A stretch of 64,000 bases of DNA from Macrostomum hystrix (taxonomy: Eukaryota; Animalia; Platyhelminthes). Under the pieces are notes generated by a model. The model searched no databases, was not told the origin of the DNA, and saw nothing but the letters and a program-made list of their open reading frames with translations. The first letter of the stretch is position 1. The number at the start of each line of letters is the position of its first letter. The DNA lies in the NCBI GenBank assembly GCA_950097015.1, contig CATNEN010000001.1, positions 8,556,001-8,620,000 of the forward strand, given 5' to 3'. Below, piece after piece: positions 1 to 64,000 of the stretch. The position numbers were made by a program, and so were the translations under genes.

Positions 1-209
1 TCAAGACTTCATTCAAGTTTACTCATCTGCGACTTTCCGTGTCAGTATTTTTCTCTCATACTCTCGCCCAGACTTACTCACAGAGAGGTCGCGCGAGTTC
101 GATTCAAAGCTCAGGGACAGCAGTTTCTCTTTTAGTTTGGCACTTCAGTTCGGTTTCAGTTTTAATTAGCCATAACTCACCAATCCAGTGCTTCTAACAA
201 TGCTTTCAG

Positions 210-571
210 GCTACTGGCTATTCCGCATCTCCAACTACCAGAAGGATCTATTCCGTTGCGATCCGCATCATTTAACATTCAATAATTGGCCAACTGTGCC
301 AACCGGAATCCGGGGTCGTCAACTACTGGCTGGCGGTCTGTGGGGTCGCCTGCGTCATCCGAATTTTGTTGGCGACATTGTCATGGCCGTAGCCTGGTCC
401 CTAGCCGCCGGATTCCATGCTCCTCTGGCCTGGCTATACCCTGCCTATCTCCTAGTGCTGCTAGTGCATCGAGCTAGGCGCGACGAAATTCACTGCTCCG
501 CTAAGTATGGCTTGGCCTGGCGACGCTATTGCGAACTGGTGCCGTGGCGGTTTGTGCCCAAAATCTATTGA
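210..571 (+). CDS. Last exon of an ERG4/ERG24-family sterol reductase (LBR/TM7SF2-like)
   Basis: Acceptor tttcag|G at 209/210; motifs LLAGGLWGRLRHPNFVGD, RARRDEIHCSAKYG, WRRYCELVPWRFVPKIY; AATAAA at 613-618. Confidence 0.9.
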
Positions 572-2429
572 GATTTTCATTTCTGGTTTTTTTGCCACGG
601 TTAATTAACAACAATAAAAATGAATTTCTTTATTCCGATAGAATTTTGTTTCGGCGTCTGATTTCGACGTAGACTATTAATTTTTTAAGTAGGCTTGCAA
701 GCTCTACTAACAAGTAGGTAGTTAAGAATTTTTTTAAATAAAAGATAAAAATGACGCCTCAAAATTTAGCCCAACAAACGTTTTCTTTTTTTTTCTATAT
801 AAAAAATAAAAAATAATTTAGCCACTGAATATTATACTCCTCGTGTAATTGAATCGTTACAATTACAAATTAATGTTACCGCTTAACACACCTGTAAAAA
901 AGCGATATGTAAACCAAACTGACTGTTGTCTATTGTTTTTTTAATATCCTGCTTTTCTACTCCTTTGTATGGCTTGATTTGTATAATGTTTCTCATTTAA
1001 ACAACTATTTGCAGCTTTTGTATAAACAAGGCAGTCATCTTTTGTAAAAAAACACTGGAAGTCCATTATTTAATTTTTTGTACTTTCTTAAAAACCTTTG
1101 TTTTGCTGATAGTAGTTAAAATGTATTCGATTAGTCACCTTTTTAGTTAGTTTGTTATACCTGGCTCATTTAACCATCCAATAATTGTTTTGTGCTCGCT
1201 GTATACATGTTCAAAGTAATTGCAGCATTGTGGCAGCTATGTGCTAGTTCTATTTTCTTAACATTATTTTATGAAAGCTTCTTTTGGTATTTTTGGTTTG
1301 TTTTCTTTTAGTGGCCAATAACTATTCTTTTTTGGTCCGATATGAATTGCTTTTTTCTTTATTTTATATTCATTTTTTTACTCGTTCTGACTCCGTTTTT
1401 TACATCGGCTAAGTCACTTGAAAGGTAGCTAACCCTGCGTGACTGTCCCTATGCACTTGCTGACATGCTAAAATATTTAATTAGGTATTGCATGCTCTGT
1501 GTACATAAATTAACCATTGTCATATCAAACTTAATCTGCTGTGTATTTGTTATAACTTTCTTGGTTGCTATGCTTATTTTCTTTTTTTTAAATCACATTT
1601 GATTTCTCAATTCATTGTCAATCCTAAAACCTTACGTGGTGAATGGTAGCGTGTTTTTAGATAATGTAAGTGTCAAAAACATTATTATTGACTGAACCAT
1701 TTTGCTGCAGTTTTTTCCAACAATTTGCTAGCTTTTTAGTTACGAATTTGTAGACACGAATCGCTGTTTTGCAGTTACTGTTATTTACATAATTTTGTTT
1801 GTCCCTTTGCGATTGTAAATAAGTAATTTAACTTATTCCCACTTGCAAAGCATTAGTTATGTCAATTAAAACAAACTAATTTACAATTTAACAATGATAA
1901 TATAACAAGTAGGACAAAAATTAACATGTCAAAGGCCATGTTTTCAGCATTTCTTTTTATTTTTCTGTATCTTTGTAAAATATTCGCTATTCAATAGTAT
2001 ATTCAAAAGTAATTGTGTATTAAACTGTGTTGTCAAAACCTTGATTGGCCCTTGATACTGGTAGTTACATTATTATTACGGTAAAGACTAGCGGTTACAG
2101 TAATGCTTGAATACTACAATGAGAATAATAGGGCGTGCAATAGGAATTATAGAATTGCAGCTGTATAGAATTGGTACATAAATTCCTTGAAAAAGAGTGG
2201 TGAGCAATAGTTGAAAACTAGGGATAATAGGATATTTAAAAATGTATATAAAACAAATTATAGTTAGTCTATTTCTAAGCAGTTTCTTCTCCCATCGTCA
2301 GCGTGCAGCTTTCTTCATACACCTTAGGCGGTCGGCGTGCGGCAATGCCTTGACTACAGCCATAGACATATTCCCTTAGTCTAAATATCTGTCTATTGTC
2401 AATACAATAGACAACGGTGACTTTATCGT

Positions 2430-2664
2430 GGCCGTGGTCTATTTATCCATTGACGAATGGTTTGGACACTAGCTGAGACAAAATAATGCCTGGATTTACC
2501 ATAGACAGTGGGCAATAATGCTCCAGTCAGCGTTTGTTGAAAAAAATACAACTATCCAATCGTCAGCGTAGTGGTGTATTGCACGCTGACTGGAGCATTA
2601 TTGTACGCTGTCTATGGTAAATATTGAGTGTCCAAACCATTCTTCAAAGTGATAAAAGCACGGC
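2430..2664. repeat. Long imperfect inverted repeat (hairpin/MITE-like)
   Basis: 2494-2533 is nearly the reverse complement of 2583-2622; outer arms about 2430-2470 vs 2627-2664 also pair. Confidence 0.7.
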
Positions 2665-2959
2665 TTTCTCATGCAGCAACGCCTGGGACACGAGTGCGCG
2701 AAGCTACTCAAAAGCCGTTCTTTATCTCTCCATTCTGTGTAATAATTCTGTGGTGTACACTACCTAAACCTGACTATGAGAAAGTCTGTGCAGATGTACT
2801 TACCTGTGTGTGTGCCTGCGTACAGTACCAGTGCCCACAGCCCTAGCTCCTCTAAATGTTACTTCCTTAAATGGCATGCTAGCTTGCCGATGTAATATAT
2901 CGCTCTCAAAATCTAGTTGGGGTTCAAATTGAGTGAGTGACACGTCAAGCTTGAGTTAC

Positions 2960-4540
2960 TTATAGGCTGCTATTATCGGATTCGCCGTTACTCGGTTCAT
3001 ATTTACACACTCGGAGGCCATTCGATAACTCGTTGTGATTGTCCTCCTCAAACTGCTTCGCCAGCCATTCAGCGTGTACCGTGCCAGTCAGGCAATACTC
3101 GCGAAGCCTGTCAGCTAGGTCGCTGTCTGCGTCGCTGATCTCCTGCTCAACGTCCATTGTCACTCCGCCAGCTGCTGACTTCGCGATGTTGAGTACTTTA
3201 AACGTGTGCTTGGCTCGCGATGGATTTAACGGGTTGGCTCGCCTGTTGGTTCTATCGCCGATGGCGTTCAGTACTTTCGCTACGTGATCGCTCAGCATTC
3301 GCAACGAGTCGTCGCTTGGAGATTCTCTCAAATTGAATTTATAAAATACGCTTCGAGTCTTTGAAGAGACGCTGCGGACAGTTTTACCCTCCGATAGACC
3401 GTTACTGGTGTCATTAACTTGTTGCAACATGTCACTTGCAATCAGACTCCCTTGCCCTTGGCTGGGCTTCTTCCTCCACAGATTTTTCAAGCTCAATAGT
3501 TGGGCCTTCAGCATTTCGCAGGATGTGCGTTCCTTGGCATCTTTCCGAAGTAGGCACGTAATAATTGGCGCGAGTAAATCTAGCACCTGCTTGTGCCGCT
3601 CATAGTTGAATGGACTTGCAGCTATATCCAGCTCCTTCTCGAGCCAGACCACCATTGGCCTTGCCTGCTGAAGACAATCCACAGTGTTGGACGGCATATC
3701 CATCAAAACCCGAGGAGTTCGACGAAACAAAGCCTCGCATATCACGACTCCTAGGGAAAAACAGTCACATGTCTCATTGTAGTGAACTTCAGTAACCTCG
3801 GGTGCCATCCATAGTTGAGTGCCGACTCTTGGTGTTAGATTGTCATCAATGCATCCAGGTAGGTATCTGCTGCAGTCAAAGTCGCAAAGCTTGCAGTCTT
3901 TACTGCCATTGAACAGCAGGATGTTGCTACTTTTAACGTCTCGGTGAAGTAGTTTCAGGCTGTGCAGATGACTAAGAGCATCTGCTAGTTGCAACATCCA
4001 GCGCAGGCAGTGGGCCATGCTGTAGTAACCATCTTTTCCATCGTCGTCGACATCCGTTGGGAACCACTGCTGATTGGCATGTAGTAATTTGTGCAAGCAG
4101 CGCTCACCAGCCTCCATGATGTACATGCACTCGAGCCGACTATCCATCGAGGAGACAGAACTATTAGTCCAAATTCCAAAAACTGTCACAATGTTCTCGT
4201 TGCCGCACGCCTTGAGAATTTGGTACTCCTTGATACAGACTGGCAGGTCTCTTTCTCTGTCTAGAAACCTCTTTACGGCAACGTAGGGTGTCTGGCTGGC
4301 TACTATTGTGGGTATCAGTTGACCTGATTCGGTCCAGTCAGTGTAGAGCGGTACTTTCTTCACCTCGACTCGATCCGTTTTGTAGAGATACACAGCCGAC
4401 TGAAAGTTTAAACAGTTGATTAAAGTGCCGGAGTCTTCACTGTACGTCTGCGTTGACTCGCTGTTTGAGAGGCTCCGATACTGTGATTCGATGCAGAAGT
4501 CACATTTTTTTAATTTGCTTTTTAAAACAAATATGAGCAT
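2960..4540 (-). CDS. Divergent TKL/MAP3K-like protein kinase (paralog 1)
   Basis: 526-aa ORF with VAVK, HRDVKSSN, KLCDFD, GTQLWMAPE, DCFSLG; true start uncertain. Confidence 0.85.
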   Translation of the reverse strand: MLIFVLKSKLKKCDFCIESQYRSLSNSESTQTYSEDSGTLINCLNFQSAVYLYKTDRVEVKKVPLYTDWTESGQLIPTIVASQTPYVAVKRFLDRERDLPVCIKEYQILKACGNENIVTVFGIWTNSSVSSMDSRLECMYIMEAGERCLHKLLHANQQWFPTDVDDDGKDGYYSMAHCLRWMLQLADALSHLHSLKLLHRDVKSSNILLFNGSKDCKLCDFDCSRYLPGCIDDNLTPRVGTQLWMAPEVTEVHYNETCDCFSLGVVICEALFRRTPRVLMDMPSNTVDCLQQARPMVVWLEKELDIAASPFNYERHKQVLDLLAPIITCLLRKDAKERTSCEMLKAQLLSLKNLWRKKPSQGQGSLIASDMLQQVNDTSNGLSEGKTVRSVSSKTRSVFYKFNLRESPSDDSLRMLSDHVAKVLNAIGDRTNRRANPLNPSRAKHTFKVLNIAKSAAGGVTMDVEQEISDADSDLADRLREYCLTGTVHAEWLAKQFEEDNHNELSNGLRVCKYEPSNGESDNSSL

Positions 4541-5394
4541 AATGAAAGCTGCTACATGTTAATTTCTTACCATATTCACTTTTCTGGAGTCCTTGAAAGC
4601 TTCTTGCGTAGATGCGCCTTCAAAGTCGTTCACAATCACAAACTTGCTACTCTTGCAAATGAGTGAGTCCGTTGATTCTAAATCGGAGAGGAATTATGTA
4701 TACAATTTTCTGTATATATATTGTGCTCATGAGAAAGTTGAGACGGGTCAAAAAAGCTGTAAACAGAACAGGCATGTGACTCAGCAGCAGTACGACTGTC
4801 GTGTGTTGCACAGTGCGCAAACTCAGCGCTGTACGACGTATTATTATCAAGCGGAGTTAGTCATAGGCTCGTAGCTATAGTGCCTGGTCAATTAATACAA
4901 AGAGACCTGGGCGTGAACCTTCTGCTAAGTACTTAAAAAAGGCTTTAGATTCAGAATGTTTAAAGGCTCGTTCGCGTGCTGTGCAAATAAATAGTCCTTA
5001 AAAAACATTGTACAATCGTGTGTTATGGCCTCGTTTGTTGTAAAGTGCGAATCAGACTTTAGAAAGCATTCATAAAGCTGTGTTTAACCGGACCGCGTCC
5101 TTTTCCATTCTATTTTGCTCGAATAGTACATTTTCTATTCAAGCCATCCCTTTGTGCATTCAGAAACGCATCAAGACAATGTTTTTTTCAATCGACCTCC
5201 ACACCTTTCTATGGACTTTGTTCAAATTTTAAACCTGTAACAGTAGAGAGACCACACAGAGTGTAATACCCACATTTTCCCTTTTTTCTGTACCTCCCAA
5301 AATATTCAACGAATAGCTATGAAAATCCAGAACACGGGTTGAAATTTTCCGCTTTATCTAATGAAACAACTTCCAGTATCACAAAACATCGGCA

Positions 5395-5396
<2 letters not shown>

Positions 5397-5450
<54 letters not shown>
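5397..5450. repeat. (GT)n microsatellite, probably the tail of the adjacent LINE
   Basis: About 26 GT units abutting the LINE 3' end. Confidence 0.95.
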
Positions 5451-5452
<2 letters not shown>

Positions 5453-5860
5453 GCCAGTCAGGGAGGTCCAGGGCCGCTCCGGGGAAGACAGAAAGCAGTA
5501 GGCCCACGACGCAGCGAGGATTGGCCCATTAGGTCGATGGGGGCCAGGTCGGTGGGTGGGCGCGGCAGGTGAAGAGGTGCGCGACGGTGTCCTCGGCATC
5601 GTTGCATCTTGGGCAGGTGGTGTCGATGCTTGGGTCGATCTTGGCTGGGTAAGCTCGGAGTAGCCTGCAGTGGCCGGAGCGGAGCTGAGCAAGCGTGGCG
5701 CGGTCACGGCGCGACAGGTGGAGCTCGGACTTATCGACCTGTGGCGCAGGCCGGCCAAGTAGGTGCATGGTGTGCTTCACGGGAGCTGAGGTGCCGTTGG
5801 AAGCAGGCAGAGTGCATCGGCATCGTCGGGATATTCAACGATTCTCGTCGGTGTCTGGGG
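5450..5860 (-). mobile_element. 3' fragment of a non-LTR retrotransposon (ORF2 C-terminal CCHC region)
   Basis: RATLAQLRSGHC...TCPRC...DTVAHLFTC, followed by a (CA)n tail on the minus strand. Confidence 0.75.
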
Positions 5861-6207
5861 GCAAAAACCACCAATAATGGCATTATTTTTCTGCTCACAA
5901 AATTTCATCATGTAACTATGTCGGCTATGATTTTTGTCGACCCGATCTATTTTGGATTGACTAAATTGTTATTTTTTGAAACAATATGGATTCGCCATAG
6001 ATGTCTCTTCGACAAGAACCGCTGAATATCTTGATAATGCTGACGTCAGATAACTTTGAAGGTCAGTACATCGTAAAGGGTGGAAAATTCAGAATCAGAT
6101 GTTGGAATTTCACGAAAATTGCTCACTTGATTTGAGAGCTATCTTGAAGTAGGCATGCAGTGTGTATTTGAAATACACCAGTGGTCTTTCATAGGGGGAA
6201 AGAGGTT

Positions 6208-6440
6208 GTAGCCTTGTGGTTAGAGCGTCGGACTCACGACTTGAAGGTCGGGGGGTTCGATTCCACTGGAACAATTTGTGTCCTTTAGCAAGACACTTAA
6301 CTCTGCAATGCTTCAGTTCACCCAGCTGTTAAATGGGTACCAGCATCAGCTGGGATAATTGAAGGTGGGTGTGGCGTCCCCCCAGTCCATGGACTGTACA
6401 GCTGTGTGCAGCCTTCAGATGCGCCGCGCAATAGCTGCGG
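6208..6440 (+). mobile_element. tRNA-derived SINE (family 1)
   Basis: A-box TAGCCTTGTGGTTAG and B-box GGTTCGATTCC followed by a non-tRNA body (agacacttaactc...aatgggtacc); related copy near 59465-59600. Confidence 0.7.
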
Positions 6441-6789
6441 CTGTGCTGTCGGCTGCACATGTGTCCTAATGAAGCGTATTTTGAGGTTGGTTGAAATCGA
6501 AGTGGTTTCTCCGCTCATGAAATAGAAAATTGTTTCTAATATCCTAATTATTGATTGTATTTCAGAATAAGTTTGCGCAATATATTGTTGAGCTGATCAG
6601 TATAAAAAGATAAATTAAGCGCCATTGATTTCATAGGATGGAAATCAGTACGAGCGTATTAGTGCTGCAAAGCTTGATAAAAAACTCGGATATTAAGTAA
6701 TGATTCCGATTAACATATTATAAAATATACATTATTCTAAACGTGATTTTTTTAATTTGGCAATAAAATTCGCATAATTTTTTGACAGT

Positions 6790-7085
6790 AGAACCCGCAG
6801 CCACGTAGAGACCATTCTGCCCATTTCGCTGACTCCTGAGCACACACACACACACAGATACTGTACGCAGTCATACACACAATTGTGTGCATCTGCCATG
6901 ACTTTCTCATCGTCAGACAGTGTACACTCTCACTGTGCCTTGGAGGTTGGCCCATAAGTTTGTATTATCTAGGACAGGCCCACAAGCCTTCTCTCTCACA
7001 AGCCTTGCCCCCAAAATAATGTGGCGCCTCACAGGGGAATCGAGCTCAGGGACATTGTTGTGAGAGGCAAATGCGCTTGACCACT
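6790..7085 (-). mobile_element. tRNA-derived SINE (family 2)
   Basis: Reverse complement of the family-2 core (gtgtacactgcctgacgatgagaaagtc...gctcaggagtcagcga). Confidence 0.8.
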
Positions 7086-7258
7086 CACCCCCGATTTTCC
7101 TAATAGTGATCTTTTCTATAAAATAATTTGAACTTTTCTTGAAAAATCCTTGAAAATACACGACGAAAAAATAGACAGTTAAAAATTTAGAGCAAAATTT
7201 AAAGTGTTGGACCTGTAAATCGAAAAACAGTTCTATTCAATCAGCGCTTTTGCACCAT

Positions 7259-10200
7259 TCACACGTGCCGAACCATCGAGAATCTAGAGAGCAAATCGCG
7301 AAGCTGCTTCGTTTCCTCTTCGTATTTTTTAATTCCTTCGTCGAAGACGAACTCCAAGTCTTGTTTTGTTTTTTCGTCCATCTCGTCAGTGACAAGGCTC
7401 CAGATATCCGAGGCAAACTGGCGCAGCATGAAGTTGGCAATGGCCTTCGGGATGCTGTTCGCGAGTCTGCATCCAACAAAGATAGCGTAGGCTTCTGTCG
7501 TCTTTTGAAAATGTGTCTTTTTTTGGTCGGCCTGGCTGCTTGCTGACGATACACCTTGAATTGCTTCAACCGCATGGTCTAATGCTGAAGAACCCAATCC
7601 AAGAGCCGCAGCTGTACCCTTCACAAAATCACCCACGCCAAGCTCATTCTCACCTTGATCATTGCCCTGCGATCTAAAATGACAGAAAAACAAATCCTTT
7701 CTAAGTTTGAACGGTAGACAATTCTTATTTTGATTTAGTTAAGAGCCATCAACTAGCTGGTAAGAGAGAAGTGTACAGGCCAGTCTTAATAAGCAACGAC
7801 AATATACGGGCTACAGTTATACTGACTTTATTTCGTCGTCTTTGATCCAACGTTCGCTTTGGAATACAATCTTCTCCATATCAACGATGGTTTGGATGCG
7901 ATCCTTAACGTCAGATCTCAACTTCAGCAAGTGGATTCTGGTTAGCTTTAGTACAGCGTCTCTGAGCGGGTCATGATTTTTCATTTGCTCCTCAACGATC
8001 TCCGCAACGCCGTTCTCGACTGTCATCTCGCACTTGCTGATCAGGTCTTCAACGACCGGCTGGATTTTCTGCATTATGTGTTTGTCAATGATTCTGACTA
8101 AAATCGGAAAATAGTTCTCCAGTGATGGCAGCTCCCAGCCCCTCTGATCAACTTTCTCTTCTTCGGTGATGCTTGGTACTGAAAAATTAAGTCGTGAGGA
8201 ACCATCTTACTCCAAACACCATAGCTGAATTTCAAAGGCAAGAATCGGAAAGATGGTCTCACGGCTTTCTATCAGGTAATCAGTGATTTTTTTCATGCAA
8301 TCACCGAACTCAGTCCAGTGAGCGTAACATCTCGAGTAAATTTTGTTCTTCTCAGTCGCGTGGCGCCCTGTAACTGAGTCGTCTATTTCTTTGTTTGTCT
8401 TTGAAACTAGAGTCTTAACGTTCTTGTTGACGTCCTGTTTTTTCTCCTTGAGTTCTTTCAGCGTACTTTCCGAGCTCGACCATTGTTCCTAAAGCAAAAA
8501 ATTAAAATAGAGGCAAAAATAAACATTGAAAGCTTCGCATGAGAAATAATGACAATCAAAAGCTCAAAGTTCAACGCTCGCTTACCATGACTCGAAGACG
8601 CAGTTCCTCTTTTCGAGGAAGGATCATTTCTCGCATGCAATGTGCTAGGTACATTGTAAGGGCTTCTGTCCCTAAAACTGATGGAGAAAAGGATCGCCAG
8701 AATAGTTGCTGCTCAAAGAAGCTTTTCTCATTTTCTGGCGAATAGTTGCCGCTCTGCGCGTAGCAGTTGACCGCGAACACGCAGTGTTTCTGCATTAGCA
8801 TCTCTCTGATCATGCCCTGCTTATTCTCCGACACGTTGTCACAGTGCGTCATCACGAAGACGGTGCGCTTGAAACCTGGGTCCACTTTCTTTGCAAGCTC
8901 GTAGCCTCTCGAAGTGTCAATGTCAGTGATGGCTTTCAGAACAACTACCATCACGACGTTGGGACTCTGCAGTCGGTTCTTCAGCGCTTCAGTTTTCTCC
9001 TCATGGTCGTCACTGAAAGCAAAGATTGAAAATCCATGACGCGCAAAATGTAAATATCGAAAAAGCCTTAGCAGATAGGAATAAGACCGTTTACCTTCTG
9101 AATCCTGGCACGTCCACAACCGTGAGGTTTGGTCGATTCGGTCCACTGATTCTGACCATGATCTCCTCTGTCATCGAAGTTTCTTTATTAGGGAAACTTT
9201 CATCCATCAGTTTTTTCAGCAGGTCAGAAAAGTCACTCTGTTGATTCACATCAGTTATTTTACCTGCGAATCTAAATGAGATGCAAATGTTTTAACCGTC
9301 AATGTTTTTATAATAGTCAAAAAACTTGCAATAGTGCGTGATTTGATGCCAAGAATCGAACGCCAAAATAAGCGTAAACCATGCAGTCTTTATAATAAAA
9401 GACTCCGGATAACCTGCGTCCTGCGAAATCCGTTAACTCAAGGACACCTAAACAGCTCGAAATATTTTGCTCATCTCCAAATAAAGTTGGCTGGCGCCCC
9501 ATGTGGCAGTGGCGCCCCGAGTGGTAGTGGGGCTCCCATGGTCCGCTAAATCTACATTGGCCCCGAAATCCCCCAAATCATGCAATAACATTTTCGAGCT
9601 CCCGTGGTAGTGGCGCCCCATATGGCAGTGGCGCCCCATATGACAGTGGCGCCTCCGTGTGGTAGTGGCGCTTCCGTGTGGTAGTGGCGCCTCCGTGTGG
9701 TAGTGGCGCCCCCATGTGGCAGTGGCGCCCCCATGTGGTAGTGGCGCCTCCGTGTGGCTGTGGCGCCCCCATGTGGTAGTGGCGCCTCTGTGTGGTAGTG
9801 GCGCCTCCATGTAGCAGTGGCGCCCCCATGTGGTAGTGGCGCCTCCGTGTGGTAGTGGCGCCCCCATGTGGTAGTGGCGCCTCTGTGTGGTAGTGGCGCC
9901 TCCATGTAGCAGTGGCGCCCCTATGTGGTAGTGGCGCCTCCGTGTGGTAGTGGCGCCCCCATGTGGTAATGGCGCCTCTGTGTGGTAGTGGCGCCTCCAT
10001 GTGGCAGTGGCGCCCCCATGTGGTAGTGGCGCCCCCATGTGGTAGTGGCGCCTCCGTGTGGTAGTGGCGCCTCCATGTGGCAGTGGCGCCCCCATGTGGT
10101 AGTGGCGCCTCCGTGTGGTAGTGGCGCCTCCATGTGGCAGTGGCGCCCCCATGTGGTAGTGGCGCCTCCGTGTGGTAGTGGCGCCTCCATGTGGCAGTGG

Positions 10201-10984
10201 CGCCCCCATGTGGTAGTGGCGCCTCCGTGTGGTAGTGGCGCCCGCATGTAGCAGTGGCGCCCCATGTGGCAGTGGCGCCCCCATGTGGTAGTGGCGCCTC
10301 CGTGTGGTAGTGGCGCCTCCATGTGGCAGTGGCGCCCCCATGTGGCAGTGGCGCCCCCATGTGGCAGTGGCGCCCCATGTAGCAGTGGCGCCCCCATGTG
10401 GTAGTGGCGCCTCCGTGTGGTAGTGGCGCCCTTAAAAGGCGCGCTCTCCCCCCTTAGAAAATCCTGGCTACGCCACTGTGCAGAATTGGTGGCAGTACAT
10501 GTTATATAAAAACACAAACAATGACTCACTCGATCGTAGCGCTTTCTTCTTCACTTCTGCGAATGCACAGTCGAATGAGACACTTCGTGCATGTATTGTC
10601 GCCTTTGGGAAGCTTCACTTTTGCAATGGCTTCCAGCACGGTCGACTTGCCATCGGACTGGTCACCAATGACCGCAATCTCAGGTAGGTCAATTGAACTA
10701 CCCAGCTTCAGCTTGTCTACCACATCAAGCAAGAGTACGAACAGGGCGTCGACTTCCTTTAGAGTGCATGAATCTTGAGTCTGGCGCGACCCGGCAGTCC
10801 TGGAACGCTGTTGAGCCTGATCATCGCGATGGGTACTTGCCGCTGACGCGCCTGACGAGCGCTGCTGCTGCTGTGCCTGCCTGACGACTGTCGTACTCGA
10901 AGGTCCAGGTTGGCTGTCAGACTGTGACGCCGGCTGTTGAGCTTGGTTTTGTTGGCTGGCTTCCGATTTCAAACTTTGAAGCAT
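7259..10984 (-). CDS. Mx/dynamin-like large GTPase, 6 exons (10984-10530, 9271-9095, 9012-8586, 8488-8263, 8178-7827, 7673-7259)
   Basis: LPEIAVIGDQSDGKS (G1), GDNTCTK (G2), NLTVVDVPG (G3), VMTHCD (G4 variant), RGWELPS stalk motif, GED-like IPKAIANFML; GT-AG introns with compatible phases. Confidence 0.85.
9490..10478. repeat. About 18-bp GC-rich minisatellite in intron 1 of the GTPase, next to a TIR-like end
   Basis: Unit GTGGYAGTGGCGCCYCCAT; CAGTGGCGTAGCCAGGATTTT on the minus strand ending near 10478. Confidence 0.9.
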
Positions 10985-12005
10985 TTCCCCACTCTTCCTG
11001 TGTAAGTTGCCGTTTTGACATGCTTGGCAAAGTTGGCGATACTTGAAGAAAGTATTATTTTTGCCTCAGTTTTACCTGAGATGAAATTCTTTAATTTCTT
11101 GAAACAGGCGAGTAGGGTCTATATATACGAAAAAGAAAACGAAAAATGAAAACTACAAAATCTTTTGAAACGTTTTTTCTCGAACCTCTCTGAGCATTAT
11201 ACTGTCTGGGGGTCTGAGCTAGACAATTTATTTGCTAATGCACTTTTTCGGAATAAAAATAGAAGTGGAACTTCGCTTTTAACTTAGCGATCATCTCAAA
11301 ATGTTTTATGGGTGCAGTATGCACTTAAAAAGGTCTTAGTTAGCAACTGTTTGGTTTACTGAGCAAGACCTATGGTACAGCGCTTCAGGTCCGAACATGT
11401 AACTACAGGTGTTTAGCAGAATATATATATTTTTTTTAAATAATATAATGCTGTTATACGGTGAAAGGCGCAGTGTACATAACTGCTAATACAAATGTAG
11501 GCCAGAACAGGCCAATTTTATATCATTCGTTTAGAATGCGAGTGTATAAAAGGATTTAGAATTAGCAGATGCATTCTAAATTATCGGGCATTCTAAATTC
11601 TGCACGAACAAAATTACCTCTTATTAAATGGATTGAAGGTCTGCAAAGATGCAGTAGCTTTAAAATTATTGAATTCGCAATGGCCTGCTGCAGTTAGTGG
11701 GTTAAATCAAGGTCAGTTATTTTGTAAGACAATATCGTTGCATAGTAATTATAAATTAAAGGACAAACTGCAAGAAACTATTACTTAGTTAATAAAAGGT
11801 CGATCTTTATCAGCAGTACTTTTAATTACAGGAAAAATGTTCAAGTAATAAAAACTAACCAATTCAGTTAACAGTAGAACCAAAGCGGAGAATTCTCCCT
11901 GACAAATGTTTGTGCTGCACCAGAACGGTGAAGGTCCAGCAGCTCCGTCTTGATGAAGTTGCGTGACTCGTGTATAGGGGTATGAAATACACCATGGCTC
12001 TTACG

Positions 12006-12568
12006 CAGGGGTAGGCAAACTTATTTGCTGGCGGGCCAAAGAGAGAGCCTAAAAGACGACAGCGGGCCGCATTGACTGTATAAATATGAGATAGGGGAGA
12101 GATGAGACACAGGAAAGATGGGACACGAGAGAGATGAGACACGGGAGAGATGAGACACGGGAGAGATGAGACACGGGAGAGATAAGACAGGGAAGAGATT
12201 AGACACGGGAGAGATGAGACACGGGAGAGATGAGACACGGGAGAGATTAGACACGGGAGAGATTAGATACGGGAGAGATGAGACACGGGAGAGATGAGAA
12301 ACGGGAGAGATTAGACACGGGAGAGATTAGACACGGGAGAGATGAGACACGAGAGAGATGAGACACGGGAGAGATAAGATAGGGAAGAGATTAGACACGG
12401 GAGAGATTAGACACGGGAGAGATTAGATACGAGAGCGATGAGACACGGGAGAGATTAGACACGAGAGAGATGAAACAGGACACTGTAGATGTCAGAAGGG
12501 GCAACGGGCCGGATTTGGGAGCTTCGAGGGCCGCATCTGGCCCGCGGGCCGGAGTTTGCCGACCCCTG
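12006..12568. mobile_element. Non-autonomous hAT (Charlie-like) element with an internal 16-bp minisatellite
   Basis: TIRs CAGGGGTAGGCAAAC / GTTTGCCGACCCCTG; perfect 8-bp TSD CTCTTACG at 11998-12005 and 12569-12576. Confidence 0.9.
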
Positions 12569-13429
12569 CTCTTACGGGAAATATCTGAGCTTCGGCCAGA
12601 AACGTTGAACATCTCTTGACGGTCTGAAGGTCTGGCAACTGATTATTGTTTCAGAAAATGCGCTAGAAAACCTTGGCCCATCTTCTTGAATTTCGTGTGC
12701 TTGAGTTGTTCCGTTCGGGTGCAGCAAAACTGATTGTAAGGAAATTCATCTCTTGGTATAAAAACAGGCCGGAAAATAGCTTAGTAGTTCTATTGTTAAT
12801 ATAACATTTTGCACACCAATTAAGCCCGCGAGCAGGCAATTGAATCCAGAATACAAAAATGTATGCGAGCAAAGACTCTCTGCTCGGTTTCTATGGTAAA
12901 AACTGTGCACCATAGACAATCGTCGTTTTTACCATAGACAGGCTCTGAATGCATGTAGGTTACTAACCAAGGTCATTTAAAGCCGAAGTTCGACATCTAT
13001 TTTTATCTCTAACAATATAATACGACGTATTACCTAGCTGCCATATAATATAAAGTACTTATTTCTGTTTTTAAGCATTCTCTCTTTTCTTTTACCACAA
13101 CACTGCGCCGCTATTTGTAAGAATATACGCTCGTAAGTGGAACTTCAGTTTTAAGCAATCATCTCTAAATGTTTTATGGACGATTTAGTAAATACCGTTA
13201 GTCGTTTTACTGTACTCGTCTAATGTCGAATTATTAACCGCCGCAATTTTGTATCATGCTCATACAATTTTGCACAGCCATGATAGAAAGCATTGTGCTA
13301 TACTGTACCTCGTAACTTCAAATCTGCCATAGATAGCAGAAAGGCATACATTCTCCTTGCAAGCCGAACGCCAACTTAAGAGTCTATGGTTAAAGCTCAG
13401 ATCAATAATGTCACAAGTAACTTCAAATC

Positions 13430-14400
13430 AGTCCAATGAACAGATAGGGAGTTGGAACCAAAGCAGTAAAGGCTAGAAAACTTATTTATAGACCCAGCTA
13501 CAACACTGGACGGGACTGGGGGATGGAGGAGACTGCATGGCCATTGACCTCGGAATCAAAAGGACGACAGCAAACCTAATCCTAAAGCGCTACCTAGAGG
13601 AAAACCGAGCAAGAGGAGTGGCTAGACACGTGAAAGTAAGTGAACAGATGCTTCAAGCACTTCACTGGTATGTTGCTGAAAAGCCGACCATTAAATGAAA
13701 TGGGAGACAAGCTGAGTGTTGAAGTTCCCGAAGCACCCGCTGTTTCTACCCAATGCCTGAGTAAGAAGCTAGACGGTACTCTGATAACCTTAAAGGACGT
13801 CAGGCATATGTACGCGGGCTGAAGTGCGCCAGGTCCCAAGGATGCGCGAGCGATCCTGCACTGGATGATGAATGAGGGTCATCTTCAAGAGCATCTCATA
13901 TAAGTCGATGAATGTGGCTGTGATTTGTGGACTTTGCGGTCTAAAGACTGGTCAGCTGCTGGCGATCGTGCTGTGCGAATTACCGATGGTCAGCGCGGTC
14001 CAATGTCACCGTCGTTCTCGCGGTGAGTCCCCAGCTTGGATTGGTTCACTATGCATGTCACGTTGGTGGCTTCACAGAAGAACGCTTCACTGCATTCTGC
14101 TCGGAGGTGTTTGTACTTGTTGACGCACCATTCGTGATGGTGGCGGACAATGCGAGAGCCCACACCAACGTGCCTCCGATGCAAAGGGAAGACCAAACCG
14201 TACGTTTTCTACCCGTGTATTCTCAGTTTTCTCAATGCGACTGAGATGGCCATCTCAGCACTGAAGGCCGCAGCAAAGAGCCGACTGACAGAACCGGCAG
14301 TGGTTAGAGAGCTGGGTGATCGCGCCGCCGCAGCGCAGGCTGCGATGACATTGCACAACTAGCGACTGGGCATTCTGAATTCGCGAATTGCATGTCAGCA
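13430..14400 (+). pseudogene. Decayed Tc1/IS630-like DDE transposase
   Basis: Frameshifted fragments VMVADNARAH...VRFLPVYSQ(F)LNATEMAISALK resemble the DNAxxH...LPPYSPxLNPIE signature. Confidence 0.65.
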
Positions 14401-15680
14401 TGCCTCATCTGACACATGACAGATGTATGCCTTTCTGCTATCTATGGCAGATTTGAAGTTACTAATTGTGACAGACTTGGAGTGGAAAAGGAATATTTGC
14501 CTCAGAGGCCAGAGGAGCCTTTGTGTCTTGGAACCATGGGACAGAAGCCATTCAGTACTAGGATTCACACTCTGCTAACGCTGCAGGCACCCTACCGGCG
14601 CGGCCAGGCCCGAACTCGGCGTTTCGTCGACTGCCTGCTGGCCGATGCTGGCGCCCCGGACACTGCCGGCGGTGCGGCCTTTGTTCGCGCCCAGGCTCTG
14701 AAGCGTGCACTGTGACGCTGCCTTTTCCACCTGACAGCGTACTTTGTTGTTGTTGTTGTTGTTGTTGTATTCACACTCTAATCGACAAGACTCTAATTAG
14801 TAAACAATACGAACTGCACTGGCTGCGGTATTAAGAATCCATAAATCGAAAGTAGGAGCAACCTATTTAACTTTCGTCTGGGAAATCACAATTTCTCAGA
14901 CAGTGTCGCTCAGAAGTAGAAAACGAAGTCCATTTACTCTCAAAGTGTCGCTGGAGTCCATGCAAGGAGACATTTTTACAAAAAATATCGGCGTTTGTGC
15001 CAAACTTTGGAAACCTGAAGTGGACAAATGCATATACCTAACGGTACCAAAAATTACACTTTGGCAAGAAAACGCGATGATAATATAATGTATACGATAT
15101 ATTCAATATTACAGTACCATAATATAATTGACAATACAAATAAAGTGGTTTTTTCGTAAGAATTCACTATTTAAACATTTTTTTCGCCATTAGAGACTTT
15201 TCGTTCTGCGTTTTTTTGCTTTCGTTTTTACGGCTTTTTAATTCGGTTGTTAAGTGCCTACTTGCGATTAAAAATAAAATGTACAAAAACTCTTTTGAGT
15301 GCGCACTTAATAATAATAATTATGATAATCAAAGGTCCAGCAGCTCCGTCTAGATAAAGGTCAGTGACCAACGAAGTCGAGGATGATGCAGGCACATTCG
15401 GGTGACGTACTGATAAAGTTTGAAGGCCTGGCAAGGCCGCAATGCACGAAGAGCAGAGCTAACTAGTGTATAGGGGACACAAGCTCATATAGGAACAATC
15501 AGACATTCAGCCAGAACCGTTGAATATCTCGACGATCTGAAGGGCTGCGACTTGATTCTTGTTCCAGGAGATGCGCAACTAAATAGCTGGACCGTGTTCT
15601 TGCGTTTGGTGTGCTTGCATGGCTAGATAACCACCTGACTTGTTGAATGTGTTGTTCCGAGCAAAAATAAATAAATAAAT

Positions 15681-16385
15681 AAAGGTTGGCATGGTTGCAC
15701 TACTAAAATAAATGGTAGACAGGGCAGCACACAGCAAGAATTAAAGGTTGGCATGGTTGCACTACTAAAATAAATGGTAGGCAGGGCAGCACACAGCAAG
15801 AATTAAAGGTTGGCATGGTTGCACAACTAAAATAAATGGTAGGCAGGGCAGCACACAGCAAGAATTAAAGGTTGGCATGGTTGCACTACTAAAATAAATG
15901 GTAGGCAGGGCAGCACACAGCAAGAATTAAAGGTTGGCATGGTTGCACTACTAAAATAAATGGTAGACAGGGCAGCAAACAGCAAGAATTAAAGGTTGGC
16001 ATGGTTGCACAACTAAAATAAATGGTAGGCAGGGGAGCACACAGCAAGAATTAAAGGTTGGCATGGTTGCACTACTAAAATAAATGGTAGACAGGGCAGC
16101 AAACAGCAAGAATTAAAGGTTGGCATGGTTGCACTACTAAAATAAATGGTAGGCAGGGGAGCACACAGCAAGAATTAAAGGTTGGCATGGTTGCACTACT
16201 AAAATAAATGGTAGGCAGGGCAGCACACAGCAAGAATTAAAGGTTGGCATGGTTGCACTACTAAAATAAATGGTAGGCAGGGCAGCAAACAGCAAGAATT
16301 AAAGGTTGGCATGGTTGCACTACTAAAATAAATGGTAGGCAGGGCAGCACACAGCAAGAAATAAAGCTAGGCATGGTTGCACTAC
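15681..16385. repeat. 62-bp tandem repeat, about 11 copies
   Basis: Unit AAAGGTTGGCATGGTTGCACTACTAAAATAAATGGTAGGCAGGGCAGCACACAGCAAGAATT. Confidence 0.95.
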
Positions 16386-16567
16386 AGTGAAAGTAGCTAC
16401 TTAAATTCCAGTGCTCAACAAAAAGATAGCCTATATTATTGAATTCAGTGCTTAAGTGTCGTTAAGTTCTAATAAGTATTGACTCTTGGGAACTTCTATT
16501 GTAAATACACAACAGTTTGTACTAGACACCGCAAGAGAGTTTTCAAAGCGCGATGATAACAAATAGC

Positions 16568-18103
16568 TTATTCATTCTCCTTGCCGGGTTGCCGGACAGC
16601 GAACTTAATTCCTTTTACCAGAACATCGCTTTCAAAGTTCCTCTCAAGCCAAGTTAGGTGGTCTTGTGATCGGCAGTGCTTTTCTACCGCGTCCTTATCG
16701 TCGTTACGTTGTCCGCCGATGTTGTGCTCGATAAGGAGGCACTGGCAACCCTTCAGAGACCCGTTTGTTATTTTACTGAACTTGTGTTCGATTTCCGGTG
16801 GTTTTTCTTTGTCCACTTCCTTGCTGAAGGTGCTAGATCGATTCAAGAGTTCATGCAGGACATGATTGGCTTGATTCGAATTAAATTTTTCATTATCTGG
16901 TAGAGTTGCCTCGTAGAAAATCGTTCGGCTACTTCTTGAGACGGATCGGACAGATGGAACTTTCGGAACTGAGTCTGTCGAAGCGGATTTGTTTGATGGA
17001 GGCAGCTCAGGCGGCTGGTCGGGAGCTCCAGACTCGGGCTGCTCAAGAAGTGCTAAGATCAGGGCTGACGACTCTCGAGCTGATGCATCCGCTTGCAAAG
17101 CTTTGTCTAGAATTTTCTTGATCGCCGAGAACTTTCCCTTGTGAACGTCATACTTGAACACAGAGGATTTTAGATCAAAGCTAACTGATTCAGTCTCTGA
17201 AGTGAAGACTGCAACGTGTGTATCAACAGGGGAATTCTCATTATCGTGTTCCGACTTCTCTACTGGAGAATCCAGATCTGGAGACCGCAGCAACATTGCG
17301 GTCACCGTCATGCCGAACGAATAACAGTCGCATTCTTTAGTGTATTTCCTGGTGTTCTCATGCTTTGCTTTTGTCCTGGCTACCTCAGGAGCCATAAAAC
17401 TACCTGTTCCAATCTGTGGCGTCATCCCACAAGACCTCAGGCTAGTGCAATCGTCAAAGTCGCAAAGCTTGCAGATTGTTGCATTATTAAACAGAATGAT
17501 GTTTCGTGGCTTTACATCACGGTGAATGAGTTTTTGGTCGTGCAGGTATGCCAAGGCGCTGGCGACTTGCTTCATCCAGCTCATGCAGTGGGCCATTGTA
17601 AGGCGACCCGCAGCTTCACCTTGTTGGTCTGTCGGGTAATCCTTTTGATTCTCAAGCAAATTGGCCAGGCTTTGCTCTCCAGCTTCCATGACGAAGGCGT
17701 TCATGGAGATCTCATAGGATGCAGGCTTGTAAACGCCAGAAAAGAAGACAGTAACAATGTTTCTATTGTTGCAAGATTTTAACTTCAGATATGCCTCATG
17801 GAATCGAGTTAGATCGTCACCCTCCAAGAAGCAGGCTTTCACTACCACTTGTGTATCCTTGGTGGGCATAGGTACAGACTCACCAATCTCGGTCCAGTCT
17901 TTGTGTAGTTTAGCAGTCATTACAAAACCAATCTTTTTTTCATAGTAGTATATATTCTCTTCATCAAACTTAAAGTTGACGTAATTATGGAGCTGTAGCC
18001 TGATTATTTCATGGCTGTTAGTCCTATTCACTTCGACATCTTGAGGTCTGCAAGTGAAATTCGAGAAGGTCTGTTTGTTATTGTAACGCATAGATAAAAT
18101 CAA
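16568..18103 (-). CDS. Divergent TKL/MAP3K-like protein kinase (paralog 2)
   Basis: 511-aa ORF with VVVK, HRDVKPRN, KLCDFD, GTGSFMAPE; shares DWTE.G, MEAGE, MAHC..WM.Q and VRSVS with the 2960-4540 kinase. Confidence 0.85.
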   Translation of the reverse strand: MILSMRYNNKQTFSNFTCRPQDVEVNRTNSHEIIRLQLHNYVNFKFDEENIYYYEKKIGFVMTAKLHKDWTEIGESVPMPTKDTQVVVKACFLEGDDLTRFHEAYLKLKSCNNRNIVTVFFSGVYKPASYEISMNAFVMEAGEQSLANLLENQKDYPTDQQGEAAGRLTMAHCMSWMKQVASALAYLHDQKLIHRDVKPRNIILFNNATICKLCDFDDCTSLRSCGMTPQIGTGSFMAPEVARTKAKHENTRKYTKECDCYSFGMTVTAMLLRSPDLDSPVEKSEHDNENSPVDTHVAVFTSETESVSFDLKSSVFKYDVHKGKFSAIKKILDKALQADASARESSALILALLEQPESGAPDQPPELPPSNKSASTDSVPKVPSVRSVSRSSRTIFYEATLPDNEKFNSNQANHVLHELLNRSSTFSKEVDKEKPPEIEHKFSKITNGSLKGCQCLLIEHNIGGQRNDDKDAVEKHCRSQDHLTWLERNFESDVLVKGIKFAVRQPGKENE

Positions 18104-19725
18104 GTATAGTCAACATAGGAATGCTATCCCAACTATTAATTTTTTGGTAAGATAAATAGATAGATACATCTATCAACTACCCGTACTCAAGCAACACTGT
18201 TGTCTAGCCACTGTTAGTTTTACGTTTCGTTCATTAATTAGATGATAAAATTCCACTAATAAATGATTTCTTTATTCAAATGGCTTGCGCTGTGAGATAA
18301 ATGAAACACTACTTACCCCGTCTTTAAATATTCTTCTTCGGTAGAATTCATTGCTTAACTTCGGCTTGGCAGACAAAAATGAGTGAAGTACTCTTTACTA
18401 GCTTCTGTAATGAAAAATTGAAGGCTTTTCAAGTATTTATGATTCTTTATTTTAGCGTGTACAGAAAAAACTACGCTCATTTTAGCTCACCCACCACAAA
18501 ATGGGGTGTGTGTGCCGTGTCCATGGGTACCATTGTGCTTGCAGCTTATGCAGGACCGCACAAGAAGACGGGATCGATGAAAGGAAAGGGGATAACGAAC
18601 AGTAGGAAAGAGGTTTCAGTAGAAGTGGGAACACATTCTAACTCAACTAAAGCGTTTTTAAGACTTTTACCCACCCTCCATTGGCGTGCCTGCCAACCAG
18701 CTAGTTTAATGATAATAACTGTACTAGACTAGAGGCTGCGACCTCACTCAACTCAAATCCTCACGAGTACTGTTGCTACGGTATTGCCTCCCCTCGGATC
18801 GAGGGGTTTTAAAGACATTATATATATCGGAGCGGAGCGCGAAAAAGATTCGCCGCTCCAGTTAGTTAGAGATTCAGTTTGAGTTCCGTTAAGCTAAACA
18901 TATTAGAAAACTCATTGTGTTTGTGTTAATTCTTGAGTAGAATCTGAGATAACAAGCTAGAAAGATCGCAACGCCAGCCTGTCTACTGAGTGTCGATAGT
19001 CGTTAGTAGTTATAGCCTTCAAGACATCTAGACTGCCACAAACCGCTAGACTACATATAGGAAACACCAGAACAGAGAAAACATAAAGCTTGAAGCGCTA
19101 TAATTTAATATACTACTGATGTGGTGCAGTAGTGCCAAAAAAGCCACTTGAATCGTTAAAATGGAATTCAATACTTCATAAACAATACATGCGATGAAAA
19201 AGCAAAACGCGAATAAGAAAAAAAATATTTTACAGACGCATTTTGTCAAATGTCAGGACGCCAAGTCACTGAAATCTTTCTGAACAGCTCTTGACCGCTC
19301 CAATAATGAAAAAAAAATTACAAAAGCTTTTACATTAGCCCTGCCATTCACTAATGTCATCTATTGATTGGCTCTTCAAAGTCCATTAACAGTTTCGGAA
19401 GCTAGTTTCGTTAGCTATCAATTAAGAATTTTGTGTTGGAGTGGATTTTAGTATCAGTAATCCCCCTCACTTATCAAACGGAAAATTTTAGTCGTCGAAG
19501 TCGATGAGAAACATTAATTGATATCTCATAAATGCTCGTCGCGCTCCGATATTTTCCGAGAAACCAAAACTTAATCCCCAAAAATTTACACTTGCCAAAC
19601 TAGACATGAGGCTGATAATTCGTTTTTTTATTTTCTTATTTCTCTCTTGTCGTCAAAGTTTGGAACAAGAAGCATCGAAATCGGTAGCTGCTTTTGTTTG
19701 AGTTAACGCACCGGTAACTCTACCG

Positions 19726-21837
19726 TTGGCCACGAGTGTAGCGATGGTCGCCAAGCCGGATGTGCAGTCCGACTCAAGTTGCATTGTTTGGTGCAAGCTG
19801 ACTGGCTGCTCTGCAGCTAGTAGAGATGTCAGCAAAGACATGTGCCAACTGGCTATTGTGAACGTCTCATCGAATGATTTGGGGCCACCGGAGAGTGACA
19901 ACTTGAAGATTTTTCGCGAAAACTCCGCTGCTCAAGTTTGGCTTTCCAGCAACCTGGCCGAATTTCTCGATAGTCGAAGAATCAACCTGACAGTTATGTT
20001 CACAAGTGAGTTGAATGCATGCATACCAACAAACAGTATGAAGGAAGGGGGTCGTTATCAGAGCGGTTTAAGTGTTTGCCTCTCGCGCCAAGGTCCCTAA
20101 GTTCGATTCCATGGCAAAGCCACATTCATTTGGGCGCAGCCGTGGAGAGAAGGCTTAGGGGGCTTGTCGTGCAATGTACACTCTTGAGGGCTAACTTCTA
20201 AGGCACAGTAAAGTGTACACTGCCTGACGATGAGAAAGTCAGGGCAGATGTACACACCTGTGTGAGCGTGTGCCCGCGTACAGTATCTGTGTGCATGTGT
20301 GCTCAGGAGTCAGCGAGATGGGCAGAATTGCCTCATCGCTGGCTGAGGGTCTAGTGCCACTAAATGATGTGCCTGAAGCCCTCCTGTGTTTATTATTATG
20401 AACAAAGAATGAAAAAAAGTCAGAATTATTATTTAAATGTTAATGGCTTCAGGGCAGCTGTTCCCTTATTTAAGATATTTTTATGATGTACTTTGCTAGT
20501 GTTTCAGTGGTTTCCCTGTCGTCTTGTGCCAATTTCTAGATTTCTCTTCTGCTGTTAAGGACGCGAAATTGGGAGTTTTCCCTGAAATTTTCTTTTCAAA
20601 GTTTGATCGTGTGGTACTATACCTATTCCAACTGCACTTAAAATATAAGAAGTGGACCTCGTTTTCCACTTCAATTTTGCAGTTACTAAATAGTCTATTC
20701 TCATAAGGAATTTCCAGTCTGGCAGCTCGCAACGTTTCGCAAGCTAGCTTATGGTTTCCTAGTCTAAACAAGGAAAGAATAGTAGAAGTGGCTCAGCTTG
20801 TTTGAGTTCTGTGTCCTTTGTCTCCAATGGGTATCGAACTGAGCAACGAAAATTTTCCTGTGGTTTCTAATTGCCTCTGCAGTTCAGCATAACTTCAATT
20901 ATGGAATAGAATGGAATTCCGATCATTTCAGACATCGGAGAAGGCAGGCTGGGTTCCATTCAACAAGCGACCATCAACCTGACCGGCTGCTACCGTATCG
21001 AAGTCGCGGGTGCCAGCGGTGGCAACATTTTAAACGGCCACTCCGGTGGCAGAGGCGCCACCGTCGCTGGAAACTTCAACCTGACAGCCGGCAGCAACCT
21101 CAGCATCGTAGTCGGTCAGGCTGGTGGTAGCACGGGTGGAAGCGCGGGAGGCGGCGGAGGCGGCGGCAGCTTTGTGTACTTCGCGCCAAGCTCCGCTGAT
21201 GACAGACTGCTGATGGCGGCTGGCGGCGGCGGAGGCGCTTCTATGATGTACAAGGGTGAGTCAGCGGAGGATCGTGAAGATTATTACTTATTAAGACTTA
21301 AAACAAATAGTACACACTGATAAATGACTCCGACTCTGACTAGGAGTGGACGGTCAAGCTGGAACTTCTGGCAGCGATTCGAAAGGTGCTGAAACTTGGA
21401 TTGGGCTCGGAGGTGCCAACGGATCTGCAGGATATAACATTCCTTACAACACTCCATCGGGTAGCAACCACGGTGGCTGCGGCGCTGGCTGGCTGCGCAA
21501 AGGGGTTAATGCGAGGCGAGGTGCCACCGATGGCGATCGGGGCGAAAGTCGAGCCTCATGGTCCGGTGGCAACGCTGGAAGCAGCAGCACAGGCCTCGGC
21601 GGCTTCGGTGGCGGCGGCGGCGGCGGCGGTGGGGGTAGAAACATTGCCGCTGGAGCGGCCGGTGGCGGCGGAGGCTTCAGCGGCGGTGGCGCCGGCATTT
21701 GCTACGACCATTCAGGAGGCGGCGGAGGCTCGTTCTGCGCCGGCGCCGGCTGCTCTGCTGTTAGCGGCGGCAACATCAAAGGCGGTCACGGATATGTAGT
21801 CCTGCGTCTGTTGGCTCTGTTCTCCGACTCTTGCTGA
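19726..21837 (+). CDS. Cys-rich (PAN-like) plus glycine-rich ALK/LTK-GRD-like protein; exons about 19726-20005, 20932-21255, 21344-21837; 5' end unresolved
   Basis: Spliced FTNIGEGRLG...YRIEVAGASGG...GGRGA...LSIVVGQAG...GGGGGGGSFV...LMAAGGGGG...GGGGGSF...GHGYVVL; phase-compatible GT-AG junctions. Confidence 0.7.
20061..20400 (+). mobile_element. tRNA-derived SINE (family 2), near full length
   Basis: Head gagcggtttaag...gttcgattcc, conserved body, (TTA)n tail; further copies near 23975-24240(+), 25225-25500(-), 38065-38420(+), 42440-42680(-), 47105-47450(-), 59665-59780(-). Confidence 0.85.
20496..20771 (-). mobile_element. LINE ORF2 C-terminal fragment
   Basis: FRLGNHKLACET...RLFSNCKIEVENEVHFLYFKC resembles a CCHC-type LINE C-terminus. 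Confidence 0.6.
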
Positions 21838-23814
21838 GAATCGGCAGTCGAAATGATGTGAAGCCTGGTCTGAGAAAGTACGAGTACTAACCAAATAACT
21901 TTCTAGAAAGAAATTCAAAGCTAACTTTGGAAGAATAAAATGATTCGAGTGTAGCAAGAAAATGATACGACTGCTTATCGCGACTGTTTCAATGTGAACT
22001 TGAAATCGTGGGTCCGAACGCGTGCAACGCTCATTTTGTTGAAAGGTGTTTAAATACACAGATAAAATCTAAATGTTTCTGCAGCGATTCTCGAGGTGTT
22101 GTTCATCACACGTTCTCAAAAAAAATTATTCGAGGTAGAGTTGTCCGATATTTAAAAGTAGTGGGGCGTTCTCGAGAGCACGCAATGATGGGACATAATG
22201 CCAGTGAAGTATGAGTCAGGCAAGGCCCATGAGCGATGCTTCACGCCTGTAGTTATCCTCTTGAGCAGGTTCATTACAGGTGGCCTGACCCTGTGCCGAG
22301 GGACGGTTGTTAACAATTCGTTTTATTCTATTTTTTACTCTGTTCTTTTTGCGTCTCACCGTTCAGCACCTCCAGCTTTCAGCGATGGCCTTTACCGATG
22401 CGATCGGTAGAAGGTCAAGGTCAAGGTCGCACCATTATGAGCGCCCCAACGTCTGCTCGACGGTCTCTGTGCCTTCCTCAGGGACATTTTTGATCGCAGG
22501 GAAGCCGCTAAAACCACCCGCCGGCTCATCGATACCAGCGTCCGTTTCACGCCCCAAAGGGCTATGGCTAAGCCAAGCCTCTACCTCACGCCGACCTATG
22601 CCTCAGAGATTCGTGAAACTGCGGTGGACTCCGCGACTTATCTAACGACGAATCACGCACTCTCAATCTCACCAAGCGATACAGAGTCATCATCCCTTCG
22701 ACGGAAGCTGCTTGCGACCACTGGAACTACCACGAGGTCCAGAAACATCCTTCTGAATCAGAATAGAGAGGAAATCCGCGCCCTCGTCATGCTATGCTTC
22801 CTCCGGGATGACCTTGAGAATGAACTTTGTCCTTTTCACAAGTACGGCAACGAATATTCTGAGAACTGTACCTCTGACTCCCCATTCATTAAGAGAGACA
22901 GGCTTCGCTATCTCGAGCCCAATTGTCTATCGATGAGGTTTGAAAGCCAGACAGTATCCCAAGGTCTTCGTCCAGCTCCTTCGGGCGTCAGGAATAGCCA
23001 CGTTCTTCCTCTCGGCGGAAGACAATGCTGCAGGATGGACCGGTGGACCACCCTGCTGACCGGCCACGTGCAATTGCCTGTCAAGCGAAATGGGCGACTC
23101 TCGTCTCCCGCCGTGTCGTCCAACGGTCAAAGAGCATGCTGCAGCTAAGTCAAATAAAGTCAATCGATTAGTGTCATTATGCGTTGTTAAGTTCTAAATT
23201 TTTCTAGGTGTTATTTCAGATTTTTCTTTTAGACAAAACTTCCAGCCAAAATTTTAAAAGTTCTCAGTGACAATTAAGGTTGCAGCTTGTGCCTTGGAGG
23301 TTGACGGCCAATTGTACTTTAAGAATTCGTTTCCAGTGCAGTGCAGCACAGAGTGAGAGAAGGTAAGGGAGAGAGAGGTACGGGACTGCGCTATAAGCTG
23401 GGGTTGAACGAGTCCAATTTATTTTGTGCACAAAATGCTTGCGTGTTGAATTTGCTTATGGTGGGTGCAATGACTGGTACCCCCTGTCCACTCCCTACCC
23501 AGCTGTGGTCAGCTAAAACTTGTGTACATAGCTGGCTAGCGGCCCTTGGAAGCGTTGAATTAAACCTATGACAACGTCTTATTCTGACAACTTTGCCCGC
23601 CATTTATTTTGTTATCTATCAGACAACAGTTTTTCTCCTAAAACTTCAGTATCTACTCGTATTACACAGAGGGTCAGTCCAAAGCTTTAAGAGTGGCTAG
23701 AAATTCAACTTGTTTCTTTGATCAAAGAAGTTATTCACCTGGAGCTGAAACGAAAAATTTGAGAACGAATAATAAAGTTCAAGAGACTGTAACTTCCTTT
23801 GAAGTTACAAGTCG

Positions 23815-25168
23815 ATGGCCGAGGCAGTGGAACCGTTGGCGACTTCGGAGGAGCCAGAAGAGAACGATGTTCAACTGCAGGAGAGCGTCAACAGCCTGAG
23901 GATGTGGCTGGATAGCATGCCGCATCTCATATGCAGAGATGGTGAGATGAAAACTTTTAACACCATGTCTATGTAGAGCTCGATTCCGCGGTGACGCCAC
24001 ATTCATTTGGGCGCAGCCGTGGAGAGAAGGCTTGAGGACTTGTCCTGCAATTTACGCCCTTGAGGGCCAACCTCCAAGGCACAATGAAGTGTACACTGCC
24101 TGATGATTAAACGATTAGAAGATGTACACACCTGTGTGTGTGTGTGCTCAGGAGTCAGCGAAATAGGCTGAATTGCCTTCTCGCTTGCTGCGGGTCTAGT
24201 GCCACATAATAATGTGCCATTGGCCGCAGCCGTGCTGCCAAAATCTAATTTATAATATAATTCAGGAATGCTTCATCTCCTCAATGCATGTATAAGCCAT
24301 GGTTGGCCTTTGAAGTGCTTTACAATGTGTAGACTCAGTTAAACAAGTTCTTACCGCCACCAACTACGTTCCAGACGATGCCTTTCTACTCAGATTTCTT
24401 CGAGTAGCAAAACTGGATCTGGAGCGCGCCCAGATGATGTTGGACAATTACGTCACCATTCGAAAGTCCAACCGCGGCTCACCGCAATGGTTCGACTATC
24501 CGCCATTGGATAGCGAGCAAATGCTCTGCTACCTGATGAAACCGTTCATGCATCTGCACCTGGGCTACAAGGCCAACGGAGAGGCTGTCTACCTGTCCAC
24601 TCTGCAGCACTGGGATCCCGAGCAGATACCGTTCGACCAGTTGATCACGCTTCTCTACATGACTGCCGACGTAGCTGTTGTCGACCCGCGCAGCCAGACT
24701 CGCGGTGTCACAGTCATTGTGGACATGAATCAAATCGGTAGCAAGCATATGAAACTGCTTGAGAACAGGAAGACATTGTTCAGCCTATTACGCAACTGGC
24801 AGGACGCATTTCCGGTCCGGATGAAGTCCGTCATCTACCTTAATGAACCTCTAGCTTTCGACATGCTCTACTCACTGATTAAGAGTACGCCTATACTCAA
24901 GAAGAAGCTGAAGGATCGACTGCATCGCGCTGGTCGCGATCTGGACAAGCTGCGTCGACTTGTGGGGCCGGACGAAGCCGACGCTCTCCTACCGAAGGAG
25001 CTCGGCGGCTGCAACGGCACCTTCGAGCAGCTGATGGAACAGTCAAAGCGACATTTTCACAGCGCCGATGTACAGGCTGAGTGGAGGCTGCTGAAGGAAA
25101 TGCAAGTACTGGAAGACCAGAGGCCGCAGTCTACAAAAGAGTTTTTGCGGACATGTGCCATTCTCTGA
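23815..25168 (+). CDS. CRAL-TRIO lipid-binding protein (alpha-TTP/clavesin-like), exons 23815-23941 and 24375-25168
   Basis: DDAFLLRFLRVAKLDLERA (CRAL-N), QDAFPVRMKSV, LLPKELGG; phase-1 intron containing a SINE. Confidence 0.9.
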
Positions 25169-26039
25169 CTAATGCTTGAGCTTCTGCCTAGCGATCAAAT
25201 TGATTGTCTAATTCTCTGCTTAATAATAATAATAATTGCAGGAGGGCTGCGGACAATTGCAAATCATTTGGTGATACTAGACAGGCAGCCAGCGATGATT
25301 CTACCCATTTCGCTGACTCCTGAGCACACACGCACACATATACTGTACCTAGGCATACGCTCACACAGGTGTGTACATCTGCCCTGACTTTCTCATCGTC
25401 AGGAGGTAGTCTCTTAAGGGCGTAAATTGCACGACAAGCCCCCAAGCCTTCTCTCCGCGGCTGCGCCCCCAAATGAATGTGGCCCCGCCGCGGAACCGAG
25501 CTGCCTTAGGCTTTGGTTTGATTCGCTTCACATTTCAGTGCTAAATAATCTATTTCATTCCAAATTTGATGCACGGAAACTGTTCCATTTTGATTGATTT
25601 ACTGAAACTATCTGTTCATATTTTGAAATTATTCGCACTTCTTTCGCTACATTTCTGAGGTTTGATAGAAATGACACAGCATAAAACACCGTCATTGCTG
25701 CCCCCAGCTATCGGGCTAAAAGCTACCAATTGTAAATTTTTCTGTGGTGAGTAGGTGTTGTATATCATTTTTATAGAAAAACATTTATTCGTGTTTTGAT
25801 TCGAATCGCTATAATATAGTACCACATTTCATAGCTTTCTATATAATGTGCAAATCAATGCTGTCCCTGTTAATGAGGTAAAATAATTATGAGACTTATC
25901 TTTGCTTATACCAAATACACTGTACATTTGCCGGTGTATGCATACATACCATTGATTGACACGATTGTGACAATAAAAAACGGTGTTTATCAAATACCCT
26001 GTTTATGCAGATTAGGCCTGTTTATCAGTAAGATTTTAC

Positions 26040-26556
26040 CCTGTTTATCAGTAGTATAAAGCCTGTCTATCAGTAGTATAAAGCCTGTCTATCAGTAGTA
26101 TAAAGCCTGTCATATCAGTAGTATAAAGCCTGTCTTATCAGTAGTATAAAGCCTGTCTATCAGTAGTATAAAGCCTGTTTATCAGCAGTATAAAGCCTGT
26201 CTATCAGTAGTATAAAGCCTGTCAATCAGTAGTATAAAGCCTGTCTATCAGTAGTATAAAGCCTGTCTATCAGTAGTATAAAGCCTGTCTATCAGTAGTA
26301 TAAAGCCTGTCAATCAGTAGTATAAAGCCTGTCTATCAGTAGTATAAAGCCTGTCTATCAGTAGTATAAAGCCTGTCTTATCAGTAGTATAAAGCCTGTC
26401 TATCAGTAGTATAAAGCCTGTCAATCAGTAGTATAAAGCCTGTCAATCAGTAGTATAAAGCCTGTCAATCAGTAGTATAAAGCCTGTCTATCAGTAGTAT
26501 AAAGCCTGACAATCAGTAGTATAAAGCCTGTCTTATCAGTAGTATAAAGCCTGTTT
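26040..26556. repeat. About 22-bp tandem repeat
   Basis: Unit CCTGTCTATCAGTAGTATAAAG, more than 20 copies. Confidence 0.95.
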
Positions 26557-26768
26557 ATTAAGACGAATTATAAATCAATCATTAGAATGTATTGTCTTAA
26601 CATTTAGCGTTAAAAGTTTTAAACACAGTATGATTTCATATATATTTCTAAGTCCAAATAAGGCATAATACTTCTAAAGCAATTGGGTTAGGGACATATC
26701 TCTATTGCAATAACTAAGCCGTATGCTATATATAGGAGCCCTTTTAGAGCAAAATTTATGAAAGATTT

Positions 26769-28322
26769 TGTAGCAAATCGTAAAATTGTTATTGTATCGT
26801 ACTTACTAAAAATAGTTTTCTGTCGTAGAAATTTCTATAATTTTCTTAGACATTCTTTAGGAATTGTTTGTAGATAAATTATTTAAATCATGCGCATTTA
26901 CTTTATTTGTATCAACCCTATTCTGTACGGAATTAGTTATATTATATTTGTTATAATTGTAAAGGACTTTCCAGAAAGCCGTTTATAACTATAAATATAC
27001 AGGAGGTACCCAGACTAAAGTTTAACCGTCTTTTTACTACTTCAAACACAACCTTAAAACTACAAACGAACCACCGCTTTCACTTTATTTATTAAAACCC
27101 ACTACAACTGGTCCGGCGAGGCGCCGTCAAAAACTACAACTGGTCCGGTGAGGCGCCGAAGCCCCGTCAGGGGCAGGACAACAAACCAACATGTAAAAAT
27201 ATCGCCTGAACTCTCGCCCGTCATCATCACCGTCAGCACATCGCATGTACCATCGTCAACAATGCCTCACAATCCACTCAGCAATCATTCGATTCCGCAG
27301 CAACTCCACAGCAACGCAGGACTCCTTCGACGACCAATCAACCACGCCAACACGGGCTAACAAAGGCCTATCGACCGAGCTTCCTGCACCAATCCAGCAT
27401 CTCCAAGAGCCGTCAACCGTAGCAGTTCCGACCAACATCACCGGGGAGTCACCATTCCAGGGAGTCGTCTGTCTGCAACTCGGCAACTTCCGTAGGTCGC
27501 ACCAGCGCCAGCGCCATCCCGCCATTCTGGAGCAACGCAGGAGGACGCACGAGTGGACCAGCCGCCGTTCCATTCGACACATCTACCGCGAAGCGACATC
27601 ACCACATTCAGCCAGCAATCATCACCACGAAACCATCAACATCGACATCCGTCTCGTGCGCTTCGCCTGGTACCCTCGGCCGCAGAGCGACAACCCGCCT
27701 TTCTCCGGTGCACCTCATCCAGGGTGTCGTCTGTCTGCATCCGGCAGCACCCAGTTTGGTCCCACGTCCGACAATCCGCCAACCGGGAGCACCAGTCGAG
27801 GACACGAGTGGATCGATCGCCATCACACCAAACTCCATCGCCGAATCCATTCGAATTGACAGTAACTTATCCTAAGTACCGCATTTCATCGCATATTTTC
27901 AAACCATAGATACTGTAATTTTCTATCGGGACTCCGTCTTCCGCGGGGAGACTGTTGTAGCAAATCGTAAAATTGTTATTGTATCGTACTTACTAAAAAT
28001 AGTTTTCTGTCGTAGAAATTTCTATAATTTTCTTAGACTTTCTTTAGGAATTGTTTGTATTCCTATTCAATACTATTGATATGAAATAGATAAATTATTT
28101 AAATCATGCGCATTTACTTTATTTGTATCAACCCTATTCTGTACGGAATTAGTTATATTATATTTGTTATAATTGTAAAGGACTTTCCAGAAAGCCGTTA
28201 ATAACTATAAATATACAGGAGGTACCCAGCCTAAAGTTTAACCGTCTTTTCACTACTTCAAGCACAACCTTAAAACTACAAACGAACCACCGCTTTCACT
28301 TTATTTATTAAAACCCACTACA
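26769..28322 (+). mobile_element. Non-autonomous LTR retroelement
   Basis: Near-identical TG...CA direct repeats at 26769-27106 and 27956-28322, 4-bp TSD ATTT, PBS-like TGGTCCGGCGAGG after the 5' LTR, purine tract GGGGAGA before the 3' LTR; about 850-bp interior with no recognisable gag/pol. Confidence 0.9.
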
Positions 28323-29208
28323 ATTTCGATAGACAAAAACAACAATGTAGCCCATTAGAATAAGTGGCAGAATATAGTTACACAAATGGTCGTACAACCA
28401 TTGACTTTGATTTGTATATTTATTGAACTAAAAAATCTGGTAATAAAGCACAATAATCAAACATAGCTTAGCGAGCGAAAAAAATTACTAATGATTTTGC
28501 AGCACGATACGTAAAAATTAAACCGATTAAGCAGCGAAAATCAAGTAGAAAAAATGTCATCTCATGTTTTTTGGTTAAGCACATAAGTAACACGCGTAGT
28601 AGAGAAAAAACAATTTGACTTATTGCAATATTTATCATTGATCAGATGTACATAGGTAGGCAAATTTTAGTGGCAACAGATTAATATGTTATTCAAGAGT
28701 ATATGGTAAGGTGAAACGTTAATTAATACTTTCGAACCCGTTTCATGCAAAAAAATAACATTACAATTGATTAGTGACACACACACAACGACAACAATGA
28801 CATGAGTTTTAACAAAATCAACAACTGAAAAAATTAACAATCCTTATAAAGGAAAAAGATTTCTAAAAAATCTATCTACGGAAACAACACAGCAGGATAG
28901 TCAAACAGCACGAGAGCGTGATCTATTTTCAAAATAAAATTCGTGAAAAATAATAGAAAAACAGTCACAACAATATAAATAAGAGGAGCTACTCGTATAT
29001 ATGATATATGATATCGCATAACATTTTGAAGCAAAAAAGGAAAAAAATGAGGCAATACATAATTAACTGGTTTAATAAACACACCTGCTTTAAAGCTATG
29101 ATTGTAGGTTAAGAAAGAAATTTAACAAATGTTCAGCTGTGATTATAGTAAACACCTACCTGATTACATTGATGGGGATCGCAGAAAACAGCGAAACCGA
29201 CAAAAATC

Positions 29209-29650
29209 AGGGTGGTGGGTGCAAAGAGGGATGGAAAGTTGGAGTGGTGGGTGTAGAGGGGGTGGAAAGTTGGATTGGTGGACGCAGAGGGATGAGAAGT
29301 TGGAGTGGTGGGTGTAGAGGGCGATGGAAAGTTGGAGTGGTGGGTACCGATAGGATCGGAAAGTTGGGGTCGTGGGCGCAGAGAGGATCGGAAAGTTGGG
29401 GTGGTGGGCGCAGAGAGGAATGGAAAGTTGGGGTGGTGGGTGCAGAGAGGAATGGAAAGTTGGGGTGGTGGGCGCAGATAGTGATGGAAAGTTGGGGTGG
29501 TGGGCGCAGAGAGGAATGGAAAGTTGGGGTGGTGGGTGCAGAGAGGAATGGAAAGTTGGGGTGGTGGGTGCAGAGAGGAATGGAAAGTTGGGGTGGTGGG
29601 CGCAGAGAGCGATGGAAAGTTGGGGTGGTGGTTGCCGATAGGGCCGGAAA
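29209..29650. repeat. About 29-bp G-rich tandem repeat
   Basis: Unit GGAAAGTTGGGGTGGTGGGYGCAGAGAGGAAT-like. Confidence 0.9.
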
Positions 29651-29867
29651 GTTAAGACTTCCGGTTTCCAAAAGGGTAACCAAAAAAGCAAGCTCAGAAA
29701 AAAAATCAAGAAGAAAAAGAAACGAAGCGATTATTACGCAGCGTAATCAGGACAACGTTTTGAGGTATAGAAGTGGCTAAATAAATAAAAAATTGACCAG
29801 TGTTTTAAAGAAAAAAGCTGACAAAACGAACCATAGTAGAAGAACCCATCCAGTTTATCATACAGAT

Positions 29868-31684
29868 TCACAGATCTACTCGCTCCAGTTTGGGCTGATC
29901 ACTCGACATCGCGTCAGTAGCGGCAGTCGCAGATTCTGCCGGCTTCTCTGGCGAGAAGTTCAGCGCGGCGGAGTTGACGCAATAGCGCAGCCCGGTCGGT
30001 CGGGGCCCGTCGTCGAAGACGTGGCCAAGGTGGGCGCCGCAAGTGGAGCAACGAATCTCATAGCGCATCATGCCTGAGATTTTAGTATGTGTAGAGTGAG
30101 GTGTTTGCCATTTGAGACAGGTTTAAAGTAAAATGGGTGATAAGCGAGGTAGGTGTGAAGTGGGGTGGGTGCTAATTGGGGCAGGTTTGAAGCGCGGTGG
30201 GTGCTAATTGAGGCAGGTGTGAAGTGGGGTGGGTGCTAATTGGGGCTAATTGGGGCAGGTTTGAAGCGCGGTGGGTGGTAATTGAGGCAGGTGTGAAATG
30301 GGGTGGGTGCTAATTGGGGCAGGTGTTGAGTGAGTGAGGTGGGTGCTAATTCGGGCAGGTTTGAAGCGCGGTGGGTGCTAATTGAGGCAGGTGTGAAATG
30401 GGGTGGGCGCTAATTGGGGCAGGTGTGGAGTGAGTGAGACGGGTGCTAATTGGGGCAGGTTTGAAGTGGGGTGGGTGCTAATTGATGTGAGTGTGGAGTT
30501 GGGGTGTGTGCTTATTTTGGTGTTTGTTGAGTAACGTTACTGCTAATGACTAAATGAGTTAACTCAAATGCTAGCGCAGTGAAAGGTCTTAAAAACCTAC
30601 CGTGCGAGGTGTCCTTAACCATAGAAATGGTGCCCTCGTGCATGACGTCATAGAATGCGGGCCAGCCGCAACCGGAGTCGAATTTGTGCCCAGAAGAGAA
30701 TAGCTCTTTGCCGCAGACCACGCATTCGTACACACCGGGAGCTTTCTCGCGCAAATACTGGCCAGAGAAGCGCCTAGCAATTATTAGTGTGTGGTGCAGT
30801 GACTAATACTAATTAGAACCGCCTAGATAACCTACAGACCAATTAGAATCGCCTAGATAACCTCCAGACCAATTAGAATCGCCTAGAAAACCTCCAGACC
30901 AATTAGAACCATCTAGATTTATCTCCTGACCAATTAGAATCGCCTAGATAACCTCCAGACTAATTAGAATCGCCTAGATAACCTCCTGACCAATTAGAAT
31001 CGCCTAGATAACCTCCTGACCAATTAGAATCGTCTAGATAACCTCCAGACCAATTAGAATCGCCTAGACAACATCCTGACCTATTATAACTTCCAAGATA
31101 ATCTCCTGAACAATTAGAATCGCCTAGATAACCTCCAGACCAATTAAAATCGCCTAGATAACCTCCTGACCAATTAAAATCGCCTAGAAAACCTCCTGAA
31201 CAATTAGAATCGTGAAGAACCTCCTGACCAATAGTAATCGCCTCGACATCATCCTGACCAATTATAACTGCCAAGATAATCTCCTGAACAATTAGAATCG
31301 CCTAGATAACCTCCTGACCATTAGAATCGTGAAGAACCTCCTGACCATTAGAATCGTGAAGAACCTCCTGACCAATAATAGTAATCGCCTGGACGACCTC
31401 TAGAAGTTAAATTTTACCCAATTAGAGTTTGTTGGAGTCTAAGAGCTAAATCTGCATTTAAATTGAACTTACTTTTCAGTGCCTCTTAGTTGCGTCACCT
31501 CGTACTGCACAGGTGTTAATCGACTGCGCAAATCAGCGTCACTGAAGCTAGCCTGACATTTTCCATTCTGCGTTGGCGTTGTCGGATCGTTGCTAGGCTT
31601 CGCTGCGCAAACTGGCGCACTCTTTTTAGCCAGACGTTCGAGCTTCTCCGATTGCTGCGACGTGACCAACTGGAGTAGGTTCAT
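29868..31684 (-). CDS. MSRB: Methionine-R-sulfoxide reductase B; exons 31684 (or 31741)-31473, 30773-30601, 30073-29868
   Basis: [66 protein letters not shown]. Confidence 0.93.
30800..31400. repeat. 30-bp intronic minisatellite in MsrB; other repeats fill 30140-30500 and 31745-31950
   Basis: Unit CAATTAGAATCGCCTAGATAACCTCCWGAC. Confidence 0.9.
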
Positions 31685-32714
31685 CGCTATCAGTAGGCAA
31701 TAGCAGAAGCGGACTGGCTGAGCTGCAGATGGCGATAAGAGCTGAAAGAAGTGGAGTGGTGGCTAGTGGTTATATCTCATCAGCGGAGTGGGGTGGGTGG
31801 TTAGCGGAGTGAGGTGGGTTCCTATGTTAGCGGACGGAGTGAGGTGGGTGCCTTTTTCAGTGTACGGAGTGAGGTGGGTGTCTATTTCAGTGGACGGAGT
31901 GAGGTGGGTGCTTTTTAGAGTGGGGTGGGTGCCTCTTTAGATGGAGTGGGTTACTCATTGTTTAATTTTATTGTACTTTAATAAATTTTATTAAAGTAGC
32001 AACGAACGAATTAATTAGGTCTAAATAAAGTATTTAACACTCAGGTTATTTTTATCACAGCAAAAGCAACAAAACTACACGTGTACGCGAAAAAAAAGTA
32101 ATTAAACGATTAAAAAACCCTATTAACAGGCATAATTAAACGAAAAACCTAGATTTCATTCTTTAAAAAATCTGGTAATCAATACGAGCAAAGTTTCGTA
32201 ACGCAAATCTAAAGAAAACACAGAATTAGACCCAGTTCTAAGAATAGAACCAATACAGGATTTGTTTTGACGAATATCAGAAACTAGTGAAAATGTACAG
32301 CTACAGCCTAGTCTGATAAACAACTGCTATTAGAAATAAAAAATAAGCAATACATATTGAATGATTGTCTAATTAAACTGCTTAAATACGTTGAAACAAA
32401 AGATACTTTGCAAGAAAGCTGAAGGTGATGGAAGTAAGTGTGTCTTGGTTTTTTCAAAGGCAAGGAAACAACGATAGGCAACTTCTAAGAAAGTGTTTTA
32501 CAAGGAAGTCAATTCTAAGGAAAGTAGGAAAAAATAAAGGCGATTCGGACATAATTTATACATCACAGAGTTTAGCTTACGAAACACAAAACTCTAAATA
32601 GTTAAAGTACTGAGGAGATACAGAACAAAACAAAAAAGACAATAGACCCCGACGGACAAATGTACAGCATGTCCATGGACTGGGGGACTAAGTCACACCC
32701 ACTAAGCGCGTTGC

Positions 32715-33120
32715 TTAAGGACGCGAATTGTTTTTAAGACCGAAATTCGAACTTCGGACCTTCAAAAAATAGTTTTCTATCTGCTTCTGTGGGCCTGTCA
32801 TGCAATCATCAAAGACAATCAAATGCTTTCTCCCCTTTTCTAGCTCATCTGGTTGGGGTAGAAGTTTGGTCTTGGGATCCACCTGCGGATCTCCATAGGT
32901 GAACACTTTAATGTTCTGCCATTTTTCATTGTCTTTGAGGTGCTTTGCATATTCGACAGCTACAAGTCCTGAGATCAACATTTTATACTCATCTTGATAC
33001 AGGGTGGGTGAGTAAATGAGCAGTGTCATAGTCGATAAAGCCAGGTCTAAGAAGCATGTTAAAGACATTTTAAAGCAAGAAGATCTAGAAAGTATAATCC
33101 ACTATCCAGGTTGAAGCAGA
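32715..33120 (-). mobile_element. Decayed Polinton/Maverick-like packaging ATPase fragment
   Basis: Degenerate Walker A region (PG*WIILSRSSCFKMS), IYSPTLYQ, Walker B-like HLIVFDDCM, QKQIENYF. Confidence 0.55.
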
Positions 33121-33629
33121 GCTACAAACTGAAGACCTTAAATTTGCACAGAGAAAATTCACAGAGCATTATTTTGAGTATAAAATCCCGGAAGACACCA
33201 CAAATTCCCAATCCGAAATTTACGACTTCAAAGACAGAATTCAATCAGTAATTGATCACACACTGAAATCACGTAAGACCTTCAAGCTTCAGTTATCATT
33301 CAAGATTGAATTTTACATGCCTGCAAAACCCACTAATCGTCTTGAATACTACATGACAACTAAAGCTCTACCCTTTACTCCCACTGACACACAGGATCCC
33401 TTTCTTCATACTTACTACGCAAGTACTCAGGCAGTAATGAATCATAGTATTTAGTAGAAAATGCTGACAAGCAAAGAAGCCATAGAAAGCAAAAATTTTC
33501 GAGGCACATACTACTACTACTTTAGAAAAGTATAAGTAGTATTTAACGGAGAGGAAAAATAGTTTCTTTTTCATTATTAAAAGTCATCTGAAGAAGGTTT
33601 CGGAAAACAAAAAAAGCACATATTTTTAA

Positions 33630-36201
33630 TCAATCATCCGACGACGAGGAAGCAGTGGAATCCTCGTCGCTATCCTCGCTGCTAGATGTACTACTGGAAG
33701 TAGGCAATCTCTGCTGACTCTTCGCCCTGCGATGCCGATAAAATAAAGGAACGCCGGGTTTGACGCGGACAGCGCCGGCAACGACTGCGGCGGCTGCGGA
33801 GCCGGATGTCGCGGTCCCGGATTCCATGGCTCGCCTGGCGTTGTTGTTGCTATTGGCAACCAGAATGGCGGAAGATGCCGATTTGGTATTCAATTTCGAC
33901 GGTGGCAGCGGAGGCAAAAGATGCTGCTGACGGTTTCGATGTCTAAGCGGACTATTGTTGTTGTTGTTGTTGTTGTTACCGTTGCCGCAATCTTTTTGTT
34001 GAGCTGCTTTCATCGCCGACTCGAACGGATCCGGGCAGGCGTCAATGTCAAGATTGATTCGGTCAATCAGCGCCAACAGTTCCTCAGACCAGCCGGCCAG
34101 ACTGGCCAGCTCCGAAACTCGTTCGACTAGATCTCCAGTGGCCGCCAAATCGTTTGGTCGGCGAGGCTTGGCGCCGCGGAATGGACCGACTGCGTCTCGA
34201 TTGATCAGCAGTCGGGGCACCGTCAGACGGGTGGCGTCCACAATGCCGGCGAAGGGTTCGACCTGGGTGGAGGCGGCGGTGGAAGCTGGTTCCGTTGCTA
34301 GGAAAGACTGGTTCCGTTGCTGGGAAGGATTGGTTCCATTGCTGGGAAAGATTGGTTCCGTTGCTAGGAAAGACTGGTTCCCTTGCTGGGAAATATTGAT
34401 TCCGTTGCTGGGAAATATTGGTTCCGTTGCTGGGAAGGATTGGTTCCATTGCTGGGAAAGATTGGTTCCGTTGCTGGGAAAGATTGGTTCCGTTGGTGGG
34501 AAAGATTGGTTCCATTGCTGGGAAAGATTGGTTCCGTTGCTAGGAAATATTGATTCCGTTGCTGGGAAATATTGGTTCCGTTGCTGGGAAAGATTGGTTC
34601 CATTGCTGGGAAAGATTGGTTCCGTTGCTGGGAAAGATTGGTTCCGTTGGTGGGAAAGATTGGTTCCGTTGCTGGGAAAGACTGGTTCCGTTGGTGGGAA
34701 AGATTGGTTCTGTTGCTGAGAAGCATTGGTGCGGAATCTGGTTCTAGGAAACTTTGCAATTCAGCTCTCACCTGCAGACTGGTACCAAGCACAATGAGCA
34801 GGTCGCACTGAGCAAAGTCTCGCAAGTAATGATAGAATCTTGAAGGCAAATCTTCGCCGAAGAACACAATGTCCGGTTTGAGCACCCCGGGGCAGGCGCC
34901 TTGGCCGCGAAGTTTGCTGCAGATTGGCACCAGACCTTCTAGAATCATTGGGCGAACGTGGACGGCTGGCAGCTGCCGACAGCAGTGAGTGCAGGTGGCG
35001 GTGGCGAAGGTACCGTGTGCCTCAACCAGCTTCTCGGCAGGAATGCCAGACATGCGTTCCAGGCCGTCAATGTTTTGAGTGTACAGTCTGGAGTGAGAGC
35101 AGATTGATTAATATATTTTAGGTGTGACTCTAAAAGATGCAACAGTGAATCTCACCCTGGCTAGAGTGAATCTCACTTGGCTACACTGAATCTCACCCTG
35201 GCTAGAGTCAATCTCACGCTTGCAAAAGTGAATAGCACACTTGCTAGAGTGAATCTCACCTGTCTAGAGTGAATCTCACTTTGGATAGAGTGAATCTCAC
35301 ACATTCAAAAGTAAATCGCACACTTGCTAGAGTGAATCTCACCCTGGCTAGAGTGACTCTCACCCTTGCTAGAGTGAATCTCACCCTGGCTAGAGTGAAT
35401 TTTAAATAGTGTAAATTTAAATTGAATGTACATGGAATCTCACCTAGACAAAAGTCCTTTATCGTGCAGCAGCCGGCAGAAGCAATGCACCAGATTCGGT
35501 CTATATCTACCAGAAGGATAAAGTTCCTTGGCTAAAGCAAAGAATGGCTTCGGATTAACAAAGAAATAATCCAAATCAAAAATTGCCTCCGGATAAGGAA
35601 TTTTGAATTGTTGCAAATTGTCGTACAGTCCAGTGCCGGGCGTACGAAAATCCGGTATTCCGCTGGCTGTTGAAATACCGGCTCCGGCCATGACGACAAT
35701 GTTGCTGACGCGACCACCGGACAGCAGGTTGGCCACTTCGGACAGACTTGTCACCTGACCTGGCCTAGCTACCTGAGGGCGACCTTTGCCGCTGCCGATG
35801 CCACTCATCCGACGCCTAGTACCACTGGAGTTAGGCGCAGCCGCTGTTGGCTTCGCAGTCGCAATAGTTGCCGGCTTTGTTAACGACGTCGTTGTAGTTA
35901 AACCGCGCCGATTTGAAACTGACAAGCGTTGCATGCCAGATGTTAAACTGTCGGCACTGTGAGGAGCGGTTGGCGGCGGCAGAGCGCTATGATGCTGGTG
36001 ATGACGCCGGCTACCGAATCTACCAACGCCATTGACCTCACTGCGTCTTTGCTGCTGGTGCTGCTGCTGCATGGCGACAACTCCGAGCGATCTAGTTGCC
36101 AACCAGAATTGGTGACTAATTATCGACGTCAATTCACTCGGCGCTGACGCTGTAGCTAGTTTGGCTAGAACTGTGGTTGCTAAAGCCTGGATGCGTGGCA
36201 T
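33630..36201 (-). CDS. Class I sirtuin (SIRT2/SIRT3-like); exons 36201-35444, 35087-34772, 34262-33630
   Basis: [29 protein letters not shown], CxxC zinc knuckles, [29 protein letters not shown]. Confidence 0.93.
34287..34715. repeat. Intronic minisatellite in the sirtuin; a second repeat fills 35147-35400
   Basis: Unit GGTTCCGTTGCTGGGAAAGATT. Confidence 0.9.
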
Positions 36202-36737
36202 CGAAATGGCGACATTAATTATTTTTCCTGCAATATTAAAACAATTATTGGAAGATTATTTCGACGCACAATATCAAATCCATCGGAAAGGCTTCACCGC
36301 AATGCATATCATTTGGTACTATACTATATCAAATAAAATGTTGGCAGTGTTTGACTAACCCTGATTGTCCCAGACAAAACCCGACTTAGTGCAAATAAAT
36401 CACTACTCGATAGTGCCTCGTGTTAATTAACAGCCATCTAGATTAGAGCCGCTAAGGATATTTGATGTTAATACCAGGCACACTGCCTGTATAAATGCGG
36501 TAATTTAATTAAATCATAACCAGAAGTACTTCGTTTCTGAAAAACACATGGACAGGACAGTGAGGACTATATAGACCCCACTGCACCAATAAATCCACTG
36601 AGAGTCAAATTGAACGAAAATGCTGAGTTTAGTTAGCCAGCAAATTAAGCACCGAGCATTGTATTAATCCCGAGCTAACTGAGATTACGCTTGTAGATAA
36701 AGCTAGACTAGAAAATACGAACAGAAAATTGCTAACT

Positions 36738-39249
36738 ATGGCCGGCAAAGATCAGAAAAACTGGTGTGCCAGGAAACCACTAATCCACCAAAAGTTGCAT
36801 TCTACACAAATGGAGGCCGTTCTTACGGAAAATATCAAACTGAAAGAATTCATAAAGACTGGCGACTATGAAAGTGCTCGCCAGGTGTATTCTAAATTGG
36901 ATAAGCCAAGAAAGCGTCAATTCCTATCGGAATACAGGCTGCAATTGGACATTCATCAGACCATTGTCGAGAGTCTCAATGTGCAAGAGAGTGAACTGAA
37001 TATTCTAGTCGATCTGATTGTATCACGCGAGCTAGGATTCGCCAAAATCATTGTACAAGACCTCGAAGCCATAGGAACGCGAATGATGCCGACATTTAAT
37101 CGTAGTCTGTTCACGCTGACCGACTTCTGTTGCAGCCGCGTGGGCGCACTAACCGAGCAAAAAGTGGCAACAGCCTACGATTCGTTAATAGAGGCCGGGT
37201 CAAACTTCTTTGCCTCCCTACTGGCGTACGAAAGCAACGGGTACCTTCCGTGGGAATATGCGGCCTTGAAGAGTCGCTATTATCTAAGCACTAGCTACCT
37301 GTGCACGCCTGGTCACATTCTACAGAGACAGAAATATGGCAAATGGACAATAGAGACTGTTAACCTGTCCGCTTATGGATGGTCAGGCGACCGTTTTCGA
37401 AAGAATCCTCTAATGTTGTTCGCCGACGAAGTGTTTAACAACAAGAGAGACAAGCTGAAGCGGCAACAGTTGCACTTTTATAACAACTATATCATTAGAG
37501 AATGGGCGGTTGTTGCTAAAAACATCACGCAGGAGCAGGCTAATTTGAAAGTACAGTCGATGCTAGTGCCGCTCCTATGGGGATTATTCTATATGATTCT
37601 GGTGCCGTCAATAATGGCCAAGATCTACACTAACGGCTCATTCGCAAGCGAGGCCAAGGTTCGCGTCACAGGCTTAAATACTGCCTTGGGCAATAGTTCG
37701 AATCCGGCTAGAATTGCCGACTGGATAGCATCTGAACGCTTTCTGTGTGCAATCAAAGTGGTGAACACGTTTCGCTACGTAATGCAAGCCTTACTCATAT
37801 TCTTAGCTGCAACAGCGCTATGCTTGAAGCTGCAGTACACATGGCAATTGCCACCCGATAGAAGGCATTTGCTTCGCAAACTAGTGGAAATGCTGTTTAG
37901 CAAGGTGTTGCTATCAAAGAAGCTGTACGACTGGTGCTACTTTCAAGCTATCATGGATATGTTGATTTTGCTCGTGTGGGAAGCCGTATTTCTGCCTAGT
38001 TTGTACGAAGGTGAATATGCAATCGAACACTGATGCCATTTTCTAATCTAACATTGATGTATTTCAGAGCGGTCTAACGCGTTTGCCCCTCGAAAAAAGG
38101 TCCTTGAGCTCGATTCCGCGGCGAGGCCACATTCATTTGGGCGCAGTCGTGGGGACAGGGTTCGGGGGGCAATTTACGCCCTTGAGGGCCAACCTCCAAG
38201 GCACAGTGAAGTGTACACTGCCTGACGATGAGAAAGTCAGGGCAGATGTACACACTGGTGTGAGCGTGTGCCTTCGTATAGTATCTGTGTGTGCGTGTGT
38301 GCTCAGGAGTCAGCGAAATGGACAAAACTGCCTCCTCAGTGGCTGCGGGCCTATTATCTCCAAATTGATGTGCCATTGCCCGAAGCCTTCCTGCAAATAT
38401 TATTATTACTACTATATTACTATTAGAGACCTTGGTGGTAAGACAGGCAAACGAGTTAGACTGCTCTGCCACTTAGTCTCTTTCAAGCCTCTAAAACCTA
38501 GGTTAAAATTTCATCCTTTTTAATAGTTCAATTTTTTAATTCATCTTTCTTTTTGCCAGATTAATGCTAAATTCCTCATTTTTATTCCAGAAAGCGCTAC
38601 TGCAGAATCAAACGGAACGTCGAAATCAACTCAGACAACGATTAGCATCTATCATCTGTCAACAGTAACCCTAATACTGACTTCTTTGCTAATAACTTCG
38701 GCCATCATGTCCGCCGTACAGCTGTCAACAAAAAGTCGCACATTTCTCTACCTAGTTTATTCGCTGAGAAGCTCGGCCACTGTTGTACACATGCTGCTAA
38801 TACCGATGCTTCTATTCACGGTGATGGCTTACTTTGCATTGCCCTACGAGGCCTACGTTGGCACGAATCCGTTGGGCTATTTGCTGGCGGTCTATCGCCT
38901 ATTCTTCAATGTCAACATCATCTCAGAGACTGGACTGACCATCATTTCGACGGCTCAGCCGTTCTTCTATTTCTTTATTTGTGTTTCATTGCTAAACTTC
39001 ACCATTGCTCTCCTGTCACTAAACATTTCGTACATTAGTCAGAACGTGAAAGTGCACCAGACAATGCTAGCTGTGTACTTTGTTCACCAGTACATGGCCT
39101 TCTGTCACAGATTGCGTCGTTTTACAATCCGACTAGGCTTTGTACGCGACATTCCAACGGTGCTGCGTTTCTGCAGCTGTGACAGCGGAGTGGACGGTTG
39201 CTATGCAACGCTACCCATAGACAGTCACGCCAATGCTGGAATTCTTTGA
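36738..39249 (+). CDS. Multi-pass membrane protein, divergent TRP(V)-like channel; exons 36738-38010 and 38591-39249
   Basis: Phase-1 intron GAAG|GTGAAT...TTCCAG|AA joins the frames; ankyrin-like NGYLPWEYAA, KYGKWTIETVNLS, about 6 hydrophobic segments, S6-like VSLLNFTIALLS. Confidence 0.6.
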
Positions 39250-39860
39250 ATAACCCTACCTACCTGCTTATGCTCGACTTATTGTCTAAACTTAAATCAG
39301 GCATCGATAAAAACTGAAATAAATTTTAAGTCGTAATCGCATCATCGAAACATACACGATTAAAGTTTACTTTGATAACTGAATATTGAACAGTGAGTTA
39401 ACTTTTTGAGAGCTCTTGCCACAGGGATGGTACAAGCATAAATGCCAAGCCAATTGAGACATCATTTTGAAAAAGGTAGCACAGAACGTTGCAAAAATCT
39501 TAAGGTATTATCTAGTTACTCATGGACATGTAAATAAGATTACTGTTTAAGATAAAAATATTTACAAGCAGCCAGGTAAAAAAAATATCAGGAAAATGAA
39601 TCGAGTGATCCTAACCTGATGATCTGGGAATTGAGTAGATTTATCCTAAACTTAAGGATCTGGGAAATTAGCCTCATGATCCCGATATGAGGATCAGAAA
39701 AATATAGTCGTGATTCCAACCTGAGGATTTGGGAAGAATGTCGATTGACCCAAAATCGAGGATCTGGGGACTGAGGGGAGTATTTGCCTAGCACAATAAA
39801 GTTATAAAAAAAACAGACGATCCTGAAATGTATACTGGACCAATAGAAACCAATTCGACA

Positions 39861-42133
39861 TTACATATCCTCAGTGGACCATTTGTAGGCTTCCAGGCTA
39901 ACGGCTTTGCGTTGATTAACGGACTCGAAATAACGCTTTTCAAAGCCGGTGCTTCTATCGACGCCGTCCCAACGGTAGCCGGGCTCAATGTTGAACCGAT
40001 TTGGCGGACCAGGAGGACCATCATAGCGGGGCCGCTTTTGAGGCGGTGGAGGCGGCGGCGGCGGTGGTGACGCATGCGACGGAGATCGAGACGCCGAACG
40101 GCTATACCTGCCGGGCTTGCCGTCATCTCGATCCTTCTTATCCTTCTTTTTGCTCTTTTTCTCCTGCTTGGCCGCTTTTTTAGCCGCTTTCCGAGCCGCC
40201 TTCTCTGCCCGGCGTCGTTGCGTTTCGCGTAGAAACTCGGCCATCGGATCGTCAATGCGCGATTGTTCGCGAAGCATTGCGTCTAGATCGGCGTCGTCTC
40301 TGCTACGAGCCAACGGCTTCGCCGCCTCAATCTGAGCCTCGACGGCGCGCTGCTCTCGCTCAGCGGCTTGGGCTAAGCCTGAGCCCCAACGAGCGTACTG
40401 TGCCTTCAAGGCTTCGGATCGAGCTAGCTCTTCGGCCGTCGGCGGAGGCTTCTCGTTGGGGTTGCGCTTCGACGATCGTCTAGGATTTGGGAGCTTTTTA
40501 CGACGAACCGCTGACGCATACCTGGAAAAAGACATCAGTTTAGCCATGAACGCATGATCTAAAACATGAACATCCTAGGCTCGTATTATATTTCAGCAGC
40601 ATAATAAATACAAGTGTAGGATGAAACTCACCTTCCGAGCTTCTCATCGTCATCTTCATCTAACATCACTTCGCTGGGATGCGTCTGACCGGCTCGCCTG
40701 CGCAATCCTTGCGCCGCCTCGGCCCCTGTAGCATCGTCGCTGCCGCTGTCATTGTTGAAAGCGTCTTTAGCTTGGGAGCCGGCGCGCCTAGGTGGTGACA
40801 GATCGCCATCTTGAGATCTTCCGCCACGACGGGGAGGTGACAGATCGTCTTGAGATCTTCCGCCACGACGGGGAGGTGACAGATCGGTTTCTTGAGATCT
40901 ACCGTCACGACGCGGAGGTGACAGATCGGTTTCATGAGATCTTCCGCCACGACGGGGAGGTGACAGATCGGTTTCTTGAGATCTTCCACCACGACGGGGA
41001 GGTGACAGATCGGTTTCATGAGATCTTCCACCACGACGGGGAGATGACAGATCGTCTTGAGATCTTCCACCACGACGGGGAGATGACAGATCGTCTTGAG
41101 ATCTTCCGCCACGACGGGGAGGTGATATACGGTCTTGAGATCTACCGCCACGACGGGGAGGTGACAGATCCTCTTGGGATCTTCCACCACGACGGGGAGG
41201 TGACAGATCGTCTTGAGATCTTCCACCACGACGGGGAGGTGACAGATCCTCTTGGGATCTAGCGCCACGACGCGGAGGTGACAGAGCCTCTTGGGATCTA
41301 CCGCCACGACGCGGAGGTGACAGATCCTCTTGGGATCTACCGCCACGACGCGGAGGTGACAGATCCTCTTGGGATCTAGCGCCACGACGGGGAGGTGACT
41401 GATCGAGTAGGAATCTACCGCCACGACGCGGAGGTGACAGATCGTCTTGAGATCTTCCACCACGACGCGGTGACAGATCGTCTTGAGATTTTCCACCACG
41501 ACGGGGAGGTGACAGATCAGTGTCTTGGGATCTAATACCACGACGCGGAGGTGACAGATCAGTGTCTTGGGATCTAGCGCCACGACGCGGAGGTGACAGA
41601 TCAGTGTCTCGAGGTCTTAGACCTTGCCGAGGTGGAGATAAATCCGAGTCTGTGCTTTGAAGAGGTCTTCGCGCGGAATCAAGATCCCCATTCCTGTGCT
41701 CTCTGTTGAGTGGTGGAGGCAAATCTTTACCAGCTGCTCTTTGTTGACGTCGGGGCGGAGATACATCTCGCTTTGTGGACGACAGCTCGCTTTGTCCCGA
41801 CTGTGAGCCGCCGCCATCGTCATGACCGGTGACAGTCTGGAATGAGGACTTAAACAGCTTCTTGCGTGCGGCAGCGGATTCTGCCAACTGCTGCTTGGCA
41901 AGTGCCACAGCCGCCTCCTCGTCGTCGTCGTCGTCATCGAATTCTTGATCGAGTTCAGGTCGCTTGACGCCTCGCTTTTTTACTTTTTTGGACTTTTTCT
42001 TTTCGCTACCGCCGGCGATGGCATCGGATTCAATACGACGCTTTTTCTTCTTTGGCAGAGGGTCGGTGTAACGCTTGAGGTATTCGGCTAAGTTGCCGCT
42101 GTTGCCGCTGTCACCGCTGGGTGCCGAAGCCAT
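39861..42133 (-). CDS. BUD13: BUD13 (RES complex splicing factor); exons 42133-40632 and 40521-39861
   Basis: EYLKRY N-terminus, DLSPPRR repeats, DDPMAEF, NRFNIEPGYRWDGVDRSTGFE, AYKWSTEDM C-terminus. Confidence 0.95.
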
Positions 42134-44731
42134 TCTCCAAGTCAATATTCTTCTGGTTAGTTAAAAAGTTTGTTTCTATGCGAACAATTGGCACCTGTTG
42201 GGCGCGAAAAGCTGAAATGAAATTGGACAAAATGCTACAATTTAAATAATGAAAACCATAAATGTATTGAAACATGTACCTGCCATTAATCGTACTGCTA
42301 ATAATGCATACATCAGGTAAAGGGGGTCAGTTTCAGAGAGGGTCAACGCGCCAAGGCACACACCTGTGTGTGCTCAGAATTGTCTCTTCGTTGGCTGCTG
42401 GTCGACTGTCACCAAATGATGCCCCCTAGAAGTACAAATGAGTACGATGATAATAGTAATAGTTGCAGGGGGCAGCGGGAAATTGCACATCAATTGGTGA
42501 CACTAGACCCGCAGCCAGCGAGGAGGCAATTCTGCACATTTCTCTGACTCCTGAGCACACACGCACACAGATACTGTACGCAGGCACTTTCTCGTTGCCA
42601 GACAGTGTACACTTAACTGTGCCTTGGGGGTTTGGCCTTGAAATCAATTTGGCCTCGCAGCGGAATCGAGCTCAAGGATGTTAATGCTATCGTATAACAA
42701 AATAAATATAGAATGAAAATAACTAAAAAAACAAGACAGACACACGATATGATGGGCAAAACAGCTGATAGTACTGATCGAGTTTTTTAAAAGATTTATT
42801 GCAAGGAAAAAAAGATTCTGCCAAAAGTACAATCAAAGTACTATTAGTGTTCAATCATTTTATTCGAATAAAATTTTCACGTTTCAATGACGCGCTTACT
42901 GATAGACGACAAAGACTACCTAAACTGAGAGGTCAAGGGAAAAAGACTGTAGAGAAGGGTAAATACTTAACTACAAAACATTGACAAGGATGTCACTTTT
43001 TTACTTATTTTTCACGAAGGCTGAATGACAGCTAAAACGAATATAATATTAAAATGTGTCTTTAATGTGCTACTTGTTAGTTTAGCAGCATTGAAGCAAA
43101 GCTTAGGCGTTTAATTGATTTCATTAAATAAAAGGAAATAAACATAATTAACATAAATAAACATTGTTTTATAATTGCATAATTTTCGTTTAGATTACAC
43201 CGATAATATATGTTAAAACATGTTGCATAAAATCTCTTGGATATTCATTGTTCGTAGTACATCGATTTTTTAAGAAATTATCCATACGAGTATAAGCATT
43301 GATGATTATACTTATAAAAAGACAATATAAGTTTTAGAACATAAGTATACACCAGAAGAAAAGTTATAAACACCATGTTTTTTAATATATTTAAGTCTCG
43401 ATAAAAAACAGAAGTAAAGGTAGGATAATGACAAGGCGATTGTAAAATAAGTTTTATGATCACAATGATAAATGAACATGGCGCCTATGAAATAAACATT
43501 CATATACATATATGTTATTGCAGTATAATAAACTAATTATATGGTTTCGGATATATACCAGCTTTTGAAAAAATTGTATTGCACATCAAATAAAAAGTAA
43601 TAAATAAAAATATGACAAATTATTCATTATTAAAACTGTCTGAATAAACCACAAATATTAGGAGATACATAAGCTATTGCTATACTTCCAGTAGAGCGCA
43701 AAGCAGCAAATAAGGTCTGCTGAAAAAAATATATATATTGCGATTAAAATGATAAAATTTTTTTTACAAACTGTAAAACGATGTTTTTTCTTAAAAAGGC
43801 TGACAAATTATTTTCTAAAACAAAAAAAAAATAGACGCTTCATACCTCAGTTTGACCAGGTGTACACCAAGCCAAATGTACACCTAGTCAGATGTACATT
43901 TAGCCAGATGTACATCCGGCAAGATGTACACCCAGCAAGATGTACACCCAGCAATATTTACACACATCAAGATTATATACAGGTGACAGAAGTACACCTG
44001 GCTCTGACTCGAACTCGCGACCTCTCCGTGGGAAGTCTAAACCATCAAAAACGTATTCTTATAGAAGAACGTGCTCATAAAAAATGTGTAAATATTGATA
44101 AAGTGCAATTCAAAATCACAAAATAAACAATTAAGAGAATTATGTGCAAATTAAGGAACACAGAAGGTCGACACTGAGGTTAGAAAAAGTTAAAAGTGCA
44201 CAACCGACTCCTTCATTGACAATATTTTTAAACGAAATTCAACTGTGCAAAAAATAAAGTGCAAGAAAACGCTACATACTACTACGAAAAATTATCAAAC
44301 AAAATGAAAGATTGGCATGCAAAAATTATCGAGTAAAAACTGGTTCCATTAAATTCTAATGGCAATAGATGATACACACGATGCCTTGGGCCAGTATTGC
44401 TCAACAATGCGAAAAAATCTAATCTAATCAAAGCAAGCCAAAAATACAAAACAACAAACAGCGAAAAAACACAGCAAAACAATTCTAGACTAATGGTTAG
44501 TCGACTTTGTTCAGAACAAAGTAGAACAACATTGATTCGAAAAAAAATATATTTCTCAACCATCCGTGTTTTTTAATCTTCTATAATAGGTCTATTAGAC
44601 CTAAAATAACGAAAACGCTAATTAGGCTACTTAGAAATTTTTCGTTTTGCTTGTAAGTAGCATAATAAGCTTTTTTCGTTTTTTTATGCCGTATCACACT
44701 AAAAACGAAGCATTAGCTTTTTGTTCTCTTT

Positions 44732-45255
44732 TTAAACCACGTTGCCGCCACTTTTGCGCATCAGACGGGGCGGATGCGGCGGCGGCTGATCAGTGGCCGA
44801 GGACGACGATGAAGGTCCAGCAACTAGGCCCATGGCTTCTTCGTAGCGCGGCGGAAGGTCCTGATTATTGGTGGTGCCATTAGCCAGAAGCTCGTCAAGG
44901 CTGGGCTGGGAGGCTGGCACCGGAGGAGCCGGGCGCCTGGGACCGTGGCCGTGTCCGATGGGAACAACCGACGCGCCCGGACCATCAGCTAGACGTTCAG
45001 CGTGGAGCAGCATAGCCTCCTGCTGGCGGCGGTGGTGCTGTCGGGTTGGTCGCTGAGGCGACGCAGAGCCGTCCTCGCTGCTGCCGGAGCCGGTGCTGCC
45101 ACCGGGTGACAATTTCTTGCCCCGGCGACGATTGACGCGAATGGCAAAGATGGCGACAGCGATTAGGAGGGCCGAGGCGAGGGCGCCGACAAAGACGAAC
45201 ACGATTGGCTCCAGCCAGCGGCGCATTGAAGCCTCATAGGCCGAGGCGGCGATCT
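44732..45255 (-). CDS. MAM receptor constant last exon: TM helix and cytoplasmic tail
   Basis: Acceptor CCGCAG|AG, phase 1; IVFVFVGALASALLIAVAIFAI then RVNRRRGKK; LPPRY. Confidence 0.9.
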
Positions 45256-48200
45256 CTGCGGATTTTGAAAAAAAACGGAGTTGAAGCTTAGTGTACCAGA
45301 GGTCTTGAGTTCGAATCCTAGTCAAGGGAAAATTTAACCATCCGAGCAATACACACGTCTGCCCTGAATTTCTCACTGTGCCCAGGGGGCCAGGCCCCTA
45401 AAGTCTTCTATCGACGACTGTGTGCAAATGTAGCCTCGCAAATGTACATTCGAGCTTAGGAACCTTTGTACGAGAAACCGGACCGATAAGAAACTATATA
45501 TATTATTCTTTTTTTTACTCACGATGGCAAGGTCGATGATAAGCCGTGATATTGTCCACACAGATCCTGGCATTGGGATTGTTAGCCGGAATCGTACCCT
45601 CGAAGATCAGCTAGAGAAAAATTCGAATGAGAGGCACTTTCGTTAAAGCGAAACTTTTAAACAGTAGACGTTTTAAACTTCTGCTGTTTGGTGTAACAGA
45701 CGAAACCCTAAATTAATGTTTACCTTGAAATCTGAATAATCAATCAAATCAACAACAGCCTGTTGCCATTCGGCACTAAAGCCTAAATAGTTTTCATTTC
45801 TAGCCGAGTATTGATTTCGTTGCTGATTGTTGCTAGTCCATAAAGCCTTGTTTTGGCTGCATTGCGTTACGGGTGGTGATAAGTTATCTTTGTTACACAT
45901 GGTAATGCCGGTTGAGTAGAATGTCTCTTGTTATATTTTACACTTTTAAAGGCCTAACAATACTTAGCCTACAGTAGTGTGTTAATGATAGGCTTAAAAG
46001 TAAATCAATCTAACTATACTAAATTAGATTCAAATACTTAGAATAATGATCATAAACGCCAATCCTTTCAATGCGTTAAGGTCTAACAAAAACTTTTTGG
46101 GCAATAAAGTGTGTATCAGACTTTGAAGTAACAAAAATCAATCACCAGAAATACAATAAGTTAATCAAATATTGTTAAGATAATTTGTGCCAAGTTATTA
46201 GCCGTTAGCCGTGTTAGTTAATCAGTATGATTCCGTCTCAAGCATTAGCGCTTTGATTATCAAGTAAAAAAGTGCAACTTAAGCAAAACTTTGCCAGTAA
46301 AATTAGAAAAGCAATCGATAATTATTGATTGCTTTATTGGGAATAAATAATTTGTTAAGAAAGCTAGTTTATTGGACTCAACCGGCATTACCAGAAAACG
46401 CCAGAATTTTGTGTCTCGATGTCCACATTACGACGCTGACAGGAGCTAAAACGTGTAATTCAACATTGCTAGTGTCAACGCTTGTGCTTTCATCTGCCTG
46501 CCTAAACAATTGATATAAATATTTTTGGCAGCAAAGAGGATAAGAGAACCTTAAAGTCTGAGTCAGACTGAAGGTCAACAGTAATTGAAGACCAAGTTGT
46601 TAGTTCATCGAATGATTTGCGATTTGACTGCCACAAAGGACTATTTTGACAGAATATTCCACTACCACCGAGCTGCTTAGATTCAACATTGCGACATGAA
46701 CTGAAAATTGTCATTTATAGTACAGAGACAATAATAAACTGCCATCATTTAGCTTATTTATTGAGTTCTGGTGAATTTGGCAGCGAGAGTCAACAGCTAA
46801 ACACTAAAATAGCAGCGCTTAAATACCTTGAAATCTACAGCGGTCTCTATAGAAACATGAGCCTGGTTCCACAACGACTCCTTTTTTGAAGCAACAGACG
46901 CGGTCGACCAAATTTTGACATTATCACAGGTGACAGAAGTTTTCACCTGACCAGATTCACTACGCTCTGTCTGGTGGCACGATCTATCAGACATTTTTAT
47001 GTATAAAACATTTTTGTACAATTTCGTCTCCTTTAACTAAAACACCTAGTTCAACTGAGCTCATTGGCAGCAAGGATAAAACCATCGCTAAAAATGATAA
47101 TAAAAATAATAACAATTGCAGGAAGGCTGTGGGCAAAGGTACATCATTTGGTGACACTAGACCCGCAACCAGCCAGGACGCAATTCTGCTCATTTCGCTA
47201 ACTCATACATACACGCACACAGATACTGTACGCAGACACATACTCACACAGGTGTGTACATCTGCCCTGACTTTCTCATCGTTAGGCAGTGTATACTCCG
47301 CTCTGCCTTGGAGATTGGCCATCAAGGGCATAAATTGCACGACGAGTCCCCAAGCCTTCTCTCCGCGGCTGCGCCCCAAATAAATTTGGCCTCGCCGCGG
47401 AATCGAGGCGTAATCGAGCTTAGGGACATTGGTGCGAGAGGCAAACGCGTTAAAAGCTCTGCTACCGACCCTCATCGCTAAAAACGAACTTCTACCTTGA
47501 AATCAGCTGCTGAATCAACAGAAACCTGAACATTAGTCCATTGGTTTCTATCAGCTTCTGAGTAAGCCGTTTCAGCAGCAAGACTAGTCCAAATTTTGTC
47601 GCTGTGACAGAGCATAGCTGTTCGAGTCCTGCCACTGTTGTTAACATCAGATTGACTACACGAACTAGAAATCGTGAAATTCATCCGAGCTTGTAAAACT
47701 ACTATCATTAGCCTGGCAGAAATTAAAATACGAATTGCTTCAAAGAACCATCTTGACACCGGAGTTTGACTTGGATTTGAAAATTATAAATTTACCTTGA
47801 AATCGCTACCAGATTTAATCGGAATTGAAACTACACTCCATCTGAGTCTATCAGGATTAGACACGGTTAAACTATGACCAGATGCTGAGCTATTGGTTGA
47901 CCAAATCAGTTTGTTTTTGCACAAAACCGAAGTGAAAATTTCATTTCGTTCAATTTCATTGGCCTGTTGGCAAGATCTAAAATACGTTTGTAGCAAAACT
48001 TTTTGCTAAGAGGGCGAAACTAATTCTAAGAAAAAATCGGAGAATACTTCAAGGTGAGTTTTTCGGAGCTGAAGTGGTTCAATTTAAGATTTTTTGAAGA
48101 ATGTTTGTTATTACCTTAAAATCTCCATTTGATGTTAAATCGACATTGACAATGGACCAAATATTAGCATTGCTAACGGATGGCGCAGTATCCGCACTTG

Positions 48201-51200
48201 TCCACAATCTTTTGTTATCGCACAGAACAGATGTAAATACACCGTCTGGTTTAACGCGATTCGATTGCAGACACGAACTGAGTAAGTTGAGCAAAGTCAA
48301 TTTTTATTGAATGAGTCCTACGGATTACCGAGAATTAGTTAATTAAAGCAGCGAGGAATCCTTATGTCTCAAACCCGTCTAACCCTTTCTAGTAAATAAT
48401 TAAGTCTTTGTCATTCAACATTAAACTAACCTTAAAATCTTGCGAATGCTGAAGATTAATTTGCACTACACGCCAAGCTAAACTAGACAAGCTTGGGTGA
48501 TTTGTAGATTTCCAAACTACCTGGTTGCCGCAGGTGATAAAGTTGTACTCTAAGCCTTTAGTTTCTCGCTGGTTTTGGGTACAGGAACTAAAAATCCAAT
48601 TGAATCATAACTTGTAGAGAAAAAAATTATTTGAACCATTTTGGCAGCTTGGGGAAGACAAACCTAGTAGATGGAGTATTTTTAATTACCTTGAAATCTG
48701 ATTGAAGCTTAAATGTGATAGACACAGATACTAGCTGCCATTTAGAATTTACTAATATGCTGGCAGTGTCAGGTGAGCCTGTTGCTACCCAGACGCGTTC
48801 ATTCTTGCAAGTGTGAGCACTAATAAAACGACCGTTTTCCTGATCCTCAGAGGTTGAGCAAGACCTGATATTTTGAGCAATACAAAAAAGTTTTTTCCCT
48901 GGTTAATTTAAAATCAATTTTATGAATCGATATTTGGAGGAAGACTTCACTGACTTAGTGCCTTAGAAACTAATATTTTACCTTAAAATCGTTTTTCGAA
49001 GTTAGATCAACACTAACAGAAGACCAGTCATTTTTGGTTCCAATACGAACACCAGACTGTCCCATAGTCCATAGTTTTTTGTTGTCGCAAGTCACCGAGG
49101 TGAATAAACCATCTGATTTAACTTGATCAGATTGCAGACATGAGCTACGAAAATTATTTGAAACATTTTTGTTAAATTTTAAATTAAATGTTTTTGTAAG
49201 GCTTTTTGACAGCGGAGAATCGAATCAATGCTCCTTAAAATTTATGGAGACAGTATAAAAAATCACCTTGAAGTCTGGCGAATGCTGCAGACTAACTTGA
49301 ACACTGTGCCACCTTGCTGAGCCACCAGTTAAACTGTCCCGCTGATTATTATTCCAAACTACCTGATTACCGCAGGTAACAAAGTTGTAATTAAGGCCCT
49401 CATTTTGACGATGATCCTGCGTGCATGAGCTGCAATTGTACAATACGACCTAAATTCAGGTCTAAAGAACTGATGCACACGTTCCATTCCCTTGATATAT
49501 ATATATAATTGGCAGCAAGTGAAGCTTTGCATAAAGGTGCGTTCTTCATACCTTATAATCAGATCGATGTTTAAGATCTATAGAAACGGAACCCAACTGC
49601 CACTGTTGAACAGCTTGTCTTTGGCCAACCCAGATTCTTTCATTCTTGCACAGGTGGGCACTAATAAAGCGACCGTTTTCCTGATCCTCAGAAGTTGAAC
49701 ATGATCTAGTTTGTTAAAGAACAACGGTAGGCTTTGACATGACACACATTTCATTTTCAGAGGTCTCAAGGGAAGACTTCAAACGCATATTTAGGCTTCA
49801 ACCTAATGCGTGATAATAAAGTATACTGGAAAACACCCAAACCTTAAAATCAGTCCCAGATTCGAAGGTGACTTGCTGTACTATCCAAGATCCACTTTTA
49901 ATGGAATTAACAGCTGAAACTGAAGCAGATACTGCGTCATCTGAACGCCAGGCCACCTCATTGTGACAGGTGAAAGATTTGATTTCTTTACCCGATCGCT
50001 GACGCATCTTAGTGTTTTCTTGACTACAAGATCTGATAATTATAATTTATGGGTTAATTGTGCTTAAAACTAGGCAAACTTTTCTAAAAATTGACACGAA
50101 GAGCTTCAAGGTTTTCCTATTCGTTTCAAAATTTGTAGTTTCTAAAGACCGACCTTAAAATCTGAGTTGGATTCCAAATCCAGATACTGCTGCAACCAAG
50201 AATCAGGCCGAATTGCACTATTGTCAGTGTCAGGCAATTGAGTGCGCCAGACAATTTCATTGTGACACAGCAGAGACTTGAACTGTTTGCCAGTTTGATG
50301 ACTTAAACTGTTGTTCTCTTGACTGCACGATCTAACATTTTTAAGACATAGTCTTTATAGAATATCGAATTCAAACAGGCCATACAACGGGACAAACTTC
50401 AAGGCCCCTTGTGTATTGAGTAGCTTACTAGAACAGAGTTTAATAATAAAATCCCTCCTTTGAAATTACCTTAAAATCTGAGCCAGTAGGCAAGCTAACA
50501 AAAGCGGAGTACCAAGAACCGACATTGACTCCTGTAGCTAGCATGGAATATTCCGATGTCCACACAACCCGATTATCACACAAAACTGATTTGAAATCGG
50601 CACCCAGTTCATTGCGAACTTTCTGGGTGCAGGAGCTAGGTCAGAAGAAAAAAATAATTTTAGGCAATCATACTCGTATGTTTGCAAAAGAAATCTACGA
50701 AAGAACAATTAGGCTGGGAAGACTTCAGACAATCGATCTTTATTAACCTACGAGATTTACCTTAAAATCACGACCGGTAGCAATATCAACAGATACTGGA
50801 GTCCACTTTGGCTCCGCAGCTCCAACTGGGGACAAAGTTGCCTTCCATAATTTTAGATTCTCACTAGAATGTGTTGAAGTATTTGTAACCGAAAATGTTT
50901 GAATAACTGCTTTTAGTAGTATCATTATTATGAAGGTTGTAAATGATACGCTACATACCAATAGTGACCCGCAACCTCTTGACCAGCCCTCTGCTTTTCC
51001 ATAGAGACGCATGAACTGTTTGATATTTCAATAACAAAATCTGAAATTAACCTCCTTCATTCTGATAGAAATTAGCCATGATAAAATTTTCGTTCTTTGG
51101 CAGAAGGGAAGACCCACTAAGAAAAGTCGAAAGGAATAAATGAAACAAACTCTCTAAAAAAGTCTATGTTACCTTAAAATCTGAATTGTACTTCAAATCG

Positions 51201-54200
51201 ACTGAAACGATATTCCAAGAGCCATCAGCTTTGGCAGAGGATATCCAAACATCTTCATTGCGACACATGTGCACACTGAACGCTTTCTCTTTTGGCTTTG
51301 CCACTGTGCAGGATCTGGTTTTTACATTGTTATGTTAAAGAGCTTTTCTATGAAAAAAAGAAATGAGGATCTGTTGGTAGCGTAAATTTTCGAGCGTAAA
51401 TTTGACAGCAGGAACACTTGCCTTCGAAATTTAACTGCAAAAACTAAGTTAAGAAAACGAAATGCTACCTTGAAATCTGCAGCCTGTCGCAAATCAACAG
51501 AAACTGATTGCCAAATTTGAACGGTACCATCTAAATTCGAGCTAGACCACAGAACGTCACTTTCGCATAGGGATTTTCGTTTCTCGGCACCGGACGATTT
51601 AATGTTACTCGCCACAGTGCAAGACCTGTCGGAACATGTTTAAATCATAGTGCGCAAACTCCTGTTTTAATTTAATAATCCACGAGTTCAAGGTTTGGCC
51701 AGCGGAGAAGAATCGAGCAAGGGTGGTGACAAACCTTAAAATCTGTCTCAGATTCGATGCTAACAGACTGAGTAAGCCAACTGTTACTAAGGCCGGCATT
51801 GTCCTGCAAACTAGTCGAGCTCCATAATTCCCAGTTGTCACAATTTGAAGTGCGCAACTTCTTGTCGCCGTGCGTGATTGCTTTCAATTGCGAGCAAGAT
51901 CTGGGCGAATCGTTTCAAAATATTTCCCATTAAAAGATATTAAACTTCGGCGTAAGATTTTAACAGCGGGAACGCTTACCATTTTTGCACCAATTTCGTG
52001 ACGTACGTACTTAACTATTAAAACAAAACAATTACCTTAAAATCGGTTTCATCACTACCAATAGATATATGGATTGAATTCCAATTTAATGATTGACTAT
52101 AAGTTGAACGCCAAATTTCGACACTCTTGCATAAATGGGACATGACTTTCTGGCCATTGTTGGATAGTTCGGAGTCAGACACGCACGACCTAGAAAATAA
52201 TCCAGAAACTGTTTGTTGACCTGATATAATGAACGATGCAACTGATAATCTATCACAGAAGGAAGACTTCAATATAGGGCTATTCTATAGTGTGTTCTAA
52301 GGTTCTAATTGGCAGTTCTTACAACAGAGAACATGTAATTTATGCAGATATGTGACTGTGTGGTCCTATTTGTCTTAAGCGTCTATTTAAATTCTTAGTC
52401 CACTAGACTCACTTTAAAATCTGCCGCCGATGCCACACTAGCATAAACAGTTTTCCAATCGCTTGTACTACTGCTACTACTTAAAGTAGACGACAGGTCG
52501 GCATCTGAAGAACCGCCGCCAGATTTCCACAATGTGACACTTTTACACAGATGAGAGTTCACCTCTTGACCGTTCTCCAGCTTAGAACCCGACATGCATG
52601 ATCTTTGTTGTGTGGAAATAGAAGAGTTAAATAAACATTTTAATTGAAAAATCATTCCTCTTGTTATTATAAAATTAAGCAGTTGGGAAGAAAGGGCTCG
52701 GAAAGTGCTTGATACGCCATCTAGAATAAATAACTAAATGGATAGAAATAAACCCTTTGTTAATTAGATAATTATTTGGCATACTTGAATGGCAGATAAT
52801 GACTTTTTATCTTATATGCACCAGTTATTTCCACCAATACTCATTTTTATAAAATTCTGTTTTTATTGTTTTGCGCTCCGGTGCAAGGTACCTTGAAGTC
52901 TTCCCCGCTGCCAAATTTGAAAAATCAATGCTTTACTGTAAGTTATATATGTATAATACATCAAATTGCGATAAGCCAATGCACAAAGCAATACATCAAG
53001 TAAGAATACGTAAATAAACAATGAGCATCAGGAAAAATGTTTATTATTAACCATAAAGCTTTGAATCCTAAATACGAGTATTTCTTTCTACGAGCGTAAG
53101 AATTGAGCACATTCAAAAAGCACCTACCCACGCGATCGTTTCAGTAAGGTAAGACTAGACCCTCCGGTAATGTACATTGAGAAATCTAAGCACATTGAGG
53201 CAGCGGACATGCCGCTATCAACTTCTAAGTCGCGTGGGACAGCGGCAACCCAGCCTGGAAACCAAAGCTTCCCAGACAGGGCGGCCTGATTAGCCGGAAT
53301 ATGACTGCCAACTACAGGGAGCAGGCAGGCAGCGTCAGTTCGCATAGCAACCATCTTATTAGTTGCCATGGGAACCTCTATAGAGGTCCAACGCCAAGCA
53401 ACAAGATCGTTAGCTGGATCGTTGGCATAGTTGCACATCCGCTGGCTGGCAAAATCACAGTTGATATCAGTACAACTGACTGCATTTAAGAATATTTAAA
53501 GCGTTTTGTTAATGGAATATTAGATTGATCACGTAACCATATTGCAACGGCAAGGCTCGTTCTCCACATTGAGATTTTAATGTCGAAAATTGTAAAATAG
53601 ACTGAATAAGCCTACCCAAAAGAACGCTTCAACAAGGCCAAATGTACTCCAGGAGTTGCAGCCTCTCTAGATAGTAGTCTATAAGAGAACTGAAGGCACA
53701 TCTGTTCTGAAACATCCCGCCGACTCTCAGCTGTTCGTCTGACAATCCAGTTACTGAGAAAGATGCCAGTGTGTTGGCCGTTAGAACTGCCCAATACGGA
53801 GGCATCGTTTGGAATCATGCAATAGGCAGATGCGCCAGTTTTTGGATCGATAACGGACTTCCAATTGGCCGCCCTATTATAAGGATCGTCACTCCAGGCG
53901 CAAGACATTGGTGAATTCGATTTACACTCGATGGAGGATGCCGAATTGGTAGCTACAACTGAACAATCCATTGCATTTGAATACCATTTAAAATGAACTT
54001 TAAAAACTAAACTATTAAGATGGCTCGTTGCTCCATTTACTTCAGCGAAGAAAAACAATAATTGAAACTAACACCTAGACAATTTTGGGCCAGCTCTGCA
54101 GCTAGTGGAGCAGTCGCAGCTTTTGTACGACGTTTCTAAAGACTGCACAGCTGTTTAGTCCGTAACAAACAAGCTAATGCAAAAAGCATACCCAAATGAA

Positions 54201-57200
54201 CGCTTCAGCAAAGCCAATTGTAGGCCGGACAATCCTAGACTTGTGGGTGCAACAAATTTAAAAGCAAACTCGAGACACATGCTTTGCTGTTGCTGTTGTT
54301 GTTGTGATTGCCTAGCAGCAATCCAACCGCTAATGAAACTTCCTGAGTGGTCTCTAGCAGATGAAAACGCTGCCAAATTCGGAATCAAACAGTAGGAAGA
54401 AGAACGACTAGCTTGATCGATGGTTGCCTTCCAGTTGGCCGCTCGATTAAACGGATAATCACTCCAGGCGCACAGAACTGGGGAACTCGACGCGCAGCCA
54501 ATCATATTGGCAAAAAAGCCGACTAGATTTAAGTAAAAATATCAAAAGCAATTTAACGAAAAAACGCAAACAGGCAAAAATCGATCTAAGACTCGTTGCT
54601 CATAAACATGGGTATTTTTCAGGGTTTAATAATCGCTAACCTTACCCATGGGAACGCTTCAGCAATGCTAATTGCATTCCAGAAATTAAGGAGTCTTCCA
54701 TATTAGCGAATCTATAGACAAACTGGACACACATCTGCTGCGATTCTAGAGAATCTGAATCGTCTGCTTTAGTTATCCAATTGCTAAGAAAGCTACCAGT
54801 GCGAACTGGGGAATCGCCGGCAATTGATCTTGTCGGAATCAGACAATAGGACGATGAGGCCCTAAAGGCGTTAGGATCGATTGCCACCTTCCAATTGGCT
54901 GCTCGATTGAAAGGCGAATCACTCCAAGTGCAAAGTGTGGGCGAACTCGATGAACAATCGATTGACGCGGCTAAGCAACAAGCTTGAATAATTTGCAATA
55001 AACATTTTAAGACTTTTTAAACTATCATTTATCTTTAATCAATAAAATATTTTAAATTTAAGGCTCGTTGCTAACATAAAATTTTAGAAAACATACCCAA
55101 AAGTACGCTTCAACAAAGCCAGTTGCAACCCAGACGAAGCTTCTATTAGTGCATCTGGTGCAACAAACTTATAGATAAACTGTAGACACATCAGCTGCCG
55201 TTGTTCACTTTCCTCCGTTGATGTAATCCAACCGCTAAGAAAGCTACCAGAGTGAGCCTTGCCAGAAGAGCTAAGTGACGACGAAATTGAATGAGACAAT
55301 GCCCTGTTAGGAATAAGGCAGTAAGAAGACGAACGACTGTTAGGATCAATCGAGGCCTTCCAATTAGCGGCACGATTGAATTGACCGTCGCTCCAGGTGC
55401 AAAGAATTGGCGAGCTCGATGAGCAATCAATAGAGACACACTGACCAATCGCTATTTACGAATTAAAAAAATAAAAGTGCGTTGCTGAACCCTTACCATA
55501 ACAAAAACAATTACACAGAATTTTGGCAAGGCTCATTGACAAAGGTGAATCGAAGCGACAGATCGCGCAAATGTTAGCAACTAACTAGTAGCCTACCCAG
55601 AAACTCGCTTTAGTAGACTGAGCCTCGCAGCACTAGGGCTGCCAATGTCTGAAGAATCCTGAAGCCGATAAGAAAACTGGAGACACATTTGATCAACTGG
55701 TCGGCTATTATCAGAATCTGATGCGTCTTTAGCCATCCAAACGCTATGAAACTCTGCAACTAAGCCAGCTGCACTGCTACCGCTTGAAACTCGACGCTTA
55801 ATAGGCACGAGACAATAAGACGATGGGACAGATGGACTCGAGCTAGTCGGATCTAAAGTCATCTTCCAAGCGCCATCTTTTTTGTCAAGATCGTTTCGCC
55901 AGGTGCAACTAGTTGAGGCACTCGAATAACAGGCAAGACTATCATCGGATAAAAGTGTTGCTGAAGACAGTTCGTAGATGAAAACATGCTTTAAACAAAA
56001 AATAAATTAAAAAATTAGACTCGGCTCATTGCTCCAAACGCTATACAATTTTGTGATAGTTTTTTTACCCCCAATTTCGCTTCAGTAGACTGAGCGATCC
56101 TTCACGCGATGCGGCTAGATAGCTGAACGCAAGACACATACTAGCCGGTGAGTGCTCGGTGCCACCCGATGAGCCAGCTGTAATCCAATGACTTTCAAAG
56201 CGGCCAATTAAAAAGGATTGCTGCTGAGGTACACTTGGAATCAGACAGAGATGAGATCTGCTGGTTCCGATTGAATTTCTGTCGCCCGCGGCGTCAAGAG
56301 CGGACACCCAATGAGCGCCTTTATTGTCAAAGTCATCGCGCCAACTGCAATGCCCAGCAGAGCTGCATGCTAACTGATCTAGTGTTGCTTGGGTTGCAAA
56401 ACTTCCTGTTTTATGGTGCAGAATATAATCAATTCTTACTTAATTAAACTAGTTATTTTAAGTGAACACGAAAGAAACACGTTTTGGCAAAAGCTCGTTG
56501 CTCCTAAAATCCGGAAAACATTTCTTCGTACCCACGACTCCTTTTTAGCAAGCTCAATCCAACAGTGCCAACTTGATGGCCATCTAAACTCATGGATTGG
56601 TCGATGCGATAGGCAAAGCTAAGGCACATATCGCCAGAATTGGAGGACGATGGCACGTGTCTGCCAGTGAGCCACTGGCTAACAAATCGGGCAACAGCTG
56701 CAGGCCGATTGTTGCCAGACCCCGATCCGGGGCCAAGTTCCGGTACGAGACAACGCGGAGACTGAAAAGCAGCTGACGAATGCAACGAAGCTCGCCAATG
56801 AGCGTCGATGTTGTCCTGATCATCGCGCCATCTACACGGAGTGGCTGAGGCGCTGATACAGCTTAGCTCAGGTACAGGGATAGAAGCCAAACAATTTTCT
56901 AAAAAAATCATAAACAAACTGCCTTTTTTTGTGTGTAGCCTACTGGAAATAAGCGTTACAAAGGCTTCACAAGGCTCGTTGCGGTATTTTATAAACAGTC
57001 TACGTTCCATAAAATACGTAGGCGTCCCTGATCCCATACCCGAGACTACGCTTTAGAAGATTAAGTGTGGCTTGACCAGCAGTCCAGTAAGCGAACTGGA
57101 GACACATCTGGTAATTGTTAGGCGTATTGGAAGCGAGCACAGTTGGACTGACAAACTGGCCACTGGCATCAGCTCCAATAGTAGCTGCGAAAGCAGACTG

Positions 57201-60200
57201 AGGAACAAGGCACAATCCAGTGCTGCCACCAATGACCGAACTGACATCGGCCAGTGTCCAATGAAGGCGACTAAAAACATCATTTAGCCAGGCGCAGTGA
57301 CCACGAGCGGTGCACTGTAGATCGACTCTTGTTGCTGTAGAAACACAAAGAGATCAATTAATGCAACAATAAACAAGCGCGACGCTATTGGAAAAGGCTC
57401 GTTGCTTCCAGAGATCTACTAGCATACAGAGCAAACAGCAAACAAAAAGACAAGAAATTAGCAACTAAATTTCTACCCTCGATTTCTTCGGAGCAGCTGC
57501 AGGTCGACACCGGAAGACTGCTGCTCGCTAACTAGATATCGGAAGTGCAAACAACCAACGCTGGTGTCGGCAACAAAACGGCTAACAAAGCGCGCCTTTG
57601 TTGGAAGATTAATCGCCGATGGATCTCTGATTAAACAATAGTGCGTTTGGAAACGAGCATTTTCAGTCACGGTAGCCAGTTGCCAGTGTGAATCAGTGTT
57701 GTAACTATCGTCCAGCCAATAGCAGCGCGATTTACTCTCGCAGTGCAACTGCTTAATAGCCAGAGTATCGGACTCACAGTTCACTAAGCAAGTAGGAGTT
57801 AAAGGACAGATTTTATCAGGAATGTACAGCCAAAAGCTAAATGTAAACAAGCATTGCAAGGATTTGTTGCTCCATTCAATTCTGTACGCTAATTCATATT
57901 AGTAACGGATTTTTACCCAGAGTGACGCTTAAGCAGCTGCAGCGAAGGAGCATCGACATTGACAAGCCCCTCGGTGTCAGATGCCGAATGCGCAAGCTGA
58001 TAGCTAAACTGCAGACAAGCCGACTGAATTTGTTCGGCAAGAAATAGGCTAACAAAGCGAGCTGACACTGACAAAGGGATAACAATGCTCGGACTGTTTC
58101 TAACCATGCAGAATGCAGATCTGTGTAGAGCAGAATTAGGCAACGCTTGAACAGCAGCAAGTTTCCAATGGGCCTTTGTATTATAGCCATTATCATCGCT
58201 CCATAGACAAGTATCGACGCCGTCACTGTGACAATTCAACGCCTTGATGACCCGACTCGAATCGCCATTAATACTAGACAACTTAACTGCTAAAAGAAAG
58301 CCGATGTACTTTTTATCGTATTTCTTTCTTAATTATAATAAACTAAGTTTCTAACAAGGCTCGTTGCAGGAAGTTTCGATTTAAATAAAAAAACTGATTC
58401 TCCTTACCCAGAATTTCGTTTCAACAATTGCAGCTGACTATCCTGTCCTACGAGTTGATAGGCAAACTGCATACAACCCTGACTAATAGATCCGCTAGCA
58501 ATGAAGAGGCTAACGAAACGAGCCGACACTAGCGAACGGGCGCCACCGCCTGTGACAACTGCGCAATAGCTGCTGCGATAAGTGGTGGCAGCAGCGCTAC
58601 CACCAGTGTCCAATCGTGTTTCGGCAATGCTAGCTAGTTTCCAGTGTGCATCTGTATTATAGCCAATATCGTTGAACCAATTGCAAGATTGTGTGAGGCT
58701 ACTAGAGCTGCCGCCGCCACTGCTGCTGCTACATGACAACTGGCTAATGGCCGCTTGACCGTTCAGTGGCGAGGATTCTAGCCTAGCTGCAGATTTTTTC
58801 AATTTAATTTAATAAACCATTCTTCCCACGATTCTACTTTTTAGCGAAGGCTCGTTGCTACACTAAATCACAAGCCATATTACCTTTTTCTACTACATAA
58901 AACAAAGATTGATAAGCCAATTTTCTAACCCAGATGAGCGTCTTAGTAGAGCCAACATTGGACGATCGTCGGTAGAATCGGCGCCAATTTGAATGCCTCG
59001 ATCGACGCGGTAGCCAAATGACAAGCAGAGACCCAGACTGCGACCCGAGTTGCGAACCCAGTCGCTTAGCAACCGGCCAGAGATAGGAACGGAAGTTGCA
59101 GGAATCAAACCAGCTGTGCACCAACTGTTAGTGACAACTGACTTGGACTTTGATAATGAAGAAGCATCGCCATTGTGAATAGCGAAACGACGCCATTCCA
59201 ATTCACGATTGTAGCCATCGTTTGACCAGCGATCCGTTACTAATGACTCTTCAATTGCTGCTGGACCAGAGGCTGTCGCTGTGCACAGAGTTATATCAAG
59301 TTTAAGTACTTTTTTTCAGGAAATTTCGTTTTCATACGGCACTAAAAGAGGGCAGACTGACTCGCTGCTCCATTGTGCTAAGCGGAATATTACTGGAACA
59401 GTTGGGTTCCAACTATTTAAGCTTCGCTTGAGCCTCGGACTCCTGAGAGAGGGAGAGAGAGGTCTGAAGTTCGAGTCTTCGAAGCCAAAAAAGGAAACAA
59501 CTTGCGCCCTTGAGTGAGACACTTAATCAGCCCATCCAGATATAAAATTGGTACCAGTACCGGAATCAATATTCCACGGACTGTACAGCTGAACGTAGTA
59601 GTGTCTTTGAATGTGGCTGCGTATCACATAATCAAACTAAATAAAATTGATTCTTTGCAATGATAGCTGCAGGTGCTTACACAGGCACACGCTCACAGGG
59701 GTGTACATCTGACCCGACTTTCTCATGGTCAGGCAGTGCACACTCATTGCGGCTTGGCGGTTGGCCGCGGATTCGAACTCAGGAAGCTCAATCTAACTCA
59801 CCCGTGAGCACTTTTCAACAAAGCCAATTGCGGCCTGTCATCAGACAAATCAAGCTCATCCAATGGAACAAAGACTCGATAAACAAACGACAAACAGCGA
59901 GCATTGGCCTGACGATCGACTCCAGCCGTCCACCAGGGACTCTGCAGTCTAGCTGCCCCGCTGCCCTGCAGGCAGACAGCCTGAGTGGCGGCCTCAGTCA
60001 GGTGTCTGACCTGCCAGGAACTGCCAGGGCGCCAGGCCAAATCTACCCAGTTGCAGGCAATGGACGAGCTGTGAGACATCTGCTCAGAACTGGGCCGGTT
60101 CTCAAAATCACAGACGGCTGCGTGATTTAGTACCGAAGTTACCGCTAAACATGAAAAATACACCAAATTTCATTTACAATAAAAAAACTTTACAGACAGA

Positions 60201-60589
60201 AAAGTTAAATAACGCAATATTTTGGCTGCGAATTTTATTACTACATTACTAATCAGACACAAGAATAGACAATACGAAGGTAAATTAATTAGTTAATTAG
60301 TTAATTATTAGCATATTTATAGTGATTCTAGTTTAGTGCTAAATAGCACAATTTTGAGCCATAATCAGCTATTTATTGAACACTCTGCCCCATTCTAAAA
60401 TTACAATCAACAGTTTAAAACTTGGACGAATGGAGCAACGAGCCTTGCCAAAAAACTGCTAGTAAATTAAAAAATTTCAATAACTAACAACTGCGTAAAT
60501 AAAACTGAAAATTTCTTACCTGGGGCTCCGACTAGAAGAAGTAGAAAAAGCACCAAGGAGGCCGGGACCTTAAGCGACGAAGAAAACAT
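44732..60589 (-). CDS. Type I membrane protein with one MAM-like domain encoded by two mutually exclusive exon arrays (14 A x 20 B)
   Basis: Exon 1 (signal peptide) + one A + one B + 45610-45523 + 45255-44732 gives one open frame of roughly 400 aa with the MAM pattern CDFE..C.W...CLSF.Y...W...W....V......FKLIFEG...ICVDNI...PC, then a TM helix. Confidence 0.9.
45523..45610 (-). CDS. MAM receptor constant exon (domain C-terminus)
   Basis: TCTCTAG|CTG...CATC|GTGAGT; LIFEGTIPANNPNARICVDNITAYHRPCH; phase 0 in, phase 1 out. Confidence 0.9.
45724..46445 (-). CDS. Variable cassette B20, split in two (46445-46392 + 45856-45724)
   Basis: SCQRRNVDIETQNSGVF-C-QNKALW...DYSDFK; internal intron TG|GTAATG...TGCAG|C. 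Confidence 0.75.
46550..46700 (-). CDS. Variable exon B19
   Basis: AG|N SCRNVESK...GIFCQNSPLW...SDFK|GT. Confidence 0.85.
46827..46983 (-). CDS. Variable exon B18
   Basis: AG|N SCHQTERS...VTCDNVKIW...VDFK|GT. Confidence 0.85.
47496..47664 (-). CDS. Variable exon B17
   Basis: AG|N SCSQSDVN...LCHSDKIW...ADFK|GT. Confidence 0.85.
47796..47976 (-). CDS. Variable exon B16
   Basis: AG|N SCQQANEI...LCKNKLIW...SDFK|GT. Confidence 0.85.
48115..48277 (-). CDS. Variable exon B15
   Basis: AG|N SCLQSNRV...LCDNKRLW...GDFK|GT. Confidence 0.85.
48431..48587 (-). CDS. Variable exon B14
   Basis: AG|N SCTQNQRE...TCGNQVVW...QDFK|GT (below the ORF-track threshold). Confidence 0.85.
48690..48864 (-). CDS. Variable exon B13
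   Basis: AG|N SCSTSEDQ...TCKNERVW...SDFK|GT. Confidence 0.85.
48982..49144 (-). CDS. Variable exon B12
   Basis: AG|N SCLQSDQV...TCDNKKLW...NDFK|GT. Confidence 0.85.
49267..49429 (-). CDS. Variable exon B11
   Basis: AG|N SCTQDHRQ...TCGNQVVW...PDFK|GT. Confidence 0.85.
49552..49705 (-). CDS. Variable exon B10
   Basis: AG|N SCSTSEDQ...LCKNERIW...SDYK|GT. Confidence 0.85.
49843..50032 (-). CDS. Variable exon B9
   Basis: AG|N SCSQENTK...TCHNEVAW...TDFK|GT. Confidence 0.85.
50154..50331 (-). CDS. Variable exon B8
   Basis: AG|N SCSQENNS...LCHNEIVW...SDFK|GT. Confidence 0.85.
50470..50635 (-). CDS. Variable exon B7
   Basis: AG|N SCTQKVRN...LCDNRVVW...SDFK|GT. Confidence 0.85.
50761..51015 (-). 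CDS. Variable cassette B6, split in two (51015-50959 + 50863-50761)
   Basis: SCVSMEKQRAGQEVAGHY-C-ENLKLW...RDFK; internal 95-nt intron TG|GTATGT...TTCTAG|T. Confidence 0.8.
51173..51314 (-). CDS. Variable exon B5
   Basis: AG|N SCTVAKPK...MCRNEDVW...SDFK|GT. Confidence 0.85.
51469..51625 (-). CDS. Variable exon B4
   Basis: AG|N SCTVASNI...LCESDVLW...ADFK|GT. Confidence 0.85.
51735..51900 (-). CDS. Variable exon B3
   Basis: AG|N SCSQLKAI...NCDNWELW...TDFK|GT. Confidence 0.85.
52036..52189 (-). CDS. Variable exon B2
   Basis: AG|N SCVSDSEL...LCKSVEIW...TDFK|GT. Confidence 0.85.
52413..52602 (-). CDS. Variable exon B1
   Basis: AG|N SCMSGSKL...LCKSVTLW...ADFK|GT. Confidence 0.85.
52891..52916 (-). 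promoter_or_regulatory. Docking site for cluster B (RNA AUUUGGCAGCGGGGAAGACUUCAAGG)
   Basis: Single copy, reverse-complementary to the motif found upstream of the B exons. Confidence 0.85.
53128..53479 (-). CDS. Variable exon A14
   Basis: SCTDINCDFASQRMCNY...MCLDFSM...LLKRSR GG|GT. Confidence 0.85.
53616..53958 (-). CDS. Variable exon A13
   Basis: IECKSNSPMSCAWSDD...MCLQFSY...LLKRSF GG|GT; alternative in-frame acceptor at 53952. Confidence 0.85.
54192..54522 (-). CDS. Variable exon A12
   Basis: IGCASSSPVLCAWSD...MCLEFAF...LLKRSF GG|GT. Confidence 0.85.
54646..54970 (-). CDS. Variable exon A11
   Basis: IDCSSSSPTLCTWSD...MCVQFVY...LLKRSH GG|GT. Confidence 0.85.
55097..55451 (-). CDS. Variable exon A10
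   Basis: IDCSSSSPILCTWSD...MCLQFIY...LLKRTF GG|GT. Confidence 0.85.
55597..55960 (-). CDS. Variable exon A9
   Basis: LACYSSASTSCTWRND...MCLQFSY...LLKRVS GG|GT. Confidence 0.85.
56069..56405 (-). CDS. Variable exon A8
   Basis: LACSSAGHCSWRDD...MCLAFSY...LLKRNW GG|GT. Confidence 0.85.
56532..56898 (-). CDS. Variable exon A7
   Basis: LSCISASATPCRWRDD...MCLSFAY...LLKRSR GG|GT. Confidence 0.85.
57040..57334 (-). CDS. Variable exon A6
   Basis: LQCTARGHCAWLND...MCLQFAY...LLKRSL GG|GT. Confidence 0.85.
57477..57783 (-). CDS. Variable exon A5
   Basis: LHCESKSRCYWLDD...GCLHFRY...LLRRNR GG|GT. Confidence 0.85.
57917..58289 (-). CDS. Variable exon A4
   Basis: LNCHSDGVDTCLWSDD...ACLQFSY...LLKRHS GG|GT; TAGCAG tandem acceptor (58289 or 58286). 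Confidence 0.85.
58408..58786 (-). CDS. Variable exon A3
   Basis: LSC...SCNWFND...GCMQFAY...LLKRNS GG|GT. Confidence 0.85.
58930..59278 (-). CDS. Variable exon A2
   Basis: DRWSNDGYNRELEW...LCLSFGY...LLRRSS GG|GT. Confidence 0.8.
59802..60144 (-). CDS. Variable exon A1
   Basis: VCDFE...ACNW...ARLQSPW...RCLSFVY...LLKSAH GG|GT; most canonical MAM start. Confidence 0.85.
60428..60454 (-). promoter_or_regulatory. Docking site for cluster A (RNA UUUUUGGCAAGGCUCGUUGCUCCAUUC)
   Basis: Single copy about 65-90 nt into intron 1, reverse-complementary to 13 selector motifs. Confidence 0.9.
60520..60589 (-). CDS. MAM receptor exon 1: signal peptide
   Basis: MFSSSLKVPASLVLFLLLLVGAP G|GTAAG, phase 1. 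Confidence 0.85.
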
Positions 60590-60729
60590 GATTAATTAAT
60601 TGATTTTTATATCAGACGATATAGTTTGAGTTTCTGCTCTTGTCTTGCTGTCGCTTTTGTGATGACGGCTGTTGCAGTTAGAGATTGCAGAGAAAAGCTG
60701 CGCTGCAAATAAATCAGGGGAATATTATG

Positions 60730-63270
60730 ATGGGATCTCAGTTATTTGGGATCTCAGTAGGATAGAATATCAGTAGGATGGGATCTCAGTAGGATGGGAT
60801 ATCAGTAGGATGGGATCTCAAAAGGATGGGATCTCAAAAGGATGGGCTCTCAGTATGATGGGATCTCAGTTGGATGGGATCTTAGTAGGATGGGATCTCA
60901 GTTGGAAGGGATCTTAGTAGGATGGAATCTCAGTTGGATGGGATCTTAGTAGGATGGGATCTCAGTATGATGGGATCTCAGTTGGATGGGATCTTAGTAG
61001 GATGGGATCTCAGTATGATGGGATCTCAGTTGGATGGGATCTTAGTAGGATGGGATCTCAGTTCGATGGGATCTCAGTAGGATGGGATCTTAGTTGGATG
61101 GGATCTTAGTAGGATGGGATCTCAGTATGATGGGATCTCAGTTGGATGGGATCTTAGTAGGATGGGATCTCAGTTCGATGGGATCTCAGTAGGATGGGAT
61201 CTTAGTTGGATGGGATCTTAGTAGGATGGGATCTCAGTTCGATGGGATCTCAGTAGGATGGAATCTCAGTTGGATGGGATCTTAGTAGGATGGGATCTCA
61301 GTAGGATGGAATCTCAGTTGGATGGGATCTTAGTAGGATGGAATCTCAGTTGGATGGGATCTCAGTTGGATGGGATCTCAGTTGGATGGGATCTTAGTAG
61401 GATGGAATCTCAGTTGGATGGGATCTTAGTAGGATGGGATCTCAGTATGATGGGATCTCAGTTGGATGGGATCTTAGTAGGATGGGATCTCAGTATGATG
61501 GGATCTCAGTTGGATGGGATCTTAGTAGGATGGGATCTCAGTTCGATGGGATCTCAGTAGGATGGGATCTTAGTTGGATGGGATCTTAGTAGGATGGGAT
61601 CTCAGTTCGATGGGATCTCAGTAGGATGGAATCTCAGTTGGATGGGATCTTAGTAGGATGGGATCTCAGTAGGATGGAATCTCAGTTGGATGGGATCTTA
61701 GTAGGATGGAATCTCAGTTGGATGGGATCTCAGTTGGATGGGATCTCAGTTGGATGGGATCTTAGTAGGATGGGATCTCAGTTGGATGGGATCTCAGTAG
61801 GATGGAATCTCAGTTGGATGGGATCTTAGTAGGATGGGATCTCAGTAGGATAGGATCTCAGTTGGATGGAATCTTAGTAGGATGGGATCTCAGTAGGATA
61901 GGATCTCAGTTGGATGGAATCTTAGTAGGATGGGATCTCAGTAGGATGGAATCTCAGTTGGATGGGATCTTAGTAGGATGGGATCTCAGTAGGATAGGAT
62001 CTCAGTTGGATGGAATCTTAGTAGGATGGAATCTCAGTTGGATGGGATCTTAGTAGGATGGAATCTCAGTTGGATAAAATCTTAGTAGGATGGGATCTCA
62101 GTAGGATGGAATCTCAGTTGGATGGGATCTTAGTAGGATGGGATCTCAGTAGGATAGGATCTCAGTTGGATGGAATCTTAGTAGGATGGGATCTCAGTAG
62201 GATGGAATCTCAGTTGGATGGGATCTTAGTAGGATGGGATCTCAGTAGGATAGGATCTCAGTTGGATGGAATCTTAGTAGGATGGGATCTCAGTAGGATG
62301 GGATCTCAGTAGGATGGGATCTCAGTAGGATGGGATCTCAGTAGGATGGGATCTCAAAAGGATAGGCTCTCAGTATGATGGGATCTCAGTTAGATGGGAG
62401 GTCATTTGGATGGGATCTCAGTTCTTTGGGATCTCAGTTGGATGGGATCTTAGTAGGATGGGATCTCAAAAGGATGGCCTCTCAGTATGATGGGATCTCA
62501 GTTTTTTGGGATCTCAGTTACTTGGGATCTCAGTTCTTTGGGATCTCAGTTACTTGGGATCTCAGTTCTTTGGGATCTCAGTTACTTGGGATCTCAGTTC
62601 TTTGGGATCTCAGTTACTTGGGATCTCAGTTTTTTGGGATCTCAGTTTTTTGGGATCTCAGTTCTTTGGGATCTCAGTTACTTGGGATCTCAGTTCTTTG
62701 GGATGTCAGTTCTTTGGGATCTCAGTTCTTTGGGATCTCAGTTCTTTGGGATCTCAGTTACTTGGGATCTCAGTTCTTTGGGATGTCAGTTCTTTGGGAT
62801 CTCAGTTTTTTGGGATGTCAGTTTTTTGGGATCTCAGTTTTTTGGGATCTCAGTTCTTTGGGATCTCAGTTCTTTGGGATCTCAGTTACTTGGGATCTCA
62901 GTTTTTTGGGATCTCAGTTCTTTGGGATCTCAGTTCTTTGGGATCTCAGTTACTTGGGATCTCAGTTTTTTGGGATCTCAGTTCTTTGGGATGTCAGTTC
63001 TTTGGGATCTCATTTACTTGGGATCTCAGTTCTTTGGGATGTCAGTTCTTTGGGATCTCAGTTCTTTGGGATCTCAGTTCTTTGGGATCTCAGTTCTTTG
63101 GGATCTCAGTTACTTGGGATCTCAGTTTTTTGGGATCTCAGTTCTTTGGGATGTCAGTTCTTTGGGATCTCATTTACTTGGGATCTCAGTTCTTTGGGAT
63201 GTCAGTTCTTTGGGATCTCAGTTCTTTGGGATCTCAGTTACTTGGGATCTCATTTACTTGGGATCTCAGC
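60730..63270. repeat. 2.5-kb 16-bp satellite with two sub-variants
   Basis: TAGGATGGGATCTCAG-type units switch to TTCTTTGGGATCTCAG-type units near 62400-62500. Confidence 0.95.
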
Positions 63271-63615
63271 TACTTAAAAAATGTAAGACAAAAAGCCATT
63301 GTTATAGATTATTGCATAAAAAGCTAGCAATTACATATTGCCAAGAATCTGATGTACTTAAAAATCGATAGAAAAAATATATCAACCAATTCAAAATTAA
63401 CTAAAAAAGTAATACAGAACTTAATCTTTACGAAAAATGTATAGTCAGAAATCAAAGCAATAAAAAGTACATAATAAAATGAAATATATATTTCTTTTGA
63501 ACAGAGACGCTTACACTACTGATGAGTGAGTAGTATTGGTGTATCAAAATTCTTATATTGCAAAAATGTAATATTTTTCTATTGCACTCTAATTAGAAAT
63601 CAGATATTCCACATT

Positions 63616-63790
63616 TTAATAAGAAGCCAGCTTAGACAAGGCGTGTTTCAACTTCTCAGCGGCTAGAGCACAGTCCTCTCTACTCAGATCATTGTGCGTC
63701 AGCATTCGAATATTGCGCTCGGAAACTGCCGGCGCGCGCAGCCTAATTTTACAGGCGTCTGTGGGCTGAAGTTGTGGCGGGATGAAGGCC
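63616..63790 (-). CDS. Last exon of a gene, possibly low-specificity threonine aldolase
   Basis: Acceptor CCTTCAG|GCC; IRMLTHNDLSRED resembles the aldolase C-terminal R.VTH.D.S.ED; the rest of the gene lies outside the window. Confidence 0.5.
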
Positions 63791-63854
63791 TGAAGGTGGG
63801 GTGGTAGTGGCTTGAAGAAACAAGTCATAGTAGCTTAAAGGTACGGAGGATAAT

Positions 63855-64000
63855 AGCCTGAAGATACCCTAAAGATAGGGAGGATACAATAGCCTGAATA
63901 TAGGGAGGATACAATAGCCTGAAGATAGGAAGGATACAATAGCCTGAATATAGGTAGGATACAATAGCCTGAATATAGGGAGGATACAATAGCCTGAATA
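63855..64000. repeat. About 26-bp tandem repeat running off the window
   Basis: Unit ATAGCCTGAATATAGGGAGGATACA. Confidence 0.85.

What the first reader, a model, noticed from the sequence alone, without database searches (positions are those of the whole stretch)
44732..60589. Dscam-like hypervariable receptor built on a MAM domain: 14 x 20 mutually exclusive exons, up to 280 isoforms
Seen: one signal-peptide exon, 14 paralogous exons (all phase 1 in, ending L(K/R)xxx-GG|GT in phase 2), 20 paralogous cassettes (AG|N-Ser-Cys ... D(F/Y)K|GT, phase 2 in and 0 out), then single constant exons for the domain end, TM and tail. Joining two exons of the same cluster shifts the frame, while any A+B pair gives a complete MAM-like domain. 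Known: MAM domains mediate homophilic adhesion (e.g. type IIB RPTPs, meprins), and exon-array diversification is the hallmark of arthropod Dscam1. Inference: this is an independently evolved cell-identity, self-recognition or immune receptor system. I do not know of a described MAM gene with this design, but could not search the literature.
Basis: partly seen in the sequence, partly recalled or inferred. Interest (0 to 1): 0.97.

Follow-up and report, generated by a model that had tools for sequence, protein, structure and literature searches.

The report
Flatworm MAM receptor with swappable exons
A Macrostomum flatworm gene builds its one outer protein domain from one of 14 versions of a first piece and one of 20 of a second (up to 280 forms), apparently chosen by the RNA-pairing trick known from insect Dscam1; database proteins suggest flukes and tapeworms have the same gene.

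Summary
A minus-strand gene (60589-44732) has a signal-peptide exon, 14 paralogous A exons, 20 paralogous B exons, one constant exon and a transmembrane/tail exon. All 34 variable exons have lengths of 1 mod 3. A after A, or B after B, meets a stop within 1-24 codons.

Transcript-derived contigs from one public study join exon 1 directly to five A exons. They join A exons directly to B exons in eight different pairs, and join four B exons directly to the constant exon. One frame-shifted B2-B20 joint is the only exception seen.

Each cluster has its own single docking site, complementary to a selector 52-93 nt upstream of nearly every variable exon. Mean duplex energies are -30 and -28 kcal/mol, against -13 and -17 for shuffled docks.

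The spliced M. lignano orthologue (A1+B3) passes Pfam MAM, and its model matches solved MAM domains. The gene is single-copy here. Serial half-MAM units in misannotated fluke, tapeworm and monogenean proteins suggest the array is phylum-wide.

I found no paper describing it. The scan noted docking/selector arrays in other genes of this genome, but this MAM gene nowhere else. The gene's function is untested.

The parts
60520..60589 (-). Exon 1: start codon and signal peptide, 70 nt, phase 1 out
   Evidence: Its 3' end is found as the loose end joined to the acceptors of A8, A9, A10, A12 and A13.
60430..60451 (-). Docking site of cluster A (TTGGCAAGGCTCGTTGCTCCAT), 69 nt downstream of the exon 1 donor
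   Evidence: It is the unique optimum in intron 1: mean duplex -30 kcal/mol to the 13 inter-A introns, against an intron median of -9.
59802..60144 (-). A1 (343 nt); no selector upstream
   Evidence: Orthologue of the A part of M. lignano P0026, 52% identity.
59358..59373 (-). Selector A2
   Evidence: 15/16 pairs, -31.3 kcal/mol
58930..59278 (-). A2 (349 nt; acceptor may be 59308; weak donor GG|gttaga; lacks the two N-terminal Cys)
   Evidence: Orthologue in M. lignano P0065, 55% identity.
58847..58863 (-). Selector A3
   Evidence: 16/17 pairs
58408..58753 (-). A3 (346 nt)
   Evidence: Donor joined to B5 in run X3. 74% identical to its M. lignano orthologue.
58351..58367 (-). Selector A4
   Evidence: 17/17 pairs
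57917..58289 (-). A4 (373 nt)
   Evidence: Pfam MAM 21.4 bits, profile positions 7-88.
57864..57875 (-). Selector A5 (split helix)
   Evidence: -25.8 kcal/mol
57477..57783 (-). A5 (307 nt)
   Evidence: Donor joined to B6 in run X1.
57391..57406 (-). Selector A6
57040..57334 (-). A6 (295 nt)
56966..56982 (-). Selector A7
56532..56898 (-). A7 (367 nt)
56489..56504 (-). Selector A8
   Evidence: -36.0 kcal/mol
56069..56405 (-). A8 (337 nt)
   Evidence: Acceptor joined to exon 1 in runs X2 and X4. 67% identical to its M. lignano orthologue in P0064.
56022..56036 (-). Selector A9
55597..55960 (-). A9 (364 nt)
   Evidence: Acceptor joined to exon 1 (X1). Donor joined to B6, the joint 51015<->55597 in X3.
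55523..55540 (-). Selector A10
   Evidence: 17/18 pairs
55097..55451 (-). A10 (355 nt)
   Evidence: Acceptor joined to exon 1 (X2). Donor joined to B5 (X1 joint, X4 loose end) and to B14 (X2).
55059..55072 (-). Selector A11
54646..54982 (-). A11 (337 nt; acceptor 54982 or 54970)
54587..54601 (-). Selector A12
54192..54522 (-). A12 (331 nt)
   Evidence: Acceptor joined to exon 1 (X1, X3). Donor joined to B1 and to B19 in X3.
54020..54036 (-). Selector A13
   Evidence: 16/17 pairs
53616..53958 (-). A13 (343 nt)
   Evidence: Acceptor joined to exon 1 (X4). Donor joined to B2, a joint in X3.
53547..53561 (-). Selector A14
   Evidence: -35.5 kcal/mol
53128..53479 (-). A14 (352 nt)
   Evidence: Pfam MAM 15.6 bits, profile positions 1-28.
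52887..52915 (-). Docking site of cluster B (TTTGGCAGCGGGGAAGACTTCAAGGTACC) in the A14-B1 intron. It contains ag|CGGGGAAGACTTCAAG|gt (52907-52892), which looks like the relic 3' end of a B exon.
   Evidence: It is the unique optimum in its intron: mean -27.8 kcal/mol against a median of -10.8. No read evidence that the 16 nt are used as an exon.
52677..52696 (-). Possible weak selector for B1
   Evidence: -23.4 kcal/mol, 74 nt upstream of the acceptor. Not clearly above background.
52413..52602 (-). B1 (190 nt)
   Evidence: Acceptor joined to the A12 donor in X3.
52259..52276 (-). Selector B2
   Evidence: 17/18 pairs
52036..52189 (-). B2 (154 nt)
   Evidence: Acceptor joined to A13 (X3). Donor joined to the constant exon (X2, X3), and once to B20a (X4).
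51959..51974 (-). Selector B3
51735..51900 (-). B3 (166 nt)
   Evidence: 64% identical to the B part of M. lignano P0026.
51700..51714 (-). Selector B4
   Evidence: -32.5 kcal/mol
51469..51625 (-). B4 (157 nt)
   Evidence: Donor joined to the constant exon in X1, X3 and X4.
51401..51416 (-). Selector B5
51173..51314 (-). B5 (142 nt)
   Evidence: Acceptor joined to A10 (X1, X4) and A3 (X3). Donor joined to the constant exon (X1, X2, X4).
51096..51115 (-). Selector B6
   Evidence: 19/20 pairs
50959..51015 (-). B6, first part (57 nt)
   Evidence: Acceptor joined to A9 (X3) and A5 (X1). Internal 95-nt intron removed in X1, X2 and X4.
50761..50863 (-). B6, second part (103 nt)
50713..50727 (-). Selector B7
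50470..50635 (-). B7 (166 nt)
   Evidence: Donor joined to the constant exon in X1. 57% identical to a B unit in M. lignano P0064.
50384..50405 (-). Selector B8
   Evidence: 21/22 pairs, -35.5 kcal/mol
50154..50331 (-). B8 (178 nt)
50102..50112 (-). Selector B9
49843..50032 (-). B9 (190 nt)
49768..49783 (-). Selector B10
49552..49705 (-). B10 (154 nt; ends DYK)
49508..49519 (-). Selector B11
49267..49429 (-). B11 (163 nt)
49205..49219 (-). Selector B12
   Evidence: 15/15 pairs
48982..49144 (-). B12 (163 nt)
48936..48949 (-). Selector B13
48690..48864 (-). B13 (175 nt)
48640..48659 (-). Selector B14 (GTCTTCCCC-AA-GCTGCCAAA, with a 2-nt bulge)
   Evidence: -34.6 kcal/mol
48431..48587 (-). B14 (157 nt)
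   Evidence: Acceptor joined to the A10 donor in X2.
48346..48358 (-). Selector B15
48115..48277 (-). B15 (163 nt)
48038..48055 (-). Selector B16
   Evidence: 17/18 pairs
47796..47976 (-). B16 (181 nt)
47752..47764 (-). Selector B17 (an alternative split helix lies at 47750-47711)
   Evidence: Weakest of the B set, -22.3 kcal/mol.
47496..47664 (-). B17 (169 nt)
47064..47079 (-). Selector B18
46827..46983 (-). B18 (157 nt)
46776..46788 (-). Selector B19
   Evidence: 13/13 pairs
46550..46700 (-). B19 (151 nt)
   Evidence: Acceptor joined to the A12 donor in X3.
46524..46540 (-). Selector B20
   Evidence: 16/17 pairs
46392..46445 (-). B20, first part (54 nt)
   Evidence: Acceptor seen joined to the B2 donor in X4, a frame-shifted product. 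Donor TG|gtaatg lies in the same Cys codon as in B6.
45724..45856 (-). B20, second part (133 nt)
45523..45610 (-). Constant exon (88 nt, phase 0 in, phase 1 out): C-terminal strands of the MAM domain (LIFEGTIPANNPNARICVDNITAYHRPCH)
   Evidence: Its start is the loose end at the donors of B2, B4, B5 and B7. 97-100% identical to M. lignano.
44732..45255 (-). Last coding exon: stalk, transmembrane helix, cytoplasmic tail with PPRY and RRPAPPVP motifs, stop codon
   Evidence: 68-83% identical to M. lignano P0026.

Best explanation
This is one single-copy gene for a small type I membrane protein: a signal peptide, one MAM domain, a TM helix and a proline-rich tail of about 135 aa. The MAM domain is assembled from three exons. 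An A exon (1 of 14) supplies roughly the first seven strands, MAM profile positions about 1-91. A B exon (1 of 20) supplies the next two or three strands. One constant exon supplies the last two strands.

Shown:
- All 34 variable exons are intact, and their frames allow only one A plus one B.
- In transcript-derived contigs, exon 1 splices directly to individual A exons, A exons to individual B exons, and B exons to the constant exon.
- At least 7 A and 9 B exons are used, in at least 8 different pairs.

Inferred mechanism: exon choice works as in the Dscam1 exon 6 cluster.
- Each cluster has one docking site in the intron upstream of the array: A at 60451-60430, B at 52915-52887.
- Each variable exon except the first of its cluster has a complementary selector 52-93 nt upstream of its acceptor.
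- Only one selector can occupy the dock at a time. That loops out the intervening exons and activates one acceptor.
- All other acceptors must be held silent by default. This repression is inferred.
- The 1-mod-3 exon lengths act as a fail-safe, because double inclusion or skipping creates early stop codons that would mark the mRNA for decay.

Inferred function: a cell-surface recognition molecule whose binding face is diversified combinatorially within one domain, up to 280 forms. Conserved Cys/Trp/beta-strand framework alternates with loops that vary greatly in sequence and length. My most likely guess is isoform-dependent adhesion or recognition between cells, as MAM domains do in RPTPmu. 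This step has no direct evidence.
For: - Exon table, phases and stops.
- Splicing, from four samples of one study, with every loose end mapped back uniquely. Joints A9->B6, A10->B5 and A13->B2. Loose ends A3->B5, A5->B6, A10->B14, A10->B5, A12->B1 and A12->B19. Exon 1 joined to A8, A9, A10, A12 and A13. B2, B4, B5 and B7 joined to the constant exon.
- Docking/selector. Dock A against the A introns gives -30.1 kcal/mol, against -12.9+-1.2 for shuffled docks and -14.1 on the B introns. Dock B against the B introns gives -27.7, against -16.8+-1.0 and -17.0. Both docks are the unique optimum of their intron.
- The selector core is nearly invariant, although the exons have diverged to a median of 55% nt identity.
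- MAM: A exons hit PF00629 positions 7-91 just below threshold. The A profile hits only the neuropilin-1 MAM domain in the PDB. The spliced orthologue P0026 scores 32.3 bits against a cut-off of 26.4. Its AF2 model matches meprin, SR-C, neuropilin-1 (TM 0.66) and RPTPmu MAM domains at E 7e-9 to 1e-6.
- Single copy in this genome.
- One-to-one exon orthology with M. lignano: A1 52%, A2 55%, A3 74%, A8 67%, B3 64%, B7 57%, against about 20-35% between paralogues. The constant exon is 97% identical.
Against: - The reads are assembled contigs of runs not on record as RNA. Their RNA origin is inferred from GT..AG joints at the predicted boundaries.
- Contigs give no quantities and come from one study.
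- Only a 6-kb middle stretch could be laid, so 7 A and 11 B exons have no splice evidence yet.
- Introns are covered about as well as exons. One 3,084-nt contig is collinear with the genome, so it is unspliced RNA or DNA carry-over.
- One B2->B20 joint shows that exclusion is not absolute.
- RNA pairing is computed, not tested, and no second species' introns were available for covariation.
- A1 has no selector, and B1 has only a doubtful one.
- Function: there are no data. The homodimer prediction gave no verdict.
Confidence: 0.8

Rival explanations
1. The architecture is the same, but the diversity serves binding of foreign or varied ligands (pathogen, food, mate or sperm recognition), or fixed tissue- and stage-specific isoforms. 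It would not be a stochastic homophilic cell-identity code.
For: MAM domains also bind heterologous partners, as in the neuropilin, meprin and scavenger receptor C hits. Variable exons diverge faster between species (52-74% identity) than the constant exon (97%), as expected for an evolving recognition surface. The homodimer prediction gave no support, which is not evidence either way.
Against: Nothing here speaks against it. One-to-one exon orthology between species, and retention of the gene in parasites with very different life styles, argue for a conserved internal role rather than a fast arms race.
Confidence: 0.4
2. The exons are mutually exclusive, but the choice is not made by dock-selector pairing. 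The conserved intron motif would be a protein-binding element copied along with each exon duplication.
For: The selectors are paralogous and sit at a fixed distance (52-93 nt) from each acceptor, as a duplicated protein-binding site would. No mutational test exists.
Against: This does not explain why one site per cluster, outside the repeats, is the exact complement. That site pairs over 18 nt for cluster A and up to 22 nt for cluster B. The two clusters use unrelated, non-cross-reacting sequences. The B selectors are staggered over different parts of one 29-nt dock.
Confidence: 0.1
3. Most of the 34 exons are decaying relics, and only a few A/B pairs make protein.
For: A2 has a weak donor and lacks two Cys. 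Seven A and eleven B exons have no splice evidence in the stretch that could be laid.
Against: All 34 exons are open in frame, while the shifted frames hold stops within 24 codons. Seven A and nine B exons are seen spliced in only four small runs. A1, A2, A3, A8, B3 and B7 have conserved orthologues in M. lignano, the odd A2 among them.
Confidence: 0.05
4. A multi-MAM-domain protein, with the exons spliced in series as public gene models of flatworms suggest.
For: Database models such as S. curassoni A0A183KA81 (1,941 aa) and M. lignano A0A1I8GW98 string the units together.
Against: Each unit covers only MAM positions 1-85. Serial joining shifts the frame into stops. The contigs join A directly to B and B directly to the constant exon. 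The M. lignano models also fuse neighbouring genes.
Confidence: 0.01

Closest known systems
Arthropod Dscam1, especially its exon 6 cluster (docking site after the constitutive exon, one selector before each variant)
   Same: Tandem arrays of paralogous exons used one at a time. More than one cluster per gene, giving combinatorial diversity. Variable exons encode part of an extracellular domain. There is a single upstream docking site with one complementary selector in front of each variant, and the selectors cover overlapping parts of the dock (Dscam literature listed, e.g. PMC3535345, PMC8791459).
   Different: The fold is MAM, not immunoglobulin, and there is no sequence relationship. Both clusters diversify the same single domain. 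The two clusters abut with no constitutive exon between them, so the donor that pairs with a B exon is itself variable. The scale is 280 forms rather than tens of thousands. The ectodomain is a single domain. Homophilic binding and stochastic choice are not shown.
MAM-domain surface proteins (RPTPmu/kappa, meprins, neuropilins, MDGA, MALRD1, insect scavenger receptor C)
   Same: Pfam MAM match above threshold in the spliced orthologue. The model superposes on the meprin, neuropilin-1, SR-C and RPTPmu MAM domains.
   Different: None of these is known to me, or found in the library searches, to have its MAM domain split into arrays of alternative exons. This protein has no other ectodomain module. 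The flatworm family carries a distinctive LxLL(K/R)xxG end to the A part, lying exactly at the exon border.
Other docking/selector mutually exclusive clusters (14-3-3zeta, Mhc, srp, MRP1 in insects; ATE1 in mammals), and the duplication model of Ivanov & Pervouchine 2018 (PMC6071210)
   Same: Competing RNA pairings with one docking site. The selectors appear to have been copied with each exon duplication. The B10-12 / B13-15 triplet duplication fits origin by tandem duplication.
   Different: Far more variants, two linked clusters, and a different phylum. The B dock itself looks like the relic 3' end of a B exon. I did not find that feature described.
Other exon arrays noted by this scan in the same Macrostomum genome (s1-394527/394528, s1-291350)
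   Same: Tandem mutually exclusive exons with dock/selector signals in a flatworm.
   Different: Those are single clusters of 7-13 short exons in genes of unknown function. I did not re-test them.

Membership tests
MAM domain (Pfam PF00629) | Match to the Pfam MAM profile at or above the gathering score (26.4 bits) | tested here: met
Single window exons are partial domains and stay just below the cut-off: A3 24.5, A4 21.4 and A14 15.6 bits, profile positions 1-91. The spliced M. lignano orthologue P0026 scores 32.3 bits. Its constant exon is identical to the window's, and its A and B parts are orthologous to A1 and B3.
MAM domain (Pfam PF00629) | Jelly-roll beta-sandwich fold that superposes on solved MAM domains | tested here: met
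   AF2 model of P0026, with ectodomain pLDDT mostly 60-90. Foldseek top hits are meprin beta/alpha (E 7e-9), the SR-C MAM, the neuropilin-1 MAM (TM 0.66) and RPTPmu MAM-Ig. The model is of the orthologue, with a shallow alignment for the B and constant parts.
MAM domain (Pfam PF00629) | Conserved cysteine framework | tested here: inconclusive
   The A exons keep up to 4 Cys (two invariant, two in at least 90%), the B exons 2 invariant Cys and the constant exon 2. Disulfide pairing was not determined. A2 lacks two of them.
Dscam1-type mutually exclusive exon cluster with competing RNA pairing (mechanistic class) | Tandem paralogous exons with identical entry and exit phases | tested here: met
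   14 A exons (phase 1 in, 2 out) and 20 B exons (phase 2 in, 0 out). All lengths are 1 mod 3.
Dscam1-type mutually exclusive exon cluster with competing RNA pairing (mechanistic class) | One and only one exon of a cluster in the mature mRNA | tested here: met
   Contig joints and loose ends skip all intervening paralogues in 8 A/B pairs, 5 exon1->A joints and 4 B->constant joints. There is one exception, B2->B20. This is contig-level evidence from one study, not quantitative, and no single full-length molecule was read.
Dscam1-type mutually exclusive exon cluster with competing RNA pairing (mechanistic class) | A single docking site complementary to a selector next to each variant | tested here: met
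   13 of 13 (A2-A14) and 19 of 19 (B2-B20) introns have a selector. The pairing is cluster-specific and lies 8-14 SD beyond shuffled docks.
Dscam1-type mutually exclusive exon cluster with competing RNA pairing (mechanistic class) | Pairing is required for exon choice (disruptive and compensatory mutations) | not testable with these tools
   Needs minigenes or genome editing.
Dscam family (homology) | Ig/FNIII ectodomain homologous to Dscam | tested here: not met
   Pfam finds only MAM, and the fold hits are MAM or Eph-LBD jelly rolls. It is an analogue, not a member.
Isoform-specific homophilic recognition receptors (functional class: Dscam1, clustered protocadherins) | Isoform-matched trans binding and stochastic per-cell isoform sets | not testable with these tools
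   The homodimer prediction of P0026 residues 25-236 returned 'no answer'. No single-cell or binding data are available.

The most novel reading that the evidence does not exclude
Flatworms as a phylum (macrostomids, monogeneans, flukes including schistosomes, and tapeworms including Echinococcus) possess an ancient hypervariable surface receptor of their own. It is a single MAM domain diversified combinatorially by two abutting arrays of mutually exclusive exons. The arrays are run by two separate docking/selector RNA codes. The receptor gives cells individual surface identities for self/non-self or neuronal recognition. This would be a second, independent invention of the Dscam1 principle on a different fold. 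It is hidden so far because gene predictors string the exons together as 'multi-MAM' proteins.
Probability: 0.35. Interest if true: 0.95.

Novelty: new variant of a known kind. Interest (0 to 1): 0.88.

Why it matters
Dscam1 is the textbook case of one gene making a large repertoire of surface receptors, and it has been treated as an arthropod speciality. Here the same logic appears in another phylum and on an unrelated fold: exon arrays, frame rules and competing RNA pairings. It comes with transcript support, which makes convergent evolution of this design directly testable.

Macrostomum lignano is transgenic- and RNAi-tractable, so dock/selector mutagenesis and loss-of-function tests are feasible.

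The family signature recurs in public protein models of schistosomes, liver and lung flukes and tapeworms. Those genes are probably misannotated. A variable surface protein of major parasites may therefore have been overlooked.

The design also adds two new features to the known repertoire. Two variable clusters lie inside a single domain with no constitutive exon between them. One docking site looks like a recycled exon end.

Tried and rejected
1. Aligning P0026 with the A and B exons together (A3). MAFFT placed the A exons on the B region, so the alignment was discarded. A4, without B exons, was used for folding.
2. The search for homologous proteins with P0026 found only itself, so no further full-length spliced isoforms are in that database.
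The genomic arrays of Paragonimus, Schistosoma and Echinococcus could not be fetched. Their exon counts, phases and docks are untested, and the parasite claim rests on protein models only.
4. Complex prediction of two copies of P0026 residues 25-236 returned 'no answer'. It is not evidence for or against homophilic binding.
5. My first B6 and B20 models, made by ORF extension in the DFK frame, were wrong.
6. Micro-exon reading of 52907-52892. It is frame-compatible with skipping cluster B, and has an AG acceptor and a GT donor, but no joint or loose end was listed there. I treat it as a docking site and exon relic, not a used exon.
7. Steric hindrance and U2/U12 incompatibility as the exclusion mechanism. 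The introns are 102-233 nt with ordinary GT-AG ends, so neither applies.
8. Literature searches found no description of this gene or design: MAM + Dscam + mutually exclusive; Macrostomum + mutually exclusive; docking/selector + flatworm; MAM + Schistosoma; Mlig029915; mutually exclusive exons + Platyhelminthes. The library lacks most subscription journals.
Exons were searched one by one by reference, and the database orthologue P0026 served as the spliced proxy.
10. Read laying was limited to 6 kb and one call.

Full report
**1. What is there**

The window is eukaryotic. Earlier scan notes call the genome a Macrostomum flatworm. My own data agree: the closest proteins are from M. lignano at 52-97% identity, and the assembly is 220 Mb in 42 contigs.

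A gene runs on the minus strand from the ATG at 60589 to the stop at 44732.
- Exon 1 (60589-60520, 70 nt) encodes a signal peptide and ends CCCCAG|gtaag in phase 1.
- Fourteen paralogous A exons follow (295-373 nt). Each ends L-x-L-L-(K/R)-x-x-GG|GT.
- Twenty paralogous B exons follow (142-190 nt). Each begins ag|N-TCN-TGY (Gly-Ser-Cys once joined) and ends D-(F/Y)-K|GT.
- One 88-nt constant exon follows (45610-45523, LIFEG...CVDNITAYHRPCH).
- A last exon from 45255 holds a transmembrane helix and a proline-rich tail.
- B6 and B20 are each split by an intron in phase 2 of their second Cys codon. For B6, the removal of its 95-nt intron is seen in three runs.

**2. Frame logic**

All 34 variable exons have lengths of 1 mod 3 and are open in their own frame. 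Read in the frame left by a preceding exon of the same cluster, every A exon meets a stop within 1-23 codons and every B exon within 2-24 codons. An A exon joined straight to the constant exon gives an immediate stop. Only exon1 + one A + one B + constant + tail is translatable.

**3. Are the exons really used one at a time?**

The only public runs that hold the stretch are four samples of one study. Their library type is not on record. Their assembled contigs carry GT..AG-type joints exactly at my predicted boundaries, so at least part of them is transcript-derived. On the one 6-kb stretch I could lay (50460-56459) I found the following.
- Joints: A9->B6, A10->B5 and A13->B2.
- Loose ends, each of which I mapped back to a unique place in the window: A3->B5, A5->B6, A10->B14, A10->B5 again, A12->B1 and A12->B19.
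- The 3' end of exon 1 on the acceptors of A8, A9, A10, A12 and A13.
- The start of the constant exon on the donors of B2, B4, B5 and B7.

So at least 7 A and 9 B exons are used, in at least 8 different pairs, always skipping every intervening paralogue. A10 and A12 each appear with two B exons. B5 and B6 each appear with two A exons.

Exceptions and caveats:
- One contig joins B2 to the first part of B20. That product is frame-shifted, so exclusion is not absolute.
- One contig leaves B3 five bases past its donor and continues in the intron after B9. It is probably chimeric at a shared 14-mer.
- Introns are covered about as well as exons, including one 3,084-nt collinear contig. This means unspliced RNA or DNA carry-over is present.
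- Contigs give no abundances.

**4. How the choice is probably made**

The inter-A introns (108-233 nt, one of 523 nt) are otherwise unalike. Each holds a near-invariant motif, consensus GGAGCAACGAGCCTTGCC, 56-93 nt upstream of the next acceptor. Intron 1 holds its exact reverse complement once, at 60451-60430, 69 nt after the exon 1 donor.
- RNAduplex energies of this dock with the 13 introns average -30.1 kcal/mol (range -23.5 to -36.0).
- Shuffled docks give -12.9 +- 1.2, and the same dock on the B introns gives -14.1.
- A sliding window shows the dock is the unique optimum of intron 1.

Cluster B has a second, unrelated code. A 29-nt dock lies at 52915-52887 in the A14-B1 intron. Selectors lie 52-87 nt upstream of B2-B20 and pair with different, overlapping parts of the dock.
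- The mean energy is -27.7 kcal/mol, against -16.8 +- 1.0 for shuffled docks and -17.0 on the A introns.
- A1 has no selector, and B1 has only a doubtful one.

This is the architecture described for the Dscam1 exon 6 cluster (papers listed). The selector core stays conserved while the exons themselves have drifted to a median of 55% nucleotide identity, which argues for selection on the pairing. That pairing is required for choice, and that unselected acceptors are repressed by default, are inferences.

The B dock contains ag|CGGGGAAGACTTCAAG|gt, which reads G-E-D-F-K like the end of a B exon. It looks like a recycled exon end. I saw no read evidence that it is spliced as a micro-exon.

**5. 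What the protein is**

- Exon by exon, the A exons hit Pfam MAM positions 1-91 just under threshold: 24.5, 21.4 and 15.6 bits against a cut-off of 26.4.
- A profile of the 14 A exons hits only the neuropilin-1 MAM domain among solved structures, E 0.09.
- A profile search of 1.84 billion representatives returned 60 proteins.
- One of them, M. lignano PAA93052.1 (P0026, 422 aa), is a correctly spliced orthologue. It has a signal peptide, an A1-like part, a B3-like part, a constant exon identical to the window's, and a tail 68-83% identical.
- P0026 passes Pfam MAM with 32.3 bits.
- Its AlphaFold model has ectodomain pLDDT mostly 60-90. Foldseek ranks meprin, scavenger receptor C, neuropilin-1 (TM 0.66) and RPTPmu MAM domains first, at E 7e-9 to 1e-6.

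In the model, A supplies seven strands, B two to three and the constant exon two. One A, one B and the constant exon therefore make one MAM domain.

The A and B alignments show an invariant Cys/Trp/hydrophobic framework interrupted by loops that vary strongly in sequence and length.

**6. Evolution**

- The A profile finds only these 14 exons in the whole genome, so the gene is single-copy.
- Individual exons have one-to-one orthologues in M. lignano: A1 52%, A2 55%, A3 74%, A8 67%, B3 64% and B7 57%. Paralogues share only about 20-35%. The repertoire therefore predates the split of the two species.
- Synteny is kept: a Beta_elim_lyase gene lies upstream and BUD13 downstream.
- B10-11-12 and B13-14-15 are a duplicated triplet.

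Beyond Macrostomum, the family signature is an A unit covering only MAM positions 1-85 and ending LxLL(K/R/H)xxG. It recurs in series in protein models from three groups.
- Trematodes: Paragonimus, Schistosoma (at least 13 units in one S. curassoni model), Opisthorchis, Calicophoron, Echinostoma, Trichobilharzia and Heterobilharzia.
- Cestodes: Dibothriocephalus, Spirometra, Hymenolepis, Hydatigera and Echinococcus.
- A monogenean: Protopolystoma.

B-like units follow the A units in two Paragonimus models and one Echinococcus model. Non-flatworm hits (hemichordate, nemertean, aphid) match only the generic MAM part.

I read those parasite models as misannotated exon arrays. I could not fetch their DNA, so this remains inference.

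**7. Function**

This step is unknown and inferred only.
- The protein is a small single-pass surface molecule.
- Its tail motifs are conserved between the two Macrostomum species: PPRY and RRPAPPVP, candidate WW- and SH3-binding sites on general knowledge.
- MAM domains mediate homophilic adhesion in RPTPmu and protein-protein contacts elsewhere (general knowledge).
- A combinatorially varied binding face suggests a recognition code between cells, about 35-40%, or a varied ligand or pathogen binder, about 40%.
- The homodimer prediction returned no verdict.

**8. Novelty**

Nine full-text searches found no description of a MAM gene with exon arrays, of this gene, or of docking/selector splicing in flatworms.

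The scan has noted dock/selector arrays in other genes of this same genome. I did not re-test them, and none of them is this gene.

The mechanism class is known from insects. The phylum, the fold, the two abutting clusters within one domain and the exon-derived dock are new. I therefore rate it a new variant of a known kind.

Noticed in passing
window 60729-63269: A 2.5-kb satellite with a 16-nt basic period (higher-order periods of 32 and 48 nt, about 150 copies) begins 140 nt upstream of the gene's start codon. In the + frame it reads as the MGSQxDGIxVGWDLS repeats in the ORF list.
   Followed up: partly
window 46984-47495 and 59279-59801; further copies at 20049-20374, 38065-38415, 25221-25500, 23979-24238, 6773-7075, 42433-42593: The only two long introns inside the arrays (A1-A2 and B17-B18) each hold a copy of a dispersed repeat of about 350 nt, 73-87% identical between copies. 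The selectors of A2 and B18 lie downstream of the insert, at the usual distance from the acceptor.
   Followed up: partly
window 63628-63768 (-) and 39864-42133 (-): Neighbours are a Beta_elim_lyase (threonine-aldolase-like) gene upstream and a BUD13 homologue downstream, as in M. lignano. UniProt models A0A1I8GW98, A0A1I8GP08 and A0A1I8J1G4 wrongly fuse these genes to serial A/B exons.
   Followed up: partly
window 52887-52915: The cluster B docking site looks like the 3' end of a B exon, with its own AG and GT (G-E-D-F-K|gt). The B selectors that pair with its 3' half could also pair, through G-U wobbles, with the real GAYTTYAAG|gt ends of B exons. I did not analyse what that would do to splicing.
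   Followed up: partly
window 51730 / 49837 (run X2) and 52036 / 46445 (run X4): Two odd contigs. One leaves B3 five bases past its donor and continues in the intron after B9, with a shared 14-mer at the switch; it is probably chimeric. The other joins the B2 donor to the first half of B20, giving a frame-shifted two-B product.
   Followed up: partly
window 51469-54524: A 3,084-nt contig in run X1 starts with 28 nt of exon 1 spliced to A12. It then runs collinear with the genome, unspliced, through A13, A14 and B1-B4. Introns are covered about as deeply as exons in all four runs. This could be abundant unspliced RNA, graph-assembly paths or DNA carry-over; it is not resolved.
   Followed up: no
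window 48431-49705: B10-B11-B12 and B13-B14-B15 are a duplicated three-exon block. Their pairwise nt identities are 67-70%, the highest in the array.
   Followed up: partly
window 44732-45255: The cytoplasmic tail keeps a PPRY motif and an RRPAPPVP stretch between this species and M. lignano, while neighbouring low-complexity runs differ. They are candidate WW- and SH3-binding sites.
   Followed up: no

Follow-up and report, generated by a model that had tools for sequence, protein, structure and literature searches.

Competing dock-selector RNA duplexes as the likely basis for choosing one of 20 alternative exons in a single-copy Macrostomum gene

Results

We analysed a window of 64,000 nt from Macrostomum hystrix (GCA_950097015.1 CATNEN010000001.1:8556001-8620000), in which a gene on the minus strand comprises, from 5' to 3', a signal-peptide exon, 14 A cassettes, 20 B cassettes and constant exons that encode the end of a MAM domain, a membrane span and a tail (Table 1). 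The gene product is a membrane (cell-surface) protein with one putative MAM domain and the gene is single-copy, with no paralogue found in the M. hystrix genome by either DNA or protein search. Clusters A and B adjoin, without a constitutive exon between them. All 20 B cassettes are homologous and share a common pattern (ag/N TCN TGY ... GAY TTY AAG/gt, slashes marking exon limits), and the length of the unsplit ones is 1 mod 3 in 18/18 cases, so that skipping or doubling of a cassette destroys the reading frame; skipping of B yields GGC-TGA. The origin of the cassettes by tandem duplication is evident and extends to a block of three cassettes, about 850 nt long, that arose recently, and the exons of paralogous cassettes in repeat blocks share 73-85% identity.

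The gene product has an orthologue in Macrostomum lignano, the protein PAA93052.1. This orthologue scores 32.3 bits with the Pfam MAM profile (PF00629; cut-off 26.4), at profile positions 108-158 only, and the matching region corresponds to the end of the B cassette and the constant exon. When the single exons of the window were searched with Pfam, no match was obtained, MAM included, and no Ig or FN3 domain was found by Pfam in either the M. lignano orthologue or the exons. The three protein-atlas clusters nearest to an A cassette are all MAM (0.89-0.90), which we treat as a lead only, and a single-sequence AlphaFold model of the orthologue (pLDDT 42) was too poor for an assessment of the fold. 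For folding, the natural M. lignano protein was taken in place of a model spliced from exons, and an alignment of it with the translations of individual exons was set aside because it misplaced the A cassettes. An Rfam search of positions 44500-61000 returned no family, a sequence search of the PDB was uninformative, and a homologue search with the C-terminal exon, in a length window too narrow for the full-length protein, gave no hit.

The RNA contigs and the M. lignano protein show that single transcripts combine one A with one B cassette. The contigs contain nine direct A-B junctions (A14-B7, A5-B6, A9-B6, A10-B5, A2-B11, A1-B12, A11-B12, A12-B1 and A10-B14), the A14 donor (53128/53127) being spliced straight to B7, and the donors of B2, B4, B5, B6, B7, B8, B13 and B15 all join the constant exon beginning at 45610. 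Among the RNA contig junctions listed, none links two B cassettes; 7 loose contig ends are not among these, and the contigs cannot exclude rare double inclusion of B cassettes or use of the 16-nt pseudo-exon described below. PAA93052.1, for its part, contains a single A1-like cassette and a single B3-like cassette.

Table 1. Features of the gene, with positions counted from the first letter of the window, and pairing of the cluster B selectors with dock B
Feature	Positions	Strand	Energy (kcal/mol)	z	Remarks
Cluster A docking site, intron 1	60427-60456	-			orthogonal partner code
A14 (last A cassette)	53128-53438	-			upstream exon limit approximate
Cluster B docking site	52891-52916	-			26 nt; footprint over all duplexes 52887-52920
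B cassette array	45724-52602	-			20 cassettes
Selector B1	52671-52696	-	-25.4	-2.7	second 8-nt exact match 52774-52781
B1 cassette	52413-52602	-
Selector B2	52246-52281	-	-28.0	-4.1	12-nt exact core 52261-52272
B2 cassette	52036-52189	-
Selector B3	51958-51992	-	-28.5	-3.5
B3 cassette	51735-51900	-
Selector B4	51687-51723	-	-34.5	-5.6
B4 cassette	51469-51625	-
Selector B5	51397-51431	-	-27.6	-4.3
B5 cassette	51173-51314	-
Selector B6	51089-51123	-	-32.0	-5.1
B6 cassette	50761-51015	-			internal intron 50864-50958
Selector B7	50706-50728	-	-25.7	-2.6	12-nt exact core
B7 cassette	50470-50635	-
Selector B8	50370-50409	-	-38.3	-7.9	strongest
B8 cassette	50154-50331	-
Selector B9	50086-50113	-	-27.4	-4.5
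B9 cassette	49843-50032	-
Selector B10	49770-49788	-	-28.1	-2.8	13-nt exact core 49770-49782
B10 cassette	49552-49705	-
Selector B11	49508-49539	-	-27.5	-3.8
B11 cassette	49267-49429	-
Selector B12	49204-49235	-	-30.1	-5.6
B12 cassette	48982-49144	-
Selector B13	48931-48955	-	-24.4	-3.3	11-nt exact core
B13 cassette	48690-48864	-
Selector B14	48639-48670	-	-34.6	-7.2
B14 cassette	48431-48587	-
Selector B15	48340-48376	-	-27.1	-4.7
B15 cassette	48115-48277	-
Selector B16 (core)	48036-48056	-	-26.9	-3.7	10-nt exact
B16 cassette	47796-47976	-
Selector B17	47739-47777	-	-22.7	-2.1	weak, ambiguous; alternative 47720-47745
B17 cassette	47496-47664	-
Selector B18	47060-47091	-	-27.0	-1.1	76 nt before acceptor, like other selectors
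B18 cassette	46827-46983	-
Selector B19	46773-46805	-	-27.0	-3.1	12-nt exact core 46774-46785
B19 cassette	46550-46700	-
Selector B20	46523-46541	-	-22.6	-2.4	9-nt exact core
B20 cassette	45724-46445	-			split
Constant exon, LIFEGT...RPCH	45523-45610	-			MAM domain end; joined to eight different B cassettes in RNA contigs

An earlier note on this DNA had proposed a docking element for cluster B, which is present exactly as described. On the transcribed minus strand this dock reads auuuggcag/CGGGGAAGACUUCAAG/guacc, and it lies in the A14-B1 intron, 211 nt past the A14 donor. A sliding scan of pseudo-docks over 53330-52640 peaked exactly at 52916 (-29.0 vs. a background of -14.4 +/- 4.0) and nowhere else, leaving a single docking sequence beside the array. 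When the last B intron and the beginning of the constant exon were scanned in turn, no further dock came to light downstream, nor was any dock for elements of the A introns detected between A14 and B1, and the 3' ends of real cassettes, when used as pseudo-docks, gave background energies only (-12 to -19). As a whole the A14-B1 intron has ordinary fold stability (z = 0.08), and a metagenome scan for dock B gave no match. The dock was also considered as a recursive-splicing site, a possibility that we rejected, since a junction of an A cassette with the dock rebuilds no donor and the A-B junctions are direct.

The introns upstream of all 20 defined B cassettes were tested against dock B with RNAduplex (energies in kcal/mol throughout). 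A partner of the dock is present in every one of them (20/20), 26-82 nt before the acceptor, with duplexes of -22 to -38 kcal/mol. For 19 of the 20 selectors the computed site overlaps or abuts the position given in the earlier note, which had also called its B17 match, near 47714-47742, weak; it is weak here too, and its placement ambiguous. Low z-scores mark B17, B18 and B20 as weak selectors, in the case of B18 because its intron measures 512 nt and carries a dispersed repeat. Duplex footprints bear out the proposal that selectors differ in which of two overlapping dock halves they cover, and the dock positions GGCAGCGGGGAAG are engaged by 15-20 of the 20 duplexes. Since the selectors share dock bases in the overlap, only one duplex is possible per pre-mRNA.

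A lack of complementarity in excess of shuffled introns had been named as an outcome that would refute the docking model, and the excess is clearly found. Against dinucleotide shuffles the z-scores of the individual introns range from -1.1 to -7.9 (mean -4.0), with 20/20 introns below their own shuffles. The mean energy of dock B with its selectors is -28.3 kcal/mol vs. -17.5 +/- 1.1 for 150 shuffled docks (z = -10), and -18.2 kcal/mol for the reversed dock. Moreover, exact complements of the dock of at least 8 nt occur in 15/20 introns (8-13 nt), vs. a mean of 0.62 and a maximum of 3 in shuffles, and the same-sense control for dock matches of this length found them in 0/20 introns. In the B introns, counts of 9-mer motifs did not rise above AT-rich noise, yet the top non-simple motifs were all complementary to the dock. 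An ungapped pair count across the whole 26 nt that accepted G·U (median 18/26 vs. about 17 in shuffles) was uninformative, because the selectors cover halves of the dock and the introns are AT-rich.

The two clusters had been expected to use orthogonal codes, and this holds: cognate energies are -32.7 and -28.3 kcal/mol for A and B, and cross-pairings, at -19.4 and -17.9 kcal/mol, equal background. The motif UUUGGCA that both docks were said to have in common is present in each.

Substitutions relative to a perfect complement are asymmetric in the selectors of both clusters, with C>T 25 and G>A 2 in cluster B (Fisher p = 0.010), and C>T 12 and A>G 5 vs. G>A 2 and T>C 0 in cluster A (p = 0.009). 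Judged from sequence comparison, selector substitutions thus favour C>U, a change predicted to preserve G·U wobble pairs on the transcribed strand. Sense-strand duplexes are better than antisense ones by 3.4 kcal/mol and the base skew of the introns is only a few percent; part of the asymmetry could stem from a C>T bias of the coding strand that is coupled to transcription. With a single dock, classical covariation is impossible. Furthermore, since tandem duplication of a single ancestral unit gave rise to the selectors, their presence in all introns does not amount to 20 independent events.

Discussion

We consider it likely, with a probability of roughly 0.75, that competing dock-selector RNA duplexes pick one of the 20 alternative B exons of this single-copy Macrostomum gene. 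This interpretation, already advanced in the earlier note, is supported, all computable features fitting the type of Dscam1 exon 6. It builds on observed complementarity, position, statistical excess, a strand-specific wobble signature, the lack of cross-pairing with cluster A and RNA in which cassettes appear one at a time, and pairing-driven choice itself is inferred, with no splicing experiment or in vivo structure probing. For the Dscam1 exon 6 cluster, a docking site and selector sequences were reportedly described by Graveley in 2005. In the flatworm gene the dock would pair with one selector per pre-mRNA, to the exclusion of the remaining selectors. If Dscam1 exon 6 is taken as a guide, the duplex may loop out the intervening cassettes, and bring the chosen acceptor beside the upstream donor and/or lift a general repression, and the unchosen cassettes would remain silent. 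The frame rule could act as a backstop, unsplit cassettes being 1 mod 3 and skipping of B leading to a stop, by which mistakes would be removed.

The same complementarity could be explained without any present role in splicing, if the selectors were decaying inverted copies of the dock that spread with the cassettes. Tandem duplication is clear at this locus, down to the recent three-cassette block, and one ancestral inverted repeat would thereby have been copied into each unit, as in the model of PMC6071210. We regard such a relic as quite unlikely, since most cassettes have little protein identity (23-42% between the M. lignano B3 orthologue and cassettes other than B3) and the introns of paralogous cassettes are unalignable except at the selector, yet exact complements survive in most introns. 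The selector is the best-conserved island of the intron, with the best local alignment of B intron pairs falling inside both selectors in 76/190 pairs vs. about 20 expected; its distance to the acceptor is held at 26-82 nt even after insertion of a repeat in the B18 intron, and its substitutions lean towards changes that preserve wobble pairs. A reading of the intron element and of UUUGGCA as binding sites for splicing factors, with the complementarity to the dock incidental, could draw on the motif shared by the docks, on the many A and B selectors that end in UGCCAAA, and on the fact that intron motifs close to acceptors are often protein sites. However, the intron copies are complementary and not identical to the dock, as the same-sense control attests, different selectors retain different halves of the 26 nt without a single common core, C>U changes (which keep G·U) are tolerated and G>A changes are not, and the A and B codes are unlike outside the 7-mer; we hold protein sites alone to be very unlikely.

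The shape of the dock raises a further possibility. It has the form uuuggcag/16 nt/gu, that is, of a 16-nt pseudo-exon with the signature end of a cassette (...GACTTCAAG/gt, ...DFK), and across the 64 kb, on both strands, the GAYTTYAARGT signature occurs, besides dock B, only at 19 cassette ends. The 5' half of the dock has a 13-nt exact match within the B4 exon. From its letters alone, dock B looks like a 16-nt fossil cassette end (ag/16 nt/gt, ...DFK). It is conceivable that the dock represents a 16-nt exon, whether real or a decoy, the fossil of a first cassette, and that pairing mainly hides its splice sites, or that selectors mask cassette donors, with no approximation of the chosen exon. 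The exon-like form, the B4 match, the frame-compatible length of the piece (16 = 1 mod 3) and the ACCUUGAAG part of the selectors, which spans the pseudo-donor of the dock, all speak for this, but the 16-nt piece is found in no listed RNA junction, A-B junctions being direct, is absent from the M. lignano protein, and would disrupt the frame if included along with a B cassette. Pairing of selectors with the donors of their own or neighbouring cassettes is at background, on which ground self-masking, a selector hiding such a donor, was rejected. Control mainly through a decoy exon thus appears unlikely to us. A broader synthesis is speculative and rather doubtful: the dock may be a fossil first cassette, "B0", of which the acceptor, the ...DFK end and the donor were kept, so that docks would be born from dead exons, and pairing would both hide the decoy exon and hand the upstream donor to one of the 20 cassettes, making, with the A code, a Dscam-like repertoire of at most 280 MAM-based surface isoforms, a case of convergent hypervariable recognition outside arthropods.

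Returning to competing duplexes as the favoured reading, the likeness to Dscam lies in the splicing design and not in the protein. As in the docking/selector system of arthropod Dscam1 exon 6 (discussed in PMC6071210, PMC3535345 and PMC8791459), a single dock is placed in the intron ahead of many homologous alternative exons in tandem, every variable exon is preceded by a selector that competes with the others for this dock, each transcript includes one exon of the array, and the gene has several clusters, each with its own dock sequence. In contrast, the gene belongs to a flatworm instead of an arthropod and encodes a membrane protein with a single putative MAM domain instead of an Ig/FN3 receptor, its two clusters adjoin directly, uninterrupted by a constitutive exon, its dock coincides in part with a cassette-end-like 16-nt pseudo-exon, and no hrp36-like repressor or locus control element was identified in the flatworm gene. 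The downstream-dock and bidirectional systems of 14-3-3 zeta, Mhc, MRP1, srp and Dscam exons 4 and 9 (PMC4691838, PMC6071210) likewise choose among tandem mutually exclusive exons by competing intron duplexes, but the cluster B dock is upstream and has no detected downstream counterpart. In the model by which Ivanov and Pervouchine (2018, PMC6071210) derive competing structures from duplication, selector and exon are duplicated as a unit and a single partner arm is left outside, as seen here, although the resemblance of the retained arm to the 3' end of a dead cassette is not specifically predicted there.

The literature that we found describes docking/selector control of large exon arrays for genes of arthropods and smaller cases of competing structures for mammals, and the search yielded no report of such control in flatworms or for a MAM-domain gene. 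Arrays of 20 and 14 exons with non-cross-reacting codes suggest that this design arose, or persisted, far beyond arthropods and in a protein that is not of the Ig superfamily, and point to a combinatorial surface receptor with up to 280 forms. The cassette-like shape of the dock, moreover, provides a concrete and testable idea of how a dock originates. Transgenesis has been reported for M. lignano.

As for the 7-mer of the two docks, in which the earlier note saw a hint of a common origin or a shared protein site, we estimate that chance alone would give one in common between two 30-nt elements in roughly 3% of cases; in dock B, the UUUGGCA bases also look cassette-derived.

A proposed docking site with a partner in every cluster B intron

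A docking element for the B cassettes had been proposed at 52891-52916, in the intron between A14 and B1, and the sequence is present there; on the RNA strand, 52916-52891 reads auuuggcag/CGGGGAAGACUUCAAG/guacc. Using RNAduplex, we found a partner for this dock in all 20 introns upstream of B cassettes, at -22.6 to -38.3 kcal/mol and always 26-82 nt before the B acceptor. For 19 cassettes the computed sites overlap or abut the selector coordinates (elements complementary to the dock) put forward in the earlier note, and the B17 match, described there as weak, is weak in the duplex computation too. The refuting outcome named there, a lack of enrichment in complementarity relative to shuffled introns, was not seen: per-intron z against dinucleotide shuffles ranged from -1.1 to -7.9 (mean -4.0), and exact Watson-Crick complements of 8-13 nt occurred in 15 of the 20 B introns, compared with a mean of 0.62 and a maximum of 3 in shuffles. 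No same-sense dock copies, the control for exact complements, were found in the B introns. The mean energy of the B dock, -28.3 kcal/mol, corresponds to z = -10 against 150 shuffled docks, and the reversed dock, used as a control, reached -18.2 kcal/mol. When a 34-nt pseudo-dock was slid along 53330-52640, the minimum fell exactly at 52916 (-29.0 vs -14.4 +/- 4.0). Dock positions GGCAGCGGGGAAG take part in 15-20 of the 20 duplexes, which engage different yet overlapping parts of the dock, as had been claimed of its halves. Since the selectors overlap on the dock, the computed pairing implies a single selector per dock at any time.

As in the Dscam1 exon 6 cluster, the dock lies upstream of the array and a selector precedes each variable exon, and as in Dscam1 each cluster has a separate code. 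The resemblance to the Dscam1 exon 6 type is one of layout, and a role of the pairing in exon choice is inferred by analogy. Our literature searches turned up docking/selector systems from arthropods and smaller versions from mammals; none was from flatworms or from a MAM gene.

Because the 3' end of the dock, GACTTCAAG/gt, is common to the ends of every cassette, selector pairing with the cassette ends was also tested. The 20 real ends, taken as pseudo-docks in the same register, gave only -12 to -19 kcal/mol, and pairing of a selector with its own or the next cassette brought no improvement over other cassette ends, so that cassette ends were rejected as partners; the difference in energy is due to the dock-specific bases UUUGGCAGCGGGG. 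Neither the last B intron nor the beginning of the constant exon yielded a second dock. Exact 13- and 12-nt copies of the dock's 5' half lie in the B4 exon (51521-51509) and the A12 exon (54379-54368); these may be weak pseudo-docks that compete for selectors like that of B19, or may reflect chance or ancestry. At its 3' end the dock runs into a perfect 12-nt palindrome, CAAGGTACCTTG (52884-52895), made up of its terminal bases and those directly after them. The palindrome could fold locally into a small hairpin that covers the pseudo-donor; its downstream half resembles a selector start.

Separate codes in clusters A and B

The cluster A dock, in intron 1, is prominent in its own pseudo-dock scan and has a duplex energy of -32.7 kcal/mol with A introns and -17.9 with B introns, while the value for the B dock with A introns is -19.4; both cross-cluster values are at background level, in agreement with the proposal of orthogonal codes. 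UUUGGCA, said to be common to both docks, is indeed contained in each; we estimate that two 30-nt elements would have a 7-mer in common by chance about 3% of the time, so this is suggestive at most. The A dock (60427-60456) also resembles an A-cassette coding stretch, the ARFVS region, with the best match in A7 (15/400 in the null), and on this weak evidence from sequence it may be exon-derived as well.

Signs of selection on the selectors

B10-B12 and B13-B15 represent a recent block duplication, with exons 73-85% identical in the repeat blocks; their introns are unalignable, and a selector is retained in each. Of the 190 intron pairs, 76 have their best local alignment within both selectors, compared with roughly 20 expected. 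Relative to a perfect complement, cluster B selectors carry 25 C>T and 2 G>A changes (Fisher p = 0.010), with rates of 0.18 per C site and 0.04 per G site, and in cluster A there are 12 C>T and 5 A>G against 2 G>A and 0 T>C (p = 0.009). After C>U or A>G the selector base can still pair with the dock as G·U, whereas G>A and T>C break the pair. In line with such wobble-keeping substitutions, reading the duplexes on the opposite strand rather than the sense strand costs 3.4 kcal/mol in stability. The intron base skew, of only a few percent, is too small to account for the five-fold substitution asymmetry; a contribution from transcription-linked mutation bias is not fully excluded. The intron preceding B18 carries an insertion upstream of its selector, a dispersed repeat some 300-370 nt long (about 47100-47480).

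Origin of the dock

An acceptor-like uuuggcag and a donor-like guaccu border the dock, and the 16 nt that they enclose are compatible in frame with a cassette. The 3' half of the dock contains GAYTTYAARGT, which on both strands of the 64 kb occurs elsewhere at 19 cassette ends only (about 0.5 hits estimated by chance per whole window). For the copies of its 5' half, null sets gave 0/500 and 2/400 (B4) and 9/400 (A12), and the dock is colinear in alignment with the end of B1. We infer that the dock is probably the remnant of a dead first cassette, a reading that rests on sequence comparison and fits the duplication model in which one stem arm is copied along with the exon (PMC6071210). The selectors match the present form of the dock, since they span its internal junction.

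Gene layout and RNA evidence

The gene lies on the minus strand. The pattern of each B cassette encodes SC...C...W...W...DFK. All 18 unsplit B cassettes have a length of 1 mod 3, and two consecutive B cassettes would therefore shift the frame; B skipping would join GG to CTGA, giving Gly-stop. These frame consequences were derived without a spliced model joined from exons. The A array adjoins the B array (53128 to 52602), with no constitutive exon between.

Coordinates of the gene's exons, the A dock and the repeat of the B18 intron (a slash marks exon boundaries)
Feature	Position	Strand	Description
Exon 1	about 60519-60588	-	signal peptide coding, ends phase 1
A dock	about 60456-60427	-	uuuuuuggcaaggcucguugcucc
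A cassettes (n=14)	last bases between 59802 and 53128	-	end ...LLKR..G, GG/gt
B cassettes (n=20)	52602 down to 45724	-	ag/N TCN TGY ... GAY TTY AAG/gt
Constant exon	45610-45523	-	after B array; LIFEGT...RPCH
Last coding exon	3' of constant exon	-	membrane span + tail
B18-intron repeat copies	6773-7075, 20049-20374, 23979-24146, 25221-25500, 38109-38407, 42452-42670		76-83% identity
B18-intron repeat fragment	59694-59745		within long A1-A2 intron

Contigs of four public runs from one study cover the stretch, and they contain RNA, since spliced forms are among them. One contig joins A14 directly to B7 (53128 to 50635, GT..AG), and another confirms the internal intron of B6 (50864-50958). Among the loose ends listed, those at B acceptors match A-cassette last bases, giving eight more A-B pairs (A5-B6, A9-B6, A10-B5, A2-B11, A1-B12, A11-B12, A12-B1 and A10-B14). 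The donors of B2, B4, B5, B6, B7, B8, B13 and B15 lead to one shared sequence, which maps to 45610. Neither a B-to-B joint nor a joint using the 16-nt dock piece, a pseudo-exon between its acceptor-like ag and donor-like gt, was found among the contig joints listed, although contigs cannot prove absence. Joining an A donor to a B acceptor requires skipping every later A cassette, and nine such direct junctions are among those listed; a search for a pairing element able to draw remote A donors towards the B dock found none.

An orthologue in Macrostomum lignano

A HMMER search of the whole library with the C-terminal exon returned one protein, P0001 (PAA93052.1, 422 aa), with a tail 82% identical; its matches in the genome are at this locus only. 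It comes from Macrostomum lignano, a congener of the species of the window and distinct from it. P0001 has a single A1-like and a single B cassette, together with a signal peptide, the constant exon, a membrane span and the tail. The identity of its B segment is 68% to B3 and 23-42% to other cassettes, from which we infer that cassettes individually have one-to-one orthologues and that the array is therefore older than the species split. P0001 scores 32.3 bits against Pfam MAM (cut-off 26.4), with a match that covers the profile's last third, and the nearest protein-atlas clusters to an A cassette are MAM; the structure model was poor.

In the neighbouring open frame on the minus strand (40631-42160), which encodes an arginine/serine-rich repeat protein, a ...DLSPPRRGGRSQ... 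unit is repeated in tandem about 25 times. Directly upstream of exon 1 are short tandem repeats with units like cccatcctactgagat (60720-60900), and a pattern search detected at least ten copies of a tandem repeat of 62-nt period at 15734-16305.

What the first reader, a model, noticed from the sequence alone, without database searches (positions are those of the whole stretch)
53549..60454. Cluster A docking site and 13 complementary selector sequences
The intron-1 element at 60428-60454 (+ strand gaatggagcaacgagccttgccaaaa) is the reverse complement of a motif that occurs once, about 50-90 nt upstream of each acceptor of A2-A14. Plus-strand starts are about 59361, 58838, 58355, 57854, 57388, 56970, 56482, 56023, 55521, 55060, 54588, 54022 and 53549 (core aaggctcgttgctcc). 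Several deviations (ctcAttg, ctcgCtg, aagActcg) become G-U wobbles specifically on the minus-strand RNA, which supports selection for RNA pairing rather than simple repetition. Only one selector can pair at a time, as in the docking/selector model of Drosophila Dscam1 exon 6.
Basis: partly seen in the sequence, partly recalled or inferred. Interest (0 to 1): 0.93.

Follow-up and report, generated by a model that had tools for sequence, protein, structure and literature searches.

The report
Flatworm exon-choice docking and selector RNAs
A flatworm (Macrostomum) gene for a cell-surface protein has 14 interchangeable exons, and a short intron sequence that can base-pair with a matching sequence in front of each one; this is the exon-picking design known from insect Dscam1, here in a different phylum and a different gene.

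Summary
On the minus-strand pre-mRNA, a 27-31 nt element in intron 1 (window 60428-60458) is complementary to one motif in each of the 13 introns that precede exons A2-A14. Each motif lies 51-82 nt upstream of its acceptor. I found a probable fourteenth partner, for A1, at 60386-60395.

- **Uniqueness:** the motif is the only sequence the introns share. The docking site is the only place in 8 kb of pre-mRNA with this many complements. The core 12-mer is not a genome-wide repeat.
- **Competition:** all 13 duplexes use the same 7-nt docking core, so they exclude one another.
- **RNA evidence:** public RNA-derived contigs join exon 1 directly to 11 of the 14 A exons. They show no A-to-A joint. 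A donors join straight to many cluster-B exons.
- **Strand test:** substitutions favour G-U wobbles on the sense RNA, but only modestly (p about 0.01-0.05).

The exons encode the N-terminal half of a MAM domain. Homologous arrays appear in M. lignano and, judging from concatenated gene models, in flukes and tapeworms.

That pairing causes exon choice is inferred, not shown. DNA from relatives could not be fetched, so covariation is untested. I found no flatworm report in the literature searched. This scan has noted docking/selector designs in two or three earlier notes on other DNA of this genome.

The parts
60520..60589 (-). Constitutive exon 1, coding part: ATG at 60589, signal peptide MFSSSLKVPASLVLFLLLLVGAPG, donor CCAG|GTAAGA after 60520
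   Evidence: ORF; donor; the donor is used in all 10 RNA joints
60428..60458 (-). Docking site in intron 1 (RNA 5'-CAGUUUUUUGGCAAGGCUCGUUGCUCCAUUC-3'), 61-77 nt downstream of the exon-1 5' splice site. The core 60436-60442 (CUCGUUG) is used by all 13 duplexes.
60386..60395 (-). Probable A1 selector (GAAUGGGGCAGAG region). It forms a local hairpin with the dock and lies 241 nt upstream of the A1 acceptor.
   Evidence: z -4.0; MFE and centroid folds; -20.4 kcal/mol, 13 WC + 2 GU
59802..60144 (-). Exon A1 (343 nt)
   Evidence: Joint 60520 to 60144 in runs X2 and X3; donor
59361..59374 (-). Selector A2, 82 nt upstream of the acceptor
   Evidence: (-29.8 kcal/mol)
58930..59278 (-). Exon A2 (349 nt)
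   Evidence: Joint 60520 to 59278 in X1-X3
58838..58862 (-). Selector A3, 51 nt upstream of the acceptor
   Evidence: (-37.2)
58408..58786 (-). Exon A3 (379 nt)
   Evidence: Joint 60520 to 58786
58348..58367 (-). Selector A4, 58 nt upstream of the predicted acceptor; three G-U pairs
   Evidence: (-32.7)
57917..58289 (-). Exon A4 (373 nt). The acceptor is predicted only; no joint was seen.
   Evidence: RNA contig cover
57856..57877 (-). Selector A5, 72 nt upstream of the acceptor
   Evidence: (-32.2)
57477..57783 (-). Exon A5 (307 nt)
   Evidence: Joint 60520 to 57783
57388..57410 (-). Selector A6, 53 nt upstream of the acceptor
   Evidence: (-33.4)
57040..57334 (-). Exon A6 (295 nt)
   Evidence: Joint 60520 to 57334
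56970..56982 (-). Selector A7, 71 nt upstream of the acceptor
   Evidence: (-32.2)
56532..56898 (-). Exon A7 (367 nt)
   Evidence: Joint 60520 to 56898
56482..56504 (-). Selector A8, 76 nt upstream of the acceptor; the strongest duplex
   Evidence: z -8.8; -43.1
56069..56405 (-). Exon A8 (337 nt)
   Evidence: Joint 60519/60520 to 56404/56405
56023..56036 (-). Selector A9, 62 nt upstream of the acceptor
   Evidence: (-36.3)
55597..55960 (-). Exon A9 (364 nt)
   Evidence: Joint 60520 to 55960
55516..55538 (-). Selector A10, 64 nt upstream of the acceptor
   Evidence: (-37.0)
55097..55451 (-). Exon A10 (355 nt)
   Evidence: Joint 60520 to 55451
55060..55072 (-). Selector A11, 77 nt upstream of the acceptor; the weakest duplex
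   Evidence: (-24.0)
54646..54982 (-). Exon A11 (337 nt)
   Evidence: Joint 60520 to 54982
54588..54601 (-). Selector A12, 65 nt upstream of the acceptor
   Evidence: (-25.2)
54192..54522 (-). Exon A12 (331 nt)
   Evidence: A 255-nt loose end at 60520 in X4 maps to 54493-54522
54022..54037 (-). Selector A13, 63 nt upstream of the predicted acceptor; 16 perfect base pairs
   Evidence: (-31.7)
53616..53958 (-). Exon A13 (343 nt). The acceptor is predicted; it lies outside the stretch laid with reads.
53549..53566 (-). Selector A14, 69 nt upstream of the predicted acceptor; one bulged dock base
   Evidence: (-38.3)
53128..53479 (-). Exon A14 (352 nt). The acceptor is predicted; it lies outside the stretch laid with reads.

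Best explanation
This is a docking-site/selector system of competing RNA pairings. It most likely directs one-of-fourteen (mutually exclusive) choice of the A exons of a flatworm gene. The gene encodes a signal peptide, a MAM domain, a membrane-spanning segment and a cytoplasmic tail.

Shown: the pre-mRNA has one docking sequence 61-77 nt downstream of the exon-1 donor. It also has one complementary selector 51-82 nt upstream of the acceptor of each of A2-A14, plus a probable local partner for A1. All selectors need the same 7-nt docking core. In RNA, exon 1 is joined to single A exons, and A exons are joined directly to cluster-B exons.

Inferred:
- On a given transcript one selector pairs with the dock. 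This loops out all A exons upstream of the chosen one.
- Pairing shortens the single-stranded path between the exon-1 donor and the chosen acceptor from 1.2-7 kb to 116-159 nt. That is about the size of this gene's ordinary introns (108-145 nt), so the acceptor becomes the one used.
- The remaining A acceptors stay unused, presumably through a general repression that is not identified here. The A donor then joins a B exon chosen by a second dock.
- Every A exon is 1 mod 3 in length. Including two, or none, would therefore shift the frame, which would back up the exclusivity.
For: - **Complementarity:** all 13 sites are confirmed. Duplex energies are -24 to -43 kcal/mol, with z of -2.9 to -8.8 against shuffles.
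- **Unbiased scan:** across 8 kb of pre-mRNA, only 60439-60453 has complementary 11-mers in up to 8 of 13 introns. Nothing else exceeds 3.
- **Intron census:** the selector core is the only 8-mer shared by more than 3 of the 13 introns.
- **Old array:** the exon peptides are only 20-31% identical to A1. A2 and A3 have 1:1 orthologues in M. lignano at 64% and 74% identity, against 27-31% for cross-matches. The array is therefore old, and the motif has been kept while the rest of the introns diverged.
- **Position:** the distance to the downstream acceptor is constant (51-82 nt). The distance to the upstream donor varies from 24 to 427 nt (and exon coordinates).
- **Shared core:** all duplexes use dock 60436-60442.
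- **Strand test:** there are 9 G-U-compatible transitions against 1 A-C transition (p=0.047). Sense duplexes are on average 3.3 kcal/mol more stable than antisense ones (p about 0.014).
- **RNA:** GT..AG joints link 60520 to the acceptors of A1-A3 and A5-A11, and A12 is reached through a loose end. No A-A joint is seen. A-donor loose ends map to at least 10 different B acceptors.
- **Not a repeat or known RNA:** the motif is not a genomic repeat and matches no Rfam family.
Against: - No causal test exists.
- The G-U asymmetry is modest, and some substitutions are shared by neighbouring selectors, so there are fewer independent events than counted.
- Four duplexes (A5, A6, A11, A13) are slightly more stable on the antisense strand.
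- Some selectors are short: A7 and A11 have 13 nt of contiguous identity.
- The RNA evidence is Logan contigs from one study. These cannot give usage levels and drop rare forms, so rare A-A inclusion is not excluded.
- The acceptors of A4, A13 and A14 are predicted only.
- The local dock/A1-selector hairpin could mean the dock is partly sequestered.
Confidence: 0.8

Rival explanations
1. The motif is a binding site on double-stranded DNA for a protein, which would be insensitive to orientation. An example would be a looping or insulator factor, as with the opposed CTCF sites of clustered protocadherin promoters and their enhancer. The element in intron 1 would be the oppositely oriented partner, and exon choice would be made at the DNA or chromatin level rather than by RNA pairing.
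For: One inverted copy facing 13 direct copies is also the geometry of convergent looping sites. The core is highly conserved. No experiment separates DNA from RNA action.
Against: The A exons are not first exons. All observed A exons are spliced to the common exon 1 at one GT donor, so promoter choice is not needed. Substitutions prefer G-U-compatible changes on the transcribed strand, which a double-stranded DNA site would not. Selectors differ in which flank of the dock they extend into, so no fixed site is conserved beyond 7 nt. The selectors keep a fixed distance to acceptors.
Confidence: 0.06
2. The selector motif is a binding site in the RNA for a protein or small RNA that activates or represses the adjacent acceptor. 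The complementary element in intron 1 would be incidental, or a decoy.
For: A conserved intronic motif at a fixed distance from each acceptor is also what a splicing enhancer or silencer would look like.
Against: This does not explain a single 27-nt element that is the perfect complement of the union of all selectors. Nor does it explain why that element sits in the one intron where the Dscam exon-6 model requires a dock. Selectors vary outside a 7-nt core in ways that keep complementarity, including G-U pairs and bulges, rather than a fixed motif. The chance expectation for such a complement is low.
Confidence: 0.08
3. The similarity is a neutral relic of tandem duplication, and the inverted copy arose by chance. 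The exons are kept exclusive by the reading frame and mRNA surveillance alone.
For: The units arose by tandem duplication. All A exons are 1 mod 3 in length, so the frame alone penalises double inclusion.
Against: The exon peptides are down to 20-31% identity, and nothing else in the introns is shared. Individual exons are orthologous between two Macrostomum species, so the array is old, yet 13-25 nt of the motif persists in every intron. A 15-mer complement is far beyond chance. The frame rule cannot by itself produce direct joints from exon 1 to distant exons across up to 7 kb with no A-A joints.
Confidence: 0.03

Closest known systems
Drosophila/pancrustacean Dscam1 exon-6 cluster docking site and selector sequences (reviewed in PMC11802352; PMC3535345; PMC8791459; PMC12962786)
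   Same: A single docking site lies in the intron just downstream of the constitutive upstream exon. One selector lies upstream of each variable exon. All selectors compete for overlapping dock nucleotides. Different selectors extend into different parts of the dock. The exons form a tandem array, used one at a time, that encodes part of an extracellular domain of a surface receptor.
   Different: The phylum is Platyhelminthes, not Arthropoda. The protein is unrelated: half of a MAM domain rather than half of an Ig domain. There are 14 exons rather than 48. The inter-exon introns are very short (108-145 nt). The array abuts a second variable array with no constitutive exon between them. No hrp36-like repressor, locus control region or balancer pairing has been identified here. 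No functional or covariation evidence is available yet.
Smaller docking/selector or competing-pairing systems, as titled in the papers found: Drosophila cases of long-range pairing in mutually exclusive splicing (PMC4691838), srp (keyword of PMC6071210), PGRP-LC (PMC6191721), human ATE1 (PMC7797038). The gene names 14-3-3xi, Mhc and MRP1 are from my own knowledge, not read here.
   Same: Intronic complements compete for one site and decide which of several duplicated exons is spliced.
   Different: From my own knowledge, those clusters hold 2 to a few exons; here there are 13-14 competitors for one dock. None of those found is in a flatworm.
Ivanov and Pervouchine model for the origin of competing structures by duplicating one arm of an intronic stem-loop together with the exon (PMC6071210, abstract)
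   Same: The dock forms a local hairpin with a derived copy of the motif just downstream in intron 1. The other copies each travel with one duplicated exon unit. This is the pattern the model predicts.
   Different: That model is evolutionary, not a mechanism. It has not been tested here beyond the layout.
Other docking/selector designs noted by this scan in the same genome (s1-394528/s1-394527, s1-291350)
   Same: The same genome and the same design. Those are unchecked AI notes and I did not re-test them.
   Different: They concern different genes and other DNA. Those exons are short (77 nt in one case) and the genes are of unknown function. Here the exons encode a recognisable extracellular domain and two arrays combine.

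Membership tests
Docking-site/selector competing-RNA-pairing system (Dscam1 exon-6 type) | Tandem array of homologous alternative exons, of which one is used per mRNA | tested here: met
   There are 14 homologous exons. Joints from exon 1 to single A exons are seen for 11 of 14, with no A-A joint, and A donors join B exons. The data are contigs from one study, so rare exceptions are not excluded.
Docking-site/selector competing-RNA-pairing system (Dscam1 exon-6 type) | One docking site in the intron next to the flanking constitutive exon | tested here: met
   The dock is at 60428-60458, 61-77 nt downstream of the exon-1 donor. It is the only such site in an unbiased scan of 8 kb.
Docking-site/selector competing-RNA-pairing system (Dscam1 exon-6 type) | One selector per variable exon, complementary to the dock, in the intron before that exon | tested here: met
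   There are 13 selectors for A2-A14, 51-82 nt upstream of the acceptors, with z of -2.9 to -8.8. The A1 partner is probable only.
Docking-site/selector competing-RNA-pairing system (Dscam1 exon-6 type) | Selectors overlap on the dock, so only one can pair at a time | tested here: met
   All 13 duplexes include dock positions 60436-60442.
Docking-site/selector competing-RNA-pairing system (Dscam1 exon-6 type) | Evolutionary signature of pairing: conservation and compensatory change across species | not testable with these tools
   DNA of relatives could not be fetched (look-up of encoding contigs closed), and the genome has no paralogous array. Only within-locus proxies are available: the G-U bias (p=0.047) and the sense/antisense energy difference (p about 0.014).
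Docking-site/selector competing-RNA-pairing system (Dscam1 exon-6 type) | Disrupting the pairing changes exon choice, and compensatory mutation restores it | not testable with these tools
   This needs a minigene or genome editing.
Dscam gene family (Ig/FnIII receptors) | Ig and fibronectin-III domain architecture homologous to Dscam | tested here: not met
   The A exons match only the Pfam MAM domain PF00629, positions 4-93 of 158. The gene works like Dscam1 exon 6 but is not a Dscam.
MAM-domain proteins (PF00629) | Significant match to the MAM profile | tested here: inconclusive
   Single exons score 21.5-24.5 bits, below the 26.4-bit cut-off, because each holds only half a domain. A profile of the 14 exons retrieves proteins whose sources name them as MAM-domain proteins. 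Flatworm relatives pass the cut-off at 33-79 bits over profile positions 1-86.

The most novel reading that the evidence does not exclude
Docking/selector exon choice arose independently in flatworms and is the phylum-wide way of diversifying a MAM-domain surface receptor. Here that means 14 A exons times at least 14 B exons, and homologous exon arrays are visible in Macrostomum lignano, lung flukes, schistosomes and tapeworms. This would be a second, non-Ig, Dscam-like recognition code built with the same RNA trick, and it would be present in major human parasites.
Probability: 0.45. Interest if true: 0.9.

Novelty: new member of a known kind. Interest (0 to 1): 0.78.

Why it matters
Large docking/selector systems, with many selectors competing for one dock, appear in the papers I found only for arthropod Dscam1. 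A 13-14-way example in a flatworm, on an unrelated MAM-domain receptor, would have three consequences.

- It would show that competing RNA pairing is a repeatable solution for one-of-many exon choice, not an arthropod peculiarity.
- It would give an independent system for testing how exclusivity is enforced, including the unusual case of two variable arrays with no constant exon between them. From my own knowledge, Macrostomum lignano can be made transgenic.
- It would point to an unrecognised source of surface-protein diversity in flatworms. Gene models of parasitic species (Paragonimus, Schistosoma, Spirometra, Dibothriocephalus) appear to string such alternative exons together, which suggests the genes are mis-annotated there.

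Tried and rejected
- **Genome-wide repeat:** rejected. The core 12-mer has 15 hits in 220 Mb, 6 of them in this locus.
- **Known RNA family:** none.
- **Second docking site for the A introns:** none found elsewhere in the pre-mRNA, including the A14-B1 intron.
- **Paralogous array in the same genome, for dock/selector co-variation:** none. Only the 14 exons of this locus match.
- **Close relatives of exon A1 by the search for homologous proteins:** nothing. That tool has a length window, so this says little.
- **Fetching orthologous DNA from M. lignano, Paragonimus or Schistosoma:** The other DNA collections hold microbial or viral sequence, by their descriptions. The covariation test was therefore left out.
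- **Exon usage against pairing strength:** not attempted, because the contig depths cannot rank exons.
- **Extra motif match:** a 15-mer hit at 53881-53895 (3 mismatches) lies inside exon A13 and belongs to the exon repeat, so it is not a selector.
- **Cluster-B exons against Pfam, one by one:** no match; they are too short.
- **Limits of the read laying:** Only 5,991 letters were laid with reads, so the acceptors of A13 and A14 were not covered.
Full report
**Gene layout.** The gene is on the minus strand. Exon 1 (60520-60589) encodes a signal peptide and ends at the donor CCAG|GTAAGA. Downstream lie 14 homologous exons, A1 to A14, between 60144 and 53128. Each is 295-379 nt long, and each ends in ...LLKRxxG followed by GT. 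Single exons match the N-terminal part of the Pfam MAM domain, positions 4-93 of 158, just below the cut-off. An alignment of the 14 peptides keeps the MAM cysteines and tryptophans, with only 20-31% identity to A1. Every exon length is 1 mod 3. For A1-A3 and A5-A12 the acceptors are confirmed by RNA. For A4, A13 and A14 they are predictions.

**The observation.** On the RNA it reads UUUUUGGCAAGGCUCGUUGCUCCAUUC. All 13 selector motifs are within a few bases of the stated coordinates.

This is far beyond chance:
- The 15-mer core with up to 3 mismatches gives 12 matches in the window against 1.6 expected, and 0 of 100 shuffles reach 12. Ten of the matches are selectors, one is the dock, and one lies inside exon A13.
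- RNAduplex of the dock region against each intron gives z-scores of -2.9 to -8.8 against dinucleotide shuffles.
- With the selector windows restricted, the duplexes are -24 to -43 kcal/mol, with 16-27 Watson-Crick pairs and 0-4 G-U pairs.

**Three unbiased checks.**
- A census of 8-mers across the 13 introns shows that the selector core (GCAACGAG and its neighbours, in 6-8 introns) is the only sequence shared by more than 3 introns.
- I scanned every 11-mer of the pre-mRNA from 60600 to 52560 for complements in the A introns, allowing up to 2 G-U pairs. Only 60439-60453 stands out, with up to 8 of 13 introns. Nothing else exceeds 3. There is thus one dock, and no second one downstream of A14 for these introns.
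- In the whole 220-Mb assembly the 12-mer GCAACGAGCCTT occurs 15 times, 6 of them in this locus. About 26 hits are expected for a random 12-mer, by my own arithmetic. The motif is therefore not a repeat family. Rfam has no match.

**Geometry.**
- Selectors end 51-82 nt upstream of their acceptors. Their distance to the preceding donor varies from 24 to 427 nt, so they go with the downstream exon.
- The paired part of the dock starts 61-77 nt after the exon-1 donor.
- After pairing, the unpaired path from donor to chosen acceptor would be 116-159 nt. The real distances are 1,241-7,040 nt, and the native A-A introns measure 108-145 nt.
- All 13 duplexes include dock positions 60436-60442 (CUCGUUG), so they exclude one another.

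In intron 1 itself, a derived copy of the motif (GAAUGGGGCAGAG, 60386-60395) pairs with the dock in both the minimum-energy and the centroid folds. It is a probable selector for A1. It also fits the stem-loop-arm duplication model for the origin of such systems (PMC6071210).

**RNA pairing or DNA repeat.** In strand-neutral local alignments of each selector to the ideal complement, 9 transitions give G-U on the sense RNA and 1 gives A-C. The opportunity is 0.60, so the binomial p is 0.047. Sense duplexes are on average 3.3 kcal/mol more stable than the same duplexes on the antisense strand (t-test p=0.015, Wilcoxon p=0.014), and 9 of 13 favour the sense strand. Some changes are shared by neighbouring selectors and may be single events.

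**Expression and splicing.** Four public runs from one study hold 57-65% of the sampled words of 53100-60600. That is close to the exonic share of the stretch by my estimate (about 64%). They also contain spliced forms, so they are RNA-derived even though their kind is not on record.

I laid 54610-60600 (5,991 letters, within the operators' limit). The contigs match at 99% or better, and show the following:
- GT..AG joints run from 60520 to the acceptors of A1, A2, A3, A5, A6, A7, A8, A9, A10 and A11.
- A 255-nt loose end at 60520 maps to the A12 acceptor.
- No joint between two A exons was listed.
- Of the 17 listed loose ends at A donors, 16 map to ten different cluster-B acceptors between 46700 and 52602. 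The seventeenth is a low-agreement consensus of three contigs and maps nowhere.

So an A exon is spliced straight to a B exon, with no constant exon between the arrays. Contigs cannot give usage levels, and they drop rare forms.

**Age and distribution.** A profile of the 14 exons finds 61 proteins.
- **M. lignano.** The best hit is an M. lignano model that fuses the neighbouring lyase gene to A2-like, A3-like and A11-13-like exons. A2 and A3 are 64% and 74% identical to their counterparts there, against 27-31% for cross-matches. Individual variable exons are therefore orthologous between two Macrostomum species.
- **Parasitic flatworms.** Gene models from Paragonimus, Schistosoma, Spirometra and Dibothriocephalus contain several consecutive N-terminal MAM halves. 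In the four checked (P0002, P0004, P0008, P0014), the best Pfam match covers only profile positions 1-86, and those I read end in LLRRxxG-like motifs. These look like concatenated alternative exons.
- **This genome.** There is no second array.

**Literature.** Searches for docking site or selector with flatworm, for Macrostomum with mutually exclusive, for MAM domain with mutually exclusive exons or Schistosoma, and for Dscam with planarian found no report of such a system in flatworms. The library does not cover all journals. This scan has noted docking/selector designs in other genes of this genome (s1-394528, s1-394527, s1-291350). I did not re-test those.

**What is shown and what is inferred.**
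- **Shown:** the complementarity, its uniqueness, its fixed position, the shared dock core, and the one-A-exon splice pattern in RNA contigs.
- **Inferred:** that pairing causes the choice, that unpaired acceptors are repressed, and that frame and mRNA surveillance back up the exclusivity.

Noticed in passing
window 52896-52915 (minus strand), in the A14-B1 intron: A second, different docking-like element (RNA UUUGGCAGCGGGGAAGACUUCA) has complementary 10-mers in up to 6 of 13 downstream cluster-B segments. Nothing else in that intron exceeds 3.
   Followed up: partly
window 45724-53127 (minus strand): Cluster B holds at least 14 exons that all end GAYTTYAAG|GT (...DFK). A donors join at least 10 different B acceptors directly, so the two variable arrays abut with no constitutive exon between them.
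   Followed up: partly
window 52892-52907 (minus strand): The 16-nt element CGGGGAAGACUUCAAG is flanked by AG and GT and looks like the 3' end of a B exon. None of the A-donor loose ends in the four runs leads into it; they go straight to B exons. I found no sign that it is used as a micro-exon.
   Followed up: partly
window 60729-63269: A 2.5-kb minisatellite with a 16-nt unit, about 150 copies at 87-89% matches, starts about 140 nt upstream of the start codon of exon 1. Its role is unknown.
   Followed up: no
window 55254-55264 (minus strand), inside exon A10: The 11-mer UGGCAAGGCUC, identical to part of the docking site, lies inside exon A10 and has complements in 3 introns. It may be chance, or a hidden competitor.
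   Followed up: no
P0002, P0004, P0005, P0007, P0008, P0014, P0016, P0017 (public gene models): Models from Paragonimus, Schistosoma, Spirometra and Dibothriocephalus string together several N-terminal MAM halves. P0004 also carries B-type ...DFK pieces. They look like alternative exon arrays read through as one protein, so the array family seems to span free-living and parasitic flatworms.
   Followed up: partly
window 39861-42145 (minus strand); P0001/P0065: A Bud13 splicing-factor gene (Pfam 2.3e-32) lies downstream of the MAM gene. M. lignano models fuse the array with a Beta_elim_lyase gene, and a model that its source names a BUD13 homolog sits in the same 90% cluster. This suggests the neighbourhood is conserved and the models are fused.
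   Followed up: partly
window 44732-45376 (minus strand): This open frame has a hydrophobic stretch (IVFVFVGALASALLIAVAIFAI) followed by RRRGKK and a proline- and serine-rich tail. It is the probable membrane anchor and cytoplasmic part of the same gene.
   Followed up: no
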